A program made the translations under genes and the position numbers. From positions 3,296,001-3,360,000 of the forward strand of contig OZ250165.1 of assembly GCA_965238005.1 (NCBI GenBank): DNA of 64,000 nucleotides. Reading direction: 5' to 3'. Below, in pieces: positions 1 to 64,000 of the stretch. The notes under the pieces were generated by a model that ran no database searches, was not told the DNA's origin, and saw only the letters and a list, made by a program, of their open reading frames with translations. Within the stretch, counting starts at the first letter, position 1; every line of letters begins with the position of its first letter. This DNA is from Longimicrobiales bacterium. Lineage in GTDB: Bacteria; Gemmatimonadota; Gemmatimonadetes; Longimicrobiales; Gaopeijiaceae.

Positions 1-1
1 C

Positions 2-154
2 ACGCCGGAACGCTGCCGTGGGGTCGGCGAGCGGGAATACGATCGCGCATTGGGTGTCAGGCGGTATGCGGCACTGTATCGGGACCTGGTGGACCGGGTG
101 GACCGGGTGGACCGGGGGAGTGATGGCGATGAGTGTCGGGAGTCGCCGGCGTGA
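2..154 (+). CDS. C-terminal end of a probable glycosyltransferase (partial, runs off the window)
   Basis: Frame 2 reads TPERCRGVGEREYDRALGVRRYAALYRDLVDRVDRVDRGSDGDECRESPA*, resembling a GT-B C-terminal helix; TGA 152-154 overlaps the next GTG. Confidence 0.55.
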   Translation, partial: TPERCRGVGEREYDRALGVRRYAALYRDLVDRVDRVDRGSDGDECRESPA

Positions 155-579
155 ACGCCATGCCGCCCCTCACCCCTGTCCGGCGCATCACGAGAGTGGC
201 CGCCATGGTCACCCTTCCCACCATGGCGTCGTGCAAGGGAGTGGTCTCACGCTCCACGGTCCTCTCCTTCCTCGAGGCCGTGCAGAGGCCCTTCGACCTG
301 CAGGACCAGACTTGGCTGGGCATCCCTGCGGCGCTGCCGGCGCACCTCATCGTCTCGGCCTTGCTCGCCGGTGCACTCGCCTGGCTCTGGCGGCCCAAGG
401 CCGCGGGGATCCTCATCCTGATCCTGATCCTGGCCAAGGAAGCCGTGGATCTGATGATCATCGCACTCTACGAGCCGCTGACCTGGGCCTACGCTTCAGG
501 CTCGGTGGCGGACGTCGTCGTCTCCATCGCCGGAGCGGGTCTGGGTTTGTGGGTCGGGACCCGGGCTCGGCGAAGATGA
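151..579 (+). CDS. small hypothetical membrane protein
   Basis: ORF 133..579 with about three hydrophobic segments; GTGA overlap upstream and ATGA overlap downstream. Confidence 0.65.
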   Translation: MNAMPPLTPVRRITRVAAMVTLPTMASCKGVVSRSTVLSFLEAVQRPFDLQDQTWLGIPAALPAHLIVSALLAGALAWLWRPKAAGILILILILAKEAVDLMIIALYEPLTWAYASGSVADVVVSIAGAGLGLWVGTRARRR

Positions 580-1688
580 GACGCATCGTGTTTATCGCTT
601 CGGGAGTAGATCGGGCGCAGACCTGGGAGTGGCTGATCGAGCACCTGCACGGACGAGTGGAGCTCCGCTTCATTCTGTTGAATGAGGGAGATTCCCATTT
701 TGAGCGGGTCGCGCGGGAGCGGTGGTCGAACGTTGCGCGGGTGACGTATCGCGGCCCAAAGGATCTGCCCCGGGCCTTCTTCCAGGTCTGGCGGTTGCTG
801 GTTAGGTGGGCGCCTGACGCGGTCCATGTTCACCTCAAGGTGGCGGGGCTGATCGCCCTACCCGCCGCCATGTTCGCAGGAGTCAAGGAGCGCATCTACA
901 CCAGGCATCACTCCACCTATCACCATGACTACTTTCCGAAGGCCGTCAAGCAGGACCGGTTCATCAACCGGTGCGCGACCCGGATCGTGGCCATTTCCGC
1001 CGTGGTCGAAGAGGTGCTGACGAATCTGGAAGGGGTGGATCCGGGCCGCATACAGATCATTCACCACGGCTTCGATCTCGACCGTGCCCGGGAGGTCTCT
1101 TCTGAGGCCATCCAACGGATGACGGAGGCATACAACCCCTCAGGGAGATCACCCGTCGTCGGCGTGGTTTCCCGGTATGAAAGGTCTAAGGGGGTGGAGT
1201 ACACCGTCGAGGCCTTCAGGCGTCTCTTGGCCACCCACCCCAAGGCGCTGCTCGTGCTGGCCGGGGCGTACGGTCCCGACGAAGACGCGATCCGTGAGGT
1301 CGTGCGAACACTTCCCGAGAGCTCGTATGTGGAGGTGGAATTCGAGCCGGACGTCTTCGCGCTCTATCGGCTGTTCGATGTGTTCGTACACGTCCCCGTC
1401 GACCGGAAGATCGAGGCCTATGGCATGATCTACGTCGAGGCTCTGGCGGCAGGTGTCCCCAGCGTCGTGACCCTTTCGGGGGTGGCGACGGAGTTCATCG
1501 AGGCCGATTGCCAAGCTCTCGTGGTGCCGTACAGGGATGCGGGGGCCATCTATGAGGCCCTTGAGCGACTCTTGACCGACGAAGATCTACGTCGACGCCT
1601 GGCTCGCGAGGGGAGCATGGCCGTTGAACGCTTCGGACTGGAGCCGTTCGTCGAGGCACACGCCCGGCTCTACGGAGCCGACGACTAG
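576..1688 (+). CDS. glycosyltransferase family 4
   Basis: Likely start MRRIVFIASG at 576; GT-B motifs VSRYERSKG and EAYGMIYVEALAAGVPSV. Confidence 0.9.
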   Translation: MRRIVFIASGVDRAQTWEWLIEHLHGRVELRFILLNEGDSHFERVARERWSNVARVTYRGPKDLPRAFFQVWRLLVRWAPDAVHVHLKVAGLIALPAAMFAGVKERIYTRHHSTYHHDYFPKAVKQDRFINRCATRIVAISAVVEEVLTNLEGVDPGRIQIIHHGFDLDRAREVSSEAIQRMTEAYNPSGRSPVVGVVSRYERSKGVEYTVEAFRRLLATHPKALLVLAGAYGPDEDAIREVVRTLPESSYVEVEFEPDVFALYRLFDVFVHVPVDRKIEAYGMIYVEALAAGVPSVVTLSGVATEFIEADCQALVVPYRDAGAIYEALERLLTDEDLRRRLAREGSMAVERFGLEPFVEAHARLYGADD

Positions 1689-1943
1689 TGTGGTGTCCCA
1701 GAAGTTCGCGAGCCACCGAGAGTGCCGAGACGCCGGATCCGGGGTACCCGCGCCGTTAGGCGTGGGTCACGCGCGACGACGAGGAATATCAACGCTATTT
1801 TGAGGAGGAGGAACGCCGCAGGGCCGGATGCATCGGTGCTCGAGCCGAGCGACCTTCATGCTCGTCATGAGCGCGGAGTTGACCGCGAGACGATCGAGCG
1901 CAGCGAGATCAATGGCCGAGACACTTCCGGGACAACACACTAG
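1685..1943. mobile_element. MITE-like element with terminal inverted repeats and CTAG ends
   Basis: Left end ctagtgtggtgtcccagaagt and right end acttccgggacaacacactag match at 19 of 21 positions as an inverted repeat; no transposase. Confidence 0.75.
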
Positions 1944-3412
1944 GCTCGAGCAGATCCGACACCGAACCGGGCCGCGATGTCCCGAAGCTCTCGAACCTCC
2001 TCCCGCGCCAGCACGATCCCCAGGCCCACGTACGCCACGACACCCACCAGGATCCTGGCCCCCAGATCGATGCCCATGGGGACCTCTCCGAGCAGGGGGC
2101 GAACCGACCAGACCACCAACCCCATGGCCGCCGACGCTGCCAGCCCACCTCGCACGGCCCTGAGAAGGTCGAGGAGGCCAACGTCGAAGAGCCGTCGTGT
2201 CAGCCGATAGGCAAGTACGAGAAGAACGGCCTGGCTGGCCGCGAACGCCCACGCCACGGTGACAATGGATCCGGAGGGGAGGGCTCCACCCACGAAGAGT
2301 GCGACTACGACGAAGCGCACGACACCGAAGGAGAAGAGCGGACCCGTGGTGTTCTGGGACGTATGCAGCCAATAGGTCGCACCGATGGCACTGCTCAGCA
2401 GTGCTGCAAGGGTCATGGCCTGCACGACCGGGATCAGATCCATCCACTGGTCGCCCAGGACGAACGGGACCAGCGCGTCGGCCACCAGGGCCGTCCCGAC
2501 CATGGCGGGGGCGAGGACGAAGATCATGAGGGCCACCGCCCGGGAGAACGCTCTACGCACCCGCTCCAGATCGTCCTGGATCAACGAGAGAGCCGAGAGC
2601 ATCACCTGCCAGATCGTGTCTCCCAACAGCCGGACGGGGCCCAGTAGCAGCGAGAACCCGCGTGTATAGAATCCGACCGCCGTGCTACCGAGATACCGAC
2701 CGATGAGGAACGGGGCCAGTTGTCCTTCGAGCTGCGAGAACAGGTCGAAACCGGTCACGGGCAATCCATACGCCCACAGAGATGCAGCCGAGGCACGGGA
2801 CCATCGGAGCCGAGGATACCACCCGACGATCACCGCTCCGACCAGAGCGGTCACGGCGTGGGACACGACCAACTGGAAAACGAGGCTCAACGCTCCAGCA
2901 CCCCTGAAGGCGAGGATGACCGCGCCGCCCGACCCTATCACCAGCCCCGCCACCTCCGCCACCGAGGCGGCACCGAAGCGCATCTGCCTGCGAAGGATGG
3001 AGCGTGGGACGAGGTTCAGGTTTGCCGCCAGGGGATGCAGGGCCATCCACACGGTAAACCCGGCCAGTGTGGGCTGACGGTAGTACGACTCGATCGCGGG
3101 GGCTGCGAGCACCACCAAGCCCGCCACGAGGACCGAGATCGCGAGCACCGTCCAGAAGGCCGTGTCCAGCAACTCCGGTGAAGCCTCGGGTGCCTGCACG
3201 AGGGCCATGGAGAAGCCCAAGGAAGAGATGGCGGTCGCCAGCGCGGTAAAGACGATCACCATGGCCATGATCCCGAAGTCCTCCGGGGTCAGCAGGCGCA
3301 TCAGGGCGATGACCGCGACCGTCTGAATGAGCTGCGCGGCTACCCGTCCCACGCTGACCCAAGCGATGCCGCGAACGGTCGCGGCGCTCAGGTCGCTTTC
3401 TTCAGTGGGCAC
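1940..3412 (-). CDS. wzx: Wzx-type polysaccharide flippase (PST family)
   Basis: 490 aa, many TM segments, N-terminal RLLTPEDFGIMAM motif, GRYLGSTAVGFY. Confidence 0.88.
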   Translation of the reverse strand: MPTEESDLSAATVRGIAWVSVGRVAAQLIQTVAVIALMRLLTPEDFGIMAMVIVFTALATAISSLGFSMALVQAPEASPELLDTAFWTVLAISVLVAGLVVLAAPAIESYYRQPTLAGFTVWMALHPLAANLNLVPRSILRRQMRFGAASVAEVAGLVIGSGGAVILAFRGAGALSLVFQLVVSHAVTALVGAVIVGWYPRLRWSRASAASLWAYGLPVTGFDLFSQLEGQLAPFLIGRYLGSTAVGFYTRGFSLLLGPVRLLGDTIWQVMLSALSLIQDDLERVRRAFSRAVALMIFVLAPAMVGTALVADALVPFVLGDQWMDLIPVVQAMTLAALLSSAIGATYWLHTSQNTTGPLFSFGVVRFVVVALFVGGALPSGSIVTVAWAFAASQAVLLVLAYRLTRRLFDVGLLDLLRAVRGGLAASAAMGLVVWSVRPLLGEVPMGIDLGARILVGVVAYVGLGIVLAREEVRELRDIAARFGVGSARA

Positions 3413-3471
3413 GGGTGGGACTGGCGTTGTGGGGAGATCTCACCGGTTGGTTCCGTGGTCGGTGCTGCAGT

Positions 3472-3545
3472 CTAGTGTTCCCTTTCCGAAGTTCGCGAGC
3501 AACCAAGAGGGTCGGGGCGCCGTGGGATCAAGGCGGGACGACGCG
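3472..3545. repeat. degenerate left end of the same MITE-like family
   Basis: ctagtgttccctttccgaagttcgcgagcaaccaagag resembles 1685 ctagtgtggtgtcccagaagttcgcgagccaccgagag; right boundary not identified. Confidence 0.55.
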
Positions 3546-3720
3546 GCGGACAAGGTGCCCCTCGACCTCCGCTCCATGCAACAACCGCAGCTGTACTGTC
3601 AGGCCGCGTCTCCTCTCGCTTGACACCCTCGGCGTCGGATCTCATGTCTTCCATCACCCTGACCCTGTCGCCTCGGCTCAGCCCCCTCATCCAGGACGCG
3701 ATTGCGAGGTCTCGTCTGCC

Positions 3721-4488
3721 ATGGTCGAAGAACGTCAGTCCATCGCGAACCAGAGTCCATGGTGGGGTGAGCACTTGTTCCGGTACCAGTGGGCGGAGCA
3801 GTACGTCCGAGCGCCCATGAAGGTTCTGGACCTGGCCTGCGGTACGGGATTCGGATCCGCTCTGCTGGCGCGCATCGTGGGGGTAACCGTGATCGCAGGA
3901 GACTTGGATCCTCCCTCACTGGCGGCGGCCGCCGCAGAGTTCGGCACCGAGTCGAGCCCCCACTTCGCCGCCATGGATGGGACCCGCCTCCCCTTTCCCG
4001 ACCGATCGCTGGACCTGGTCCTGTCGTATGAGACCGTCGAGCACATTGAAAAGTATCGAGACTTCGTGGGAGAACTGGCCCGGATACTCAAGAAGAGCGG
4101 CACGCTCCTGCTCTCGACACCTAATCGCCTCGTAACCAGCCCCGACGGCGTCATCCGTAATCCATTCCACACTCAGGAATTCGACATGCCGGGGCTCGGA
4201 CGGCTGCTTTCCGCTCATTTCTCGGAGGTGAGGGTGATGGGGCAGTATTATGCCCGGTTCGACGGGCTCCCCGGATTACGCGGCCGCCTCGGGAAGGCCG
4301 CGGAGTCCTTCTTTTATGTGAGAGGCGTTCGTAAGCTGCCGATGAGCCTGCAGGACGGTGTGATACGGTTTCTCATCGGGCATCCCCATTACCCCACGGC
4401 ATCAGACTATCGAGTCGTGTCGGAGCCCGCCCGCGCGGAGCGATGCGGGACCCTGATGGCCGTGGCCTCGGGCCCCAGGAGCGCTTGA
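3721..4488 (+). CDS. class I SAM-dependent methyltransferase
   Basis: EHLFRY, VLDLACGTGFG, SYETVEH and LSTPN motifs; likely ATG at 3721. Confidence 0.88.
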   Translation: MVEERQSIANQSPWWGEHLFRYQWAEQYVRAPMKVLDLACGTGFGSALLARIVGVTVIAGDLDPPSLAAAAAEFGTESSPHFAAMDGTRLPFPDRSLDLVLSYETVEHIEKYRDFVGELARILKKSGTLLLSTPNRLVTSPDGVIRNPFHTQEFDMPGLGRLLSAHFSEVRVMGQYYARFDGLPGLRGRLGKAAESFFYVRGVRKLPMSLQDGVIRFLIGHPHYPTASDYRVVSEPARAERCGTLMAVASGPRSA

Positions 4489-4537
4489 TGGTCGACTTCA
4501 GGTCACGCGCCGCACAAGGTGACGGAGATCGAGTTGC

Positions 4538-5446
4538 ATGAAGCCAAGCCGCTCACTGTCAGCCAAGACCCGAGTCTTCGACTTCTTCCGATCCGTGTTC
4601 AAGATCGGGTTTCTGGAGAGGGTACTACTCGCCGTCGTGAGGGGTGCCCCATACGGTAGCACGCTCACCAAGCTCATCCCGAACCCTCACCAATATGCGC
4701 CCAGGAGCTTCAGGAGGGTCGAGCGGGACGGGATCAAGTGGGAGTTGGACATCAGCTGCATGACGCAGTGGCCCATGTACTGGGGCCTCACCGAGGACGC
4801 CAGGAAGCGACTCTACTCTCTGATCCACAGGGGCAACACGGTATTCGATGTCGGTGCCAACATCGGAGAGACGACGTTGCACTTCGCCAGGCTGATCGGG
4901 CCGGAGGGCCAGGTATTCTCCTTCGAGCCCGACCCATACAACTACGAGAGGGCCAGGAGTAACATCTCCCTAAACGACTTCTCCAACATCACCCTCCTGC
5001 AGGTCGGGATCGCCGAAGAGGAAAAGGAAGTGCGTCTTTTCACGGTGGACCAGCACAATCTCGGCATGAACAGGATTTTCCCGGAGGGGTCGAGCTCCGG
5101 ATTCGATTCAGCACTTATCCGGTGCCGGACCCTGGACAGCATCGTCCAGGACGAGAACGTCTCGCACGTATCCCTGATCAAGATGGACATCGAGGGTTAC
5201 GAGATGAACGCCCTTCGCGGAGCCAGGGGCACGTTGGAGGGCTTTCGCCCGGCGCTCTTCATTGAGGTGGGCGACAGCATGCTGCGAGAGAACGGGTCCA
5301 GCGCCGCCGAGCTGATCCGGTTCCTGTTGGTGATGGGCTACCGCGTCTTTCTCGCTCCCAACGACCAGGAGATTGACGACACCTTCGCCTTCCCCACCGA
5401 CGAGGGCGAGTGCATCGACGTGTTCGCCCAGATGGGGTCCGGCTGA
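4538..5446 (+). CDS. FkbM family methyltransferase
   Basis: VFDVGANIG, FSFEP and IKMDIEGYEMNALRG motifs. Confidence 0.92.
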   Translation: MKPSRSLSAKTRVFDFFRSVFKIGFLERVLLAVVRGAPYGSTLTKLIPNPHQYAPRSFRRVERDGIKWELDISCMTQWPMYWGLTEDARKRLYSLIHRGNTVFDVGANIGETTLHFARLIGPEGQVFSFEPDPYNYERARSNISLNDFSNITLLQVGIAEEEKEVRLFTVDQHNLGMNRIFPEGSSSGFDSALIRCRTLDSIVQDENVSHVSLIKMDIEGYEMNALRGARGTLEGFRPALFIEVGDSMLRENGSSAAELIRFLLVMGYRVFLAPNDQEIDDTFAFPTDEGECIDVFAQMGSG

Positions 5447-5491
5447 GGAGGGCAATGAATTCTCGAACGAAGCGATGAGCCACATCGGATC

Positions 5492-6409
5492 CTAGGAGTG
5501 GGTTCGAAGCCAGACCGATAGCTGAAGCTCGCCGTGAGTCATCCTCATGAGCGGGCGCAGGACCGTGTCTGCGGCTCTGGGCAGGAACGTGCTCCCCAGT
5601 ATACGTGTGAGCTCCTCAACCTGGTAGCCCGCCCGCTGCCCATGCATCCGGAAGGCTCGCTCCGTGAACTCGAAGAGATGGAAAGGCGGATGCATGGGAC
5701 TCGTGTTGGTGACGAAGGACGTCCCGATCGCACGGTAATAGAGGTTCAGCAGACGGCCCATGAGCCAGTCTGCTGACGGCACCTCGGCCTGCATGAGACC
5801 CCCGGGCCGCAGCCACCGTGAGGCGCGCTCCAGAGCCGCCCCCGGGTCCGGGAGATGCTCCAGAACGGCGGAGAACGCCACGAAGTCGAATGAGGCCGCG
5901 GGATAGTCGGCCTCCTCCAGGGAGGAAAGGGCGAGCCGCCCTTCGGCGACCCCCATGGACTCCACCGCGAACCGCCTGAACGACGCCGATGGCTCCAGGC
6001 CGAAGACGTCGAACCCCTCCCTCTGGAGCGCCAGCATGCCCCCGCCGAGCCCCGCACCGACGTCCAGCGCTCTCAGGCCAGATCGGTCGTCAAGGAGCTC
6101 GCGCGCACGTGCCGCTTCGTGTCGGAACCGGGAAGCGGCTTGCTCGACATCCTCGCGGCTCCAGTAGTCCTCGGGCTCCATCTCGTAGTGCTGCGCGATG
6201 TCCAGGGGCAGGGGAAGAGGCTGGCACATGATCAGGCCACATCCCCTGCACCGTACGACGGTCGTGCAGGCGCCGGCCTGTCCGCGGGGTCGGAGCCCCT
6301 GGTGCCGATCCAGGCGCACGCCCTTCACGCGGAAGTCCGACGCGGGAGCTCCACACATGGTGCAGGCATCCCATCGATGGAGCCGATAGCCCGGTGCGCC
6401 ACGCTTCAC
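5492..6409 (-). CDS. class I SAM-dependent methyltransferase with N-terminal CxxC...CxxC
   Basis: CTMC/CRGC, ALDVGAGLG, AVLEHLPDP; GTG start at 6409 overlaps the upstream TGA. Confidence 0.85.
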   Translation of the reverse strand: MKRGAPGYRLHRWDACTMCGAPASDFRVKGVRLDRHQGLRPRGQAGACTTVVRCRGCGLIMCQPLPLPLDIAQHYEMEPEDYWSREDVEQAASRFRHEAARARELLDDRSGLRALDVGAGLGGGMLALQREGFDVFGLEPSASFRRFAVESMGVAEGRLALSSLEEADYPAASFDFVAFSAVLEHLPDPGAALERASRWLRPGGLMQAEVPSADWLMGRLLNLYYRAIGTSFVTNTSPMHPPFHLFEFTERAFRMHGQRAGYQVEELTRILGSTFLPRAADTVLRPLMRMTHGELQLSVWLRTHS

Positions 6410-7527
6410 GCCCCCTCCTCGCGATCCGGACCCTTCTCTCGACGAAAAACCCCGTCCAGCACCTTCAAGTAGGCCTCCTGGTTGGCGCGCACGGAAAAGC
6501 GCTCGACCACCGTTCGGGCCGCCTCGAGTCCCACTCTCCTCCGTAACTCGGGGTCGGCTGCCAACTCGAGGATCGCGGCCTTCCATTCGCCGGGGTCGTT
6601 CACCAGGAAGCCGTTTACGCCGTCCCGGATGATCCGTGTGTTCGCGCCGATACGCGTGGCAACGGTCGGGATGCCGAGGGCCATGTATTGCAGGGCCTTG
6701 AGGCCGCTCTTTCCGAGAACCCAGTCATCGTCCGGTAGGGGATAGAGCCCGATATCGATGTCCTGAAGCTCCTCCACTTCGGTGGGCTCATGCCACGCGG
6801 TAGCGCTCACCTCCAGTCCCTCGATCTCGAAGTCGGGATCCCCGATGACCTTCAAGCGGAAGTCGATCTCCTCGTTCAGGTCCAAGAGCACCCGATCCAA
6901 GAGGTGGAGATACTTCGCCGTGCTGAGGCTCCCACTCCAACCCAGCGTCAGGAGACGGTCGTTCGTATACGGATTGGCGGGGAGAAACATATCCGTGTCG
7001 ATGGTGGAGGAGATGTCTGTCGTGCAATCGTTGTGTTTCCTGACGAACTCCTCGAGAGTGGGGGTGCAAACGATGACATGGTCTGCCTTTCGCATCAGGT
7101 AGACCATCTTCCGGCGACCTTTCAAGATCTTGACGAACCGGTTGGCGCTACTGGCGTGGCCGAGGAAAACCATGTCGTCGATATCGTAAACGAACCGCCT
7201 CAAGGCGAGGTCGAAGAGCCACTCGAAGACGGGCAATCCGAGGGGCGTGACCCAAAGGAAGATGTAGGCGCCGTCATAGAAGGGCGCTCGCAGCAGATCG
7301 CGAATGCGCCTGAGGTAACCCCACAGCGTCCAGAAGACCTTCTCGAGGAGCCTCCCCGGCTGGTATACGATCCTCTGAAAGCGCCGGCTCATGAAGGGCG
7401 AAACGGCTACCTCGTATCCGTGCGCCCGCCAATGACCGAAGTACTGCTCGTACTTCAGTCGCTGACCCGGAGCGACGTTTTCGGGATGTGGGCAGACGAC
7501 CAGAATGCGCTTGACGATCCGGCTCAT
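6406..7527 (-). CDS. glycosyltransferase family 4
   Basis: YDIDD, GWSGS and GKSGLKALQYMALGIPTV motifs. Confidence 0.9.
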   Translation of the reverse strand: MSRIVKRILVVCPHPENVAPGQRLKYEQYFGHWRAHGYEVAVSPFMSRRFQRIVYQPGRLLEKVFWTLWGYLRRIRDLLRAPFYDGAYIFLWVTPLGLPVFEWLFDLALRRFVYDIDDMVFLGHASSANRFVKILKGRRKMVYLMRKADHVIVCTPTLEEFVRKHNDCTTDISSTIDTDMFLPANPYTNDRLLTLGWSGSLSTAKYLHLLDRVLLDLNEEIDFRLKVIGDPDFEIEGLEVSATAWHEPTEVEELQDIDIGLYPLPDDDWVLGKSGLKALQYMALGIPTVATRIGANTRIIRDGVNGFLVNDPGEWKAAILELAADPELRRRVGLEAARTVVERFSVRANQEAYLKVLDGVFRREKGPDREEGA

Positions 7528-7531
7528 ATCC

Positions 7532-8494
7532 TCAGGAATCGACCTTCCTGCCAACGGCGTGCCAGTAAGGCGCCGCTTCCGAGAACTTCACGTCATCGAG
7601 TCCGGCGTTCTTCATCATGTCGGAGATCGCCTCTCTCGTGAACCTATGCTCCACCGGAGTGCCGAACCGGTCGAGGGCGTCGTTGCGCATTACCCACCCG
7701 GACTTGTCCGCGTAGTAGTGGAGGGGAACCTTCTCGAACAGCCTCTCTCCAAAGACGGTCCTCACCACTCGGGCAAGTCCCGCCAGGGGAAAGTACACCA
7801 TCAGTGCGATGGCCTCGCACACCCACTCCTTCAACTTCCCCGGGAGCCTGGAAACCACGCGGCGGACCACATTCGAAATGTGGAACGCCAGCTTATAGCC
7901 CGGACCCCGGTTGTCGAGCGCATAATAGAGATAGAGCAGGAACAAGCCACCAGGCTTGAGCTTTCGCGTCGCGGTGGACAGGGCAGCCCCTGTATCCGGA
8001 AGGTGGTGTAACACCCCCAGGGAGAAGATGAAATCGAACGAATGATCCGCGAAGGGGATGCTGTTCACGCCCGCTCGCGTGACCCGAACGTTGTCTAGAT
8101 CACTGGTCAGGGCCTGAGCGGCCACAACTGCCTCACTGGGGTCTATGGCTTCGATGAATCCGACCCTGGGGGCCAGATAGCGTGACCAACGCCCCGATCC
8201 ACATCCCAGATCCAGCGCCACGGTCTCCGGGCTGAAATACTCCTCGTCCACGACGTCGAAGTACTCATCGCCGATCTGGGCGATCGCCTTCTCGGTAAAC
8301 GTGTTGAACTTCTTCCACTCACGCCCGAACGAAGCCACGGTCACGGCATCCAGGTTTGCGCTGTCGTCACGCGCGAAGTGAGCAATGCGTCCACCCTCGA
8401 CCTCCATCCAGGCGTCGGGATCCCCCGTGTACGGGATCGACCGGTCGGCCCCCGACGGGTTGGGCGCCTCTGGTACGCGTTCCTCGCTCATCAT
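7532..8494 (-). CDS. class I SAM-dependent methyltransferase
   Basis: ALDLGCGSGRW, SLGVLHHLPD; start uncertain (8491, 8494 or 8506). Confidence 0.88.
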   Translation of the reverse strand: MMSEERVPEAPNPSGADRSIPYTGDPDAWMEVEGGRIAHFARDDSANLDAVTVASFGREWKKFNTFTEKAIAQIGDEYFDVVDEEYFSPETVALDLGCGSGRWSRYLAPRVGFIEAIDPSEAVVAAQALTSDLDNVRVTRAGVNSIPFADHSFDFIFSLGVLHHLPDTGAALSTATRKLKPGGLFLLYLYYALDNRGPGYKLAFHISNVVRRVVSRLPGKLKEWVCEAIALMVYFPLAGLARVVRTVFGERLFEKVPLHYYADKSGWVMRNDALDRFGTPVEHRFTREAISDMMKNAGLDDVKFSEAAPYWHAVGRKVDS

Positions 8495-8499
8495 CTCGC

Positions 8500-8525
8500 G
8501 AGACACTTCAGTAACACCACACTAG
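8500..8525. repeat. isolated end of the MITE-like family
   Basis: gagacacttcagtaacaccacactag matches the right end of the 1685-1943 element (gagacacttccgggacaacacactag). Confidence 0.6.
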
Positions 8526-8552
8526 CAGCCCGGTGGACGCCTCGCACGGCGA

Positions 8553-9479
8553 TCAAAGAGAAGTCCGGCCGACAAAGAAGTAACGATTGCCCCAGACGCG
8601 GGGTCGGAGGTGAGACACGATCCGTGACATCTTGCGGATCATGAACAGTCCCACGGCACGGGGATTCTTCGCGTCTTGGATCGTCAGGTGTGAAGGGGCC
8701 GGCCAATGCGTCTCTTCCATGACATATTCGACTGTTTCCAGGGCATGACCTGCGAACAGTGCCTTCTGACCCGTGGTCGTGGCCAGAGTCACGTGGTAGG
8801 GAGGCATCTCGACGTCCCGGTGGCGAAGCACGCTCCGAACGGACTTCAACATCCAGAGAAAAAAACACGGATTCGCTTCGAGCGGCCCGGCCGCGACCAG
8901 GAGGCCACCCGGCTTGATCAGGCGGATGATCTCGGGTAACTGGGACTCCAGGTCGGTAAGATGCTCGAGGACGTCACCTAGGAAGAGGACGTCGGCAAGG
9001 AGGCCCTCATTCATCCAGTCCACGGGCGGGTACGTGACTACACGTGCTCCGGTGAGCGTCGCTGTCTCGCGGGCCACGTCGGCACCGTATTCGATCCCGA
9101 CGGCGTCCCATCCGAGACTCCCTGCCAAAGAGAGAAGCTGGCCACGGCCACAACCGAAGTCCAGAAACGTGCCCTCCCGGACAGAGCCGAGCACCTCGGT
9201 GAGGCGCCGTGAGGCAGTTTCCAGTTCCGGAGTCGAATGACCTTCTTCGGCCAGGGAGCCCCCGAAGTAGCCGGCGCTGTACATCTGCGCCAACGTGTGA
9301 TCGTTCGGCATGGGACTGCAGCGAAGAGAGTGACAGGCGACGCACTCGATGTATTCAAACGTCAGGCCGGCGTAGCGTGTCTTCCCGAGCCAGGAGGATG
9401 TGCCGCCAACCTCCCCGCAGAGCGGGCAGGACTCGTCTTTCTTTGCAGTGGCAGTGATAGTGTTCACACCTGGGATCAC
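8553..9479 (-). CDS. class I SAM-dependent methyltransferase with N-terminal CxxC...CxxC
   Basis: CPLC/CVAC, FLDFGCGRG, DVLEHL. Confidence 0.85.
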   Translation of the reverse strand: MIPGVNTITATAKKDESCPLCGEVGGTSSWLGKTRYAGLTFEYIECVACHSLRCSPMPNDHTLAQMYSAGYFGGSLAEEGHSTPELETASRRLTEVLGSVREGTFLDFGCGRGQLLSLAGSLGWDAVGIEYGADVARETATLTGARVVTYPPVDWMNEGLLADVLFLGDVLEHLTDLESQLPEIIRLIKPGGLLVAAGPLEANPCFFLWMLKSVRSVLRHRDVEMPPYHVTLATTTGQKALFAGHALETVEYVMEETHWPAPSHLTIQDAKNPRAVGLFMIRKMSRIVSHLRPRVWGNRYFFVGRTSL

Positions 9480-9524
9480 TCGATGTCATTCAACGGCGCG
9501 GAGGGCTGCGCGCTCTGCGGGAAT

Positions 9525-11414
9525 CTACGAGGGCATCGAGAACTTTCCCCTCCGCAACCACTTCTCGAGAGTCAGGAGCGCCCAAAGTTGATGCCCGTAG
9601 TCGGCCTCGTGGCGGAAGTGGGCTTCGGCCATGCTCCGCACCGGGCCTGGCTCGATCCAGTCCCTGATCCGCGCATCGTCGGCCAGCAGAAAGTCCTCGA
9701 CCAGCGGCCTCCAGTGGGTTCTGAACCATACCGGAAGCGGCACACCGAACCCCATCTTTCCACGACTTCGGATCTCGGCCGGAAGCAGGTCGTGAAACGC
9801 CTCCTTGAGAACGTGCTTCAAGGACCGTCCTCGGACCTTCAGGCGATCGGGGAGAGCCGCCGCGTACTCCATGAGCTCCCGGTCCAGGAAGGGGGCACGC
9901 AGCTCGAGGCCATGGGCCATGGAGCACCGGTCCGCCTTCACCAGGAGATCGTCCGGTAGGTACGTCTCGAAGTTCAGGGCCAGAGCCCGGGCCAAGGGGG
10001 AGAGATCCGCGCTCCTCTCCAAGGGCTCCCTGAAGCTCCTCGTTATCTCCGCACGCGACAGGAGATCCCTGAGCTCCGGCCTCAAGAGCTCGTCCAGTCG
10101 ATCGCCGAAGTAGCCGATCCAGCGCAGAGTCCTCTCTTCGGCCGGTAACGCGGCCGCTTCGAAGAAGCGTGTCGCCCTCCGCGACAGGCTTCGGAAGCTC
10201 GCGTTATGGGGAAGACGCCGCCCGATCGAGTAGCCGAGTCGGGCGATAGGCGGGGGGATGGACTCGGCGATTCTGGCTGCCAGAAAACGGAGGTACCCGG
10301 CGAACAGTTCGTCCCCTGCGTCACCGGTCAGTGCCACCGTGACGTGTTCTCGGGTGAGGCGTGATACGATGTACGTCGGGATCGCCGATGAGTCGCCGAA
10401 CGGCTCGTCATGATGGTGCACGAGGTCGTCCACGAGATCGATGGCGCCGGCCTCGACCACGAATTTGGTGTGATCCGTGCCGAAGCGCTTGGACGCCAGT
10501 TCAGCGAAGGCCGTCTCGTCATAGTCGGGATCGTCGGCAAAACCGATAGAGAAGGTCCGCACCGGCTCCTCCATCATCTGACTCATCAGCCCGACGACGA
10601 TCGTCGAATCGATGCCTCCGCTCAAGAAGGCACCCAGAGGCACGTCCGAGATCAGACGGCGCTCGACAGCTCGACGAGTGAGTTCCCGCACGCTCCGAGC
10701 CGCCTCGGCACCGGAGACAGAACGGGGAGTGAAGTCCAACCGCCAGTACCGTTCCCGTCGAGTCTCTCCGTCCCGACCCACTCGCAGACTGGTGCCGGGA
10801 GGGGCCTTCCGGATCGAGCGGTAGAAAGTCCCTGGGGTGGGGATGTATCCATACGTCAGGTAAAGCGGCACCGCCGCCGGATCGAGAGTGTCGTCCACGT
10901 CGCTTGCAGCGAGGATGGCCTTGATCTCGGATGCGAAGATTACCAGCCCGTCTTTCTCGTAGACGAAGAGGGGCTTCTGGCCGGCCCGATCCCTGGCGAG
11001 AAACAGCTCACCGCTAGCCTCGCTCCAGACAGCGAAGGCGAACATGCCCTCGAGCCGGCCGGGGAGCTCGGTGCCCCACTCCTCGTATCCGTGGGCCAGG
11101 ACCTCGGTGTCACTCTGGGTACGAAAGTGGTGTCCCAGACTCTCGAGCTCCCGACGGAGCTCTCGATGGTTATAGATCTCGCCGTTGAAGACGACCTGGA
11201 CGGAACCGTCTTCGTTGGGCATGGGCTGGTCACCGGTTTCGAGATCGATGACCTTGAGCCGTGTGTGACCCAGGGCGCAGCGTCCCGTCGGAGACCGATA
11301 GCAGGAACGACCGTCGGGCCCCCGGTGAGCCAGCGTGTCGGCCATGGGGGCAATTTCGTCGAGGGCCGGATGACCTCCCCCACGCATGTGTATCACTCCG
11401 ACGATTCCGCACAC
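9525..11414 (-). CDS. asnB: asparagine synthase (glutamine-hydrolysing) family amidotransferase
   Basis: MCGIVG N-terminal nucleophile, HRGPD, FNGEIYN, LSGGIDS. Confidence 0.93.
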   Translation of the reverse strand: MCGIVGVIHMRGGGHPALDEIAPMADTLAHRGPDGRSCYRSPTGRCALGHTRLKVIDLETGDQPMPNEDGSVQVVFNGEIYNHRELRRELESLGHHFRTQSDTEVLAHGYEEWGTELPGRLEGMFAFAVWSEASGELFLARDRAGQKPLFVYEKDGLVIFASEIKAILAASDVDDTLDPAAVPLYLTYGYIPTPGTFYRSIRKAPPGTSLRVGRDGETRRERYWRLDFTPRSVSGAEAARSVRELTRRAVERRLISDVPLGAFLSGGIDSTIVVGLMSQMMEEPVRTFSIGFADDPDYDETAFAELASKRFGTDHTKFVVEAGAIDLVDDLVHHHDEPFGDSSAIPTYIVSRLTREHVTVALTGDAGDELFAGYLRFLAARIAESIPPPIARLGYSIGRRLPHNASFRSLSRRATRFFEAAALPAEERTLRWIGYFGDRLDELLRPELRDLLSRAEITRSFREPLERSADLSPLARALALNFETYLPDDLLVKADRCSMAHGLELRAPFLDRELMEYAAALPDRLKVRGRSLKHVLKEAFHDLLPAEIRSRGKMGFGVPLPVWFRTHWRPLVEDFLLADDARIRDWIEPGPVRSMAEAHFRHEADYGHQLWALLTLEKWLRRGKFSMPS

Positions 11415-11469
11415 AGATCAACAATCCGCCTGCCGGACGCCCGTGTCACGCCCCCTCACTCGATCCGCC

Positions 11470-12821
11470 TCATCGGCCCCTCGCCCGCATTAGCGGGGAT
11501 CGCACAGACCTGGCCTTCCACCATCCCGTCTGCATGATCACGCGCTCCTTCAACCAAGACAGCCCGACTCCGGTGAAGACGAAGAAGAGAGGCATGATCT
11601 GAGCCCGATGCCGATACGCCGTGCCGAAGTTTCCCTCTACCAGTCCGTAGCTGGAGACCACGATCACGAGCACGGACAGCACGATCATCACGTTGGTGAG
11701 ACCGCCCCGCATTGAGATCCTCAAGCCCTTGATGGCGAGGATGAAGAGCGGATACCAGAGCAGCGTCTCGGGCATGGCCGTGAGCTGGAGCGTTGTCTCG
11801 ATGGACCAAGGGAACGGAGCGAAGAGAAGGTAGGAGACCCCCAGGGGAAGATACCTCAGCGCGCCTCCAATGGTCTCGGTCTCGGCACCAAGACCGAAGG
11901 CGGATGTGGCGCCGGCCTGCAAGCCCATTCGTAGGATTTGAGCCGTCTCCAGCGCCGTCTCGGGCCGGACCGCGGAGAACAGCCCCACCTGGTCGGCGAG
12001 GTAGGTGAACGCGAGAGCCACCACGGTACCAAAGGCCATCGTGCCCACTATCCGGTCCGGCCGCAGCGCGGTGAAGCTCCCGATGGCGAGCCCGGCCACC
12101 ACGACGAAAGCCATGTAATCCCTCAGCAGCCCCAGACCCAGTAGCGCTCCGACGAAAATCCAGGCGCGAGACAGGCGGAACCGCTTGGTCAACCGGACAC
12201 CGGAGAGGACGAGCAGGACGATGAAGAACGTAGCCAGTGCGTCGCGGATGTTGAGGATCGACCAGAGGACTAGGGACGGGAAGAACCCGGTCAACAGGGC
12301 CGCAACCTTGGCAGACCGGACGGTCAGAACCTCCCGGGTGAGGTAGAAAGTCATGAGCGCAGTCCCGACCCCCGCAAACATGTTGAGCACCACGAGGGCG
12401 ATGCTGGATTCTCCGAAGATGAAGTGGAAGACCGCGTTCAGATGGTAATACCCTGGGCGCCAGCCTTCTCGGATCGCCTGAGGGGCCGGGCCCGCGCCGG
12501 ACCAGTAGTTGCTGATCGCCTCCCCAATCCGCTCGTAGGCCATGGCGTCGGGCGCAAAGAAGTAGGGAGAAATCTGGACGTGCACGATCAGCGCCAAGAC
12601 GATGCGCAACCCCAGCGCGGCCAAAACGAACCGGAAGAGCCATCCCTTGACGGCCACATCCGGCTCGCGAGACACGAGCACCAGAGTGAGGGCGAGCAGT
12701 ACGATCAGCTCGATCGTGAACGGGAGGGCCACCCCCGGTTCTCGATCACCGCCAGCCCGAGCAGCGCCGACGCCACCACAACCATGACGATGGCGATGGC
12801 GCCGGCGTTGGAAGACCTCAC
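11470..12821 (-). pseudogene. polytopic Wzy/GT-C-like membrane protein, frameshifted near the 5' end
   Basis: GTG at 12821 gives MRSSNAGAIAIVMVVVASALLGLAVIENRG; the frame shifts at the G5 run (12732-12736) into VALPFTIELIVLL...NFGTAYRHRAQIMP. Restart at GTG 12732 is possible. Confidence 0.65.
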
Positions 12822-14238
12822 GCGTTCTCGGTCCCGGACACTCGGAGGGTGAGCTCGGACTCGTCACCTCCCTGCCGCATTCCCCCCGCCTTCCACCATC
12901 GACCCTGAGCCCACTCTGGCATCCCGGCCAACCCCACCATACCCAGCAACGCCCAGACGTGTCTGAAGTCCTCGCTGGCCACGGCGACGCCGTGGACGGC
13001 GACGGCAATGAGCGCAAGCAGGAGAGCCGCGTTACGCCGCGTGGTACCGTCGCGGATCAGTGCCCGTACCAGAATCACCACCGCACCGCTGATCAGTGCG
13101 AACCCCGCAAGGCCGTATTGACCGAGGAGACTCAGATAGAGGTTGTGGGCGTCCCAGAGCGAGAGCGTGCTCGAGCCGCTGAGGGGGTCCATGGCCTCTG
13201 CCAGATAGGGGCTCGCGCCCACTCCTGCCAGAGGCGACTCCAGGACCGCCTGCCACGCAGAGGCCCAGATGCCCCACCGGATCCCGCTGGCCGAGATGGA
13301 CAGGCCACCGAGGTTGAAGCCCATGGGAAGGAGCAGCCCCATCAACGTCGTTGTGAAGATCGTCACGCCAGCCACCAGGAGAATCACCGGACCAGGCCGC
13401 TTCCGATCGAGTGAGACCCGGCCATGGCGCTGGCGCATCGTGAGGAGCCCGATGACCGCCAGCAGAACCCCCGCTCCGATCCACGCCGACGAGATCGTCA
13501 GGAAGAGGGTCACGCCCAAAACCCATGCACCTACCGTGGTCCAGACACCGAAGTCCTGGCGGAGGGGACGCCAGCGGGCCCAGAGAAGCGCTCCGGACAC
13601 CACCAGGTAGTCGCCGAACATGGTAGGGTGAAGGAACGGTCCTGACAGCCGGGGTGCTGGCAATCCACGGATCGAGCCGCCTCGGTAGAGCACTTGCTCA
13701 TGGAGGGGACCAGGTCCGACGAGCGCGAAGACCCACGTGACGACAAGACAGATCGCCGTGCCGAGGAGCCACGCGTCAGCCGCCTTGCCCCACTCCGCCC
13801 CGCACCAGATGATGGCCAAGGCGCCCAGTCCGAGGGCTGCGTACGCTACGCCCTTACCGTGTGAACGCCCCACGCACCCCCCAAGGCGCCCCACGCGCTG
13901 AATGCCATGAAGAACAGTGCTGCGACGTGGAACGCCCTATGCACAGGGAGGAGGGGCACGCCCTCTCTCCTGCGGCTCAGGAAGTGCGGGATCATCCGGC
14001 CGAGGTCGGCGATGCCGGCCAGAATGACGATGGCAAGGAAGACATCGCTCAGCGTGGCCATGGCGCCGTTCACCGGCATCACGAAGAGGTGGCCGATGGG
14101 CAAGACAACGAGATAGCCGAAGACAGCGTAGCGCAGGATCAGCGGATCCGGAATGGGCTGTGATGGCTCCGGTAGGTCCGGCCCGGACTCCGCGGCCACC
14201 CCGGCACCCGCGTCCAAGCCGGAGACTTCATCACTCAT
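12818..14238 (-). pseudogene. O-antigen ligase/polymerase family protein split by a frameshift
   Basis: N-part 13846..14238 and C-part 12818..13894 lie in different frames; C-part has RLSGPFLHPTMFG, RWGIW, GVG and AHNLYLSLLGQYGLAG. Confidence 0.7.
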
Positions 14239-15041
14239 GAGAGTCCTCCCGTATAGTGGCTCACCACAGCCCGCACCAACCCCGCAACCGTGAACTCCTC
14301 GGCCTCGACCACAACGTCGTAGCCGAGCTCCCGAGCGGCCGATGCCGTAACCGGGCCTATGACGGCGGCCCGAGCGATCGGCGGCCCTTCGACAAGCCGA
14401 TGAAAGCCCCGGACGGACGAGGGTGATGTGAAGGTAACCAGATCCACCCCCTTCTCGAGCTGGGCTAGCAAGTCGGGGGAAGCGTCGTCGACGGCCACCG
14501 TCCGGTATGTCGTGACGACGTCTACCACCGCACCCCGTCCCCGAAGCCCTGTCGGTAGAACGTCTCTGGCCCCGGCGGCCACCGGAAGGAGCACGCGCCG
14601 GCCGTCCAGGGGGCCGGCTGCCGCCAAGGCATCCAAGACCCCCTCGGCCACATGGGTCTCGGGCACCAGGTCAACGGAGAGACCGATGGCCTCCGCGGCC
14701 CGCGCGGTCGCGGGTCCGATGCAGCAGACTCGAACCGTGGCCAGGGCACCGGCCGTGTCGATCCCCGCCTCAGAAGCGGCCCGGGCGAAGGACTCCACGC
14801 CGTTGGTCGACGTGAACACCGCCCAGTCGTACTCGGCCGCGCCGCGAACGGCACGACGAAGGCGCTGGGGGTCGTCCGGAGGTGCGATACGAATGGTGGG
14901 AAAGCGGAGAACGCGGGCCCCTAGACCTTCAAGCGCCTCAGCCAGCTCTTCGGCTTGCGCCTTCGGCCTGGTAACCACCAGGGTCCGGTCGGTGAGGGGG
15001 GGGACACCAACCGACACTTCAAATGTTTCGGCAGTGTTCAT
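14235..15041 (-). CDS. hemD: uroporphyrinogen-III synthase
   Basis: LVVTRP, WAVFTSTNGV, CIGPATA, FTSPSSV, IGPVTA motifs. Confidence 0.88.
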   Translation of the reverse strand: MNTAETFEVSVGVPPLTDRTLVVTRPKAQAEELAEALEGLGARVLRFPTIRIAPPDDPQRLRRAVRGAAEYDWAVFTSTNGVESFARAASEAGIDTAGALATVRVCCIGPATARAAEAIGLSVDLVPETHVAEGVLDALAAAGPLDGRRVLLPVAAGARDVLPTGLRGRGAVVDVVTTYRTVAVDDASPDLLAQLEKGVDLVTFTSPSSVRGFHRLVEGPPIARAAVIGPVTASAARELGYDVVVEAEEFTVAGLVRAVVSHYTGGLS

Positions 15042-15064
15042 GGGCCCTAATATATCCCCCCTCC

Positions 15065-16897
15065 TCAGTCGAGGGCGAAGTCGCGTTTGCCAGGCCTCAG
15101 AAGGGCCGGATCCTGCTCTGCCTTCTCGACAAGGCAGTTCTCCACCACCAGGACGTCCAGCTCCGTTCCCATGAAGCACTTGAAGGCGTCTTCGGGCGTG
15201 CACACGATGGGCTCCCCGCGGACGTTGAAGCTCGTGTTGACCAGCACGGAGCAGCCCGTGCGACCCTTGAATCTACGGAGAAGCGCGTGGGTCCTGGGAT
15301 TGCTGTCCCGGGCGACCGTCTGAACTCGGGCCGAGAAGTCCACGTGGGTCACCGCGGGAATGTCACTTCGTGCTACCTTGAGCTGCTCCAGCCCCTCTGC
15401 CGGCGTGGACGGTAGATGCCGCCGACGCTCCTGGGCCACGCCGGCCACGAGGAGCATGTATGGGCTGGCCTCGTCCAGCTCGAACCAGTCCTGCACGTCC
15501 TCCTCGAGCACCATGGGCGCGAAGGGCCGGAAAGACTCCCGGTACTTGACCTGCAGATTGAGCTTCTTCTGCATCTCCGGCTGCCGGGGATCGGCCAGGA
15601 TGGACCGGTTACCGAGGGCGCGTGGCCCGAACTCCATGCGGCCCTGGAACCAGCCCACGGACCGCCCCTCGGCCAGGGCATCGGCGGTACGGTCCAGGAT
15701 CTCGTCGTCGGAGAGCGTGTGAATCCGCGCCCCGGCCCCCTCGAGTCGGGCGCGGGCGTCGTCCGGCTCGAAGCGGGGCCCCAGATAGGCCCCCGACATG
15801 GCGTCGGGCTCCTGGACGGACCTCGGCTCGCCGAGGAACCCATGGTACGTGGCTAGTGCGGCCCCCACCGCTCCACCTGCGTCAACGGCGGCTGGCTGGA
15901 TCCAGATCCGCTCGAAGCAGCCGTCTCGGAGGACCTCGCCGTTGGCCACACAGTTGAGAGCGACGCCGCCGGCCAGGCACAGGTTGGACAGTCCGGTCTC
16001 CGCGGCGATGGAGCGGGCGAGTCGTAGAACGACCTCTTCAGTCACCGCCTGGACGGAGGCCGCCAGGTCCATGTCCTCACGGCGAAGCTTCGACTCGGGG
16101 GGCCTCGGTGGGACTCCGAAGAGCTCGGTGAAGCGGTCGCTGGTCATGCGGAGTCCGGTGCAGTAGTCGAAGTACGACTGGTCGAGACGGAACGAGCCGT
16201 CGTCCTTCACGTCGATGATGTGGTCGAGAATGGTCTGCTTCCACCGGGGCGTCCCGTACGGTGCCAACCCCATGAGCTTGTACTCACCCGAGTTGACCCT
16301 GAACCCGGTCTGATAGGTGAACGCGGAGTAGAGGAGTCCAAGAGAGTGGGGAAAGTGAATCTCGCGGTGGATCTCGAGCTCCCGCCCTCGCCCTACGCCC
16401 CAGGCGGTAGGCGCCCATTCACCGACGCCGTCCAGCGAGAGGACGGCGGCTTCGGTGAACGGCGACGGGAAGAAGGCCGACGCCTGGTGGCTGATATGGT
16501 GCTCGGTGAACAGCAGAGGGGGCAGTCGCCCTGCCCGACCCTCAGGTGCCCACTCCTCGAGCGACTTCTCGAGAAGGCGCTTGAGAAACAGCTTCTCCCT
16601 GAGCCACACTGGAATGGCGGCTTGGAATGAGCGAAATCCGCGTGGAGCCAGAGCCAGGTAGGTCTCGACCAGCCGCTCGAACTTGATGAAGGGCTTGTCG
16701 TAGAACGTCACATAGTCGACGTCGGCCAGGGCTCCCGGGCACCTCTCGAGGCAGTAGGCCACGGCATTGCGGGGAAAGCGCGCGTCGTGCTTCCTGCGGG
16801 TGAAGCGCTCTTCCTGCGCCGCCGCCACGATGCGGCCGTCCTCCACCAACGCCGCAGCGCTGTCGTGGTAGAACGCCGACAGTCCGAGGATGCGCAC
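15065..16897 (-). CDS. NodU/CmcH/SxtI-type O-carbamoyltransferase
   Basis: SAFYHDSAAAL, QEERFTRRKH, NSGEYKLMGLAPYG, GPRALGNRS, LVNTSFNVRGEPIV. Confidence 0.93.
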   Translation of the reverse strand: MRILGLSAFYHDSAAALVEDGRIVAAAQEERFTRRKHDARFPRNAVAYCLERCPGALADVDYVTFYDKPFIKFERLVETYLALAPRGFRSFQAAIPVWLREKLFLKRLLEKSLEEWAPEGRAGRLPPLLFTEHHISHQASAFFPSPFTEAAVLSLDGVGEWAPTAWGVGRGRELEIHREIHFPHSLGLLYSAFTYQTGFRVNSGEYKLMGLAPYGTPRWKQTILDHIIDVKDDGSFRLDQSYFDYCTGLRMTSDRFTELFGVPPRPPESKLRREDMDLAASVQAVTEEVVLRLARSIAAETGLSNLCLAGGVALNCVANGEVLRDGCFERIWIQPAAVDAGGAVGAALATYHGFLGEPRSVQEPDAMSGAYLGPRFEPDDARARLEGAGARIHTLSDDEILDRTADALAEGRSVGWFQGRMEFGPRALGNRSILADPRQPEMQKKLNLQVKYRESFRPFAPMVLEEDVQDWFELDEASPYMLLVAGVAQERRRHLPSTPAEGLEQLKVARSDIPAVTHVDFSARVQTVARDSNPRTHALLRRFKGRTGCSVLVNTSFNVRGEPIVCTPEDAFKCFMGTELDVLVVENCLVEKAEQDPALLRPGKRDFALD

Positions 16898-16915
16898 GCC
16901 GGGCTACTGACCGGT

Positions 16916-16957
16916 GTAGTGTGGTGTCCCAGAAGTGTCTCGGCAACGGAACACTAG
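16916..16957. repeat. 42-bp internally deleted MITE-like copy
   Basis: gtagtgtggtgtcccagaagtgtctcggc-aacggaacactag: two family ends joined. Confidence 0.6.
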
Positions 16958-17106
16958 AAGATCGCGTAAATGAAGGGAGCGACGGCGCTACCCTCGGCCA
17001 ATACGATCAAGAGCCCGAGCAGCATCATGAAGATCAGGAGGGGGGCGAGCCAGAACTTCTTTCGGGCCCTCAAGAAGGTCCAGAACTCGACGAGGAAATC
17101 GATCAT
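16954..17106 (-). CDS. SxtK-like (DUF5989-type) 50-aa membrane peptide; not in the ORF track
   Basis: MIDFLVEFWTFLRARKKFWLAPLLIFMMLLGLLIVLAEGSAVAPFIYAIF*. Confidence 0.88.
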   Translation of the reverse strand: MIDFLVEFWTFLRARKKFWLAPLLIFMMLLGLLIVLAEGSAVAPFIYAIF

Positions 17107-17119
17107 CGGTTACAGGCCA

Positions 17120-17545
17120 CTAGAACTGGCGCTCCATGGTCTCCGGCTCCGGGCCCGGGGGATCGCGGTCGATCCAGTAGGTGGCGTCGCCCGGTGTGAA
17201 CTCGAGTCGGAGGGGCCGGAACCCGCGAAGCCGCAGCAGGAAGCCCAAGGGCACGAAGGCGAGAACGAAGAGGAGGAACAACACGACCGGCGTGATGACC
17301 CTTCCCAGGAGGATTCCCAGTCGCGTCCATGCGGAATTGAGGGGCCGAAGCACCTGAGGCACCAGCAGGGCCGTCACGCCGAATACGACGGCGAATCCCA
17401 CCATCCACCCGGCCACCTGAGCCCACTCCTCCGCCTTCCACCACGCCAGGGCCGTCAGGGCCAGGGCCATGACGATCCCGAAGCCCCGCTCCGACGAGCG
17501 AGCGGGTTCGAACCTGGATTGGAAGTCTTCGTGATGGGATGCCAT
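17120..17545 (-). CDS. SxtJ family membrane protein
   Basis: SERGFG, two TM helices, PLNSAWTRLGILLG, C-terminal TYWIDR...MERQF. Confidence 0.85.
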   Translation of the reverse strand: MASHHEDFQSRFEPARSSERGFGIVMALALTALAWWKAEEWAQVAGWMVGFAVVFGVTALLVPQVLRPLNSAWTRLGILLGRVITPVVLFLLFVLAFVPLGFLLRLRGFRPLRLEFTPGDATYWIDRDPPGPEPETMERQF

Positions 17546-17580
17546 GCGAGCCTATTCGTATGGCTCGAGGGTGAGGCGGT

Positions 17581-17796
17581 CTAGACCTCGGCCAACTTGA
17601 CCGGAGGCGCCTTGGTGACTCTCCCGCCTTTGATGCAGGTCGTGCAGACCCGCACGCGACGCCGGTCGCCCTCCGGGGTCACGATCTTCACGGTCTGCAG
17701 GTTGGGAAGCCAACGCCGCTTCGTCTTGTTGTGGGCGTGACTCACGTTGTTCCCTGTCGCTGGCCGCTTGCCGCACATGTAACACACTCGAGCCAT
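17581..17796 (-). CDS. rpmB: 50S ribosomal protein bL28
   Basis: [34 protein letters not shown]. Confidence 0.96.
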
Positions 17797-17824
17797 AGTT
17801 CTATATACCCTCGGGCTCAGCCCG

Positions 17825-18367
17825 TCAGTTATCTCCACCGCCGTCGCCGCCGCCGGCCATGACGACCACCGCCTCCAGGAACGACTGTGCGAAGGCCGCC
17901 AGAATCCTGTCGTCTTCCGTGATGGCACCGGTGGCCACCCAGTCGTCCGCCACACTATCGCTCATGGCGTAGACCCTGCCGACCACCGAAACCCGCGAGC
18001 CGCTCGGGACCGATACGCCGTCCTCCACGACCCGCGCTCCCATCTTGATGAGGTACTGACCCGGATGGTTGGGCATCGCCACGAAGAAGGCCTGGGAGCC
18101 CACTGCGCCCTCCACCGACAGGTCGTTGATGCGGACGACGCCGTTGCTGTGCGCCATGGGGTCGGACCCGAACACGGCCGCCTCCACCACGCGAGCCGAG
18201 TCGAGCGACTCCGAGTCGCCGGAGGTGTCCTCGACAACCGCGACTTCTATGTCCGCCGCCTTCATGTTCAGCCACGCCAGAAAGCCGCCCACGATGACGA
18301 AGGCCGATATCATCAGAACGAGAGGTCCTCTGTCAGAGGCGCCTTTTCGGGACCCGAACGATGCCAT
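17825..18367 (-). CDS. hypothetical protein with N-terminal TM anchor
   Basis: Fills the rplQ-rpmB gap; single hydrophobic helix followed by a beta-rich region. Confidence 0.65.
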
Positions 18368-18422
18368 TCTGTGCTGTACTCCCAGCTCTTGGTCAATACG
18401 AGACATTCGAGGTCCCGCCAGT

Positions 18423-18776
18423 CTAATCGACCAACTCGATCAGCGCCATCTCTGCGGCGTCCCCACGACGACTCCCCAACTTGAGGATGCGGGTGTATCC
18501 GCCCGGCCGTTCGGTGAACCGCGGGCCGATGTCGTCGAAGAGCTTGCCGAGGACCGCACGGTCTGCGATCTGGCGACCGGCCAGACGGCGGGCGTGCAGG
18601 TCACCCCTCTTGCCCAGAGTGATGAGCCGCTCGGCGAAGGGACGGAGCTCCTTGGCCTTGGCTGTCGTCGTCTCGATTCGCTCGTGCTGGAAGAGGGACG
18701 TAGCCATGTTGCGGAGCGTCGCCTTCCTGTGACTCGCGGTCCGGGAGAGGGCCCGGCCCTTCTTCCGATGCCTCAT
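18423..18776 (-). CDS. rplQ: 50S ribosomal protein bL17
   Basis: [19 protein letters not shown]...[10 protein letters not shown]. Confidence 0.97.
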
Positions 18777-18784
18777 GATGAGCC

Positions 18785-19843
18785 TTACTCCTCGCTGGCC
18801 TCGGCCGGCTCGACCAGATCCTCGTCCACGAGGAAGAGCTGGCCATCGTCGCCCTCCCTGAGGCTCATGCCGAACCGGAGGCCGTGCTCGTCCAGGAAGT
18901 CGGAGATCTCCTTGAGCGACTTCTTACCGAAGTTCTCGATCCCCAGCATCTCGTCCTCGGAGCGCTGAACGAGGTCGCCCAGAGTCCGGATGTTCTCCTT
19001 CTGCAATGAGTTACGGGACCGAACGCTGAGCTCGGCCAGATCCTCGATTGGCCGGTCGAACAGATCGCGCAGTCGGTCGGGGACCTCCACGGCGCCCGGA
19101 GGCGTCAGCTGTGGCATTCCACCCTCACCGAAGTAGAGCATGAATTCGAGGTGCTTCCGAACCAGCTCCGCAGCGTAACGAACGGCCCACTCCGGATCGA
19201 CCGATCCGTCGGTCTCGACGAAGAGCGTCAGCCGATCGAAGTCGGTGCGCTGCCCGACCCGCGTCTCCTCCACCGCGAAGTTGGCACGCAGGACCGGGTT
19301 GTAGATCGAGTCGATGCGAACCATGTCCACGGGCGCGCCCCAGGGCGGCTCGTGCTGGCTCGCGAGAACGAAGCCCCGCCCCTTGTTAACGTGCAGCTCG
19401 ATGTTGAGCTTGCGCTTGTCCTGCACGGTCATCAGGTGATGATCCGGATCGTAGATCGTCACTCCCGCCGCCGGCGTGATCTCGGCCGCCGTCACGGGAC
19501 CCGCCCCGGTCACGCGGATCGCGAGGGTCGCCTCGTCGATATCGTCGTCCAGTGTGACGACCAGGGCCTTGAGGTTCTGGATGACCTGGTGGACGTCTTC
19601 CACCACGCCCTGGATGGTCTGGTGCTCGTGCACCACACCGTCGATCCGGAACGCCCACACGGCCGCCCCACGTAGCGACGAGAGGAGCACCCTGCGAACC
19701 GAGTTGCCGAGGGTGTGTCCGAAGCCGCGCTCGAGAGGCTCGATCACGAACTCGGCCGAGTGCCCGTCCTCCGAGGTCCCGGCGACCTCGATCCGCTCGG
19801 GGAGTACCAATCCGGTTAGATCTATCTGCACTGAAGACTCCAT
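18785..19843 (-). CDS. rpoA: RNA polymerase alpha subunit
   Basis: [34 protein letters not shown]...NFGKKSL. Confidence 0.97.
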
Positions 19844-20478
19844 TACTTCGAGTAAAGCTCCACGATGAGCTGTTCCTGGACCGCCAGCGGAATGTCCTGA
19901 CGGGTGGGACGACGGGTGACGCGGCCGACGCGATTCTTCTCGTCCAGCGCGAGCCACTCCACGAGAGCGGGGCGGGTCCGGGCTTCGAGGCTCGCCTGTA
20001 CCGACGCCAGGTCCCTGGACTTGGGTCGTATGGCCACTTCGTCGCCGGAGCCTACCTGATAGGACGGAACGTCCACGACGCGCCCGTTCACCTCCACGTG
20101 GCGATGCCGGACGACCTGCCGGGCGGCGCTTCGGCTCGGTGCGAATCCCATCCGGAAGATCACGTTGTCCAGACGGGACTCGAGGGAGATGAGCATGTTC
20201 TCCCCCGTGATGCCATCACGGGCGGAGGCGCGCTCGAAGAGAGTCCGGAACGGGCGCTCGTGGAGCCCGTAGATCCTCTTGACCTTCTGCTTCTCACGGA
20301 GTTGGACGGCGTAGTCGGACTGCTTGCGCCGCCGTGCATGGGCCGGGCCGTGCTGACCCGGAGGGTACGCGCGCCGCTCTATGGCGCACTTCTCCGTGTA
20401 GCACTTCTGTCCCTTCAGAAAGAGCTTCTGCCCCTCACGCCTGCAGAGCTTGCAAACTGGTCCCGTGTATCGTGCCAT
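19843..20478 (-). CDS. rpsD: 30S ribosomal protein uS4
   Basis: MARYTGPVCKLCRREG, QLREKQK, IVELYSK. Confidence 0.97.
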   Translation of the reverse strand: MARYTGPVCKLCRREGQKLFLKGQKCYTEKCAIERRAYPPGQHGPAHARRRKQSDYAVQLREKQKVKRIYGLHERPFRTLFERASARDGITGENMLISLESRLDNVIFRMGFAPSRSAARQVVRHRHVEVNGRVVDVPSYQVGSGDEVAIRPKSRDLASVQASLEARTRPALVEWLALDEKNRVGRVTRRPTRQDIPLAVQEQLIVELYSK

Positions 20479-20489
20479 GCTGTTCTCTG

Positions 20490-20879
20490 CTAGACCCGGC
20501 GCTTCTTGGGCGGGCGGCATCCGTTGTGGGGAAGCGGGGTCACATCCTGAATGGCCTTGATCTGCAGTCCCGCGGCCGAAAGGGCCTGGATGGCCGACTC
20601 ACGCCCGGAGCCAGGCCCCTGCACTCGGACGTTCACGCGCTTCACCCCCATCGCCACCGCCTCGCGCCCGCACTGCTCGGCGGCCACCGTAGCGGCGAAG
20701 GGCGTCGACTTCTTGGAGCCCTTGAAGCCGGCCTTGCCGGCGCTGCCCCACACGATGGTGTTGCCTGCGTTGTCGGTGATCGTGACGAGCGTGTTGTTGA
20801 ACGTCGCTTTGATGTGGGCGACCCCCTCCGCCTCTACGATCTTCTTGCTGCGCCTACGCGGCGACGTTGCTTCGGCCAC
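20490..20879 (-). CDS. rpsK: 30S ribosomal protein uS11
   Basis: [20 protein letters not shown]. Confidence 0.97.
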
Positions 20880-20951
20880 TCGCTACCGTCCTTCGTGTCT
20901 TGATCGAACCCGTCTTGATCGAAAGCGTTTCTCTATTCTCGATGCGCTCGA

Positions 20952-21332
20952 CTACTTCTTCGGCGCCCTCTTCTTGCCTGCGATAGCCCGTCGCTGACCC
21001 TTGTGGGTCCGGGCGTTCGTGTGGGTGCGCTGTCCGCGTACCGGCAGGCCCCGGCGATGCCTGAGGCCCCGATAGCACCCGATGTCCATGAGCCGCTTGA
21101 TGTTCATGGAGACTTCGGTTCGGAGGGCACCCTCTACCTTGTAGTTGCCTTCGATCTCTCGACGCAGTTGGTTCACGTCGTCGTCGGTGAGATCGACGGT
21201 ACGGCGGTCCGGATCGACACCCGTATTATCGAGAATCACCTGCGACCGGGACGCCCCGATGCCGTAGATGTAGGTCAGCGCGACCTCTATCCTCTTGTTC
21301 TTCGGGAGATCAACACCTGCGATGCGTGCCAT
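20952..21332 (-). CDS. rpsM: 30S ribosomal protein uS13
   Basis: [19 protein letters not shown]. Confidence 0.97.
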
Positions 21333-21453
21333 ACCACCGTCTCTTCAACTCGTGATCGGAAAGGTGCGCGACTGAGGCGTACTCACGGTACGCGCCGCAG
21401 GGAGCGCGCTCTGAAGCCCGACACCGCCTCGCGCCGCTATGGGCCGCACGAGG

Positions 21454-21570
21454 CTATCCTTGGCGTTGTTTGTGCTTGGGATTGCGCGAACAAATGATCC
21501 TCACCACACCCCGGCGACGGATCACTTTACAGTGCTCGCAAATCGGTTTTACGCTGCTACGGACCTTCAT
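21454..21570 (-). CDS. rpmJ: 50S ribosomal protein bL36 (Zn-binding form); not in the ORF track
   Basis: [38 protein letters not shown]. Confidence 0.96.
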
Positions 21571-21605
21571 TTTTCATGCCTTTACGTGCGTTTCTAGCAG
21601 AGCTT

Positions 21606-21637
21606 ATTATAATAATGAAAGGCTCCCTGCCCTTCAA
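21606..21637 (-). promoter_or_regulatory. sigma70-type promoter for rpmJ and the alpha operon
   Basis: TTGAAG-17 nt-TATTAT (overlapping TATAAT) in an AT-rich patch. Confidence 0.7.
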
Positions 21638-21672
21638 GGTATTCCAGGGGTCTTCGACGTCTCGTGTCACGC

Positions 21673-22443
21673 TCAGGCCGGCGTCTCCACGGGAGCCGCG
21701 GTCAGGATGCGCGGCCCGTTGGCCGTCACGGCTACGGTATGCTCGAAATGGGCCGACCTGGTTCCGTCCCGAGTCACGACGGTCCAGCGATCCTCGAGCG
21801 TCCTGATGTTCTCGGTTCCCAATGCGAGCATGGGCTCGATGGCGAGGACCATGCCCTCCCGGAGGAGAGGGCCCACACCCGGGCGTCCCAGGTTCGAGAC
21901 TTGAGGCTCTTCGTGGACTTCCCGGCCCACACCGTGGCCCACGAGATCCCGGATTATGTGCAGTCCCGTCCCCTCGACCCGCGCCATGACGGCAGCACCG
22001 ATGTCACCAACGTGGTTTTCCTTCACGGCTGCAGTGATGGCCACATGGAGAGCCTCTTCCGTCACGGCGAGGAGGTGACGGCCCTGCTCGTCCAGCTCTC
22101 CCACCGGGAAGGTCCAGGCCGAGTCGGAGCACCAGCCGTCCAGCTTCACCCCGACGTCGATAGAGACGATGTCACCCTCCGCCAGCATCCGGTTCGCCTT
22201 GGGGATTCCGTGAACCACCTCTTCGTTCAACGAGATGCAGACGCTCCCAGCGAAGCCGTAGAGCCCCTTGAACGCCGGCTCGGCACCGTCGTAGGAGCGG
22301 ATGAAGTCGTCGGCGAACACGTCCAGCTCCAGCGTCGATACACCGGGAACGATGCGAGGCTGTATCTCGACGAGGAAGTCGGCGATGATGGCCCCTCCGC
22401 GGGCGATCACCTCGATCTCTTCGGGGGTCTTGAGGTGGATCAT
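21673..22443 (-). CDS. map: type I methionine aminopeptidase
   Basis: NEEVVHGIP, GHGVG..HEEP, AIEPM, SAHFEHTV. Confidence 0.96.
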   Translation of the reverse strand: MIHLKTPEEIEVIARGGAIIADFLVEIQPRIVPGVSTLELDVFADDFIRSYDGAEPAFKGLYGFAGSVCISLNEEVVHGIPKANRMLAEGDIVSIDVGVKLDGWCSDSAWTFPVGELDEQGRHLLAVTEEALHVAITAAVKENHVGDIGAAVMARVEGTGLHIIRDLVGHGVGREVHEEPQVSNLGRPGVGPLLREGMVLAIEPMLALGTENIRTLEDRWTVVTRDGTRSAHFEHTVAVTANGPRILTAAPVETPA

Positions 22444-23093
22444 CGGGCCAGCCCCAAGGCGACGACCACGGCCGCGTGCACAGCCTCTACGCTCTGTTCA
22501 CCGTCCACGTGGTGCACCGGGGCGCCGCTGGCCTCGTAATATTCGATGAGGGGCGCGGTCTGACGCCGGTACACGTCCAGACGATTCTGGACGGTGTCGG
22601 GGTGATCGTCGGTCCGGTGCTGGAGGACAGCGCCATCGTTGTCGCACACGCCGTCCCTGGCAGGCGGGGCCAGGGAGATGTTGTAGACCGCGCCACACTC
22701 CGGGCACGACCGGCGGCCGGCAATCCTCTCGACAAGGGATGCATCCTCCGCCTCGAGCACCACGATGTGATCGATCTTCATGCCCAGCTCACTGAGCATC
22801 ATGCTGAGACCCGACGACTGAGAGCTGGTCCGGGGGAAGCCGTCGAAGACGACGCCCGTGTCGGCGGGCACGATTGCCAGCTTCTCCTTCACCATGGCTA
22901 TCATGACGTTATCCGGGACGAGCGCCCCCGCGTCCATGAAGCGCTGCGCCTCCCGGCCGAGGTCGGTTCCCTGGGCACGGGCCTGGCGGAGCAGGTCGCC
23001 GGTGACCACCCGCTCCCAACCTTGAGCCTCGGCAAGACGGACCCCCTGGGTGCCTTTTCCAACCCCCGGGGGTCCCAAGAAAATGACGTACAT
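22440..23093 (-). CDS. adk: adenylate kinase
   Basis: LGPPGVGKGTQ, DGFPRT, Zn-lid CPEC...CDND. Confidence 0.96.
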   Translation of the reverse strand: MYVIFLGPPGVGKGTQGVRLAEAQGWERVVTGDLLRQARAQGTDLGREAQRFMDAGALVPDNVMIAMVKEKLAIVPADTGVVFDGFPRTSSQSSGLSMMLSELGMKIDHIVVLEAEDASLVERIAGRRSCPECGAVYNISLAPPARDGVCDNDGAVLQHRTDDHPDTVQNRLDVYRRQTAPLIEYYEASGAPVHHVDGEQSVEAVHAAVVVALGLAR

Positions 23094-23119
23094 GAGCGTC
23101 GGTCGTCTCTCTGGCCGCG

Positions 23120-24433
23120 CTACAAGTATCGTGAACGACCGCGCATCTTCACACGGCCCTTCTTCATGAACCCGTCGTAGTGGCGGAGCAGCAGGTGCTG
23201 CTGCGCCTGCTGGACGGTGTCCAGTCCCACGCCCACGACGATCAGGAGGCCGGTTCCACCGAAGAAGAACGTCTGGATATTGAAGATGTCGAAGATCCAG
23301 AACGGCACCAGCGCGATCAGCGCCAGATAGATCGACCCCGGAAGCGTGACTCTCGTGAGCACGCGATCGATGTATTCGGCGGTACGGGCTCCCGGCTTCA
23401 CACCCGGTACGAAGGCTCCCTGCTTCTTCAGGTTCTCGGCCAGGTCCACAGGGTTGAAGATGATGGCCGTGTAGAAGTACGTGAAGAAGACGATCAGCAG
23501 CCCGTAAGTGATGTAGTAGACCGTCCCGGGCTGGAAGATGTCGGCGATGGTGTCGAGGAATCCGCCTGTCTGGCCGGCGAACTGGGCGATGGTGCCCGGC
23601 ACGACGATGAAGGACTGGGCGAAGATGATGGGCATGACGCCGGCCGAGTTGACGCGTAGCGGAACGAAGCTCTTCTGCCCCTCCCGGATGCGCCCGCGCC
23701 CCACCACCTTCCGTGGTATCTGAACCGGGATCTTCCTCGCGCCCATGGTCATGGCCACTACGGCCGCGGTGATCGAGATCAGCACCACGATGAGCATCAC
23801 GACCGCGAAGATCTTGATCTGCCCGGCGATGAACGACTCCCAGGTCCTGGCCACGGCCGCCGGGAAGCTCTCGATGATGGAGAAGAAGATCAGGAGCGAC
23901 ATGCCGTTTCCGATCCCGCGCTCCGTGATCTGCTCACCGAGCCACATGACGAAGATGGCGCCCACCGTGAGCGTCACCGTGGTGGTCATGTTGAACAGGA
24001 AGCCGGGGTCCCGGACCGCACCCGTGCTGTTGAGGAAGGCGGCGTAGCTGAACCCCTGGACGGCGCTCAGGACAACCGTAGTGTAACGGGTCCACTGCGT
24101 CAGCTTCTGCCGTCCGTCCTCGCCCTCCTTCTGCATCTTCTCGACGGTCGGGAAGACGGCGGCCAGCAGCTGGAACATGATGCTGGCGGAGATATAGGGC
24201 ATGATGCCCAGGGCAAGGATTGTGGCCCGGCTGAGACCGCCACCCACGAACATGTCGTAGATGCCGAGGATCCCGCCCTGGAGGGCGCCGAACTGCTGTC
24301 GGAGGATCCCCACGTCCACCCCCGGAACGGTGATGTGCGCACCGAACCGGAAGACAAGCATGATGAAGAGCGTAAAGAGGATCTTCTCTTTGAGCTCCGG
24401 AACCCGGAAAAGATTCGGAATCGGGTTAACCAT
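23120..24433 (-). CDS. secY: preprotein translocase SecY
   Basis: LGIMPYISASI, GIGNGMSL, GVMPIIFA, FGGTGLLIVVGV. Confidence 0.97.
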   Translation of the reverse strand: MVNPIPNLFRVPELKEKILFTLFIMLVFRFGAHITVPGVDVGILRQQFGALQGGILGIYDMFVGGGLSRATILALGIMPYISASIMFQLLAAVFPTVEKMQKEGEDGRQKLTQWTRYTTVVLSAVQGFSYAAFLNSTGAVRDPGFLFNMTTTVTLTVGAIFVMWLGEQITERGIGNGMSLLIFFSIIESFPAAVARTWESFIAGQIKIFAVVMLIVVLISITAAVVAMTMGARKIPVQIPRKVVGRGRIREGQKSFVPLRVNSAGVMPIIFAQSFIVVPGTIAQFAGQTGGFLDTIADIFQPGTVYYITYGLLIVFFTYFYTAIIFNPVDLAENLKKQGAFVPGVKPGARTAEYIDRVLTRVTLPGSIYLALIALVPFWIFDIFNIQTFFFGGTGLLIVVGVGLDTVQQAQQHLLLRHYDGFMKKGRVKMRGRSRYL

Positions 24434-24962
24434 CGGTCTCCGCTTCGCCTTCAACATCCCCTGCGGCCGGCTCGTCGGTGGCGGGCTCGGATGCATCGGC
24501 CGCTCCATTGCCCCCGCCGCGAGTCAGGACCGTAGCCGAGCCTCCGGCCACTTCGATCTTGGTCACGGCTCCGCCGCTGAACTTGTGAGCCTCCACGGAG
24601 TAGGCCTGGTTCACCTCGCCCATGGCGAGAATCTTGATCAGCCCCTCTGCGGATCGGATCAACCCCGCTTGCTTCAACACCTCCGCGTTGACCGTGGTCC
24701 CCTCGACACGAGCGAGATCCCCCACATTCACGATCTGGTACACCGTGCGCTTGCGCGGCGTGAACCCCCGCTTCGGGATGCGCCTCTGCAAGGGCATCTG
24801 TCCACCCTCGAATCCCGGACGGACGGAGCCACCACTGCGGGACTTCTGGCCATTCTCTCCGCGACCGGCGGTCTTGCCCTTCCCGGAGCCGGGGCCTCGC
24901 CCCTTCCGCTTCGAGCGGCGATGAGAGCCGCGAGCGGGACGTAGTTCGTGTAGCTCAGCCAT
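24426..24962 (-). CDS. rplO: 50S ribosomal protein uL15 with acidic tail
   Basis: GRGPGSGKGKTAGRG, GFEGGQMPLQRRIPKRGF. Confidence 0.96.
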   Translation of the reverse strand: MAELHELRPARGSHRRSKRKGRGPGSGKGKTAGRGENGQKSRSGGSVRPGFEGGQMPLQRRIPKRGFTPRKRTVYQIVNVGDLARVEGTTVNAEVLKQAGLIRSAEGLIKILAMGEVNQAYSVEAHKFSGGAVTKIEVAGGSATVLTRGGGNGAADASEPATDEPAAGDVEGEAETDG

Positions 24963-24964
24963 TC

Positions 24965-25147
24965 TCAGATCTCTTCCACCTTTACCAGATGCCAAACTTG
25001 CTTCACCATCCCGCGGATGGCGGGTGTGTCGTCATGTACCACCGTCTGCTGGTGCTTCTTGAACCCCAAGGCCTCCAGCGTGCGCCGGTGCTTGAATTTC
25101 CGCCCGACCCCACTCCGGATCTGGACGATGGACAGCTTCTTAGCCAC
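24965..25147 (-). CDS. rpmD: 50S ribosomal protein uL30
   Basis: Sequence and position in the spc operon. Confidence 0.95.
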
Positions 25148-25670
25148 GATCTCCTCCCAGGATGACCTCCACGGAAACGCCGCGCTCCCGTGCCGCCTGC
25201 TCGGGCGTGACCAGGTTCGTGAGTCCCTCCATGGTGGCTCTCACCACGTTGATCGGGTTGTTGCTCCCGAGGCTCTTGGTGAGGATGTCCTTGATGCCCA
25301 CGGCTTCCAGGACGGAGCGGACCGGCCCACCGGCGATCACGCCCGTTCCGGGCGCCGCAGGACGCAACATGACGCGCCCGGCACCCCAACGACCGATGAT
25401 CTCGTGGGGGATGGTCCCGTTCCGAACGGGGATCTCTACCATCTCTTTCTTGCCGCGCTCGAAGGCCTTGCGGATGGCTTCGGCCACCTCGTTGGCCTTG
25501 GCAAGCCCGATGCCGACACGACCCTTCTGGTCACCGACGGACACGAGTGCGGTGAAGGAGAACCGGCGGCCACCCTTCACGACCTTGGCCACGCGGTTGA
25601 TGTGGATCACGTTTTCGCTGAACTCGGACTCGCGCCCGCGACTCTCTCTACGTCTCTGGTCCCTGGCCAT
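25140..25670 (-). CDS. rpsE: 30S ribosomal protein uS5
   Basis: [22 protein letters not shown]. Confidence 0.97.
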
Positions 25671-26050
25671 CAGAACTGCAGCCCTCCCTCCCGGGCGCCC
25701 TCGGCGAAGGCCTTAACACGGCCGTGATACTGGTATCCCCCGCGATCGAACACGACTGCCTCGACTCCCTTGGCCACCGCCCGCTCCCCGAGGAGCTTCC
25801 CGGCCGCCCTGGCGTGCTCGATCCGTGGGTTCGAGCCCTCGGCCTTGAAGCCGGCAAGATCGGGACTGAGCGTGGACAGACCCACCAGCGTGTTGCCGGC
25901 GTCGTCGTCTACGACCTGCCCCTCGAAATTCTTCAGGGAACGGAACACTACGAGCCTCGGACGCTCCGCCGTGCCCCAGATCTTCTTGCGGATCCGGGCG
26001 TGCCTTCGGGCTCGCTGTGTACCTCGAGCCTTGATGACTTTTCTGCTCAT
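25670..26050 (-). CDS. rplR: 50S ribosomal protein uL18
   Basis: [21 protein letters not shown]. Confidence 0.96.
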
Positions 26051-26064
26051 GATCTCGTTCGCTC

Positions 26065-26607
26065 TCAGACGGCGACAGCCGTCTTGCCGGCCTTGCGGCG
26101 GACGTGCTCGCCCTGGTAGCGGATACCCTTCCCCTTGTACGGCTCCGGGGGACGGAAGCCACGAATCTCGGCGGCCGCTTGGCCCACCTTCTGCTTGTCG
26201 ACCCCCGCCACCACGATGGTGGTCGGGTTCGGTACGTCGAGATCCACGCCGTCGGGCGCCGGATAGTCGATCGTGTGCGAGAATCCGAGGGTCAGGACGA
26301 TGCCCGATCCCTTCTTCTCCGCCTTGTATCCTATCCCCTGGATCTCGAGAGTCTTGCTGAACCCGTTGACCACGCCCTCGATCATGTTGGCGATGAGGGT
26401 GCGTGTCAGGCCGTGCAGCGCCCGGTGCCGCGGTTGATCCGAAGGACGTGTCACCCGGAGCGCCCCGTCATCCAGCGTGACCGTGATATCGGGGTGAACG
26501 TCGAAGGTGAGCTGCCCCTTTCCACCCTTCACCTCGATGTTCTGCCCGCTCACGGTCACGTCGACACCTTGCGGCACTTCGATAGGCATTTTACCAATCC
26601 GCGACAT
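26065..26607 (-). CDS. rplF: 50S ribosomal protein uL6
   Basis: [18 protein letters not shown]. Confidence 0.97.
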
Positions 26608-26621
26608 CGATCTCTATCCCC

Positions 26622-27014
26622 TCACCAGACCAGAGCCATGAGCTCGCCACCCACGCCCTGCTTGCGAGCCACCCGGTCCGACATCAGTCCCTGGGAAGTG
26701 GAGAGGATGGCCATGCCCAGCCCGTTCCGGACCCGAGGAATGTCATCGACGGCCACGTAACGACGGCGACCCGGGCGTGACACCCGTTCCAGGTGCCGGA
26801 TGACGGGGCCCTCTTCGTGGTACTTGAGGTACACGCGGAGAACCCCGAACTTGCCGTCGTCCAAGACCTTGCAGTCGTAGATGAAGTGGTTGTCCTTCAG
26901 TAGGCGGGCCACCTCGGTCTTCAGCTTGGAGACCGGCATATCCACCCACTTGTGCCCCGCGGTTCCGGCGTTCCGGATGCGTGTGAGCATGTCCGCAATG
27001 GGATCCGTCATCAT
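26622..27014 (-). CDS. rpsH: 30S ribosomal protein uS8
   Basis: DPIADMLTRIRNA, SRPGRRRY. Confidence 0.97.
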   Translation of the reverse strand: MMTDPIADMLTRIRNAGTAGHKWVDMPVSKLKTEVARLLKDNHFIYDCKVLDDGKFGVLRVYLKYHEEGPVIRHLERVSRPGRRRYVAVDDIPRVRNGLGMAILSTSQGLMSDRVARKQGVGGELMALVW

Positions 27015-27029
27015 AGCCGTTTCGATCCT

Positions 27030-27215
27030 TTACCAGCTTGATTTCCGGACGCCCGGGATCTCGCCCATGAGAGCCTTCTGACGGAAACAGATCCGGCAGA
27101 TCCCGAACTTCCGAATGTACGCACGAGGGCGCCCGCAGCGCTGACAGCGATTCCGATGTCGCCCCGGATACTTGGGTTTGCGGTTGTTCCTCTCGATCAA
27201 CGCCTTCCTGGCCAT
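27030..27215 (-). CDS. rpsN: 30S ribosomal protein uS14, type Z
   Basis: 61 aa, CQRC...CRIC. Confidence 0.96.
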
Positions 27216-27233
27216 CGAACTCCCCCGTCCGTG

Positions 27234-27809
27234 TTAGTTCGCGTGCTGCCCGATTATGACAGGAACCGCCCCTTGGAAGGGGAAGCCCATCTCGCGAAGC
27301 AGCGCAAGCGCCTCGTCGTCCTTATCCGTTGTCGTGACGACGGTAATGTTCATTCCGTGAATCTGACTGACCTGGTCGTAGTCGATCTCCGGAAAAATGA
27401 TCTGCTCCCGGACACCCATGGTGAAGTTCCCCCGGCCGTCGAAGGCCCGCGTCCGCAGCCCGCGGAAGTCCCTCACTCGCGGTATGACGATGCTCACAAG
27501 CCGATCCAGGAATTCGTACATCCGGCTCCGCCGAAGCGTGACCGACGCTCCGATGGGCATGCCCTCGCGGAGCTGGAAGTTCGAGATCGACTTCCGGGCC
27601 CGGGTGATGACGGCCTTCTGGCCGGTGATCACGCCCAGCTCGTCTGCCACAGAGGTCAGGAGCTTGGCGTTCTTCGACGCCTCGCCCGCCCCCACGTTCA
27701 GCACCACCTTCACGATCTTGGGGATCCGGTGGGGGTTCTCCCACTGGAACTGCTCCGCCAGCCGTGGGCGGGCGTGCTCCTTGTAATGCTTCAGCAGTCT
27801 CGGTTCCAT
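27234..27809 (-). CDS. rplE: 50S ribosomal protein uL5
   Basis: ITGQKA, PRVRDFRG, FDGRGN. Confidence 0.97.
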   Translation of the reverse strand: MEPRLLKHYKEHARPRLAEQFQWENPHRIPKIVKVVLNVGAGEASKNAKLLTSVADELGVITGQKAVITRARKSISNFQLREGMPIGASVTLRRSRMYEFLDRLVSIVIPRVRDFRGLRTRAFDGRGNFTMGVREQIIFPEIDYDQVSQIHGMNITVVTTTDKDDEALALLREMGFPFQGAVPVIIGQHAN

Positions 27810-27873
27810 CTCTCTCTCAGTCCTCAAGTCGCGCCGCAGTGTACGTCGATCCGATGCGAGTCGACGGCTCCCG

Positions 27874-28212
27874 CTACGGCTTGGGGATCGGATTGCCGGT
27901 CTTCACGGCGATCCTCTCTTTGGTTCCATCGGCCTCGATCCGCATGCGGACCCGGCTCGCCTTATCCGAGGCCGGATCCACCAACATCACGTTGGAAATG
28001 TGGATCGGTGCCTCGAAGGTCATGATCCCACCTTCTGGATTCGCCTCCGACGGACGCTCGTGGCGCTTGCGCATGTTCACACCCTCCACCACGACACGCC
28101 TCGCGTCCCGGAGCACGCTGAGGACGGTGCCCTCCATGTCCCGGAAGTTGCCTCGGATCACCTTGACCCGGTCACCCTTCACGATCGTGAATCTCGACGC
28201 CTTGGTGGCCAT
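27874..28212 (-). CDS. rplX: 50S ribosomal protein uL24
   Basis: KGDRVKVIRG, EAPIHISNV. Confidence 0.96.
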   Translation of the reverse strand: MATKASRFTIVKGDRVKVIRGNFRDMEGTVLSVLRDARRVVVEGVNMRKRHERPSEANPEGGIMTFEAPIHISNVMLVDPASDKASRVRMRIEADGTKERIAVKTGNPIPKP

Positions 28213-28580
28213 TACAGCACCTCCGGGGCCAGCGAAACGATTTTCATGTAGCGCTTCTCGCGCAGCTCACGTCCGACGGGACCGAAGATGCGGGTGCCTC
28301 GGGGCTCGCCCTGGGGGGTGATGAGCACCGCCGCATTGTCGTCGAAGCGGATGTAGGTGCCGTCCTTGCGCCGCACTTCCTTGGCCGTGCGTACGACGAC
28401 GGCCCGCACCACCTCCCCCTTCTTCACGGGAGAGTTGGGGATCGCGTCCTTGATGGTCGCGACGATGACGTCACCGACGCTGGCGTAGCGCCGCCGTGAT
28501 CCACCCAGGACCCGAATACACAGGGCGCTCTTGGCCCCCGAGTTGTCGGCAATCTTGAGGATCGATTCCTGCTGAATCAT
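28212..28580 (-). CDS. rplN: 50S ribosomal protein uL14
   Basis: [16 protein letters not shown]. Confidence 0.97.
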
Positions 28581-28633
28581 CTCTGTGTCCTAAATCGTGT
28601 CGGCTTGTCGGTCGAATGACCGATTCTCAATGG

Positions 28634-28957
28634 TCATTCTTGTTCGGAGCGCTCGAGCAGCTCGATAACACGCCACCGCTTGGTCTTCGAAAAGGGTCTG
28701 GTCTCGGCGATCCTGACCACGTCTCCTTCCTTGTACTGATTCTCTTCGTCGTGGGCGTGGTATTTCTTGGTCTTCTTGACCTGCTTCCCGTAGAGGGGAT
28801 GGGCGAACTGCCGCTCCACACGGACGGTCACGGTCTTGTCACCCTTGTGGCTGGTCACCACTCCGGTCCGGACCTTCCTCCGGTCCCGGGCGTCGCCGTC
28901 CTGGGGTGCCACGGCCTGCTCGACCTGCTCGACCTGCTCCGATGTGTTCTCTGTCAT
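28634..28957 (-). CDS. rpsQ: 30S ribosomal protein uS17
   Basis: [21 protein letters not shown]. Confidence 0.96.
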
Positions 28958-28960
28958 GGG

Positions 28961-29197
28961 TTACTCGGTCGACTCGTCGGATTGCCCGGTTGGCTCCTCG
29001 GATTCCCCGGCCATCTCACGCTCCCGGAGAATCGTATGCAGGCGCGCAATGTCGCGCCGGATGTGTTGCAGCATCTTGGGATTCTCGAGCTGCATCGTCC
29101 CGGTCCGGAAGCGGAGGCGAAACTGCTCCTCCTTCAGCTCCCCGAGCCGGGCGAGAACCTCGACGTTGTCCCACTCGCGAATCTCTTCAGCCTTCAT
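28961..29197 (-). CDS. rpmC: 50S ribosomal protein uL29
   Basis: FRLRF...RRDIARLHT. Confidence 0.95.
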   Translation of the reverse strand: MKAEEIREWDNVEVLARLGELKEEQFRLRFRTGTMQLENPKMLQHIRRDIARLHTILREREMAGESEEPTGQSDESTE

Positions 29198-29226
29198 CGT
29201 CTCTTCTCGTTATCGGTTGCAGGCCA

Positions 29227-29643
29227 CTAGAGCTGGTGCTCTCGAACGACGAAGCGCGTCGCGACAGAGAGCTTCGCGGCGGCCAGCTTCATGGCCTGCT
29301 TGGCGACCTCCTCCGTAACACCCTCCAGCTCGAACATCATGCGGCCCGGCTTCACGACGGCCACCCAACCCTCAGGGTTACCCTTACCCTTCCCCATACG
29401 GGTCTCGGCAGGCTTGGCCGTGATGGGCTTGTCCGGGAAAATCCGGATCCAGACCTTCCCACCACGCTTGACGTGGCGCGTCATGGCGACACGAGCGGCC
29501 TCGATCTGGCGGTTGGAGATCCAGCCGCACTCCGTCGTCTGAAGGCCGAACTCGCCGAACGAGACCTTGTTGCCGCGATACGACTTGCCGCGCATGCGGC
29601 CCTTATGCGTCTTGCGGTGTTTTACGCGCTTAGGTGCGAGCAT
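29227..29643 (-). CDS. rplP: 50S ribosomal protein uL16
   Basis: [16 protein letters not shown]. Confidence 0.97.
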
Positions 29644-29659
29644 CGTCTATTCCTCTCGG

Positions 29660-30319
29660 TCAGGCGCCGGTGGAGTACGTGCGGCCACGGCGCTCTTCGA
29701 TCACCTCGCCCCGGAAGATCCAGCACTTCACACCGACCATTCCGTAGGTCGTTCTGGCCGGAACCTGGGCGTAGTCGATGTCGGCCCGGAGCGTGTGGAG
29801 CGGCACGCGTCCCTCGTTGTACCCCTCCGTGCGCGCGATCTCGGCGCCGCCCAGCCGACCTGCACACTGAATCTTGATCCCTTCGGCGCCGCCCCTCCTG
29901 GCGGACTGAACGGCACGCTTCATAGCGCGACGGAACGAGATCCTCTGCCGGAGCTGGTGGGCTACATTCTCGGCCACGAGCCGGGCGTCGACCTCCGGTC
30001 GACGGATCTCCTCGACGTTCACGGAGATCTCTGCGTTGGCCAGAACCGCGAGCTCGTCCCGCAGCTTGTCGACCTCAGCTCCACGCTTTCCGATCACCAC
30101 GCCGGGGCGCGCCGTGAAGATCGTGACGACGATCTTCGAAGGCTTCCGCTCGATCTCCACCTTGGAGAGGGCGGCGTGCGCGAGGCGTCGATGGAGGTAC
30201 GACCGGATGGTCTCGTCCTCCTTGAGGAGGCGAGGGAAGTCACGGTCGGCGTACCAACGGGACTTCCAATCCTTGACGATCCCGAGACGGAACCCCAAAG
30301 GGTGAGTCTTCTGTCCCAT
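29660..30319 (-). CDS. rpsC: 30S ribosomal protein uS3
   Basis: [27 protein letters not shown]. Confidence 0.97.
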
Positions 30320-30321
30320 TC

Positions 30322-30678
30322 TTATTCCTTCGTATCCACGACTACGGTGATGTGGCTGGTCCGCTTATTGATGCGGCCGGCGCGACCCATGGCCCGGGCC
30401 CTCCAACGCTTGAGGGTCGGGCCTTCGTCGACGTACGCCGTCGCGACCTTCAGCTCGTCCACGTCCAGAACATCGCCCAGGTCCTGAGCCTTGTTCTGAG
30501 CGTTCGCCACGGCGGAGCGCAGGGTCTTCCCCACGGGGTCCGCGGCGGCCTTCTTCGAGAACTGAAGGATTGCATACGCGTCGTTGACCGACTTCCCGCG
30601 GATCTGGTCCACAACCAGACGGACCTTTCGTGGGCTCATACGCACGTGACGAGCAATCGCCTTGGCTTGCATCTCCAT
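30322..30678 (-). CDS. rplV: 50S ribosomal protein uL22
   Basis: [21 protein letters not shown]. Confidence 0.97.
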
Positions 30679-30685
30679 CGCTCGC

Positions 30686-30973
30686 TTACCTCACCTTGGA
30701 CCGCTTGTCGGCGAGCTTGCCGCCGTGACCCCTGAAGAGCCGCGTGGGAGAGAACTCGCCGAGCTTGTGGCCCACCATGTTTTCCGTGATGTACACGGGG
30801 ATGAACTTGTTGCCGTTGTGCACGGCGACCGTGTGTCCCACGAAGTCCGGAGAGATCGTGGACGCCCGTGCCCAGGTCTTGATGACCCTCTTCTCACCAC
30901 GGGAGTTCATGATCTCGATCTTCTGGAGAAGCTTGTCGTCGATGTACGGACCCTTCTTGACGCTGCGCGGCAT
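30686..30973 (-). CDS. rpsS: 30S ribosomal protein uS19
   Basis: [16 protein letters not shown]. Confidence 0.97.
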
Positions 30974-31011
30974 ATGACCGACCTCTGCTCAACCGTTGCG
31001 GACTAGGGGCA

Positions 31012-31854
31012 TCACTGCGTGGCCTTGCCCCGCTTACGCCCGCGGATGATGTATTTGTTCGACTGCTTCTTCTTCTTTCGGGTCTTGGTCCCTTCGCGCT
31101 TGCCCCAGGGCGTCACCGGAGGACGGCCACCCGAGGCCCTTCCCTCTCCGCCGCCCAGCGGGTGGTCGACGGGATTCATCGCTACACCGCGGACCTTGGG
31201 CCGCCGACCACGCCAGCGATTGGCGCCGGCCTTTCCGATGGTCTGGAGGTTGTGCTCGATGTTCCCCACCTGGCCGATGGTGGCCATGCAGGTCTTGAGC
31301 ACCTGCCGGACCTCCGTGGAGGGCAGCCGCAGAGCGACGTACCTCCCTTCCTTGGCGACGATCTGCACGCCGGCTCCTGCCGAGCGGGCCATCTGGCCTC
31401 CCTTGCCCGGCTTGAGCTCGATGTTGTGAACCACGGTGCCCAGCGGGATCTTTCCCAGAGGTAGCGCGTTACCGACCCGGATATCCGCCTCGGGTCCCGA
31501 CATGATCGTGGTGCCCACCAGCAGGCCCCGCGGGTGCAGGATGTAGCGCTTGTCACCGTCCACGTAGTGGACCAACGCGATGTTCGAGCTCCGGTTCGGA
31601 TCGTACTCGATAGCAGCGACCTTCCCGGCGATCCCGATCTTGTTGCGTCGGAAGTCGATCCGGCGATAGCGGCGCTTGTGCCCACCGCCCCGCCGCCGCG
31701 AGGTGATCCTCCCGTGGTGGTTCCGCCCACCCGACTTCTTCAGCGGCTCCAGAAGCGACTTCTCCGGCGCCTTCTTCGTCAGAATGTCGGAATTGTCGAT
31801 AATGGAGCGAAAACGGGTCCCCGGGGTCACCGGCTTGAATTTCTTGATAGCCAT
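31012..31854 (-). CDS. rplB: 50S ribosomal protein uL2
   Basis: [25 protein letters not shown]. Confidence 0.98.
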
Positions 31855-31859
31855 CGGCG

Positions 31860-32171
31860 TTATCCGACCTCGTAAAACTCGATGTGGTCGTCTTCGGCAA
31901 GCTGAACCACCGCCTTCTTGAAAGCGGGGCGCCGCCCGTATTTCGGATTCCGGGACATGCGGCCCAACAGGGCACGCTTGATCTTGCCGGGGTAGCGCAT
32001 CGTGCGAACGTGATCGACCTTCACGTCCCAGAGCTTCTCGACGGCCCGGGCGATGTCGATCTTGTTGGCGCTCCTGTTCACGATGAAGGTGTAGACGTTG
32101 TCCTCTTCGATGGCCCGCGCGGATTTCTCGGTGACGACCGGCGAGTAGATCACGTCGTAGACGTCACGCAT
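31860..32171 (-). CDS. rplW: 50S ribosomal protein uL23
   Basis: [17 protein letters not shown]. Confidence 0.95.
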
Positions 32172-33228
32172 CGTCGCCCTCCTCCTGTGCGTCGGCTCCA
32201 CCCGAAAGCTCGAGCAAGCGCGCGTCGTAGTGGGCCTGGGCCGTCTTGCGGCTGTCTCGGGCCTCGAGGGCCTTCACGTCGTCGGCCGAGTCGAACTGGG
32301 CCAGGAAGTCGGACATGTCGCCGACCTTTGGCAGCTTCACGGACGCTACGTCGATACCGCCCTCGATGGGAGCCTCGACCTCCGCCTTCTGCGCGGCCGT
32401 GGGCTTCGCGGCGGGCTTCCCGGCCGTAGGTTTCTCGGCCGTAGGCTTCGCGGCCGTGTCGGCCTTCACCTTGGGGGCCGCCCTCTTGGTCGTCTTCTTG
32501 TGGCCCCTGCGAGCCTTCCTGCGCTCGGCCCGGGCCTCGGCGGCCTCCCGCTCGCGGCTCCGGACTTCCGGCTCACCACGGTCCCGGGCCGCTGCCGCGT
32601 CGCGGTGCGCCTCGGACGGCTCGGCCCCGTCCAGGGCAGCTTTCTCGATGACGACCACGTTGGCCCACAGAATGTCGTAGACCGACTCCTGGCCGAAGGG
32701 ACGGATCTCGACGTTCGGCAGGTTGCGGGCCGAAAGGTAGACGTTCTCGCTTGGCCCGTCCGTCAGGACGAGGACCTTCCCGTCCGCACCGATGGCCGAG
32801 AAGAGCGCGAGGAGCTGCTTGGTCTTGGGGGCATCGAACTCGAGGGCGTCCACGAGGACCACCCGCTCACCCTGTGCTCGCTGGTTGAACGCGGACCGGC
32901 GAGCGAGGGCCCGGACCTTCTTGGGAACCCGTTCCCTCCACGAGTGGGGAATCGGCGGGAAAGCGACACCGCCACCTGCCCACTGCGCGGCCCGAATCGT
33001 TCCCTGACGGGCGCGTCCGGTCCCCTTCTGTCTCCAGGGCTTGTGGGAGCCGCCGGCGACCTGACCACGGGACTTGGCCGCCGCCGTCCCCTGTCGCTGA
33101 TTCGACAGATAGGCCTTGATCACCTGGTGGAGGACGTCCTCGTTGACGACCCCGTCGAAGAGCCACTCGGGGAGATTCTGTTCCCCGCCTTGGGCTCCAT
33201 CACTCTGGTAGTAGCGTGCTTTAAGCAT
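32164..33228 (-). CDS. rplD: 50S ribosomal protein uL4 with ~150-aa C-terminal extension
   Basis: [14 protein letters not shown] core; 354 aa in total. Confidence 0.95.
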
Positions 33229-33231
33229 GCG

Positions 33232-33849
33232 TCACTTCTGGATCAACAGATAGCTGTTCCTGGACCCGGGCACCCCACCCTTGATGAAGAGGAGGTGGCG
33301 CTCGGCGTCCACTCTCACGACCTGCAGGTTACCGATGGTGGTTCTCTTCCCGCCCATGCGGCCCGGCAGCTTCTTGCCCTTGATGACTCGAGACGGATCG
33401 GTCCCGGGTCCCAGGGAGCCCGGAGTCCTCGCCGCCGAGTGGCCGTGGGAAGCCGGGAGCCCTGCGAAGCCCCAACGCTTCACCACGCCCTGGAATCCAC
33501 GCCCCTTGGAGGTGCCCGTCACCTTGACCTTGTCACCCGCCTCGAAGACCTCGACGGTGACCGACTGCCCGAGCTCGAACTCGTCGCCTTCGGCCACCGG
33601 GAACTCACGCACGAGTCGGGGCGCCGCTTCGACGCCGGCCTTGGCGGCATGGCCCTTCTCGGCCATGCTGGCGCGCTTGTCCTTCTTGGACCCGAAGCCC
33701 AACTGAACAGCAGAGTACCCGTCCCTCTCCTCGCTCTTGATCTGGAGCACCGGGCAAGGGCCCGCCTCCACGACCGTCACGGAGAGCGCGGCTCCATCCT
33801 CGTCGAAGATCCGGGTCATCCCGATCTTCTTTCCAATCAATCCGGGCAT
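33232..33849 (-). CDS. rplC: 50S ribosomal protein uL3
   Basis: [18 protein letters not shown]. Confidence 0.97.
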
Positions 33850-34157
33850 CAGTCGACCCTAATCTCGACGTCCACGCCAGCAGGAAGATCGAGCTTCGTC
33901 AGCGCGTCGACCGTCTGCGGACGGCTCTCGACGATGTCGATGAGCCGCTTGTGCGTCCGAAGCTCGAACTGCTCGCGGCTCTTCTTGTCGATGTGGGGCG
34001 AGCGCAGCACCGTCCAGCGCTCACGCCGCGTGGGCAGCGGGATCGGTCCGCGCACGGTCGCGCCGGTCTTCTGCGCCGTCCGCACGATGTCGGCCGCGGT
34101 CTGGTCCACGAGCCAGTGGTCGAAGGCCTTGAGCCTGATTCGAATCCTGTCTGCCAT
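33849..34157 (-). CDS. rpsJ: 30S ribosomal protein uS10
   Basis: [23 protein letters not shown]. Confidence 0.98.
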
Positions 34158-34478
34158 GTCTTCCTCTCACTGCGGGGCCGGTGGGCCCCGCGGGCTCTGC
34201 TGCTCTGTTCGCGACGGCGGAGTGGAGGGAGCAGTTGCCTCCTCCGCTACACCGTAGGCCGGGACGCTGCGGAGGCAACTGCTCACTCCGCTCCTGTAGT
34301 CCGTGGCCATTCGCCTGCGCTCGCGGGGCAAAACACCGGCCCCGCCCTTCGTTCCATCTAGCTTCCCATCTAGCTTCCCCAGCCTTCCATCCAGCTTTCC
34401 TAGCTTCCCGCCAACGCCCGCAGTGAGCGCCCGCCTGGGCGTGCGCACAGAAGGCCGGCAAGCTGCCGGAGCCCCGAC
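34153..34478. repeat. structured post-tuf element, copy A
   Basis: Colinear with 58905-59331; long hairpin at 34219-34294. Confidence 0.8.
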
Positions 34479-35669
<1,191 letters not shown>

Positions 35670-35711
35670 GGTTCTTCCTCGCGGGCTTCCTATGCCCGTT
35701 CCTGTGATCCG

Positions 35712-37814
<2,103 letters not shown>

Positions 37815-38086
37815 CTATCTCTATTCCGTCTGTCTCTATCTGTCTCTATTCCGTCCGTCTCTGTTCCGTCTGTTCAATCGTCCCGGTCGACTTCCCTGGG
37901 CGCCGCATTGTCGGCGAAAAAAAGCGCACGAGCCACTCGAAGCAGGAAGCGCGTCCTTCCTTCCAGCTGCCGTAGCCTGTCACCGGCAGCCTCCGCGCTT
38001 CGTGCCTCGTCGCTCAGTGCGCGAGACAACAGGTTGAGCTTTACCAGGCCTTTTTTAGCGGCAACTGGCGCTCGAGCGGATTTTGA

Positions 38087-38557
38087 CTACCAGCGATAGT
38101 GGGCGAACGCCTTGTTCGCCTCCGCCATCCGGTGCGTGTCGTCCTTTTTCTTGATAGTCGCGCCCTCTCCCCGGCTCGCAGCCAGGAACTCGTACGCGAG
38201 TCGCTCACCCATCGTCTTCTCCCCGCGACTGCGGGCGAAGCTGATGAGCCAGCGGCTCGCAAGTGCGGCCCGACGCTCGGGCCGGACCTCGATGGGAACC
38301 TGGTACGTGGCACCACCGACGCGCCGGCTCTTCACCTCCAGAGCGGGCTTCGCGTTGGTGAGCGCCTGCGTGAAGATGTTCAGGCCTGGCTGGCCGGAAC
38401 GCTCCTCGCAGATCTCCAGAGCTCCGTAGAATATCTTCTCTGCCAGGGACTTCTTCCCGCCGACCATGAGGTTGTTGATGAACTTCGTCACCTCGGCCGA
38501 ATCATACTTCGGATCTGGGATGAGCTCCCGGCGGACTGCCCTGCTGCGACGACTCAT
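38087..38557 (-). CDS. rpsG: 30S ribosomal protein uS7
   Basis: [24 protein letters not shown]. Confidence 0.98.
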
Positions 38558-38567
38558 ACCCTATCCG

Positions 38568-38939
38568 CTACTTGGGTCTCTTGGCGCCGTACTTCGACCG
38601 ACCCTGGCGCCGATCACCGACACCGGAGGCATCCAGGGTCCCCCGGACGACGTGGTACCGCACTCCGGGCAAGTCCTTTACCCGTCCACCTCGAATGAGC
38701 ACGATCGAGTGCTCCTGGAGGTTGTGTCCTTCCCCACCGATATATGACGTCACCTCGTACCCGTTGGTCAGCCGCACCCTTGCCACCTTTCGAAGAGCCG
38801 AATTGGGCTTCTTGGGGGTGGTGGTATACACCCGGGTGCAGACCCCTCGCTTCTGAGGGTTCTTCTGCAACGCAGGGGACTTGTTCTTCTTCTGATGCTC
38901 GCGCCGTCCCTTGCGAACGAGTTGGTTGATCGTAGGCAT
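38568..38939 (-). CDS. rpsL: 30S ribosomal protein uS12
   Basis: [29 protein letters not shown]. Confidence 0.99.
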
Positions 38940-39061
38940 GTCAGCCCAGGTTCATTTCGTCAAAAAAACGCGCTTGCTAACGCGCTTTCAAAGCGCGGGT
39001 CCTAGCGCGGTTTCGTGTAGGAGCCGCCGACGCTTCGGGGCGTCCGTTGCAAAGACTAGAA

Positions 39062-39090
39062 AAGTTAAAAGAGGCTCGGGGGGGTGTCAA
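39062..39090 (-). promoter_or_regulatory. sigma70-type promoter of the str operon
   Basis: TTGACA-17 nt-TAACTT, about 120 nt upstream of rpsL. Confidence 0.75.
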
Positions 39091-39310
39091 CGGGGTGTTC
39101 CGCCCCGAAAACCGGCTTCGGCCGGGGCATTTTTTGGGGGGGGGGGGGGGGGTGAGGTGCCCCGCCATCGCTCGAAGCGATCCCATGAGCCTCCGGCGCA
39201 GTGTCAGGCCCCGGAGATGTCCTTCCGCCGGTGAGGTCCGGCCCAGGAGGACTCCATTGTCTGAATGGTTATCAGGGGAGTGGGGATCGCGCATCAAGCA
39301 TTCGGCCTTC

Positions 39311-40483
39311 CTACTCCCTATTCTCTACTCCCTTTCTTCCGCCGCCTATAGCTACCGGAGTTCCCCACCCCCCCACTGGACGCAAGGATCGCTGTCGGAC
39401 CAGCGTCGGCACCTGTGTGATGAAGTGCGCCGTTCGCAAGACACACTCCCACAGTTGAAACGGCAATCTGGGCAGTTCATTGAACGGCCCTCCGACGCCT
39501 ACCGTAGCCTGTATCGGATTGGGCCAACGGAGACGAATTGCTTTTAGCAGATGGGCGGGGTGCCGGAAGGAGTACGCCATCGACGGAGTATCCATATAAT
39601 GCTCCTCGATCGACCACTGGCGGAGCACTGAGGGAAGGAGCCATCGGGGCAGGTGTCTGGCCCTCTCCGCCGTCGGAATGCCGTCCAGGCGGGCCCCGAG
39701 AAGCTGGTGGGCCAGACACACGGTGGATGCCACCCAATCCGCGCGCCGCCGGTCTCCCCGCAGTAGATACTCCCAATCAAAATCCTCGGGCAGAGATTCC
39801 AGCACGACGGCGATGTCGCACAGCCACAGAGGGCGGAAGGCCCCATGGCCCAACATGTGTATGCACATGTAGCGGAGATGATCTTCGGGTCCCAATATCC
39901 GCACGTCGACGTCGCCCAGCAGTACCTGCTGGGAACGCTCGTAGACATCATCCAGCGAAGGGCGGTGGAGCTGGGGCAGACCCTTGTGCAAATCGACTAC
40001 GCCCGTCTCGGCCGCCGGAGTGGCAAGTGCAGCCGCCGCGACCGAATGCTGTTCCGGCCGAACACACAGGTCGATGTCCCCATAAGGTCGCAGCCCACGT
40101 TCGGGGTAAAGTCGAGCGATTGCCCAGCCCTTGACCAGCAGAGGGTCCACACCGGCTGACTGAAGGAGCGTAATGGCCTGAACGACTTGGCGCTCGTGGC
40201 GGGCAGCCTGGAGAGTGTAAAGGCGGTACGCCTGCCGAAGTTCGTGAGCGGCGGCGGAGATGCGGAACTCGGACGACCGCACCCGCCACCACCCCAAACT
40301 CGCTGCTCCGGTCCCGAGAAGGAGCGGCGTGACCTCGGCCAGCGCGCTAGGAGAGAGAGACAAGGGTGGTGGGTTATTGCGCCACGAGCCAGCGAGCACC
40401 GATGCTACCAGCTTGCCGCGTGGCCTCAGCTTCTGGTCAGGGTGTAGACGCGGAATGCCGCGATCCCACTGCACGTATTCCAC
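39311..40483 (-). CDS. nucleotidyltransferase family protein (NTP_transf_5-like), copy 2
   Basis: LLVKGWAIARLYP..GLRPYGDIDLCV, VDLH, LWLCDIA. Confidence 0.85.
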   Translation of the reverse strand: MEYVQWDRGIPRLHPDQKLRPRGKLVASVLAGSWRNNPPPLSLSPSALAEVTPLLLGTGAASLGWWRVRSSEFRISAAAHELRQAYRLYTLQAARHERQVVQAITLLQSAGVDPLLVKGWAIARLYPERGLRPYGDIDLCVRPEQHSVAAAALATPAAETGVVDLHKGLPQLHRPSLDDVYERSQQVLLGDVDVRILGPEDHLRYMCIHMLGHGAFRPLWLCDIAVVLESLPEDFDWEYLLRGDRRRADWVASTVCLAHQLLGARLDGIPTAERARHLPRWLLPSVLRQWSIEEHYMDTPSMAYSFRHPAHLLKAIRLRWPNPIQATVGVGGPFNELPRLPFQLWECVLRTAHFITQVPTLVRQRSLRPVGGWGTPVAIGGGRKGVENRE

Positions 40484-40492
40484 CGCGTAGAT

Positions 40493-41029
40493 TCATAGAC
40501 AGTCGTCGTCAACACACTCAGTAGCATCTGCTACACAGCATACACCAGGATCACCGCATATTGGCGAGTTGCCGCAAAAAGGAGGAAAACGGGTTTCGCA
40601 TTGTCCCGCACTAATACACCCAGATGCTTGTGCCGCCGCCACCGGCGCGACGATCGATGCGATCACCGGTAGGAGGATCGAGATCCCTGCAACCGGTCGC
40701 AGGGTTCGTAGCACTTCCCGCCGCGAGTATTGGGCCCTATCTGCCGGCAGTGTCAGCGGCTCACTCGGCAAGCGTGCCCTGCCCAAGCGGTCCAGCGCCA
40801 TCCACACCACCGCTTCGTCGGCCGGAATTTCCAGTTCCTTTTTCAGCAGCGCGGCTACATCGGCCACGCTCGTTCGTCCATCGCAGTGCTGCCAGACCAG
40901 GGCGGCCGTGCGATTCAGGCAACGGGCCTTGTCACGCTTCAGGTCGTATACCAGGGTTTCGTCCTGTAGCTCTTCGACGGCCGGCTCGCCATGCCTCGCA
41001 CGGGGCATCAGCGCGCTTGTCGTTTCCAT
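40493..41029 (-). CDS. PqqD/RRE-domain protein fused to a Tat-like signal and an 8-Cys peptide, copy 2
   Basis: ETLVYD..CLNRTAALVWQHCDGRTSV (RRE), SRREVLR + hydrophobic stretch + AAAQ, 44-aa Cys-rich tail. Confidence 0.85.
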   Translation of the reverse strand: METTSALMPRARHGEPAVEELQDETLVYDLKRDKARCLNRTAALVWQHCDGRTSVADVAALLKKELEIPADEAVVWMALDRLGRARLPSEPLTLPADRAQYSRREVLRTLRPVAGISILLPVIASIVAPVAAAQASGCISAGQCETRFPPFCGNSPICGDPGVCCVADATECVDDDCL

Positions 41030-41118
41030 CGGTATCTCATTCCGAATCGATGGCGCGTGCTGACACTACCACGATTCCCGCGATGCGCACAAGCCACAAC
41101 TCGTCCCGAGCTACCCGT

Positions 41119-41925
41119 TCACGAGCCTCGGCCCGCCTGTTCCGTCAACCGGCCTAGGAGGACTTCGGCGACTTCGGCGGCCTCACCGCGCGCGCCCTTC
41201 ATCACCGTCGCCTCGGCCACGGTCGAGCTCAGCGTCGCGAAAACCCGCTCCGGATCACGTCTGGCGGGGACGGTGTGGTTCAAGAGCTCCAGCACCGCCC
41301 GCCCAGGCGAAAGCGGGCGCGGTCGCCAGCGTACACCGGGCCGGTAGCTGGTCTCAACCACCAAACCTACCGGGAGCGGCCTGACACCGGTTTTCCCGCC
41401 CAAAGCTTCCGGGCGGATCTTCTTCGGGCGCCCACCTCCGTTCTGCCGCATCGACAAAGCCTTGGGATACGGATGCACCCGACCATGCTTGTCAAGAACG
41501 GCGTATTCATCTGAGTAGTACGTCGCCCCCGCTTCGACCAAGGCCTTGATCAGAGTGGACTTGCCGGTCATCGTGCGCCCCGGGACGACGATGGCCCTGC
41601 CACGCCAGCCCACGACGCCGGCGTGGACAAAAACCCTGCGGCGGGCATGATCCGCGATGTGTATCTGCATGTGCCCTTCGAGGGCATCCAGTGCCTCGTC
41701 CGTGTCCTTCGTTCGTGCCAACCCTCGCGCGCCCACATACAGAACGTTGAAACGGCGACGGTTGGAGCCGACCTTGGTGCCGCTGGCTATCAGCGAATAC
41801 AAAAAATCCACGCGGGGGCCGCGAGCCGGCTTCACATCCGGCGGAAGCACTCCTTCAATCCGATCCAGGATCTCCGGGCTGCTCACCCGGATCCCAATAC
41901 GTACTCCGTGGGAGACGAACGCCAT
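41119..41925 (-). CDS. HPr-kinase-related P-loop kinase, copy 2
   Basis: VHAGVVGWRGRAIVVPGRTMTGKSTL...YYSDE. Confidence 0.82.
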   Translation of the reverse strand: MAFVSHGVRIGIRVSSPEILDRIEGVLPPDVKPARGPRVDFLYSLIASGTKVGSNRRRFNVLYVGARGLARTKDTDEALDALEGHMQIHIADHARRRVFVHAGVVGWRGRAIVVPGRTMTGKSTLIKALVEAGATYYSDEYAVLDKHGRVHPYPKALSMRQNGGGRPKKIRPEALGGKTGVRPLPVGLVVETSYRPGVRWRPRPLSPGRAVLELLNHTVPARRDPERVFATLSSTVAEATVMKGARGEAAEVAEVLLGRLTEQAGRGS

Positions 41926-42465
41926 CCCTGCCGCCCACCCAAGGCGGTCGATTTTCTTTTGTCAGGTAGATCGCCACACCAAGACCATATCGTCAGCGTC
42001 GCGCAAGTACGGTCGAGATCCATTGTGCTGTTTCATCGGCAATTCGTCGCTCAAGGGGTTGTCTGAGAAGGAGTCGTGCGGTCAGGGTGCATGCACAAAG
42101 ATAGGCCCACGAGCCAAAACCAGGGAGATTTAGTTACGCAACGTCACCTTCAAAGGCGACGCTCCGAGGCAAAGCCGCGTTTACGCGGCGAGGCCGTGGA
42201 GCGAGCGTCGATCCACCGCGCCCCCAATCACCTTCCCGCCAACGCCCTCCCGCCACAACGATTGAGTTGCAGACCGTCACAGCACGCATGATCCGAGGCG
42301 CGGCCGCGGACCTCCCCGCACCCAAGTATCCTCCCGCCAATGCCCAACAACCGGCATGCCAAAAAGCCGCGCGGGACGGAGGATTTCGGGGGGTCGAACG
42401 ATGAGCAGGCGAGCGCGGATTGCGCAACGAGCATTCGGCCTTCCTGCTCGTTGACGCCCTACTCC

Positions 42466-43608
42466 CTATTTTTTTCGGTTTCTGGCAGCCGGAGGTCCCC
42501 ACCCCCCCATAGGGCGGAGGGATCTCTCGCGGACCCGCGTCGGCACGTGCCTGATGAAGTACGCCGTCCGCAAGACGCATTCCAACAGTTGAAACGGCAA
42601 CCTGGGCAGTTCATTAAACGGCCCTCCCACGCGTACCGTGGCCTGTATCGGATTGGGCCAACGGAGGCGAAGCGCTTTGAACAACCGGGTGCGGTGCTTG
42701 AGGAACGACCCCATCAACGCATCATCCATGTAGTGCTCCTCCATCGACCACTGGGTGAGCACTGCCGGAACAAGCCACCGAGGCAAACGCCTGGTCCTCT
42801 CGCCCGTCGGAATGCCGTCCAAACGGGCCCCCAGGAGCTGGTGGGCCAGACACAGTGTGGACGCTACCCAATCTGCGGGCCGCGGATCTCCCCGAAACAA
42901 GTACTCCCAATCGAAATCCTCGGGCAGAGTTTCTAGTACAACGGCGACGTCGCACAGCCACAGAGCGCGGTGCAGGCCGTGCTGGAGCATGTGTACGCAC
43001 ATGTAACGCAGATGATCTTCAGGCCCCAAGATCCGCACGTCGACGTCACCGAGCGGTACAAGCTGGGATCGCCGGTAGACATCGTCCAACGAAGGGCGGT
43101 GGAGCTGCGGCAGGCCGGCATGCAGATCGACCGCGACCTTTCCGGTGGTCGGAGCAGCGAGTGCAGCCGCCGCTTGCGCATACTGTTCCGGCCGAACGCA
43201 TATGTCGATATCTCCAGAGGGCCGCAGCCCACGTTCGGAGTACAGACGAGCGACTGCCCAGCCCTTGACCAACAGCGGCTCCACCCCCGCTGACCGAAGT
43301 AACGTGATGGCCCGGACAATCAACCGCTCCTGGCGACCAGCCGCGAGAGTGTAATGGCGGTATGCCTGCCGAAGTTCATGTGCGACGGTCGAGGCGCGTA
43401 GCTCCGACGACCGCACCCGCCACCACGCGAGGCCCCCAGCGCCCCAGCCGAGCAGTAGGGGTGCGACCTCGGTGAGGGCGGCGGACGTCAGAGACGAAGG
43501 CCAAGGTGGTGAGGGCGTGCGCCAAGCGCCGACGAGGGCCGCGGCCACCAACTTACCGCGTCGCCTCGGATCGCTGGCGGCGCCCGGATCCGGAAACGAC
43601 GACGTCAC
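42466..43608 (-). CDS. nucleotidyltransferase family protein (NTP_transf_5-like), copy 1
   Basis: LLVKGWAVARLY..GLRPSGDIDICV; GTG start at 43608 follows GGAGA (ORF track extends to 43632). Confidence 0.85.
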   Translation of the reverse strand: MTSSFPDPGAASDPRRRGKLVAAALVGAWRTPSPPWPSSLTSAALTEVAPLLLGWGAGGLAWWRVRSSELRASTVAHELRQAYRHYTLAAGRQERLIVRAITLLRSAGVEPLLVKGWAVARLYSERGLRPSGDIDICVRPEQYAQAAAALAAPTTGKVAVDLHAGLPQLHRPSLDDVYRRSQLVPLGDVDVRILGPEDHLRYMCVHMLQHGLHRALWLCDVAVVLETLPEDFDWEYLFRGDPRPADWVASTLCLAHQLLGARLDGIPTGERTRRLPRWLVPAVLTQWSMEEHYMDDALMGSFLKHRTRLFKALRLRWPNPIQATVRVGGPFNELPRLPFQLLECVLRTAYFIRHVPTRVRERSLRPMGGWGPPAARNRKK

Positions 43609-43612
43609 CGCC

Positions 43613-44764
43613 CTATCTCCGCTTCCTTCCACGCTTCAGGATCACCTGGTCCATCCGGGCTCCCAGACTGTTGAACAGCACGGTTCGATCCGAGGAGCTC
43701 ATGGTGGCTGGAACCGCCTGCTCGAGGACCGTGAGCGTCTGCGGGCTGCTCTTGAATGCACGCCAGAAGCGATGGGCGGCGAAAACCAGCTCGGGAACGC
43801 CGAACGGTGGCGATTTCAGGTTGGCTTTTCTAGAGATCTCGAGGGGTTCGTCGCCCCGAGCCAATAGGCGGAGGACGGGGGAAAGATCGGTCAGAATCCG
43901 ATGGGCTCCTTGTAACGAGGGCGGCTCAGGCGACAGCGCGCATGTGTGTCTCAGAATACGCTCCGCCAACGCCAGCGCAGCGAGCATTGCTTCCGAGCTC
44001 AAGCTGAGCAGGCCAAGCCGGAAGGGTGATGCCAGCGCCAGCAACAAATCGTCTGTCGCGTCGCGGGCGACGGGGCGGGACGGTAGATCCAGGCCGAGAA
44101 GCCGAGTCCCACGATCTACGCGGGAACCCAGCGCGGCACGATCGGCCGACGCATCGTTCAGCACGTCGCCGAAGCGGGCATGGTCCAGGGCCTGGGAACA
44201 CACATCCCGGAAGGTCGATTCCCTCGCCACAACGGCTCGCGGACCGAGATCGGGGTGTAAACGGGTAGGTGTCAGAAACGACTTCACGTATCCCGGATCC
44301 AGCATTCGGCTGTCACGGATGGCGGCCTCGAGGTCGGCGTGGGTACCCTCAACGGCCCCGGGCGATGCCGGGACCTGCAAACGCAGGGGACACAGGAAGT
44401 GCGGGCTGACGGCAACCGCGGCCCCGATCCGGGTGAACACGTTGAACGGAAAAGTCACACAAACCCCCGGCTTGGTGCCCTTTCCGTGCTCCTTTTCAAT
44501 ACGGCACTGGAGGTCGGCGTCGAGGAAAAAGCACCCCCCGGAGGGCGTGGCGATATTGACCTGATCGGCTTGACGGCTAGTGGACACGCTGCCGAGGGCT
44601 GGATAGATCTGTAGCAGCTTACGCATCTCACGCTCGAGGCTGCCGCCGAAGCCATCCCCGCGGCAGCACAGTGCCGTGCACTCCGCACAGACGTAGTGAT
44701 AAACGCCGTCCGGAAACGCGAAGAAGAACGAGCCGTCCTGACTATCCGTGGTTGGTGCGGGCAC
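43613..44764 (-). CDS. YkgJ/CxxCxxCC-type cysteine-cluster (putative Fe-S/Zn) protein with long C-terminal domain
   Basis: CAECTALCC...CFFLDADLQCRIE...KPGVCVTFPF; GGAGGAG RBS. Confidence 0.8.
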   Translation of the reverse strand: MPAPTTDSQDGSFFFAFPDGVYHYVCAECTALCCRGDGFGGSLEREMRKLLQIYPALGSVSTSRQADQVNIATPSGGCFFLDADLQCRIEKEHGKGTKPGVCVTFPFNVFTRIGAAVAVSPHFLCPLRLQVPASPGAVEGTHADLEAAIRDSRMLDPGYVKSFLTPTRLHPDLGPRAVVARESTFRDVCSQALDHARFGDVLNDASADRAALGSRVDRGTRLLGLDLPSRPVARDATDDLLLALASPFRLGLLSLSSEAMLAALALAERILRHTCALSPEPPSLQGAHRILTDLSPVLRLLARGDEPLEISRKANLKSPPFGVPELVFAAHRFWRAFKSSPQTLTVLEQAVPATMSSSDRTVLFNSLGARMDQVILKRGRKRR

Positions 44765-44904
44765 GCCCTGCTCCTCCGCTCATTTCATGTGGCGCCGATC
44801 GTTGATGGTGACCGCCAGGGTGGGGGGAAGCGCGCCGGAGTGGGCCTAACGTACAGTCTTACCGCGGTTGGCTGGACATGCCCATTCGCGAAATGTCGTG
44901 ATCT

Positions 44905-45453
44905 TCAGCAACCACATTTCTCCTGGGCCTGGGAGTTACCCATGCACTTTCCATTACAACACATTCTCTTGTCGCAAGTGGTTCCGGTGTTGTTGATGCA
45001 TGGGGTGCAAACCGGCATCCCTCCACAAGCATTTTGGGGCAGGCACGAGGTTTGTGCCGCCGCCAACGGCGCGACGATCGAATCGATCACCGGCAGGAGC
45101 AGCGAGATCCCGGCTGCCCGTCGCAGAGTTCGTAGCATCTCCCGACGCGAGTATCGGGCCCGATCCGCCGGCAGTGCCACCGGCTCACTCAGCAAGTGTG
45201 CCCGGTCCAAGCGGTCCAGCGCCATCCACACCACTGCCTCGTCGGCCGGGAGCTCCAGTTCCTTTTTCAGCAGCGCGGCCGTATCGGCCACGCTCGTTCG
45301 CCCATTGCAGCACCGCCACACGAGGGCGGCCGTGTGATTCAGGCAAGAGGCCTTGTGGCGCTCCAGGTCGTAGATCAGGATTTCGTCCTGCAAGTCCTCG
45401 ACAACCAGCTCGTCTTGCCTCGCCCGGGGCATCAGCGCTCTTGTGGTTTCCAT
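44905..45453 (-). CDS. PqqD/RRE-domain protein fused to a Tat-like signal and a 10-Cys peptide, copy 1
   Basis: Start METTR after GGAGTGAGGT; EILIYD..CLNHTAALVWRCCNG; SRREMLR; AAAQ; 48-aa Cys-rich tail. Confidence 0.87.
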   Translation of the reverse strand: METTRALMPRARQDELVVEDLQDEILIYDLERHKASCLNHTAALVWRCCNGRTSVADTAALLKKELELPADEAVVWMALDRLDRAHLLSEPVALPADRARYSRREMLRTLRRAAGISLLLPVIDSIVAPLAAAQTSCLPQNACGGMPVCTPCINNTGTTCDKRMCCNGKCMGNSQAQEKCGC

Positions 45454-45550
45454 AGGTACCTCACTCCAAAATCGCTGGCGCGTGCTTACACTACCATTAT
45501 TCACGATTCATATGTGGCGCACAAGCCAAAACTCGTCCCGAGCTACCGCT

Positions 45551-46393
45551 TCACGAACCTCGGCCCGCCTGTTTCGTTAACCGGCCCAAGAGGACTTCGG
45601 CGATTCCCCCGGCCTCACCACGCGCTCCCTTTAGCACCATCGCCTCGGCCGTGGCCGCACGCAGCGTCGCGAAGACCCGCTCCGGATCGCGTCTGGCGGG
45701 GACGGTGTGGGCCAAGAGTTCCATCACCGCCCGCCCAGGCGAAAGCCGGCGCGGTCGCCACCGCACACCCTCCCGGTAGCTTGTCGCGACGACCAATCCT
45801 ACCGGGAGCGGTCTGACACCGGTTGTCCCGCCCAAAGCTTCCGGGAGGATCTTCTTCGGGCGTCCACCCCCGTTCTGCCGCATCGACAAAGGCTTCGGAT
45901 AGGGATGCACCCGACCACGCTCATCGAGCACGGCGTATTCATCCGAGTAGTACGTCGCCCCCGCCTCGACCAATGCCTTGATCAGGGTCGTCTTGCCGCT
46001 CATGCTACGCCCCGGGATGACGATCGCCCTGCCACGCCAGCCCACGACGCCGGCATGGACAAACACCCTGCGGCGGGCATGTTCGGCGACGTATAGATGC
46101 AAGTGGTTTTCGAGGTCTTCCAGTACCTGGTCCGTGTCCTTCGTTCGTACCAGCCTTACCGCGCCCGCATACAGAATATTGAAACGGCGAACGTTGGAGC
46201 CGACCTTGGTTCCGCTGGCTATCAGCGAATACAAACCACCGACGCGGGGCCCGCGAGCCGGCTTGGCATGCGGTGGAAGCACTCCTTCAATCCGATCCAT
46301 GATCTCCGGACTACTCACCCGGATCCCGATGCGTAAGCCGTAGGAGACGAACGCGATCCCCGCCGCCCACCCGAGGCGGTCGATTTTCTCCAT
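45551..46393 (-). CDS. HPr-kinase-related P-loop kinase, copy 1
   Basis: VHAGVVGWRGRAIVIPGRSMSGKTTL...YYSDE. Confidence 0.85.
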   Translation of the reverse strand: MEKIDRLGWAAGIAFVSYGLRIGIRVSSPEIMDRIEGVLPPHAKPARGPRVGGLYSLIASGTKVGSNVRRFNILYAGAVRLVRTKDTDQVLEDLENHLHLYVAEHARRRVFVHAGVVGWRGRAIVIPGRSMSGKTTLIKALVEAGATYYSDEYAVLDERGRVHPYPKPLSMRQNGGGRPKKILPEALGGTTGVRPLPVGLVVATSYREGVRWRPRRLSPGRAVMELLAHTVPARRDPERVFATLRAATAEAMVLKGARGEAGGIAEVLLGRLTKQAGRGS

Positions 46394-46643
46394 TCAGGTG
46401 GACCCCGGCACCAACACCATCTCGTCGACGTCGCACATCTGCGGTGGAGATCCTCTGTGCTGTTTCATGGGGCAATTACACCACCGCGATTGACGAGCCG
46501 ATCGCAGCGCCATTAGAAGGCCGGCGCGACACTGTAAGTCAATGCATCATAACAAGTTCAGTCAGAAGGAACCAGTCGCCCCAGCACCCTGAAAGCCCGT
46601 TCGTACAGCACGTCCTAACCACACTGGACGCCCGATCACACCG

Positions 46644-46683
46644 CAAAAATATGAGGGGGAGTGCCCATCGGGCACTCCCCCTC
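46644..46683 (-). terminator. intrinsic terminator after rpoC
   Basis: 14-bp stem gagggggagtgccc-atc-gggcactccccctc followed by ATATTTTTG on the minus strand. Confidence 0.8.
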
Positions 46684-46702
46684 GCTCACTCAACCGGCTT
46701 GC

Positions 46703-46793
46703 CGAAGCGGGTCGTCGGCTCCCCGGAGCGACGATCTGCGGCGCAGCCGTAGAGCGTAGCGTCGGCGCGCAGAGGAGCCGACGACCCGCTTCG
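46703..46793. repeat. 20-bp perfect inverted repeat just past the rpoC stop
   Basis: cgaagcgggtcgtcggctcc ... ggagccgacgacccgcttcg with a 51-nt loop. Confidence 0.8.
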
Positions 46794-46795
46794 AC

Positions 46796-49700
46796 CTAGT
46801 CGGCCGTGACCTCTTCGAGCCCGATCAGCTCGCCCGGATCCACCAACGGAAGAATCTCCTCCTCGTAGAACGATTGCTCGACCATGAACTCCACGTCCTG
46901 ATACCGATGGACACCGGTTCCGGCTGGGATGAGGTGACCGATGATGATGTTCTCCTTGAGCCCCTTCAGGTCGTCCCTGGCGCCCCGGACTGCGGCGTCC
47001 GTAAGCACGCGGGTCGTCTCCTGGAAAGAGGCGGCCGAGATGAAGGACTCGGTCGTGAGGCTCGCCTTGGTGATCCCCAGCAGGAGCGGCTCGGAGCGAG
47101 CCGGCTTCTTGCCGTCTTTGATCGATCTGCGGTTCACCTCGCGGAATTCGACCCGGTCGACGTTCTCCCCTTCCAGCAGCGCCGTCTCACCGGGATCGGT
47201 GATGCGGACCTTCTGGAGCATCTGCCGGACGATCACACCGATGTGCTTGTCGTTGATTTGCACGCCCTGCAGTCGGTACACCTCCTGGATCCCGTTGAGC
47301 AGGTACTCCTGCACGGCCCGGGGGCCACGGATCTTCAGGATGTCGTGCGGGTTGATGGGACCCTCGGACAGACGGTCACCCGCCCGCACCCGGTCACCCT
47401 CGTGCACCCGCATGTGCTTGCCGACGGGCACCGGGTAAGCCCTCTCGTCCTTCTCCCCGGTGTCCGGCGTCACGATCACTTCGCGCTTGCCTCGTTTGAT
47501 GTCGCCGAAACGTACCTCGCCGTCGATCTCCGTGATGACCGCCGGGTCCTTCGGGCGACGCGCCTCGAAGAGCTCAGCAACGCGCGGCAGACCCCCCGTG
47601 ATATCTCGGGTCTTATACACCTCGCGGCTGATCTTGGCGATGGTGTCGCCGGGGTTGATCTTCTCACCGTCCCGGACCGTGAGCTGGGCGCCCATCGGGA
47701 TGATGAACTCCCGGAGCTTCTCGGCCTTCTTCGTGCCCTTCCGAATCTGGATAGTCGGGTGCAGCTTCTTGTCGCGATCCTCGATGATCGTCATCTGGCG
47801 ACGACCCGTGGACTCGTCCAGCTCCTCCCTCATGGTCTGCTCGTCGACGATGTCGACGAACTTCACGACCCCGCCGGAGTCGGCCACGATGGGCTCGGAA
47901 TACGGGTCCCAGCTGAAGAGCAGGTCGCCGGACTCGATCACCTGCCCCTCTTCAGCCGCGAGCGTCGCGCCGTACGGAACGCTCAGGCGACTACGGACCT
48001 GGCCCTCCGCCGTCTTGAGCAGGATCTGCCCCTCGCGTGAGGTCACGATCAGCTCGTCGTTGGGCGTAAGAACCGTGGTGACGCGCTCCAGAGCCGCCAC
48101 TCCGTCGATCTTCGAGCGACGCTGGGTCTGAGCCGCGATCCGGGCCGCTGTTCCTCCGATATGGAACGTCCGCAGCGTGAGCTGCGTCCCGGGCTCGCCG
48201 ATCGACTGGGCCGCCAGAATCCCGACGGCCTCACCGATGTCGACCAGCTGCATGGTGGCCAGGTTCCGGCCATAGCACATGTGGCAGAGGCCCCTCTTGG
48301 ACTCACACGTCAGCACGGACCGGATCTTCACGACCTGAATCCCTGCAGCTTCGATGGCGTCCGCGGTCTCCTCTTCGATGAGATGGCCGGCCTGGACCAG
48401 CAACTCTCCGTCGATGGGATCGTAGACGTCCTCGAGGGCCACGTTGCCCACGATTCGGTCCATGAGAGGCTCGATGATGTCCTCACCCTCCTTGAGGGCA
48501 GTCATCTCGAGGCCGAGGATGGTCCCGCAGTCTTCCCCGGTGATGGTCACGTCCTGGGCGACGTCGACGAGGCGGCGCGTGAGGTACCCTGCGTCCGCCG
48601 TCTTCAACGCCGTGTCGGCGAGACCCTTCCGCGCTCCGTGGGTAGAGATGAAGTACTCCACCACCGACAGCCCCTCGCGGAAGTTGGACTTGATGGGGCT
48701 CTCGATGATCTCGCCGATGCCACCCGTGAGCTTCTTTTGGGGCTTGGCCATGAGGCCACGCATCCCGGCGAGCTGCCGCATCTGGTCGCGGTTACCTCGC
48801 GCCCCGGAGGTCATCATCATGTAGACGGGGTTGAAGCCCTCCTGAGAACGCTCCAGCCGCTTGACCATGGCGTCGGCTACGTCGTTGTTGGCGTGGGTCC
48901 AGGTGTCGATGACCTTGTTGTACCGCTCACCGTTGGAGATGTAGCCGCTGGAGTACGCCTTCTGAAAGCGCTTGACCTGCTCGCCGGCTTCGTCCAGGAT
49001 CTGCGGCTTCTCATCCGGCACATCGAGGTCGGCGATACCCACGCTGATCCCACCCATGGTGGCGTACCGGAAGCCGAAGTCCTTCAGATAGTCCAAGAAC
49101 TCGGTCGTACGGGTCAGCCCCACGGTGGTGAAACAGTCGAAGACGAGGTCTCCCAGCTCCTTCTTGCCGAACGTCTGGTTGAAGAAGCCCAGCTCCGCCG
49201 GGATGATGGAGTTGAACAGCACGCGTCCCGCCGTGCACCTGAGCCACTTGCCGTCGTGGTCTCCGTCCTCCTCGGGATGCTTCGGCACCCAGTACCAGCA
49301 CGGGCTGTTGAACTGGAGCCAACCGCCCTCCAGCCCCATCTCCACCTCTCCGAACGTGGAGAAGTGGGGAACGTCGGCGTAGATCTCGTCAAGGCCCTCT
49401 TCGGCAGCGGCCCGAGCGTTCTTGGGCGCCTTGCTGTTGTACGCCACCTCCTCCAGGTCCGAGATCTCCAGGGCCGGCTTGGTGAGGTAGTACCCACCGA
49501 TGACCATGTCCTGGGACGGCGCCGTGACCGGTCGGCCGTGGGATGGCAGCAGGATGTTGTTGCTCGATAGCATGAGCACCCGTGCCTCGAGCTGCGCCTC
49601 GAACGACAGAGGTACGTGAACCGCCATCTGGTCCCCGTCGAAGTCGGCGTTGAACGCCGCGCACACGAGCGGGTGGATCCGGATGGCCTTCCCCTCCACG

Positions 49701-51091
49701 AGCACGGGCTCGAACGCCTGGATGCCCAGACGGTGGAGCGTCGGGGCTCGGTTCAGCAGCACCGGGTGGTCTTTGATGATGTCCTCGAGGACTTCATAGA
49801 CCTTCGGATCGTCACGCTCGACGATCTTCTTGGCTCTCTTGACCGTCTCGGCCTCGCCCCGCTTCTCGAGCTCGTGGATGATGAACGGCTTGAACAGCTC
49901 CACGGCCATGGCCTTGGGCAGGCCGCACTGGTGCAGTTTGAGCTCGGGACCGACCACGATGACCGAGCGACCAGAGTAGTCCACCCGCTTCCCGAGCAGG
50001 TTCTGGCGGAAGCGTCCCTGCTTGCCCTTTAGCATGTCGGACAGTGACTTGAGGGGACGCTTGCCCCGACCGCGAATGGCCTTCGAACGCCGCCCGTTGT
50101 CGAAGAGCGCGTCGACGGCCTCCTGAAGCATGCGCTTCTCATTCCGGAGGATGACCTCCGGGGCGCGCATGTCGATGAGCTTCTTGAGCCGGTTATTCCG
50201 GTTGATGACCCGACGGTACAGGTCGTTCAGGTCGGAGGTGGCGAACCGTCCCCCGTCCAGCGGAACCAGAGGCCGAAGGTCGGGCGGAATCACCGGAATC
50301 ACATCCATGACCATCCACTCGGGCCGGTTCCGTTCGCCCACGCTGCCGCCCGAGTTGCGCAAGGCGTCGACCACCTTGAGCCGCTTCAGCTTCTTCTTCT
50401 TACGGTGCTGTGACGTCTCCGTGGCGATCTCGATCCGCAGCCAATGTGCCAGGCGATCGAGGCCTTTGCCGTCGGAGTTGCGGTCGTTGATCCGGCGCAC
50501 CGGGCTGTCGAGCATCTTGAGAAGCGTGCGAACCGCCTCGGCACCGATCTCGGCCTTGAACCTCTCGTCGCCCTTGTCTCGCGACTTCACCCGCAGATCG
50601 TAGTACTCGTCCTCGTCCAGGAGCTCGAGGAACTCGACATCCTGCTTGCCGGGGTGCGTCACCACGTACGAGGCGTAGTAGATCACCTTCTCCAGATCCC
50701 GCAGCGTCATCCCGACCAGGTACCCCAGCTGGCTAGGTAGCGTCTTGAAGAACCAGATGTGACAGATGGGCACTGCCAACTCGATGTGGCCCATGCGCTC
50801 GCGGCGAACCTTGGAGAGCGTGACCTCGACCCCGCAGCGATCACAGACGTGCCCCCGGAACCGGATCCGCTTGAACTTCCCGCAGTGACACTCCCAGTCC
50901 TTCACCGGACCGAAGATGCGCTCACAGAACAGTCCGTCCCGCTCCGGCTTGAAGGACCGGTAGTTGATGGTCTCGGGCTTAGTCACCTCACCGAACGACC
51001 AGGAGCGGATCTCCTCGGGAGCGGCGATTCTGATCTGGATGAAGTCGAAGTCCGAGGAGCGCTGCTCTCTCGACCTGGGAAAATCGATCAT
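46796..51091 (-). CDS. rpoC: RNA polymerase beta' subunit
   Basis: NADFDGD catalytic motif, N-terminal Zn finger. Confidence 0.99.
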
Positions 51092-51094
51092 CGT

Positions 51095-54000
51095 CTATTC
51101 CTCCCGGCCGAGGGTTACGCTCAGGCCGAGGGCCTGCAGCTCTTTTACTAGCACGTTGAATGACTCCGGAATTCCGGGTTGGGGCAGGTTGTCTCCCTTC
51201 ACGATGGCCTCGTAGACCTTCGAGCGGCCCGCCACGTCGTCAGACTTCACAGTGAGGATCTCCTGGAGCGTGTGTGCGGCGCCGTACGCCTCCAGCGCCC
51301 AAACCTCCATCTCCCCGAAGCGCTGGCCGCCGAACTGGGCCTTGCCGGCCAGCGGCTGCTGCGTCACCAAGGAGTAGGGTCCGATGCTCCGGGCGTGGAT
51401 CTTGTCATCCACCAGGTGGCTGAGCTTCAGCATGTAGATCACGCCGACGGTGACGGGGAAATCGAACTGCCGCCCGCTGCGTCCGTCCCTCAGAAACGCC
51501 TTACCGTTGGGCAGGATGCTCGCCGATTCCATGATCTCGAGGGAGGCCGCGTCCAGTCCCTCGTCCAGCTTCTGCTTCCGATTGAGGTGCGCGATGGCGG
51601 GGAACTCCTCCGAGAACGTTCCGTCCCGGCGCCCGGCCAACTCCTTCCCGGCTTCGACCAGGTAGTCCCTGAGCGCATCGAAGAAGACAGCCAGCGGCTT
51701 CGAGAGCTTGAGCTTCAGGTAGGCGTCCAAAGTCCGTCCGATCCCGCTCTTGGAAGAGTCTATACCGTTCCCGTTGCCGTGGGCCCGGGCCTCCCTCGCA
51801 GGTAGGTCATGGGCCAGGTCGATGAGCTCGATCGTGGACTCGGCGTCGAGGGCCGGCATCTCCGCCTTGATGTCAAGGCACTGATGGGCCCACCGGAGGC
51901 CTGCGACCTTGAGAAGAAGGCCCACCTCGTCCTCGGAAGCCCCGTGGAAGACGGGCGTCTTGGCCTCGAATCCCAGGACACGGGCCGCCCACCCCAGGTG
52001 CGTCTCCAGGACCTGTCCCACATTCATGCGCGAGGGCACGCCCAACGGGTTGAGCACGATCTCGACGGGCGTCCCGTCGGGAAGGAACGGCATGTCCTCC
52101 TCGGGAGCGATCCGAGCGATGATGCCCTTGTTCCCATGCCGCCCGGCCATCTTGTCGCCTACGGAGATCTTCCGCTTCTCGGCGATGTAGACCTTCGCGA
52201 GCTGGACCACACCAGGCGGCAGCTCGTCGGGCTGGAAGACCTTGTCGATCTGCTCCTCGGTCTTCCCCTTCACCCGCTCGATCCGGTTCCTGGCCTCGTC
52301 GACCACGCGCCGGACGCGCCCGCTGGCCTCCTTGCTCCTCACCTTGAGGGTGCTCAGGTCGAGCTTGTTGAACTGCAACTCATCCAAGATCTCCCTCGTG
52401 AGCTTCGTGCCGTCTTCGAAGTACGGCTCAACGGTCCCCTTCTTGAGGGCCAAAGCCACGGTGTTCAGGTGGAGGATCTCACGTAGCTCTTCATCCCGAG
52501 CTGCGCTGGTGCGACTGATCTCCTCCCGCTCCTGCTGGCGAAGCTCACCGATCCGCGCCCCGTGCTCCTTCTCGAGAAGGGGATCGTCGATGCGTCGGGA
52601 GAAGATCTTCACGTCGATGACAGTGCCGCTCATTCCCGGAGGAACGCGCAGGGACGAGTCCTTCACGTCCTTGGCCTTCTCACCGAAGATGGCTGTCAGG
52701 AGCTTCTCCTCAGGCGAGAGCTCCGTCTCACCCTTGGGCGTGATCTTGCCCACCAGGATGTCGCCACTCGTCAGGCGAGCGCCGGTCCTGACGATTCCAC
52801 GCTCGTCCAGATCGACCAGGCTCTCCTCGGCCACGTTCGGGATCTCGCGGGTGATCTCCTCCATCCCGCGCTTCGTGTCTCTGACGTGCAACTCGAGCTC
52901 CTGGATGTGGATAGACGTGAACACGTCCTCCTTCACCAGCTTCTCGCTGATGACGATGGCGTCCTCGTAGTTGTATCCGTACCAGGGCATGAAGGCGACG
53001 AGCACGTTGCGGCCCAGCGCCAGCTCCCCGTTGTCCGTTGAAGGCCCGTCGGCGATGATGTCGCCGGGCTGGATCTCCTGGCCGTCCTCCACCAGGGGAC
53101 GCTGGTTGATGGCCGTGTCCTGGTTGGTGCGCCAGAACTTCTTGAGACGGTAGCGATCGTACTGGGCCAGCTTGGCCAGCGGCTGTTCGGTCTTGCCAGG
53201 CGTCACGGAGCCGGTGTCGATGACGATCTCTTCGGCCGTCACGTGGGCGACTCGTCCCCCCCGGCGGGCCGTGATGACCGCACCCGAGTCCCTGGCCACC
53301 TTGAACTCGAGGCCGGTGCCCACCAACGGTGCGTCCGTGTAGAGGAGCGGCACCGCCTGGCGCTGCATGTTCGAGCCCATGAGCGCCCGGTTGGCATCGT
53401 CGTGCTCGAGGAACGGGATCAACGCGGCGGCCACGGACACGAGCTGGTCGGGCGCCACGTCCATATAGTCGATGACCCCGGGCCGGAGCAGCGGGAAGTC
53501 TCCCCGCTCCCGGCACAGGACGAACTCGTTGACGAATGTCCCCCTGTCGTCCAGCGGCGCGTTGGCCTGGGCGATCCGCGACTCTTCCTCTTCGTTGGCC
53601 GAAAGCCACTCGATCTGGTTGGTGACCTTGCCCTTCTGCACCTTACGGTACGGAGTCTCCACGAAGCCGAGCTCGTTGATCCGGCTGTACGTCGTGAGGG
53701 AGGTGATGAGTCCGATGTTGGGACCCTCGGGGGTCTCGATGGGACACATGCGCCCGTAGTGGGAGTAGTGCACGTCCCGGACCTCGAAGCCGGCGCGCTC
53801 CCGCGTGAGGCCGCCGGGCCCCAGGGCGGACAGGCGCCGCTTGTGCGTCAGCTCGGCCAGCGGGTTCGTCTGGTCCATGAACTGGCTGAGCTGAGAAGAT
53901 CCGAAGAAGGCCTGGATGACGGCCGAGACCGTCCGGGCGTTCACCAGGTCGTCGATGTTGACCTTCTCCGGATCCGTGTTGATGGACATGCGCTCTTTGA

Positions 54001-55288
54001 CGAGCCGCGCCATCCGGGAGAGCCCCACCGAGAACTGGTTCGCGATGAGCTCACCCACGGTCCTGACCCGTCGGTTGCCGAGATGGTCGATGTCGTCGGT
54101 GCTCCCGCGGCCCTCACTCAGCTCGATGAGGTACCGGAGGATCTCGATGAAGTCCTCCTTGGTGAGGACCGTCTCGTGGGCAGGCGCATTGACGTCCAGG
54201 CGCTTGTTGATCTTGTAGCGGCCCACGCGGCCGAGATCATAGCGCTTGGGATTGAAGAAGACGCGCTCCAGTGCCAAGCGGGCCGTCTCTATGTTGGGCG
54301 CGTCTCCGGGCCGCAAGAGCGAGTAGATGGCGTTGAGTGCCTCCTCCTCGCTGTCGGTCGGGTCCTTCCGGAGGGTGTTCTTCACGATGGGGCTTTCGCC
54401 ACGACCCGAATCCCGCTCGCTGGCGTAGATCTTGATTCTCTTCCGGCCAGCCCTCTCCAGCCGCTCGGCCACCTCTTCGTCGATCTCGGTGGCCTCTTCG
54501 ACCAACACCTCACCGGTACCGCGATCGATGATCTCCTCGGCGATGACCGACCCGAGGATCTCCCTAGTGCCCTGCTTATCGACCGTTCGGGGATCCACGT
54601 TCTTCGTCGTGAAGAAGATCTGGTAGATGTCCGAGTCCGTTCCGTAGCCGAACGCCCTCAGAAGGGCCGTGGCCGGGAACTTCTTCTTCTTGTCGATGTG
54701 GACGTAGCAGATGTCGTTGATGTCGATGGTGAACTCGACCCACGAGCCCCTGAACGGGATGATCCGGGCGCTGTGCAGCTTCGTCCCGTTGGGGTGGATG
54801 CTCTCCTCGAACACCACGCCGGGTGAGCGGTGCAGCTGGCTGACCACGACCCGTTCGGCGCCGTTGATGATGAAGGTGCCCAGCTCGGTCAGGAGGGGCA
54901 GGTCACCGAGATAGACCTCCTTCTCGATGATGTCGCCTGGGCGCTTTTCGCCCCCTTCCAGCTCCTCCCAGACGATGAGACGTAGCTTCGCCTTGAGAGG
55001 CGCGGCATACGTCGTGTCCCGCTCGATGCACTCCTCGACCGAGTATTTCGGCTCACCCAGAGAGGCCGTGACGTACTCGAGCGTGAAGTTCTCGTGCACG
55101 TCTGAGATGGGGAAGATCTCCGTGAATACCCGGTCCAGTCCGAAATCCCACTGCTCCGAGAGATCCGCGTCCTGCTCCACGAGCTTCTCGAAGGAGCGGA
55201 GCTGGACGTCCAAGAGATTGGGCATCGGCATAACCGACTTGAGCTTCGCGAAGCTCACTACCGGACGATCATCTTTCCTAATATCCAA
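51095..55288 (-). CDS. rpoB: RNA polymerase beta subunit
   Basis: [34 protein letters not shown]; exact start uncertain. Confidence 0.99.
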
Positions 55289-55494
55289 GGGTTTCCCCCT
55301 TTGCTGGCCTGAACCCCGACGGGAGGCGGAACGAGCACATGTTCGAAAACGGATGAAGCGAACGAACCCCGGGGACGTACGCGTACGTCTCCGGAGGCCG
55401 ACGCGAGTTGGACCTGCGGTGATGAACCCGATATCTGGCGGGTCTCACCCGACGTCTCCCAGCCGAGCCGGGAGGTAACGTCACGGGGTGTGAC

Positions 55495-55875
55495 CTACTT
55501 CAGGGCTACGGCTGCGCCCTGCTCCTCCAGCTTCGCTTTGATCTGCTCAGCCTCGCCCTTCGTGACGGCCTCCCTGACGGTGCTCGGGGCTCCGTCGACG
55601 AGGTCCTTGGCTTCCTTCAGACCCAGGCTAGTGACCTCGCGGACCACCTTGATGACCTGGATCTTCTTGTCGCCAATGCCTTCGAGCACAACGTCGAACT
55701 CGGTCTGCTCCTCGGCAGCGTCCGCCCCACCGGCCGCGGGCCCGCCCGCGGCTGCCACGGAGGCGGCCAGGGCAGTGACGTTGAACTTGTCCTTGAACGC
55801 GTCGACGAACTCCGACAGCTCGAGGACAGTCATGTTGCCGATGGTCTCGAGAAGCTCTTCGTGGTTGGTAGCCAT
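55495..55875 (-). CDS. rplL: 50S ribosomal protein bL12
   Basis: [18 protein letters not shown]. Confidence 0.97.
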
Positions 55876-55978
55876 GATCGTGGCTCTCTCCTCAGTGCAC
55901 CCGGCCTCGGGCCAGGGTTGGGCGTGAATTCCCGGTTGTCACCTTGTTTAACAGGAGGCTCCTCCATGTGCCAGGAGG

Positions 55979-56509
55979 CTACTCCCCCTCGCTCTCCTTC
56001 TGCTGCTTGAGAGCATCCAGGAGACCGGACATCTCCTGAAGCTTGCTCTCCAAGGCACTCGCCAGCGCAGCCATGGGCGCTTCCAGGGCTCCGGCCAGCT
56101 CGGCCAGGAGCTGCTCCCTAGGCGGTAGCTGGGCCAAACGGACGATCTCGTCGGCCGAAACCACCTTGTCGTCGAGGAGGCCGAGCTTGAAGACCGGCTT
56201 GTCGCCGTGCTCCTTGGCGAAGTCGCTGATGATCTTCGCGGGCTCGACGACCCCCCCGTAGCCCAGCACGACCCCGGTGGGGCCGAGGAGGGCATCGGTA
56301 ATGTCCGGTACCTGCAGCCCTTCGAGGGCGCGCTTGACCAGGCGGTTCTTCACCACCAGGTACTCGGCCCCGGAAGCCCGGAGGTTCTGCCGGAGGCTCG
56401 TCATGGACTTCACGTCCAGGCCGGTGAAGTCGGTGAGGTAGATCACTGGAGCCTGTTCGACTTTCTCGCGGAAATCCACGACGAAGCTTTCTTTTTCCGC
56501 ACGGTTCAT
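55979..56509 (-). CDS. rplJ: 50S ribosomal protein uL10
   Basis: DFTGLDV, VVKNRL, LPPREQL. Confidence 0.96.
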   Translation of the reverse strand: MNRAEKESFVVDFREKVEQAPVIYLTDFTGLDVKSMTSLRQNLRASGAEYLVVKNRLVKRALEGLQVPDITDALLGPTGVVLGYGGVVEPAKIISDFAKEHGDKPVFKLGLLDDKVVSADEIVRLAQLPPREQLLAELAGALEAPMAALASALESKLQEMSGLLDALKQQKESEGE

Positions 56510-57208
56510 CTATGGGCTCCGGCGAAACAGGTTGGGATCGATGGGGACGCCGGGTCCCATGGTGCTGGAGACCGTGACGCTCCTCACGTACGTGCCCTTG
56601 GCCGCTGACGGCTGGGCCCGAACGATGGAGTCCATGATGGCGCCCAGGTTGTCCCGCAACTGATCGGGTGAGAACGAGACGCGGCCGATGGGCGCGTGCA
56701 CGTTCCCGGTCTTGTCCACGCGGTACTCGATCTTCCCGCCCTTGATCTCCTTCACGGCACGACCGACGTCGAAGGTCACCGTTCCACCCTTGGGAGTCGG
56801 CATGAGTCCCCGGGGGCCGAGAATCCGACCGAGGGGCCCCACCTTGCCCATGAGATCCGGAGTGGCGACGCACACGTCGAACTCCCACCACCCTTGTTGG
56901 ATCTTGTCGACGTACTCGGTGCCCACGTAGTCGGCGCCGGCTTCCGCCGCCTCGGTCTCCTTCTCGCCCTGTGCGATCACCAACACGCGAACAGTCTTAC
57001 CCGTGCCGTGAGGAAGGACGACGGTGCCCCGCACGATCTGATCGGCCTTGCGGGGATCTACGCTTAAGCAAGTGGCGACCTCGACTGTCTCATCGAACTT
57101 GGCCGACGCCATATCCTTGACCATCTGGACCGCTTCGTCGGGCTTGAACTGGACGCCTACAGGCACTTTGGCCTTGGCGTCACGGAATCTCTTACCGTGT
57201 TTTGGCAT
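56510..57208 (-). CDS. rplA: 50S ribosomal protein uL1
   Basis: Start [23 protein letters not shown]. Confidence 0.97.
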
Positions 57209-57397
57209 GGCCCTGAGCCGGCTTGTTCGTCCTCCCACCCGTGGCGGCTCACATCGAGTGGTTCCGTGGACTTCTCGAGCATGGGCGCGGGCGGTATCTC
57301 CTCCTCGCTCCCTGCTGTTCGCTTCGCTCTCAGATGGTCGCTGCGGGAAGATCCCGACGCCGCCCCCCTGAGAAGTCACTACACAGCGTGTTTGCTT

Positions 57398-57937
57398 CTA
57401 GACAGCGTTTTGCTTCTGGTTTTGTACCTCTTGCTGGCTTGGTGCCTCGTCCTGCTCCTGGCCTTCTACCTCTTCCGGGCTTCGTACCTCTATCTGGTCT
57501 CGTGCCTCTCCTGAGCCTTCTAAGACGATGCCCATGGAGCGGGCGGTTCCGGAGAGCATCCGGACGGCGGCGTCCATGTCCGTCGTATTCAAGTCGACCA
57601 TCTTGGTCTCGGCGATCTCCTCGAGCTGCTTCCGGGTGACCGTGCCCACCTTTTCTCTGTTGGGCTCACCCGACGCCTTCTGGAGACCCGCAGCCTTCTT
57701 GATGAGGAAGGACGCCGGCGGCGTCTTGGTGATGAAGGTAAACGACCGGTCCGAATAGACCGTGATCTCCACCGGAATCGTCACGCCGGGCTGCTGCTGA
57801 GTCTTGGAGTTGAACTCCTTGCAGAACTCCATGATGTTCAGGCCGTGCTGGCCCAGCGCGGGCCCCACGGGCGGCGCCGGGTTCGCCTGGCCTCCCGCGA
57901 CGTGAAGCTTGATGAAACCGGTGACCTTCTTCGCCAT
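57398..57937 (-). CDS. rplK: 50S ribosomal protein uL11 with 38-aa Glu/Gln-rich tail
   Basis: [27 protein letters not shown]. Confidence 0.96.
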
Positions 57938-57969
57938 ATTCTATTCCTGAGAGGTTGCCGACAGGGTCT

Positions 57970-58521
57970 CTAGAACCCCTTCAACTGCGTGTAATCCAGC
58001 TCGACCGAGGTGGGCCGTCCGAAGAGCGAAACCTCGACCTTGACCTTGCCCTTTTCCACGTAGACCTCCTGGATCGTCCCGGAGAAGTCGTTGAAGGGAC
58101 CCTGCACGACCTCAACGGCCTGCCCGACGTGGAACGGGATCTCCTCATGTGTCCCGTCGTCCTCCTTCTCCACCTCGATCCCGAGGATCTTGTTGATCTC
58201 ATCCTCGTGCAGAGGCTGCGGTGCCTTCCCCGCACCGACAAACTTGATGACCCCCTGGATGTTGTTGATGGTGTGCATGGTCCTCTCGTTGAGATCCATG
58301 TTCACCAGCACGTATCCGGGGTACAAGCGCTTCGTGACCGTGACGCGCTTTCCGTTGCGAATCTCGACCACGTCCTGTGTCGGGACGACCACGTCCCGGA
58401 TCTCCTTGCCCTCGGCCTCGCCGGCCTCGTCTTCGATCCGACGCTGAATCAGCTTCTGGACCTTGTTCTCATGCCCTGAGTACGTCTGGATCGCGTACCA
58501 CTTGGAGTAAGCCATGATCAT
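57970..58521 (-). CDS. nusG: transcription factor NusG
   Basis: WYAIQTYSGHE, YPGYVLV, KOW motif GPFNDFSG. Confidence 0.97.
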   Translation of the reverse strand: MIMAYSKWYAIQTYSGHENKVQKLIQRRIEDEAGEAEGKEIRDVVVPTQDVVEIRNGKRVTVTKRLYPGYVLVNMDLNERTMHTINNIQGVIKFVGAGKAPQPLHEDEINKILGIEVEKEDDGTHEEIPFHVGQAVEVVQGPFNDFSGTIQEVYVEKGKVKVEVSLFGRPTSVELDYTQLKGF

Positions 58522-58532
58522 GTGCGTCGTAC

Positions 58533-58745
58533 TCAGGCCCCGAAGATGCCCATGATGAAGTTGATCACAGTCCGTGATGCCACGTCCATTACCCAGATGA
58601 CCGCCGAGATCAGGAACACGAAGGCAATGACCACCAGGGTGGCGCTCTTGAGCTGCTCGTAGTCCGGCCAGGTCACCTTGCCCAGCTCATCCCAGCACTC
58701 CTCCACGAAGTCCCTAGTGGCAGTGATTTTTTCGCCGATAGCCAT
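58533..58745 (-). CDS. secE: preprotein translocase SecE
   Basis: ELGKVTWP + single TM helix, upstream of nusG. Confidence 0.93.
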   Translation of the reverse strand: MAIGEKITATRDFVEECWDELGKVTWPDYEQLKSATLVVIAFVFLISAVIWVMDVASRTVINFIMGIFGA

Positions 58746-58756
58746 GCGCCGACTCG

Positions 58757-58909
58757 CTACTTGGTCTCTTTATGCGCCCTGTGCTGCCTGCACCGCGGGC
58801 AGTATTTACGCTGCTCGACCCGCTCCGGGTGCAGGCGCTTGTTCTTCGTCGTGTGGTAGTTCCGCTCCTCGCACTCCATACAAGCGAGGATAATCTTGTC
58901 TCTAGCCAT
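58757..58909 (-). CDS. rpmG: 50S ribosomal protein bL33 (Zn-binding form); not in the ORF track
   Basis: [50 protein letters not shown]. Confidence 0.95.
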
Positions 58910-59331
58910 GTCTTCCTCTCACTGCGGGGCCGGTAGGGCCCCGCGGACTCTACTGCTGGCCGGCGTTAGGTCGGCGAGCGAAGGGAGAAGTTGCCTCCTC
59001 CGCTACACCGTGGGCCGGGACGCTGCGGAGGCAACTGCTCCCTTCGCTCCTGCCGTCACTGGCCATCCACCTGCGCTTCGCGGGGCAAGACACCGGCCCC
59101 GCCCTTCGTTCCATCTAGCTTCCCCATCTCGCTTCTCTCGCTTCTCTCGCTTGTCTCGCTTTCCTAGCTTCCCGCCAACGCCCCAGTGAGCGCACCCGCA
59201 CAGGCGTGCGCGCGGTGTGGGCCGACAAGCTGCCGGAGCCCCGCTATGTCGCTGGCTTGAGCTTTTCTCTCTCCCGCAGCGTCCCGGTCTACGGTGTAGC
59301 GGAGGGGGAGAGAAAAACCTCAAGCCCCGAC
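58905..59331. repeat. structured post-tuf element, copy B
   Basis: Colinear with 34153-34478, plus an extra inverted hairpin module at 59263-59316. Confidence 0.8.
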
Positions 59332-60522
<1,191 letters not shown>

Positions 60523-60577
60523 CAGTCCCCTCGTGGCGTTGGGTCGCTTCCTTCGTTGTTCCCCTGAAGTATCTAAG

Positions 60578-60649
60578 AGCTCCGACCGGGATTTGAACCC
60601 GGGACCTCCTCCTTACCAAGGAGGCGCTCTACCACTGAGCTATCGGAGC
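60578..60649 (-). tRNA. tRNA-Thr(GGT)
   Basis: GCTCCGA...CTTGGTAAG...GGTTCAAATCC...TCGGAGCT cloverleaf; CCA not encoded. Confidence 0.95.
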
Positions 60650-60663
60650 GCCACCTGCAATAG

Positions 60664-60737
60664 AGCGGGAGACGGGACTCGAACCCGCGACCCTCAGCTT
60701 GGAAGGCTGATGCTCTAGCCAACTGAGCTACTCCCGC
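60664..60737 (-). tRNA. tRNA-Gly(TCC)
   Basis: GCGGGAG...CCTTCCAAG...GGTTCGAGTCC...CTCCCGCT. Confidence 0.95.
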
Positions 60738-60762
60738 AAAGCAACCGTCCGTTGGACTCAAG

Positions 60763-60844
60763 TGGTGGGGGTAGGATTCGAACCTACGAAGGCTAAGCCA
60801 GCAGATTTACAGTCTGCCCCGTTTGACCGCTTCGGTACCCCACC
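60763..60844 (-). tRNA. tRNA-Tyr(GTA)
   Basis: GGTGGGG...GACTGTAAATC, long variable arm, GGTTCGAATCC...CCCCACCA. Confidence 0.95.
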
Positions 60845-60938
60845 GGCTACCGATCCGGGGCCTCTACCCCGCGACCTCCTTCTCCCCGGAACAAAGCAAG
60901 CCGCCCGACGCAGGCGGCCTTTTCCAGGCAAGCTTGAT

Positions 60939-60967
60939 AAGTTAACGACTCGATAAACCGTCATCAA
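60939..60967 (-). promoter_or_regulatory. sigma70-type promoter of the tRNA-tuf operon
   Basis: TTGATG-17 nt-TAACTT; same -10 hexamer as the rpsL promoter. Confidence 0.65.
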
Positions 60968-61875
60968 GCCCCGAAAAGCCCGGCTTTCGGCTGCAGCTCC
61001 GGGTCCGGTGAAGCATCCTCCAACGGCGGTCCGAGATTGCGATCGAGGAGGGCATGCTGATCGGGATCGCGGCCCATGAAATCCCTGAAGAGGACCTCGG
61101 GCTCGTCGCTGTCCCCCCCGTCAGAATACAGTCCAGGTAGGCCCTTCCGACCTCCCGGTTGAAGATCCCCTCGCGTTTGAACCGCCCGAAGGCATCGGCC
61201 TCCAGGACTTCGGACCAGAGGTAGGAGTAGTACGCGGCCGCATACCCGCCCGAGAAGATATGCGTGAACGAAGCCGTGGTGTGGGAGCGAGCGAAGACCG
61301 GGCACGGCATGTACCCTACCAGCAACTCTTCGATACGCGCCATGATGTCCTCGGCGGACGGCAACGTCGTCTCGCAGTGAAGCCAAAGGTCCAGGAATCC
61401 GAACGAAAGCTGGCGCATCTGCTTCCAACCGCCCATGAACCGCCGGGCCTGCTGTAGCCGGGCGTAGAGCTCCTTGGGGAGCGGCTCCCCGGTTTCGTAG
61501 TGGCCCGAGAAGAGGGGAAGCGCCTCTTCCTCCCACGCCCAGTTCTCCGTGATCTGCGAGGGGAGCTCCACGAAAAGTCCCAAGCCACGTTGATACCGGC
61601 CATGGGGGCGATGGGCACCCGAGAGGTCAGGTGGTGGAGGAGATGCCCGAACTCGTGGAAAATCGTCTCCACCTCCCGATGCGTCAGAAGCGACGGGATG
61701 TCGCCCTTGGGGGGAGTGAGATTCCCGGCGATGATGCCAAGGTGCGGCTCGAATCCCTCTTCCGTGGGCCCGCCGGTAGCCAGGTCGTTCATCCAGGCGC
61801 CTTGACGTTTCTAGCGGCGAGAATGCCAGTCCACGTAGAGGGTACCCCAGGTGGGTTCCGTCGTCCTCGTCTTCA
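60964..61875 (-). pseudogene. M3 family metallopeptidase (oligopeptidase A-like), 5'-truncated and frameshifted
   Basis: Pieces in three frames: [14 protein letters not shown] / [26 protein letters not shown] / FMGRDP; stop before KRQGAWMN. Confidence 0.8.
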
Positions 61876-61973
61876 CGACGGATTCGCTCGTCGGACGCGC
61901 TTGGGTAAGCTGCGGCCAACGGGGATCCGGCGCCACCCTCCCCCCGGCCCTCGAAAGCGATGGGTGAAGTGCC

Positions 61974-63125
61974 CTAGTCGGCCAGTTCGGGGACGGGCTC
62001 TTGAGTCAGCCAGAGGCCGGTATCGGGGACGAAGGTGGCCCAAGCGAACCAGAAGGACACGTAGGCCTCGGGAACCTGCACCAGCCTCTGTCCCTCCATG
62101 CTCCCCGAGATCGCACGCCCTTCCAGAGTCCACTCGCTGCCGGTCTCGACGTCGACGTAGCGTCCCTCCACAACCCCGAAGGTCAGGGCCTGGCCTCCGA
62201 CGGTGGTCCGGTAGGGCACCGCCGCTTTGGAGCTACGGTCCCAGAACACCACGATATCCTCGCCGTCTGCCTCGGAGTGAACGACCTTCCGGTCGCCAGC
62301 CGAGTCCAAAGCGTTGAACGGAAACGCCATGCCGCCGCCGTCCACGAAGGGAATCCCCAACACTCGCTCCTTGGGTGGGCGCCGGTCGTCGAAGTCACCC
62401 CTCGGGAACAGGGTCCTGGCGTTGTTCAAGCTCTCGTAGTTGCCGTACGGATCCTGCTGATAATTACGGGGGAACTCCGTGGAGCTCGAGACGACCTTCG
62501 TGTCCGGGTGAAGGTCCACCCACGCGTCCCAACGCATCTCGATGGCGGCGAGCATCTCCAGCATCTGTCCGTCGCGGGGCCCACAGCGCGCTCCCCGCAT
62601 CATCTGGGGCCAGAGCGACTGATCGTCGCTGCGATCGAACAGGATCAGGTTGTTCTGAAAGAGCAGGCCCGACACGCCGAACTCGGCTCCACCGGCGGCC
62701 GTGCGGTCGAAGACCATGCTGGACCCCGTGAGGGGGCAGTAGGTGACGGCCAAGGGGGTCGAGAAGGCGTTGAAGTTCACGATCTCGTGCCACCAGAGGA
62801 TGTTGTGGGGGATGGCGACATAGGTCCCCTCGATCTCCATCCCGATCACCCGATCCCACGTCCGGACGTAGCTGGCACCTGGATCGTCGATCCCCACGAG
62901 CTCGGGATCGGAAAGCGCAGGGATGCCGTCGCGACCGACACCGCCCGACACGATGAAGCTCTCGGGGATGCTGCAGGGGCCGTCTTCCGGTTGCTGGAGC
63001 TTCGGGAAGGTGCCGTCGGAGGAGTCGCCACACGCGGCGGCCATCAGGGCGAGAGCGAAGGCGAGGGCCATGACTTCGGCGGGCATCCTAGCCGGTGTAT
63101 GTCGCATCATTCTCCGTCGGGTCAC
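61974..63125 (-). CDS. DUF3179-like lipoprotein
   Basis: LALMAAAC lipobox-like site; GGVGRDGIPAL, WHEIVN, VTYCPLTGS, FGVSGLL, FWFAW; start uncertain. Confidence 0.8.
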   Translation of the reverse strand: MTRRRMMRHTPARMPAEVMALAFALALMAAACGDSSDGTFPKLQQPEDGPCSIPESFIVSGGVGRDGIPALSDPELVGIDDPGASYVRTWDRVIGMEIEGTYVAIPHNILWWHEIVNFNAFSTPLAVTYCPLTGSSMVFDRTAAGGAEFGVSGLLFQNNLILFDRSDDQSLWPQMMRGARCGPRDGQMLEMLAAIEMRWDAWVDLHPDTKVVSSSTEFPRNYQQDPYGNYESLNNARTLFPRGDFDDRRPPKERVLGIPFVDGGGMAFPFNALDSAGDRKVVHSEADGEDIVVFWDRSSKAAVPYRTTVGGQALTFGVVEGRYVDVETGSEWTLEGRAISGSMEGQRLVQVPEAYVSFWFAWATFVPDTGLWLTQEPVPELAD

Positions 63126-63424
63126 GGTCGCTCAGTCGGCTGCGTTCCTGGGGCCACGCAAGAAAACTCGCGGAGGCCCGGGCCTGTTCCCACTCGCCGC
63201 ATGAGATCACCCACGATCCGTGTGCGGCTCCCAACGCGAGGCTCCAAGTCATACTGGGCGGAACGGGCCGTCGCACACTATTCTCGATCCCAATCCAAGG
63301 GTCTCACGTAGAAAGCGGTCGAAGCCACTGTAGACGAGGAGGTGGTGAACATGGGCGTCGACGTCTCGACCTCGATCACCATAGGGTGTCCGCGGCTCTG
63401 ATTTAGAACGCAGCCACTCCAACA

Positions 63425-63790
63425 GCGCCCCGTTATCCGACTAGTGACCGACACTGGCCGTTCTGGTCGTCGGGCTCCCTCCTGGGCGCTCGGGACGGCG
63501 CCCCGACCCTGACCGCCTATCTCATTGTCGGCGGAATCGGCGTCTCAGTCTTTGCCGAAGGTGGGTCGGGGTGGGCGCACTTCGTAGGGCGACCGCCCGG
63601 TATCTACTGGGCTTGGTCGCGGCAGCCGCAGCGGCCGGTCGACTAGCCGACCGGGGCCTGCTCCGCCGGTTCGGCCCTGCCATTGCCGTCATGATCTGCG
63701 GTCATGCGCTGATTCTAGCTCTTGGGTGGTTGAGGTTCGCCTGGATGCTGGGGGCGACCCCCGCATTCTGGCAGGGGGTAGGGGGTCGCC
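63425..63790 (+). pseudogene. bioY: BioY biotin transporter remnant
   Basis: Fragments TLAVLVVG / LLGAR / AYLIVGGIGVSVFAEGGSG..TARYLLGLVAAA..GRLADRG spread across frames. Confidence 0.6.
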
Positions 63791-64000
63791 CCATTTGTTA
63801 TTGTCCTTCCTGCGCGGATGCATCGCTTTAGCGACCTGCACCGCCGGCGGTTACGACCTGTCCCTGAATCGGTGAAAGCAGCGGTGAACAGGGCCGCCGT
63901 CAGACGCTAACCTGCACCACCACCTTCCCCATGGCCTGACCGGATTCCAAGCGGGCATGGGCCCCTGCCACATCTTCAAGGGCATAGGGTTCGCCATCCA

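Follow-up and report, generated by a model that had tools for sequence, protein, structure and literature searches.

A duplicated kinase, PqqD-fusion and nucleotidyltransferase cassette between rpoC and rpsL of a Longimicrobiales bacterium: candidate source of exported Cys-rich peptides

Organization of the Locus

The window, the whole stretch of DNA analyzed here, comprises 64,000 nt of the genome of a Longimicrobiales bacterium (contig OZ250165.1). Between rpoC (46796–51091) and rpsL (38568–38939, minus strand; followed by rpsG and fusA) it carries seven ORFs, all on the minus strand and in the order given by an earlier, sequence-only reading: kinase B (45551–46393; 280 aa), PqqD-fusion B (44905–45453; 182 aa), a Cys-cluster protein (43613–44764; 383 aa), nucleotidyltransferase (NTase) B (42466–43632; 388 aa), kinase A (41119–41961), PqqD-fusion A (40493–41029; 178 aa), and NTase A (39311–40483; 390 aa). 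The upstream boundary of the insert is a strong terminator-like hairpin behind rpoC (46653–46683, minus strand; 14 pairs, 11 of them G-C, then a T run), as that reading had it; rpsL forms the downstream boundary, and the promoter postulated for it was not detected by a consensus scan. The proposed duplication is real, the two copies sharing 82% identity in the kinases, 72% in the NTases, and 65% in the PqqD-fusions, and it is judged from the sequences to be old, the copies having diverged. Copy B holds the Cys-cluster protein gene in addition to the kinase/PqqD-fusion/NTase trio. Searches of the seven genes with Pfam and NCBIfam profiles bore out the reported absence of a lasso cyclase, protease, radical SAM enzyme, YcaO, LanM, and ABC exporter; elsewhere in the genome, the only lasso-type candidate was a borderline PF13471 match about 600 kb from the locus.

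Predicted Enzymes of the Cassette

Both kinases are P-loop kinases of the HPr-kinase superfamily, with partial matches to TIGR04352 (HprK-related kinase A) of 53.9 bits (kinase B) and 55.6 bits, far under the cut-off of 200. Among 39 sequences K122, D139, and D145 never vary and H101 hardly ever does, and these residues follow one another as in the His-Lys-Asp-Asp motif of lasso kinases; the excerpted review that describes this motif also states that characterized relatives act on a C-terminal Ser (PMC9266682). The NTases match PF14907 (NTP_transf_5) at 100.2 bits (NTase B) and 102.8 bits (NTase A), where the cut-off is 31.2 bits, and their GDIDL...D carboxylates D136, D138, and D164 show no variation across 44 sequences; PsmN requires an Asp pair that corresponds to these aspartates (excerpt of PMC6993621). 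The AlphaFold2 (AF2) model of NTase A (pLDDT 87.3) has as its nearest folds the pol-beta-type nucleotidyltransferases 5UVD, MenT1, ANT(2'')-Ia, and LnuA. With their predicted catalytic residues intact, the kinases and NTases look active.

The Cys-cluster protein, whose gene overlaps that of NTase B by 20 nt, had been credited with a CxxCxxCC motif, which has to be corrected to C-x2-C-x3-CC (VCAECTALCC). It had no match in a Pfam search, and NF038110 (FliB) reached it at E 0.023 and 14.2 bits, under a cut-off of 85; in the ESM Atlas, the clusters closest to it bear PF03692 or FliB_C (scores 0.97–0.91). The protein is described here as FliB/YkgJ-like.

The PqqD-fusion Proteins: Leader, Signal, and Core

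Each PqqD-fusion protein consists of a PqqD/RRE domain (approximately residues 8–88), a signal segment (approximately residues 102–133; nt 40631–40726 in copy A and 45055–45150 in copy B), and a Cys-rich core. Together with the stop codon, the core occupies nt 40493–40630 in copy A (8 Cys, class 1) and nt 44905–45054 in copy B (10 Cys, class 2, with Lys); in copy B, homology begins at Met18 of the listed ORF (44905–45504). Assignment of the N-terminal domain to the PqqD/RRE class stood up to examination: PF05402 matches the two proteins at 31.4 and 36.0 bits (cut-off 23.4), and Foldseek places the domain nearest to the lasso B1 proteins 5V1U, 5V1V, and 6JX3, structures with bound leader peptides, then CteB, PqqD, and SkfB, at E-values of 2e-3 or weaker and from a query model of moderate confidence. 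In the AF2 model of precursor A, pLDDT is 77–84 in the core, 55–71 in the RRE, and below 50 for residues 83–135.

Behind the RRE and ahead of the Cys-rich part, each protein has an internal twin-arginine-type signal, which the earlier reading did not include: [ST]RR and a hydrophobic stretch, then Pro at −6 and AxA. Among 69 diverse relatives only seven columns are invariant, two of which are the RR pair; the residue preceding RR is always S/T, and Pro129, followed by A-x-A, is kept in 67 of the 69. [ST]RR occurs in 137 of the 150 best representatives, and RR is still visible in 12 of the remaining 13. The genome encodes TatC. No Tat-signal model of Pfam or NCBIfam matched a window protein at E≤0.1, the one sub-threshold match (TIGR02811) being in a relative. 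A position behind a folded domain of 100 residues is not the textbook one for a Tat signal. Export through this signal would be an essential step of the likely mechanism. S/T is conserved at positions 102 (100%), 125 (97%), and 136 (96%; +2 after AxA) in the same 69 relatives, and these are candidate modification sites.

The core comprises 40–50 hypervariable residues on a fixed scaffold of 8 or 10 Cys. Mean pairwise identity is 84% in the RRE, 85% in the linker and signal, 45% in the core, and 32% in the core when Cys are left out; the N-terminal 136 residues as a whole are about 84% identical among relatives. Cys counts in 137 predicted cores are even in 119 (6, 8, and 10 being commonest), odd in five, and zero in 13, and a C-C-CC-C-C frame is found in 32. 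The protein ends in Cys or in Cys plus one residue, never in Ser. Tandem precursor genes accompany a single enzyme set, with three genes in L010 and two in L013. The earlier proposal of the Cys-rich tail as a precursor is thus strengthened by a conserved leader and hypervariable core and by these tandem copies.

Short ORFs Upstream of the Kinases

A short conserved ORF, missed in the earlier reading and new here, lies upstream of each kinase and in its frame. Short ORF B (46394–46468, minus strand; MKQH...DVDEMVLVPGST) has 24 codons and a TGA (46394–46396) that abuts the kinase B ATG; short ORF A (41962–42036, minus strand; MKQH...DADDMVLVWRST) likewise has 24 codons and ends in TGA (41962–41964). 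The listed ATG of kinase A is at 41925 (268 aa; 41119–41925), and the 12 codons before it (41926–41961; QKKIDRLGWAAG) follow the TGA directly, without a start codon, and are homologous to the N-terminus of other kinases.

Across loci the C-terminal 12 residues of the short ORF are kept while their codons change synonymously (Ser, for example, being encoded by TCC at one and by AGC at another), and the position of the start codon varies. Nearly all listed loci end in S-T, S-S, or similar, the exceptions seen by eye being L004 (-SA), L027 (-GR), and L058. Outside Gemmatimonadota the ORF carries [LMF]PR[LFY][KR], a P-x-L pattern that resembles the lasso leader motif YxxPxL. The ORF is found next to kinases only and is absent from NTase-only loci.

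Every stop-bearing locus examined uses TGA (27 of 27 aligned sequences), and in L019, L050, and L088 a sense codon (GGA, GGC, and GGC) takes its place, so that short ORF and kinase form one continuous reading frame; L019 retains an internal Met. A canonical start codon directly after TGA is absent from copy A of the window, L007, L010, L016, L017, and L018 (CAG or CAA), and L003 (ATT), and the next 12–25 codons are nonetheless conserved in the loci lacking a canonical start. Copy A and L010 offer a new Met 12 codons downstream, and L007 is interrupted by IS elements. A hairpin (CCGCCU-CGGGU-GGGCGG; 46363–46379, minus strand) starts 14 nt past the TGA within the first kinase B codons, with a conserved counterpart at approximately 41931–41947 (minus strand) in the kinase A region. 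In 27 distinct sequences 96.3% of its cells are paired, and one pair shows a compensatory C-G to U-A change, in three sequences; because it overlaps the conserved DRLGWA codons, this support is limited. No Rfam family matched. The host genome encodes SelA, SelB, tRNA-Sec, and a SelD with an in-frame TGA.

Distribution and Co-occurrence

The same gene set recurs in 17 genome loci and 80 metagenome loci and is therefore more than a chance arrangement, in keeping with the co-occurrence that had been predicted. The kinase lies upstream in all 17 genome loci and an intact NTase downstream in 16; of the 15 genome loci flanked by 3 kb or more on each side, almost all from Gemmatimonadota, 14 have both. 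Among 17 metagenome loci flanked equally well, the NTase is the steadier partner (13 loci) and the kinase the rarer one (five); the kinase escaped detection at 12 of them and the NTase at four, and at three neither was detected, counts that may miss divergent enzymes since the HMMs were iterated from the window's own proteins. Neither enzyme is thus obligatory, and the kinase appears dispensable in many relatives. The precursor profile has thousands of relatives, and the precursor design is common in soil bacteria; distribution within the phylum is patchy (24 of 301 genomes at E≤1e-5). The S/T at +2 is missing from three of nine ORFs without an NTase vs. six of 46 with one (two of these six being parsing artefacts), so that its loss tracks NTase loss only weakly.

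Proposed Function and Alternatives

We put at about an even chance the explanation that a conserved cassette is present twice in tandem, in diverged form, and that each copy makes a small exported disulfide-rich peptide from an RRE-bearing precursor. Residues 1 to about 95 would form the PqqD/RRE domain and remain in the cytoplasm. RRE and signal together would act as a conserved leader of 135 residues that docks the PF14907 NTase and, where present, the HPr-kinase-family kinase. We infer that, while the precursor is still in the cytoplasm, these enzymes would attach a phosphate-linked group (phosphate, NMP, or phospho-hexose), most plausibly at the conserved Ser/Thr beside the signal-peptidase site. 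The core would then be exported by the Tat system and cleaved by signal peptidase at AxA, and its even-numbered cysteines would form disulfides outside the cytoplasm. The encoded Cys-rich peptides are probably secreted. In copy B, the FliB/YkgJ-like protein may further modify the Lys-containing class-2 core. Whether such mini-proteins, tailored before export, make up a RiPP-like pathway is likewise evenly poised.

The chief competing account, unlikely but to be taken seriously, has kinase and NTase acting on the 24-codon peptide, as PadeK/PsmK and PsmN act on the precursor's C-terminal Ser, with the PqqD domain as a B1-type RRE holding that peptide and the Tat signal and Cys tail in a separate role, e.g., anchoring or a second product. 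The order short ORF, kinase, PqqD, NTase is that of psmA-psmK-psmB1-(psmB2)-psmN as far as the excerpted source gives it (PMC6993621), the ORF is under protein-level selection (third-position synonymous changes, Ser as TCC vs. AGC), and its P-x-L pattern, its confinement to kinase loci, its fusion to the kinase in two or three lineages, and the resemblance of the RRE to leader-bound lasso B1 proteins all point the same way. Since the Cys-rich proteins have no terminal Ser and the short ORF ends in S-T or S-S, the latter would fit the C-terminal-Ser rule of the kinase relatives better than does the earlier reading's proposal, in which a Ser/Thr of the Cys-rich peptide would be phosphorylated and then nucleotidylated. 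However, nine of the 17 well-flanked metagenome loci pair NTase and PqqD-fusion without kinase or short ORF, so the NTase cannot depend on the short peptide; a product meant for release would not be expected to be joined to its own kinase, as in L050 and L088; a conserved stretch of about 12 residues with a variable start would suit a regulatory leader ORF or coupling device too; and the hypervariable, even-Cys core is left unexplained. That the PqqD-fusion instead stays uncleaved and spans the membrane once, its RRE on the inner side and a small disulfide domain on the outer, serving as scaffold, sensor, or anti-sigma-like regulator for enzymes that modify something else, is quite improbable. 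Many regulators do share this layout, in which a cytoplasmic domain at the N-terminus is followed by a single hydrophobic segment and a small domain outside, and the internal signal, the absence of a dedicated protease or exporter among the seven genes, and the Cys-free tails in 13 of 137 relatives would agree with this; but the invariant RR with its preceding S/T and the retained Pro(−6)/AxA (69 members) exceed what a membrane anchor needs, a hypervariable exterior on a fixed scaffold in tandem copies is typical of secreted effectors or precursors rather than sensors, and no sigma factor or regulator is kept near the locus across relatives.

Recoding of the TGA, as selenocysteine or by hairpin-aided programmed readthrough, would give at least part of the kinase the short peptide as an N-terminal extension, and is considered a slim prospect. 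The uniform TGA, the conserved codons behind it where a canonical start is lacking, the hairpin, and the continuity of L019, L050, and L088 through a sense codon favor it, as does the selenocysteine machinery of the host, SelA and tRNA-Sec being found also in five of five other system-bearing genomes tested. Against this, of the 120 top-ranking kinase homologues in the protein collection, 117 begin Met-x-Lys-[IL]-[DN]-Arg-Leu-Gly-Trp, so that ATG directly after TGA is the rule and stop-start coupling accounts for TGA-ATG. Moreover, Gly rather than Cys aligns with the TGA in the three continuous homologues, unlike in selenoprotein families, and the genome of L019, with its Gly codon, also has SelA and therefore offers no contrast with the TGA genomes. 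The new Met in copy A and L010 and the IS elements in L007 also weigh against recoding; G+C-rich genomes use TGA more than any other stop, the loci are mutually related, the conserved codons coincide with the hairpin, and Rfam gave no match.

Comparison with Known Systems

In the literature searched, no description of RRE-fused, exported Cys-rich cassettes was found. The exported-peptide cassette proposed here may descend from a phosphorylated-lasso-peptide tailoring set, with which it would have the order peptide, kinase, B1-type RRE, NTase in common. Like the paeninodin (PadeK) and pseudomycoidin sets, it has an HPr-kinase-superfamily kinase with conserved His, Lys, Asp, and Asp, and a B1-like PqqD/RRE as in phosphorylated lasso sets. 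As far as the excerpted account of pseudomycoidin extends (PMC6993621), in which PsmK and PsmN carry out phosphorylation and then hexose addition, it also resembles that system in its PF14907-type NTase with an Asp pair and a fold nearest ANT(2'')-Ia, as reported for PsmN, and in the gene order PsmA-PsmK-PsmB1-PsmB2-PsmN, a Ser/Thr-ending short ORF preceding the kinase. It differs from lasso sets in that a lasso cyclase, a B2 protease, and an ABC exporter are all missing from its genes and that its RRE continues into a Tat-type signal and a hypervariable Cys-rich core. In addition, many cassette relatives apparently do without the kinase, and a lasso core is not recognizable in the short ORF.

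The HPr-rel-A system (TIGR04352 kinase with the TIGR04353 PqqD family peptide chaperone) also places a kinase of this superfamily beside a PqqD-family protein, and TIGR04352 is the best NCBIfam match of both window kinases. However, these score 54–56 bits against an equivalog cut-off of 200, TIGR04353 touches the PqqD domain of one relative and has no match to the window PqqD proteins at E≤0.1, and the latter are extended by a signal and Cys-rich core. Bufferins, as the available part of their description has it, are MNIO-modified RiPPs with long Cys-containing precursors, a general Sec export signal, and signal-peptidase cleavage (PMC11626156); there, too, a general export signal replaces a dedicated exporter, but the enzymes are MNIO and DUF2063 instead of NTase and kinase, the Sec signal is N-terminal instead of twin-arginine-type and internal behind a fused RRE, and hypervariability, a feature of the cassette cores, is not reported for bufferin cores in that part.

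Two further parallels are analogies. TorD, DmsD, and NapD are chaperones that bind Tat signals, and a cytoplasmic domain beside a twin-arginine signal could similarly hold the signal until maturation is complete. Conotoxins and knottins are made from disulfide-rich toxin prepropeptides, and in conotoxin genes the pre-pro region is conserved while the core, built on a fixed Cys frame, is hypervariable; the conotoxin-type frame C-C-CC-C-C recurs in 32 of the 137 predicted cores, whereas the window's own cores carry 8 and 10 Cys.

Organization of the Duplicated Cassette

Two paralogous gene sets, copies A and B, lie on the minus strand between rpoC (46796–51091, −) and rpsL (38568–38939, −), and a sequence scan places a strong terminator-like hairpin (46653–46683, −) just after rpoC. 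Reading away from rpoC, copy B consists of a kinase (45551–46393, −), a PqqD-fusion protein (44905–45504, −; PF05402) whose homology begins at Met18 (nt 45453), a 383-aa Cys-cluster protein (43613–44764, −) and a nucleotidyltransferase (NTase; 42466–43632, −; NTP_transf_5, PF14907). Copy A consists of a kinase (41119–41925, −), a PqqD-fusion protein (40493–41029, −; PF05402) and an NTase (39311–40483, −; PF14907); for both kinases the best NCBIfam match is TIGR04352. This seven-ORF order between rpoC and rpsL, described in the sequence-only reading, is borne out by the ORF listing, the Pfam and NCBIfam matches, the identities between paralogs and the hairpin after rpoC. The two copies share 82% identity in their kinases, 72% in their NTases and 65% in their fusion proteins, which diverge mostly in the C-terminal tail, and they read as old paralogs. 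An Rfam scan of window positions 38500–47000 matched no family at E ≤ 1. Elsewhere in the window, two 396-aa EF-Tu-like ORFs (34479–35669 and 59332–60522, both −), each a sub-threshold SelB match, are an ordinary tuf duplication, and tRNA-like matches occur near 60665–60844.

Architecture of the Candidate Precursor

The N-terminal domain of the fusion protein had been proposed to be a PqqD-type RRE, and the proposal holds: PF05402 is matched at 31.4 and 36.0 bits in the two window copies (Pfam cut-off 23.4), and the ten best Foldseek matches of the modeled domain are all RRE-bearing proteins (E 2e-3 to 9e-2), at an RRE pLDDT of only 55–71. Alignments of 26 close and 69 diverse relatives place the domain at residues ~8–88. 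The AF2 model has strands at residues 17–20, 24–29 and 34–39 followed by helices at 40–47, 55–66 and 72–83, which is the winged-helix order of three strands then three helices, predicted with modest confidence. The top Foldseek matches are structures of lasso B1 proteins in complex with leader peptides (5V1U, 5V1V, and 6JX3; E 2e-3 to 4e-3); the lasso B1 matches, TbiB1 and 6JX3 among them, have TM scores on target of 0.53–0.59, and CteB and PqqD rank next. A PDB sequence search with the precursor profile returned nothing meaningful.

Twin-arginine (Tat) signals follow the consensus S/T-R-R-x-hydrophobic-hydrophobic-basic, continued by a hydrophobic region and the AxA site of the signal-peptidase rule. 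Residues ~102–134, behind the RRE, look like such a signal in the 69 diverse relatives aligned: only seven columns are invariant, R103 and R104 among them, the preceding residue is Ser or Thr in 69/69, position 108 (+5) is basic (R/K) in 62/69, and a hydrophobic Ala/Leu/Val stretch then leads to Pro129 (67/69) and an Ala-x-Ala with Ala-rich −3/−1 positions. Among the 150 best representatives of the family, [ST]RR occurs beyond residue 60 in 137, and RR is still visible in 12 of the 13 others. The genome encodes TatC (209.3 bits). Curated Tat-signal models in Pfam and NCBIfam gave no match to the window proteins at E ≤ 0.1, and one relative matches TIGR02811 at 16.3 bits (cut-off 48.45). The putative signal is internal, its motif beginning at residue 102 and not at the N-terminus. 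The [ST]-C junction could also suggest a lipoprotein; judged by the lipobox rule, that reading was rejected because the −1 residue is often Thr and many cores lack an initial Cys.

The last 40–50 residues are hypervariable on a fixed Cys frame (8 Cys in copy A, 10 in copy B). In the 26-sequence set, the RRE and the linker plus signal average 84% and 85% pairwise identity, falling to 45% in the core and 32% in the core with Cys excluded, which is the classic conserved-leader/variable-core pattern. Of the predicted cores, cut out by a regular expression of our own from 137 of the 150 best representatives, 119 have an even Cys count, 5 an odd one and 13 no Cys at all; counts of 6, 8, and 10 account for 46, 38, and 19 of the 137, and a C-C-CC-C-C spacing is present in 32. 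From the even counts we infer that disulfides would form outside the cytoplasm. Ser or Thr is found among the first three core residues in 114/137. Candidate modification sites in the 69-sequence alignment are the Ser/Thr at positions 102 (100%), 125 (97%), and 136 (96%; +2 after the AxA), and the +2 Ser/Thr shows a weak trend with NTase presence. Four members (P0191, P0235, P0240, and P0268) have, in place of the Cys-rich core, a low-complexity tail that lacks Cys and is rich in Gly, Asn, Lys or Pro, so the leader design serves more than one kind of cargo. The family is large: of 1.84 billion cluster representatives searched, the precursor profile matched 6884 at E ≤ 1e-3, and tightening the threshold left 4332 (E ≤ 1e-10) or 491 (E ≤ 1e-30). 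The weakest of these matches are probably plain PqqD proteins.

Associated Enzymes

The NTases match PF14907 at 100.2 and 102.8 bits (Pfam cut-off 31.2) and retain a G-D-I-D-L motif plus one further Asp; across 44 sequences D136, D138, and D164 do not vary. The nearest solved folds to the high-confidence model of NTase A (pLDDT 87.3) are nucleotidyltransferases of the pol-beta type, namely 5UVD (E 8.8e-4), MenT1, ANT(2'')-Ia and LnuA. For PsmN, the nucleotidyltransferase of the pseudomycoidin lasso cluster, the original paper names the same ANT(2'') entries and reports that its Asp pair is needed for hexose addition to the phosphorylated C-terminal Ser (PMC6993621).

The kinases score 53.9 and 55.6 bits with the HprK-related kinase A model TIGR04352, whose cut-off is 200, and the alignment is partial (~88 residues). 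Across 39 sequences, K122 (the P-loop Lys), D139, and D145 are invariant and H101 nearly so. Lasso-tailoring kinases have a His-Lys-Asp-Asp motif and act on the linear precursor by phosphorylating its C-terminal Ser, according to a review (PMC9266682); the catalytic residues here occur in the same order, a correspondence of order and not of alignment to PadeK. Neither kinase A nor NTase A gave a meaningful match in PDB sequence searches.

The motif of the 383-aa protein, given as CxxCxxCC in the sequence-only reading, is in fact C-x2-C-x3-CC. The protein has no Pfam match even at E ≤ 10 and scores 14.2 bits against NF038110 (cut-off 85); among language-model clusters, those closest to it contain PF03692 or FliB_C (scores 0.97–0.91), a lead toward possible kinship with the YkgJ/FliB family. 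In the window and in three relative loci (L010, L012, and L013), genes of this type accompany Lys-containing class-2 cores with 10 Cys. Cores with a FliB-like gene nearby average 4.4 Lys (n = 10, mostly close kin) vs. 0.49 for those without (n = 88); exceptions are L103, which lacks Lys, and L014 and L016, which are Lys-rich without a FliB-like gene. The tie between this gene and Lys-rich cores is weak, confounded by kinship, and serves as a lead only.

Distribution and Partner Genes

Seventeen genome loci were found, 16 titled Gemmatimonadota or one of its orders and one Acidobacteriota. A kinase lies upstream in 17/17, and an intact NTase lies downstream in 16/17, L006 retaining fragments only. 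Seven of these loci (L005, L007, L008, L009, L010, L014, and L015) share the rpoC–rpsL location of the window, and the cassette of L013 stands directly before rpsL; precursor genes are in tandem in L010 (three) and L013 (two). Distribution in the phylum is patchy, with matches in 24 of 301 sampled genomes at E ≤ 1e-5, roughly half of them full-length. A metagenome scan built on a 13-sequence alignment confirmed 606 relatives, of which 80 were retained; this set is biased, since the scan picks relatives that carry AHCLN[QRP]TAA.

Partners were counted only at loci flanked on each side by 3 kb or more (15/17 genome, 17/80 metagenome), using HMMs iterated from the window's own proteins, which divergent enzymes may escape. 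The co-occurrence of kinase and NTase genes anticipated from the window recurs at 14 of the 15 well-flanked genome loci, the remaining one having NTase fragments only, and at 4 of the 17 metagenome loci, where 9 have an NTase without a kinase, 1 has a kinase without an NTase and 3 lack both. On these counts, the NTase is the more constant partner, and the presence of the kinase depends on lineage.

Several loci show rearrangements or additional genes. The gap between kinase and precursor, a landing site in relatives, holds insertions (transposases or a pilin-like block) in L007, L008, and L014. Named by eye, these are transposase-like ORFs (L007:8600–9781 and 10644–11401; L014:9015–9968) and a four-gene block on the opposite strand encoding prepilin-like or large secreted proteins (L008:5676–9803). 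L012 has a second, divergent cassette back to back with the first (13162–16185, −). Its precursor has a Lys-rich core with 6 Cys, and the cassette includes a separate NTase and FliB-like gene but no kinase. At two NTase-only metagenome loci (L070:2494–5462 and L085:3845–5398), an epimerase-like ORF and one resembling WecA/MraY-type polyprenyl-phosphate sugar-phosphate transferases, both named by eye, precede the precursor gene, a possible hint at sugar-phosphate chemistry.

The Short ORF Upstream of the Kinase

Each kinase is immediately preceded, in frame, by a 24-codon ORF closed by TGA: that of copy B (46394–46468, −) ends ...DVDEMVLVPGST and that of copy A (41962–42036, −) ends ...DADDMVLVWRST. 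The final dozen residues are kept across the Gemmatimonadota loci, with synonymous third-position changes and a Ser preserved although its codon differs (TCC in one locus, AGC in another). The ORFs of more distant loci terminate in ...[LMF]PR[LFY][KR]xx[ST][ST], and across nearly all loci the final residues are S-T or S-S. The short ORF is found only beside kinases.

The stop at the junction is TGA in 27/27 of the stop-bearing sequences aligned. A six-pair hairpin begins 14 nt past it (96.3% paired, with C-G changed to U-A at one pair in three sequences) and overlaps the conserved DRLGWA codons of the kinase. An ATG directly follows the TGA in most kinases, and 117 of 120 database homologs begin at that Met; the post-TGA codon is CAG or CAA in copy A of the window, L007, L010, and L016–L018, and ATT in L003. 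In kinase A (41926–41964, −), the ancestral ATG has been lost and CAA AAG AAA follows the TGA; an Ile-to-Met change 12 codons on supplies the listed start (41925), and L010 has the same pair of changes. Three loci (L019, L050, and L088) have a Gly codon at the TGA position, so that short ORF and kinase are read as one.

The simplest reading is that the short ORF is translated into a peptide of its own and that a stop–start junction couples it to the kinase. Recoding of the TGA is possible. The window organism uses selenocysteine: SelA, SelB, and tRNA-Sec each score over cut-off in its genome, and SelD contains one in-frame TGA in the motif GAG-TGA-ASK; these loci lie on the same contig, outside the window (578521–579441, 1509868–1511217, 1993357–1994445, and 1907155–1907247). 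Sec machinery is present in five other carriers as well. The position aligned with the TGA in continuous homologs is Gly, not Cys, and a genome with a Gly-codon kinase also has SelA, so there is no contrast with TGA carriers.

Proposed Mechanism and Alternatives

The reading that we favor, whose chances we judge to be even, takes the fusion protein to be a precursor. The RRE and the signal would act jointly as an extended leader, bringing in the NTase, and the kinase at loci that have one, while the precursor is still in the cytoplasm. Addition of a phosphate-linked group would follow, likeliest at one of the conserved Ser/Thr at 136, 125 or 102, and the core would then exit via Tat, be cut at the AxA and be oxidized outside. 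The steps beyond recruitment (modification, Tat exit, AxA cleavage, and oxidation) are those that we infer. Several points count against this reading: characterized kinases act on a C-terminal Ser, as described in the review (PMC9266682); both enzymes are dispensable in some relatives; and the signal is internal. The C-terminal residue of the Cys-rich precursors is not Ser, and the rival has been raised that a short peptide ending in Ser/Thr is the kinase's true substrate; the short ORF has such an ending, and the gene order is that of the psm cluster.

A reversal of the usual recognition, in which the substrate bears the RRE and the kinase bears the leader tag, seems to us improbable. The short ORF would be a vestigial lasso-type leader (P-x-L, Ser/Thr end), and the stop, always TGA, would be recoded with the help of the conserved hairpin, joining short ORF to kinase, a join fixed as a Gly codon in three lineages. 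The leader tag would dock the kinase on the precursor's RRE, and this RRE would also sequester the twin-arginine signal of its own chain until the modifications are complete, a built-in export checkpoint whose cargo would be hypervariable, knottin-like bacterial peptides.

If the favored precursor reading is true, the family would be a very large and untapped reservoir of secreted mini-proteins rich in disulfides from soil and sediment bacteria, and peptide engineers could take the cores as scaffolds without further design. The combination of a hypervariable core and a fixed Cys frame suggests a role in an arms race, e.g., as toxin, inhibitor or signal. The poorly understood PF14907 enzymes would gain a natural substrate, and part of the long PqqD-only proteins would gain a function; in a 2025 RRE survey, 21% of PF05402 matches exceed discrete RRE length without another domain, which is called an opportunity (PMC12710340).

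Comparison with Known Systems

The individual parts are known, and their assembly is new to the literature searched: no prior description of the precursor design or the cassette was found there (subscription journals and supplements lay outside its scope), and term searches of the two RRE-Finder papers turned up neither kinases nor nucleotidyltransferases. What is absent from the RiPP literature searched is a design that places the recognition element in the substrate and uses the general Tat route instead of a dedicated exporter. Its sole dedicated enzymes are the NTase and sometimes the kinase, both otherwise known as lasso-peptide decorators.

The order psmA-psmK-psmB1-(psmB2)-psmN, as set out in the pseudomycoidin paper (PMC6993621), corresponds to short ORF, kinase, PqqD and NTase here, and this shared order suggests that the cassette descends from a lasso tailoring set. 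A lasso cluster has a cyclase (C) and a B2 protease by its precursor, whereas neither is among the seven window genes (Pfam/NCBIfam). The sole match in the genome to the lasso B2-type Transglut_core3 (PF13471), a borderline one (25.8 bits, cut-off 26), sits in a 509-aa frame ~600 kb from the cassette (3957718–3957990 of the contig). As for HPr-rel-A, the window kinases fall below the TIGR04352 equivalog cut-off, neither window PqqD protein matches TIGR04353 at E ≤ 0.1, and relatives reach 22.8 and 16.9 bits against its cut-off of 35; because it fails these cut-offs, the cassette is placed outside the HPr-rel-A equivalogs. It is filed here as a putative RiPP-like pathway with lasso-type tailoring enzymes, distinct from both the lasso class and the HPr-rel-A equivalogs.

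Follow-up and report, generated by a model that had tools for sequence, protein, structure and literature searches.

Precursor-like proteins joining a PqqD-type domain, a twin-arginine signal-like segment and hypervariable cysteine-rich tails in a Longimicrobiales bacterium

The window studied here is a stretch of 64,000 nucleotides from contig OZ250165.1 of a Longimicrobiales bacterium. Its rpsL-rpoC interval holds seven genes only, and each of two precursor-like genes in it is flanked by an HprK-like and an NTP_transf_5 gene. All features described below lie on the minus strand. Pre2 (40493..41029) encodes a precursor-like protein of 178 amino acids that consists of a PqqD/RRE domain, a twin-arginine signal-like segment and a tail with eight cysteines. 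Its neighbors are HprK2 (41119..41925), an HprK-related P-loop kinase-like protein of 268 amino acids (TIGR04352, 55.6 bits against a cut-off of 200), and NTase2 (39311..40483), an NTP_transf_5 nucleotidyltransferase-like protein of 390 amino acids (PF14907, 102.8 bits against a cut-off of 31.2). The translation of NTase2 shows a G-D-I-D-L motif. The paralogous precursor Pre1 (44905..45453), which has a PqqD domain and a ten-cysteine tail, is accompanied by HprK1 (45551..46393; 280 amino acids; TIGR04352, 53.9 bits, likewise below the cut-off) and NTase1 (42466..43632; 388 amino acids; PF14907, 100.2 bits).

Copy 1 alone also includes X383 (43613..44764), a YkgJ-type CxxCxxCC cysteine-cluster protein. 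X383 has no Pfam or NCBIfam match; in a feature-based protein atlas it scores 0.97-0.94 to PF03692-bearing clusters, with FliB-like entries in lower rows. In the gap between rpoC and the cassette, a terminator-like hairpin (46653..46683) has a 14-bp stem, in which 11 pairs are G-C, and a T-run behind it; it is a consensus match only. No Rfam family reaches its gathering score over positions 38000-47000. A promoter scan returned a single sigma-70-like site, which is on the wrong strand and is no more than shuffled sequences yield. Among RNA runs, none was listed as containing 39300-46700.

The Pre1 reading frame extends back to a GTG at 45504, but its likely start is the ATG at 45453, because relatives begin at the corresponding MET(T). 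Pre1 and Pre2 are identical at 116 of 178 positions over their full length. Their first 134 residues share 78% protein identity and 85.3% DNA identity (over 402 nt). As the original prediction held, the paralogs are close up to the ...AAAQ motif and then diverge, with only scattered matches beyond it. What follows in Pre2 is core 2 (40493..40627), comprising an A-S junction, the eight-cysteine hypervariable tail and the stop, with the last 44 codons of the gene. Core 1 (44905..45051) comprises the ten-cysteine tail, that is, the last 48 codons of Pre1 and its stop. The two tail sequences match those given originally exactly, including their cysteine counts. The further claim that the cores are unrelated survives in part. 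They are indeed unrelated to each other, but neither is an orphan, and both cysteine frameworks recur in relatives. Eight cysteines are present in 118 of 120 core 2 homologs among the matches listed, and the ten-cysteine framework of core 1 occurs three times in tandem in a related genome (G224).

The conserved front part had been called a leader. It is conserved, but it is not a mere leader, as it contains a PqqD/RRE domain and an internal twin-arginine signal-like segment. The first of these, a winged-helix domain, spans approximately residues 16-88 of Pre2 (40766..40984). Pfam PqqD (PF05402) matches Pre2 with 36.0 bits and Pre1 with 31.4 bits, and its cut-off of 23.4 bits is also exceeded by 86 of the 89 relatives scanned alongside both proteins. 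Judged by an AF2 model of Pre2 (mean pLDDT 73.9), the front domain is a PqqD-type RRE with a winged-helix fold, in which a three-stranded sheet (strands in residues 16-39) is followed by helices (residues 40-84). The best Foldseek matches of this model are 5sxy, 5v1u and 6jx3, with probabilities of 0.99-1.0 and TMt values of 0.57-0.72; their E-values are no better than 0.013-0.04 and do not reach 0.001. Besides PqqD, these PDB entries represent lasso B1 proteins (TbiB1 and 6jx3) whose structures were determined with their leader peptides bound.

A candidate partner for this domain is encoded next door. TIGR04352 (HprK-related kinase A) is the best NCBIfam match of both HprK1 and HprK2, and their scores fall so far below its cut-off that the two proteins are, by sequence, relatives of this family rather than members. 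Neither Pre1 nor Pre2 matches a partner model of the TIGR04352 system. The P-loop of HprK2 is invariant, with G121, K122, S138 and D139 unchanged across 42 relatives. Sequence searches found no solved relative of NTase2, of X383 or of the HprK-like profile, whose best row (E 0.066) is an unrelated binder. A model of the HprK2-Pre2 complex scores 0.80 (median of three runs) versus 0.17 for the best of three controls. Solved complexes attain this mark in 116 of 157 cases and mismatched pairs in 2 of 215, frequencies that apply only approximately here because the alignments were our own. Contacts are at least 91% shared between the runs, and partner pLDDT values are at least 78. On the HprK2 side the modeled interface involves residues 206-233 together with 117, 140 and 158 near the P-loop, and on the Pre2 side residues 16-39, 124-137 and 147-154. 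The model supports docking of the kinase-like protein on the PqqD domain. The interface includes Pre2 residues 124-137, and thus this stretch would fit a cytoplasmic recognition sequence as well as a signal.

Among uncultured soil bacteria, precursors of this design are very common. A query with the first 134 residues finds 5104 clusters (formed at 50% identity) at E<=1e-3, and 2629 of these pass E<=1e-10. Loci span Gemmatimonadota, Acidobacteriota, Methylomirabilota, Chloroflexota, Actinomycetes and others, and some carry tandem arrays of 2-4 precursor copies. Among the best 150 of the 2629 clusters, tails with six and with eight cysteines are equally frequent (39 each), followed by tails with ten (21). 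Some tails in the family are very short, Lys-rich or of low complexity. Of 79 other loci, 42 have an HprK-like gene within 5 kb of the precursor and 46 have an NTP_transf_5 gene; at this distance a kinase-like gene is missing from 37 and an NTase-like gene from 33. An X383-type gene is found this close in 6 of the 79 loci. Other lineages have alternative neighbors, such as a PrmA-like methyltransferase or an unknown 462-aa protein. Variation of tailoring genes around a constant precursor scaffold is typical of peptide clusters.

The second conserved element of the front part is a twin-arginine, hydrophobic, Ala-rich internal segment, located at 40628..40729 in Pre2 (residues 101-134, YSRREVLRTLRP...SIVAPVAAAQ). 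Its layout is S-R-R-x-hydrophobic-hydrophobic-R/K, then approximately 20 hydrophobic residues with a conserved proline, then Ala-x-Ala. The twin-arginine motif reads SRREVLR in Pre2 and SRREMLR in Pre1. It begins at residue 102 of 178 in Pre2, on the C-terminal side of the PqqD domain and not at the N-terminus. Residues S102, R103 and R104 of Pre2 are invariant across 123 relatives. In distant representatives the RR pair is present in 142 of 142 sequences, a preceding Ser or Thr in 128, and the complete pattern [ST]RRx[FLIVM][LIVMFA][KR] in 88. The junction is a conserved [A/Q/G]-[S/T] pair directly before the hypervariable tail. Across 137 representatives, proline is found at -6 in 95%, alanine at -3 in 66% and at -1 in 76%, and Ser or Thr at +2 in 87%. 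The +2 residue was considered as a kinase target. However, Ser or Thr occurs there in 40 of 45 precursors with a kinase gene within 5 kb and in 54 of 62 precursors without one, a parity that weakens the idea and yields no evidence for phosphorylation.

Profile searches do not recognize this segment as a Tat signal. Of 91 proteins scanned with Pfam TAT_signal (PF10518), none reaches the 22.7-bit cut-off and four have sub-threshold matches (12-18.7 bits). Pre1 and Pre2 have no match to this model even below threshold, and no NCBIfam Tat family matches the window's proteins. The best 19-residue Kyte-Doolittle mean is 2.34 in Pre2 and 1.87 in Pre1, and it is at least 1.6 in 89% of 150 representatives. 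In hydrophobicity the Pre2 stretch equals a usual membrane anchor, and it may therefore never be cut. The genome encodes TatC, which shows that the pathway exists and says nothing about export of the precursor. It also carries two DsbA-domain proteins. A Pfam search of the genome (95.85% complete) found neither DsbB nor VKOR, a result that does not imply absence.

These properties raise the possibility that the proteins are uncleaved bitopic membrane proteins. Such a protein would place its PqqD domain in the cytoplasm, span the membrane with an N-in/C-out anchor, expose a variable cysteine-rich sensing or binding domain outside, and tether or regulate the neighboring enzymes. The membrane-helix hydrophobicity of the segment, its internal position, its failure to reach the TAT_signal cut-off in any protein scanned and the predicted docking of the kinase on the PqqD domain are all in keeping with this arrangement, and the AF2 model of Pre2 draws residues 103-127 as a single helix. 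An uncut anchor would have no need, however, of the Ala-x-Ala motif, the proline at -6 and the frequent Gln or Ala behind, all of which are kept in very distant members of the family. The very short, Lys-rich or low-complexity tails are odd for a sensor domain, and tandem arrays in which two to four paralogs bear different tails look like product diversity. A membrane-anchored function is thus judged unlikely.

The docking model bears on a second alternative, in which the protein is a cytoplasmic RiPP precursor. Here, the hydrophobic segment would be a recognition sequence, the cysteines would be modified or cross-linked, and the product would leave by another export route. The modeled placement of residues 124-137 (SIVAP...AAAQAS) next to the PqqD sheet and in contact with the kinase, like the leaders in 5v1u and 6jx3, agrees with this proposal, as does the difference in neighboring tailoring genes between lineages. 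Yet none of the seven genes between rpsL and rpoC encodes a radical SAM enzyme, lanthionine synthetase, cyclodehydratase, protease or transporter, and none of these types is conserved across the 79 loci. The combination of S/T-RR...R/K with Ala-x-Ala suits an export signal, and a binding strand would not need all of these elements. Even cysteine counts, moreover, point to disulfides. We regard a purely cytoplasmic precursor as improbable.

The cores themselves have a regular cysteine framework. The opening C-x5-C and the CC doublet noted originally are present in both cores, and the even number of cysteines proves to be general: tails have an even count of at least four in 116 of 150 representatives and an odd count in 9 of 150. 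The dominance of even counts in the family fits disulfides. The last six cysteines of core 2 are arranged as C-x5-C-x5-CC-x6-C-x4-C and are preceded by two more (C-x5-C). With a net charge of -6, core 2 is the most acidic of 123 tails, 77% of which are cationic. The C-terminal residue is leucine in core 2, and cysteine in core 1 and in most relatives.

Structure prediction offers a tentative picture of core 2. An AF2 model of this core alone (pLDDT 85.8) contains one short helix and three strands, and suggests a compact fold. Its best Foldseek match in the PDB has an E-value of 3.5, and rows for a double-knot toxin are at E 10. There is no match at E<=0.001 in this PDB search, a result that does not imply a novel fold. 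A wide VIA-align search with the core model gave a single row, the EGF-like domain of Pfs25 (Z 2.2), and the feature-based protein atlas had nothing usable for Pre2 residues 135-178. The knottin-like nature proposed originally is compatible with the spacing of the last six cysteines and the predicted three-stranded sheet.

The same prediction also offered metal binding. Cofactor proteins are commonly exported folded via Tat, and the tails could accordingly be part of a small redox or metal-binding protein that acquires its cofactor in the cytoplasm and leaves by this route. The twin-arginine motif, the TatC gene and the richness in cysteine would all suit such a protein. Tails with six and ten cysteines, however, are as common as those with eight, conserved histidines or other ligand patterns are lacking, and the hypervariable loops between the cysteines are unlike metal sites. 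No ferredoxin or metallothionein family matches at E<=1 in Pfam or NCBIfam for the window's proteins or in Pfam for 89 relatives, and the sole ferredoxin row in the fold search has an E-value of 7.6 and a probability of 0.01. A Tat-exported metal or redox protein of this kind appears very improbable.

The base composition of the cores also differs from that of their surroundings. The GC drop reported from a hand count is borne out: core 2 has 50.8% GC and core 1 53.5%, compared with 67% in the last 100 nt of each front part. The whole front parts, at 64.4% (copy 2) and 63.4% (copy 1), are close to the genome at 64.8%. Among 135-nt windows of the genome, 0.76% have at most 50% GC and 1.8% at most 53%. 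Expected values for codon usage were derived from the residues of each core and the synonymous usage of the genome. Core 2 has 14 G/C-ending codons of 44 versus 35.1 expected (z = -8.0), and a GC3 this low is found in 0.04% of 17,560 windows of 44 codons drawn from 1,471 long open reading frames. Core 1 is only mildly unusual in GC3, with 30 G/C-ending codons of 48 versus 39.3 expected (z = -3.6; 2.7% tail). In the closest relatives, core GC3 is 0.50-0.68 versus 0.71-0.79 in the front part. Cores of the six-cysteine type in three genomes (G232, G281 and G060) do not have a lower GC3.

It is scarcely credible that the GC dip merely reflects the residue composition of the tails (codons for Cys, Asn, Lys and Thr) and is uninformative, since composition accounts for part of the dip in core 1 (60.5% GC expected from its residues versus 53.5% observed) but was not upheld for core 2 (66.6% versus 50.8%, with the z-score and genome tail given above), and the cores of the closest relatives are also lower in GC3. 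The low GC3 of the cores is best explained by turnover or replacement that is faster than in their surroundings, and not by amino-acid content.

Comparisons among relatives agree with a rapidly diversifying payload behind a conserved front, as had been proposed. An alignment of 123 relatives of copy 2 gives column entropies of 0.45-0.52 bits for the front part, compared with 2.20 bits for the non-cysteine positions of the core. All eight cysteines of core 2 are invariant or nearly so in this set, the loops between them are hypervariable, and 122 of the 123 tails are distinct. Exchange of whole cores, the other possibility raised originally, fits one observation. One related contig matches both flanks of the region, with 290 unlike letters in place of 40337-40625, and its match picks up again at the leader/core junction. 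Depth among matching contigs also dips over the cores, an observation that is not counted as evidence; only the contig spanning the replaced stretch is.

The pN/pS ratio is 0.58-0.65 in cores versus 0.31-0.38 in front parts. In all 12 comparisons made with the window, the core exceeds the front part in raw pS, although alignments of the loops are unreliable. Invariant two-fold codons give a synonymous difference of 0.415 in the core (8 columns) versus 0.205 in the front part (15 columns) in eight close sequences; in a wider set of 13 sequences the values are 0.436 and 0.487, the latter from 2 columns. Hypermutation of the cores was rejected on this basis, as the approximately two-fold synonymous excess in the close sequences is absent in the wider set. 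Only faster turnover or replacement is claimed, because of this absence and the unreliable loop alignments. Searches of the whole genome with both cores (blastn-short and tblastn) found only the cores themselves and no second copy. A diversity-generating retroelement or silent cassette was likewise rejected, as the genome holds no template repeat copy of either core.

We consider it somewhat probable that Pre1 and Pre2 are precursors that bring their own recognition domain and export signal, and that give rise to secreted, disulfide-rich and possibly tailored peptides. The precursor would consist, in order, of an N-terminal PqqD-type RRE, a short linker, an internal Tat-like segment and a hypervariable tail built on a cysteine framework. 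In the cytoplasm, the PqqD domain would dock the neighboring HprK-like P-loop enzyme. By analogy with phosphorylated and glycosylated lasso peptides, the HprK-like and NTP_transf_5 enzymes may then tailor the precursor. The signal-like segment would carry the tail across the membrane, by Tat or Sec, and a signal-peptidase-type cut after Ala-x-Ala would free a peptide of approximately 43-48 residues. Presumably, the freed peptide is oxidized to four or five disulfides and acts outside the cell, most simply in bacterial competition or signaling. Action outside the cell would be the reason why the loops diversify and the front part stays constant.

Several features count against this secreted-peptide reading. 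A signal that follows approximately 100 residues is in an abnormal place for a cleaved signal peptide. The segment is missed by TAT_signal, its hydrophobicity is anchor-like, and partner genes are missing at many loci. Tail ends lack serine, the HprK scores are weak, neither DsbB nor VKOR was found by the Pfam scan of the genome, and the predicted core fold is unmatched.

A bolder version, which we hold to be possible but doubtful, sees in the family a very large and distinct class of ribosomal natural products. Its members would be self-chaperoned and self-exported, with enzyme-gated secretion, swapped cores and knottin-like products that evolve as venom peptides do. The RRE would act in cis, and the HprK-like kinase and the nucleotidyltransferase would grip the signal segment and tailor the precursor ahead of export, such that modification gates secretion. 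Whole cores would swap between strains at a fixed junction.

If the secreted-peptide reading is correct, soil bacteria of several phyla, including the rarely cultured Gemmatimonadota and Acidobacteriota, encode thousands of disulfide-stabilized mini-proteins. These would offer stable peptide scaffolds, and possible antimicrobials, from a new source. All of the peptides lie behind one recognizable front part, and they can therefore be mined by this part alone. The finding would also bear on how leader recognition, tailoring and secretion are coupled. We know of no earlier case in which the recognition element of a modification system is carried by the substrate itself and joined to an export signal. 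No description of a fusion of a PqqD domain, a signal and a Cys-rich tail was found in the searchable full texts (subscription journals lie outside these). The junction is sharp, with conserved sequence before it, variable sequence after it and block replacement in a related contig; the system is thus directly testable. It might perhaps be usable as a carrier for foreign cores.

Nif11- and nitrile-hydratase-type leader RiPPs, for example the prochlorosins, resemble this family in having a conserved front of domain size, many paralogs and hypervariable Cys-rich cores. The window's precursors differ from these in having a PqqD/RRE front, in carrying Ala-x-Ala after a twin-arginine segment instead of Gly-Gly, and in lacking a lanthionine synthetase. 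NCBIfam gives no Nif11- or nitrile-hydratase-type leader family for Pre1 or Pre2 at E<=0.01.

The signal-like segment resembles Tat signals in its S/T-R-R-x-hydrophobic-hydrophobic-K/R motif, hydrophobic stretch and final Ala-x-Ala. Unlike usual Tat signals, it stands behind a folded domain of approximately 100 residues, is missed by the Pfam model and is highly hydrophobic. Internal or signal-anchor forms of Tat signals do occur, as in Rieske proteins.

The gene set is reminiscent of tailored lasso peptides. In such systems, a kinase phosphorylates a serine of the precursor and a nucleotidyltransferase adds hexoses to the phosphate (PMC8498205). The paeninodin and pseudomycoidin sets comprise a B1 PqqD-type RRE, an HPr-kinase homolog (K) and a nucleotidyltransferase (N), the same three kinds of protein as are found here. 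For the nucleotidyltransferase the likeness is one of protein kind, as the PF14907 family is named for the window's proteins only. In the window, unlike in lasso clusters, the RRE is fused to the substrate and the precursor has an export-type signal and a disulfide framework. Lasso substrates end in serine, whereas the window's tails do not. The seven genes between rpsL and rpoC include no lasso cyclase (asparagine-synthetase-like), B2 leader peptidase or ABC exporter, and cyclase and B2 are not conserved in the 79 loci. A lasso peptide cluster was rejected on account of the missing cyclase and B2 protease.

The cores also have a likeness in animals. Conotoxin superfamilies and knottins combine a conserved signal and pro-region with an invariant cysteine framework and hypervariable loops. 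The proteins described here differ from these in being bacterial, in having a cytoplasmic recognition domain in front and in giving no meaningful knottin fold match. The likeness lies in the cysteines: the last six of core 2 fit the pattern C-C-CC-C-C, as do many of the six-cysteine tails in the family, and the tail of one relative (P0215) passes the Pfam Conotoxin model with 25.7 bits against a cut-off of 25.1.

Pre2, one of two paralogous precursor-like proteins, is encoded on the minus strand by an open reading frame of 178 amino acids (40493-41029), of which the last 44 codons and the stop codon form its cysteine-rich tail, core 2 (40493-40627). Its paralogue Pre1 ends at 44905 and its reading frame extends up to a GTG at 45504, but the methionine matching the ATG at 45453 is the first residue in aligned relatives. 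The two proteins are 65% identical over their whole length, and their front parts (the first 134 residues) share 78% identity as protein and 85.3% as DNA. As first noted, they align until ...AAAQ and no longer do so afterwards. The tail sequences were also correctly read, with eight cysteines in core 2 and ten in core 1.

What had been called a leader is a PqqD domain followed by a signal-like segment. Both precursors exceed the Pfam PqqD cut-off of 23.4 bits (36.0 and 31.4 bits). In the AF2 model of Pre2, built from 123 sequences (mean pLDDT 73.9), residues 16-39 form three strands and residues 40-84 helices; a long helix of lower confidence (103-127) and a compact C-terminal unit follow. Its top PDB matches are PqqD (5sxy), the lasso-peptide B1 proteins TbiB1 (5v1u, 5v1v) and 6jx3, with probabilities of 0.99-1.0 and TMt of 0.57-0.72, yet E-values of only 0.013-0.04. 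The TbiB1 and 6jx3 structures contain leader peptides.

After the PqqD domain both precursors continue with YSRRE(V/M)LRTLR(P/R)..AGIS(I/L)LLPVI(A/D)SIVAP(V/L)AAAQ. This segment is arranged like a twin-arginine signal peptide with an Ala-x-Ala cleavage site, but it begins at residue 102. Across 142 distant representatives whose match extends to the junction, RR is invariant (142/142), S/T stands just before it in 128, and 88 carry the complete motif [ST]RRx[FLIVM][LIVMFA][KR]. A canonical Tat signal was rejected because the segment is internal and the Pfam TAT_signal profile is not reached; none of the 91 proteins scanned attains its cut-off and only four approach it. The genome encodes TatC. 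In view of the Tat-like layout, the start at 102 and the unmatched profile, the segment is termed 'signal-like', and its route may be Tat, Sec or none.

The simplest account that uses all the parts is a precursor that itself carries a recognition domain plus a signal for export and cleavage, whose product would be a disulfide-framework peptide and for which two neighbouring enzymes would be optional tailoring factors. The observations are sequences and models, and export, cleavage, modification and activity are put forward as a reading of them. The strongest alternative is a membrane protein that stays uncleaved and carries the core as a variable outer domain. The best 19-residue stretch of the segment has a hydrophobicity of at least 1.6 in 89% of 150 representatives (2.34 in Pre2, 1.87 in Pre1). 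At the segment end, 137 representatives have proline at -6 in 95%, alanine at -3 in 66% and alanine at -1 in 76%; just past it stands A, Q or G, with S/T next in 87%.

Seven genes, all on the minus strand, lie between rpsL (38568-38939, minus strand) and rpoC (46796-51091, minus strand), with a terminator-like hairpin (46653-46683) between them and rpoC. The seven genes are arranged as two cassettes in tandem, and each cassette comprises genes for an HprK-like protein, a precursor and an NTP_transf_5 protein; copy 1 additionally contains X383. The best NCBIfam match of the kinase-like proteins is TIGR04352, in which membership was rejected because their scores (55.6 and 53.9 bits) are well under the cut-off of 200. 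Their P-loop Gly-Lys and a Ser-Asp pair are invariant in 42 relatives. The called start of HprK2 (41889-41925) falls about 12 residues after that of HprK1 and the family consensus (MxKxDRLGWAAG...); the real start may lie further upstream or use a non-canonical codon, or the N-terminus of this copy may be shortened. No Pfam match was found for X383 (43613-44764). In a protein atlas it scores 0.97-0.94 to clusters with the CxxCxxCC (YkgJ) family, with FliB-like (flagellin) lysine methylases in lower rows. It follows precursors in copy 1 only, in genome G224, whose 10-Cys tails are Lys-rich, and at six of 79 loci, and may be an additional tailoring enzyme.

These 79 loci come from named genomes of Gemmatimonadota, Acidobacteriota, Methylomirabilota, Chloroflexota, an actinomycete, a Devosia and others. 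Within 5 kb of the precursor, 42 have an HprK-like gene, 46 an NTP_transf_5 gene, six X383 and nine rpsL, and clustering all neighbours revealed no further widely shared family. In Pyrinomonadaceae and related bacteria (L075, L080, L082, L087, L089, L099), precursors occur in arrays of two to four paralogues with differing tails. A PrmA-like SAM methyltransferase gene and one for an unknown 462-aa protein (opposite strand) are interspersed, a Dam-type methylase and an amidohydrolase adjoin the arrays, and within 5 kb there is neither a kinase-like nor an NTase-like gene. At one locus (L037:10378-11301, genome G283) a MauE-family membrane protein gene is directly behind the precursor; the MauE-like genes of the window's own genome are located only elsewhere, outside the cassette. 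At another (L033:10775-12475, genome G142) an AbiEii-type toxin gene and a neighbour are inserted between the precursor and NTP_transf_5 genes.

Modelling supports docking of the HprK-like protein on the precursor. With alignments of 42 rows for HprK2 and 123 for Pre2, three runs scored 0.80, 0.80 and 0.79, against 0.17 for the best control; 116 of 157 solved complexes and 2 of 215 mismatched pairs attain that mark, counts that are only rough with custom alignments. The runs have at least 91% of contacts in common, with partner pLDDT of at least 78. The modelled interface comprises HprK2 residues 206-233 plus 61-92, 101, 117 (within the P-loop stretch), 140 and 158, and Pre2 residues 16-39 (one face of the PqqD sheet), 124-137 (the end of the signal-like segment and the junction) and 147-154. 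Because it takes in Pre2 124-137, the signal-like segment may at once be a strand gripped by the enzyme. The conserved S/T(+2) was considered as the acceptor, but it is equally frequent without a nearby kinase gene (54/62) and with one (40/45), which weakens the idea. A cytoplasmic RiPP is a less likely reading than either the precursor with its own signal or the uncleaved membrane protein.

The cores belong to a wider family. A word-indexed search with whole Pre2 returned 699 proteins at E<=1e-3, and eight tail cysteines are present in 118 of the best 120; the other two have seven, and six in a truncated tail. In an alignment of 123 sequences, non-Cys core positions have a mean column entropy of 2.20 bits, against 0.52 bits for the PqqD part and 0.45 bits for the signal-like part, and the Cys columns are 98-100% conserved. 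Core 2 is therefore no orphan but belongs to a family whose cysteine framework is conserved and whose loops are hypervariable. The proposal that the cores diversify rapidly is supported. Among these 123 tails 122 are distinct and 77% are cationic (median +3); that of Pre2 is the most acidic, with a charge of -6. The 10-Cys framework of core 1 recurs in three tandem genes of G224 and in further genomes. At L055:5400-5579, the second of two 10-Cys-type precursors has a longer tail with eight cysteines and lacks the final C-G-C; this copy may be frameshifted or decaying.

With the 134-residue front part as query, an exhaustive search matched 5104 clusters at E<=1e-3, of which 2629 remain at E<=1e-10 and 21 at E<=1e-30. 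Tails of the best 150 matches contain six (39), eight (39), ten (21) or 12-20 (14) cysteines; others have none (19), two or four (9) or an odd count (9). The Cys-free tails are Lys/Gly-rich, Ser/Thr/Pro-rich or very short. Many 6-Cys tails have the pattern C-x6-C-x5/6-CC-x3/4-C-x4-6-C, and one relative with such a tail, P0215, is barely above the Pfam Conotoxin cut-off (25.7 versus 25.1 bits).

Folded alone with the same alignment rows, core 2 (45 residues) yields a model of mean pLDDT 85.8 with a short helix (8-13) and strands at 22-24, 27-35 and 38-43. A knottin-like core had been proposed, and the final six cysteines match that framework by spacing only; Foldseek found no match at E<=0.001 (best 3.5), and a wide VIA-align search gave a single row, an EGF-like domain at Z 2.2. 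A metal protein is a less likely reading than either a disulfide-framework peptide or the uncleaved membrane protein. The genome encodes two proteins of about 525 aa with a C-terminal DsbA-type domain (G000:C1:4151094-4152668 and 32384-33970; L122:481-2055 and L123:1465-3051), whose preceding 340 or so residues lack a Pfam match. A Pfam scan of the genome found no DsbB and no VKOR, and the pair may be an unusual disulfide-forming system.

The low GC content first noted in the cores is confirmed, at 50.8% in core 2 and 53.5% in core 1, with 64.4% and 63.4% in the front parts and 67% in the final 100 nt of either. The whole genome has 64.8% GC, and only 0.76% of 135-nt windows have GC <=50%. From its own amino acids and the synonymous usage of the genome, core 2 is expected to have 66.6% GC; G/C-ending codons number 14 of 44 versus 35.1 expected (z -8.0), as low as in only 0.04% of 17,560 44-codon windows from 1,471 long ORFs. 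Core 1 is milder (30/48 versus 39.3, z -3.6, 2.7% tail). The anomaly is real, and every cassette gene is somewhat low by this measure (z -1.2 to -7.1; adjoining rpoC, +4.7). In the closest relatives, GC3 is 0.50-0.68 in cores, below the 0.71-0.79 of front parts, and 6-Cys cores in G232, G281 and G060 have no such drop.

Pairwise pN/pS is 0.31 in the front part and 0.58 in the core for the 8-Cys group (78 pairs), and 0.38 and 0.65 for the 10-Cys group (45 pairs). In all 12 comparisons with the window, raw pS of the core exceeds that of the front part, on loop alignments that are unsafe. At invariant two-fold codons of eight close sequences, synonymous difference is 0.415 for core cysteines (8 columns) and 0.205 for the front part (15 columns); in a wider 13-sequence set, with only two front-part columns, this excess is gone. 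Direct evidence of core replacement comes from an 844-letter contig of sequencing run X2, which aligns to 40127-40336 and 40626-40969 with an identity of about 80-86% and has 290 unlike letters between them where the window has 289. The replaced stretch comprises the core and the first 49 or so codons of NTase2, and the match restarts two bases from the leader/core junction. Each core occurs just once in the genome, and this speaks against a template-driven mechanism.

The whole cassette also looks mobile. It is embedded between rpoC and rpsL (38568-51091) in the conserved gene row rpoB-rpoC / rpsL-rpsG-fusA and occupies the same site in G224 (L032), with L045, L047-L050, L055-L057 and L088 grouped with this observation. 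Of eight other genomes with rpsL in the locus, seven have a smaller synonymous distance in the cassette (0.16-0.50) than in adjoining rpsL (0.57-0.62), which suggests that lineages exchange the cassette at a fixed housekeeping site; the eighth (L056) has a near-identical rpsL (0.05) and a more distant cassette (0.16-0.31). At 41172/45612 and 42015/46406, sequencing contigs disagree with the window: those from runs X1 and X5 leap from 41172 to 45612, omitting 4439 bases as with one cassette only, and others go back 4392-4432 bases, a tandem signature. These patterns point either to strains that differ in cassette copy number or to assembly artefacts caused by the repeat.

A lasso cluster was rejected because its defining genes are absent; the cassette lacks a lasso cyclase, a protease, a radical SAM enzyme and a transporter. 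In full-text literature, with most subscription journals outside coverage, neither a fusion of a PqqD domain with a signal and Cys-rich tail nor a kinase/NTase/PqqD trio outside lasso clusters was found. It is doubtful that the finding deserves the status of a class of its own, and we rate it as a variant of RRE-dependent peptide tailoring and long-leader hypervariable precursors. The cassette has enzyme kinds in common with phosphorylated lasso peptides, from which K and N enzymes are known, as described in PMC8498205. On this reading the precursor family would work like those of long-leader RiPPs and like the venom-peptide superfamilies.
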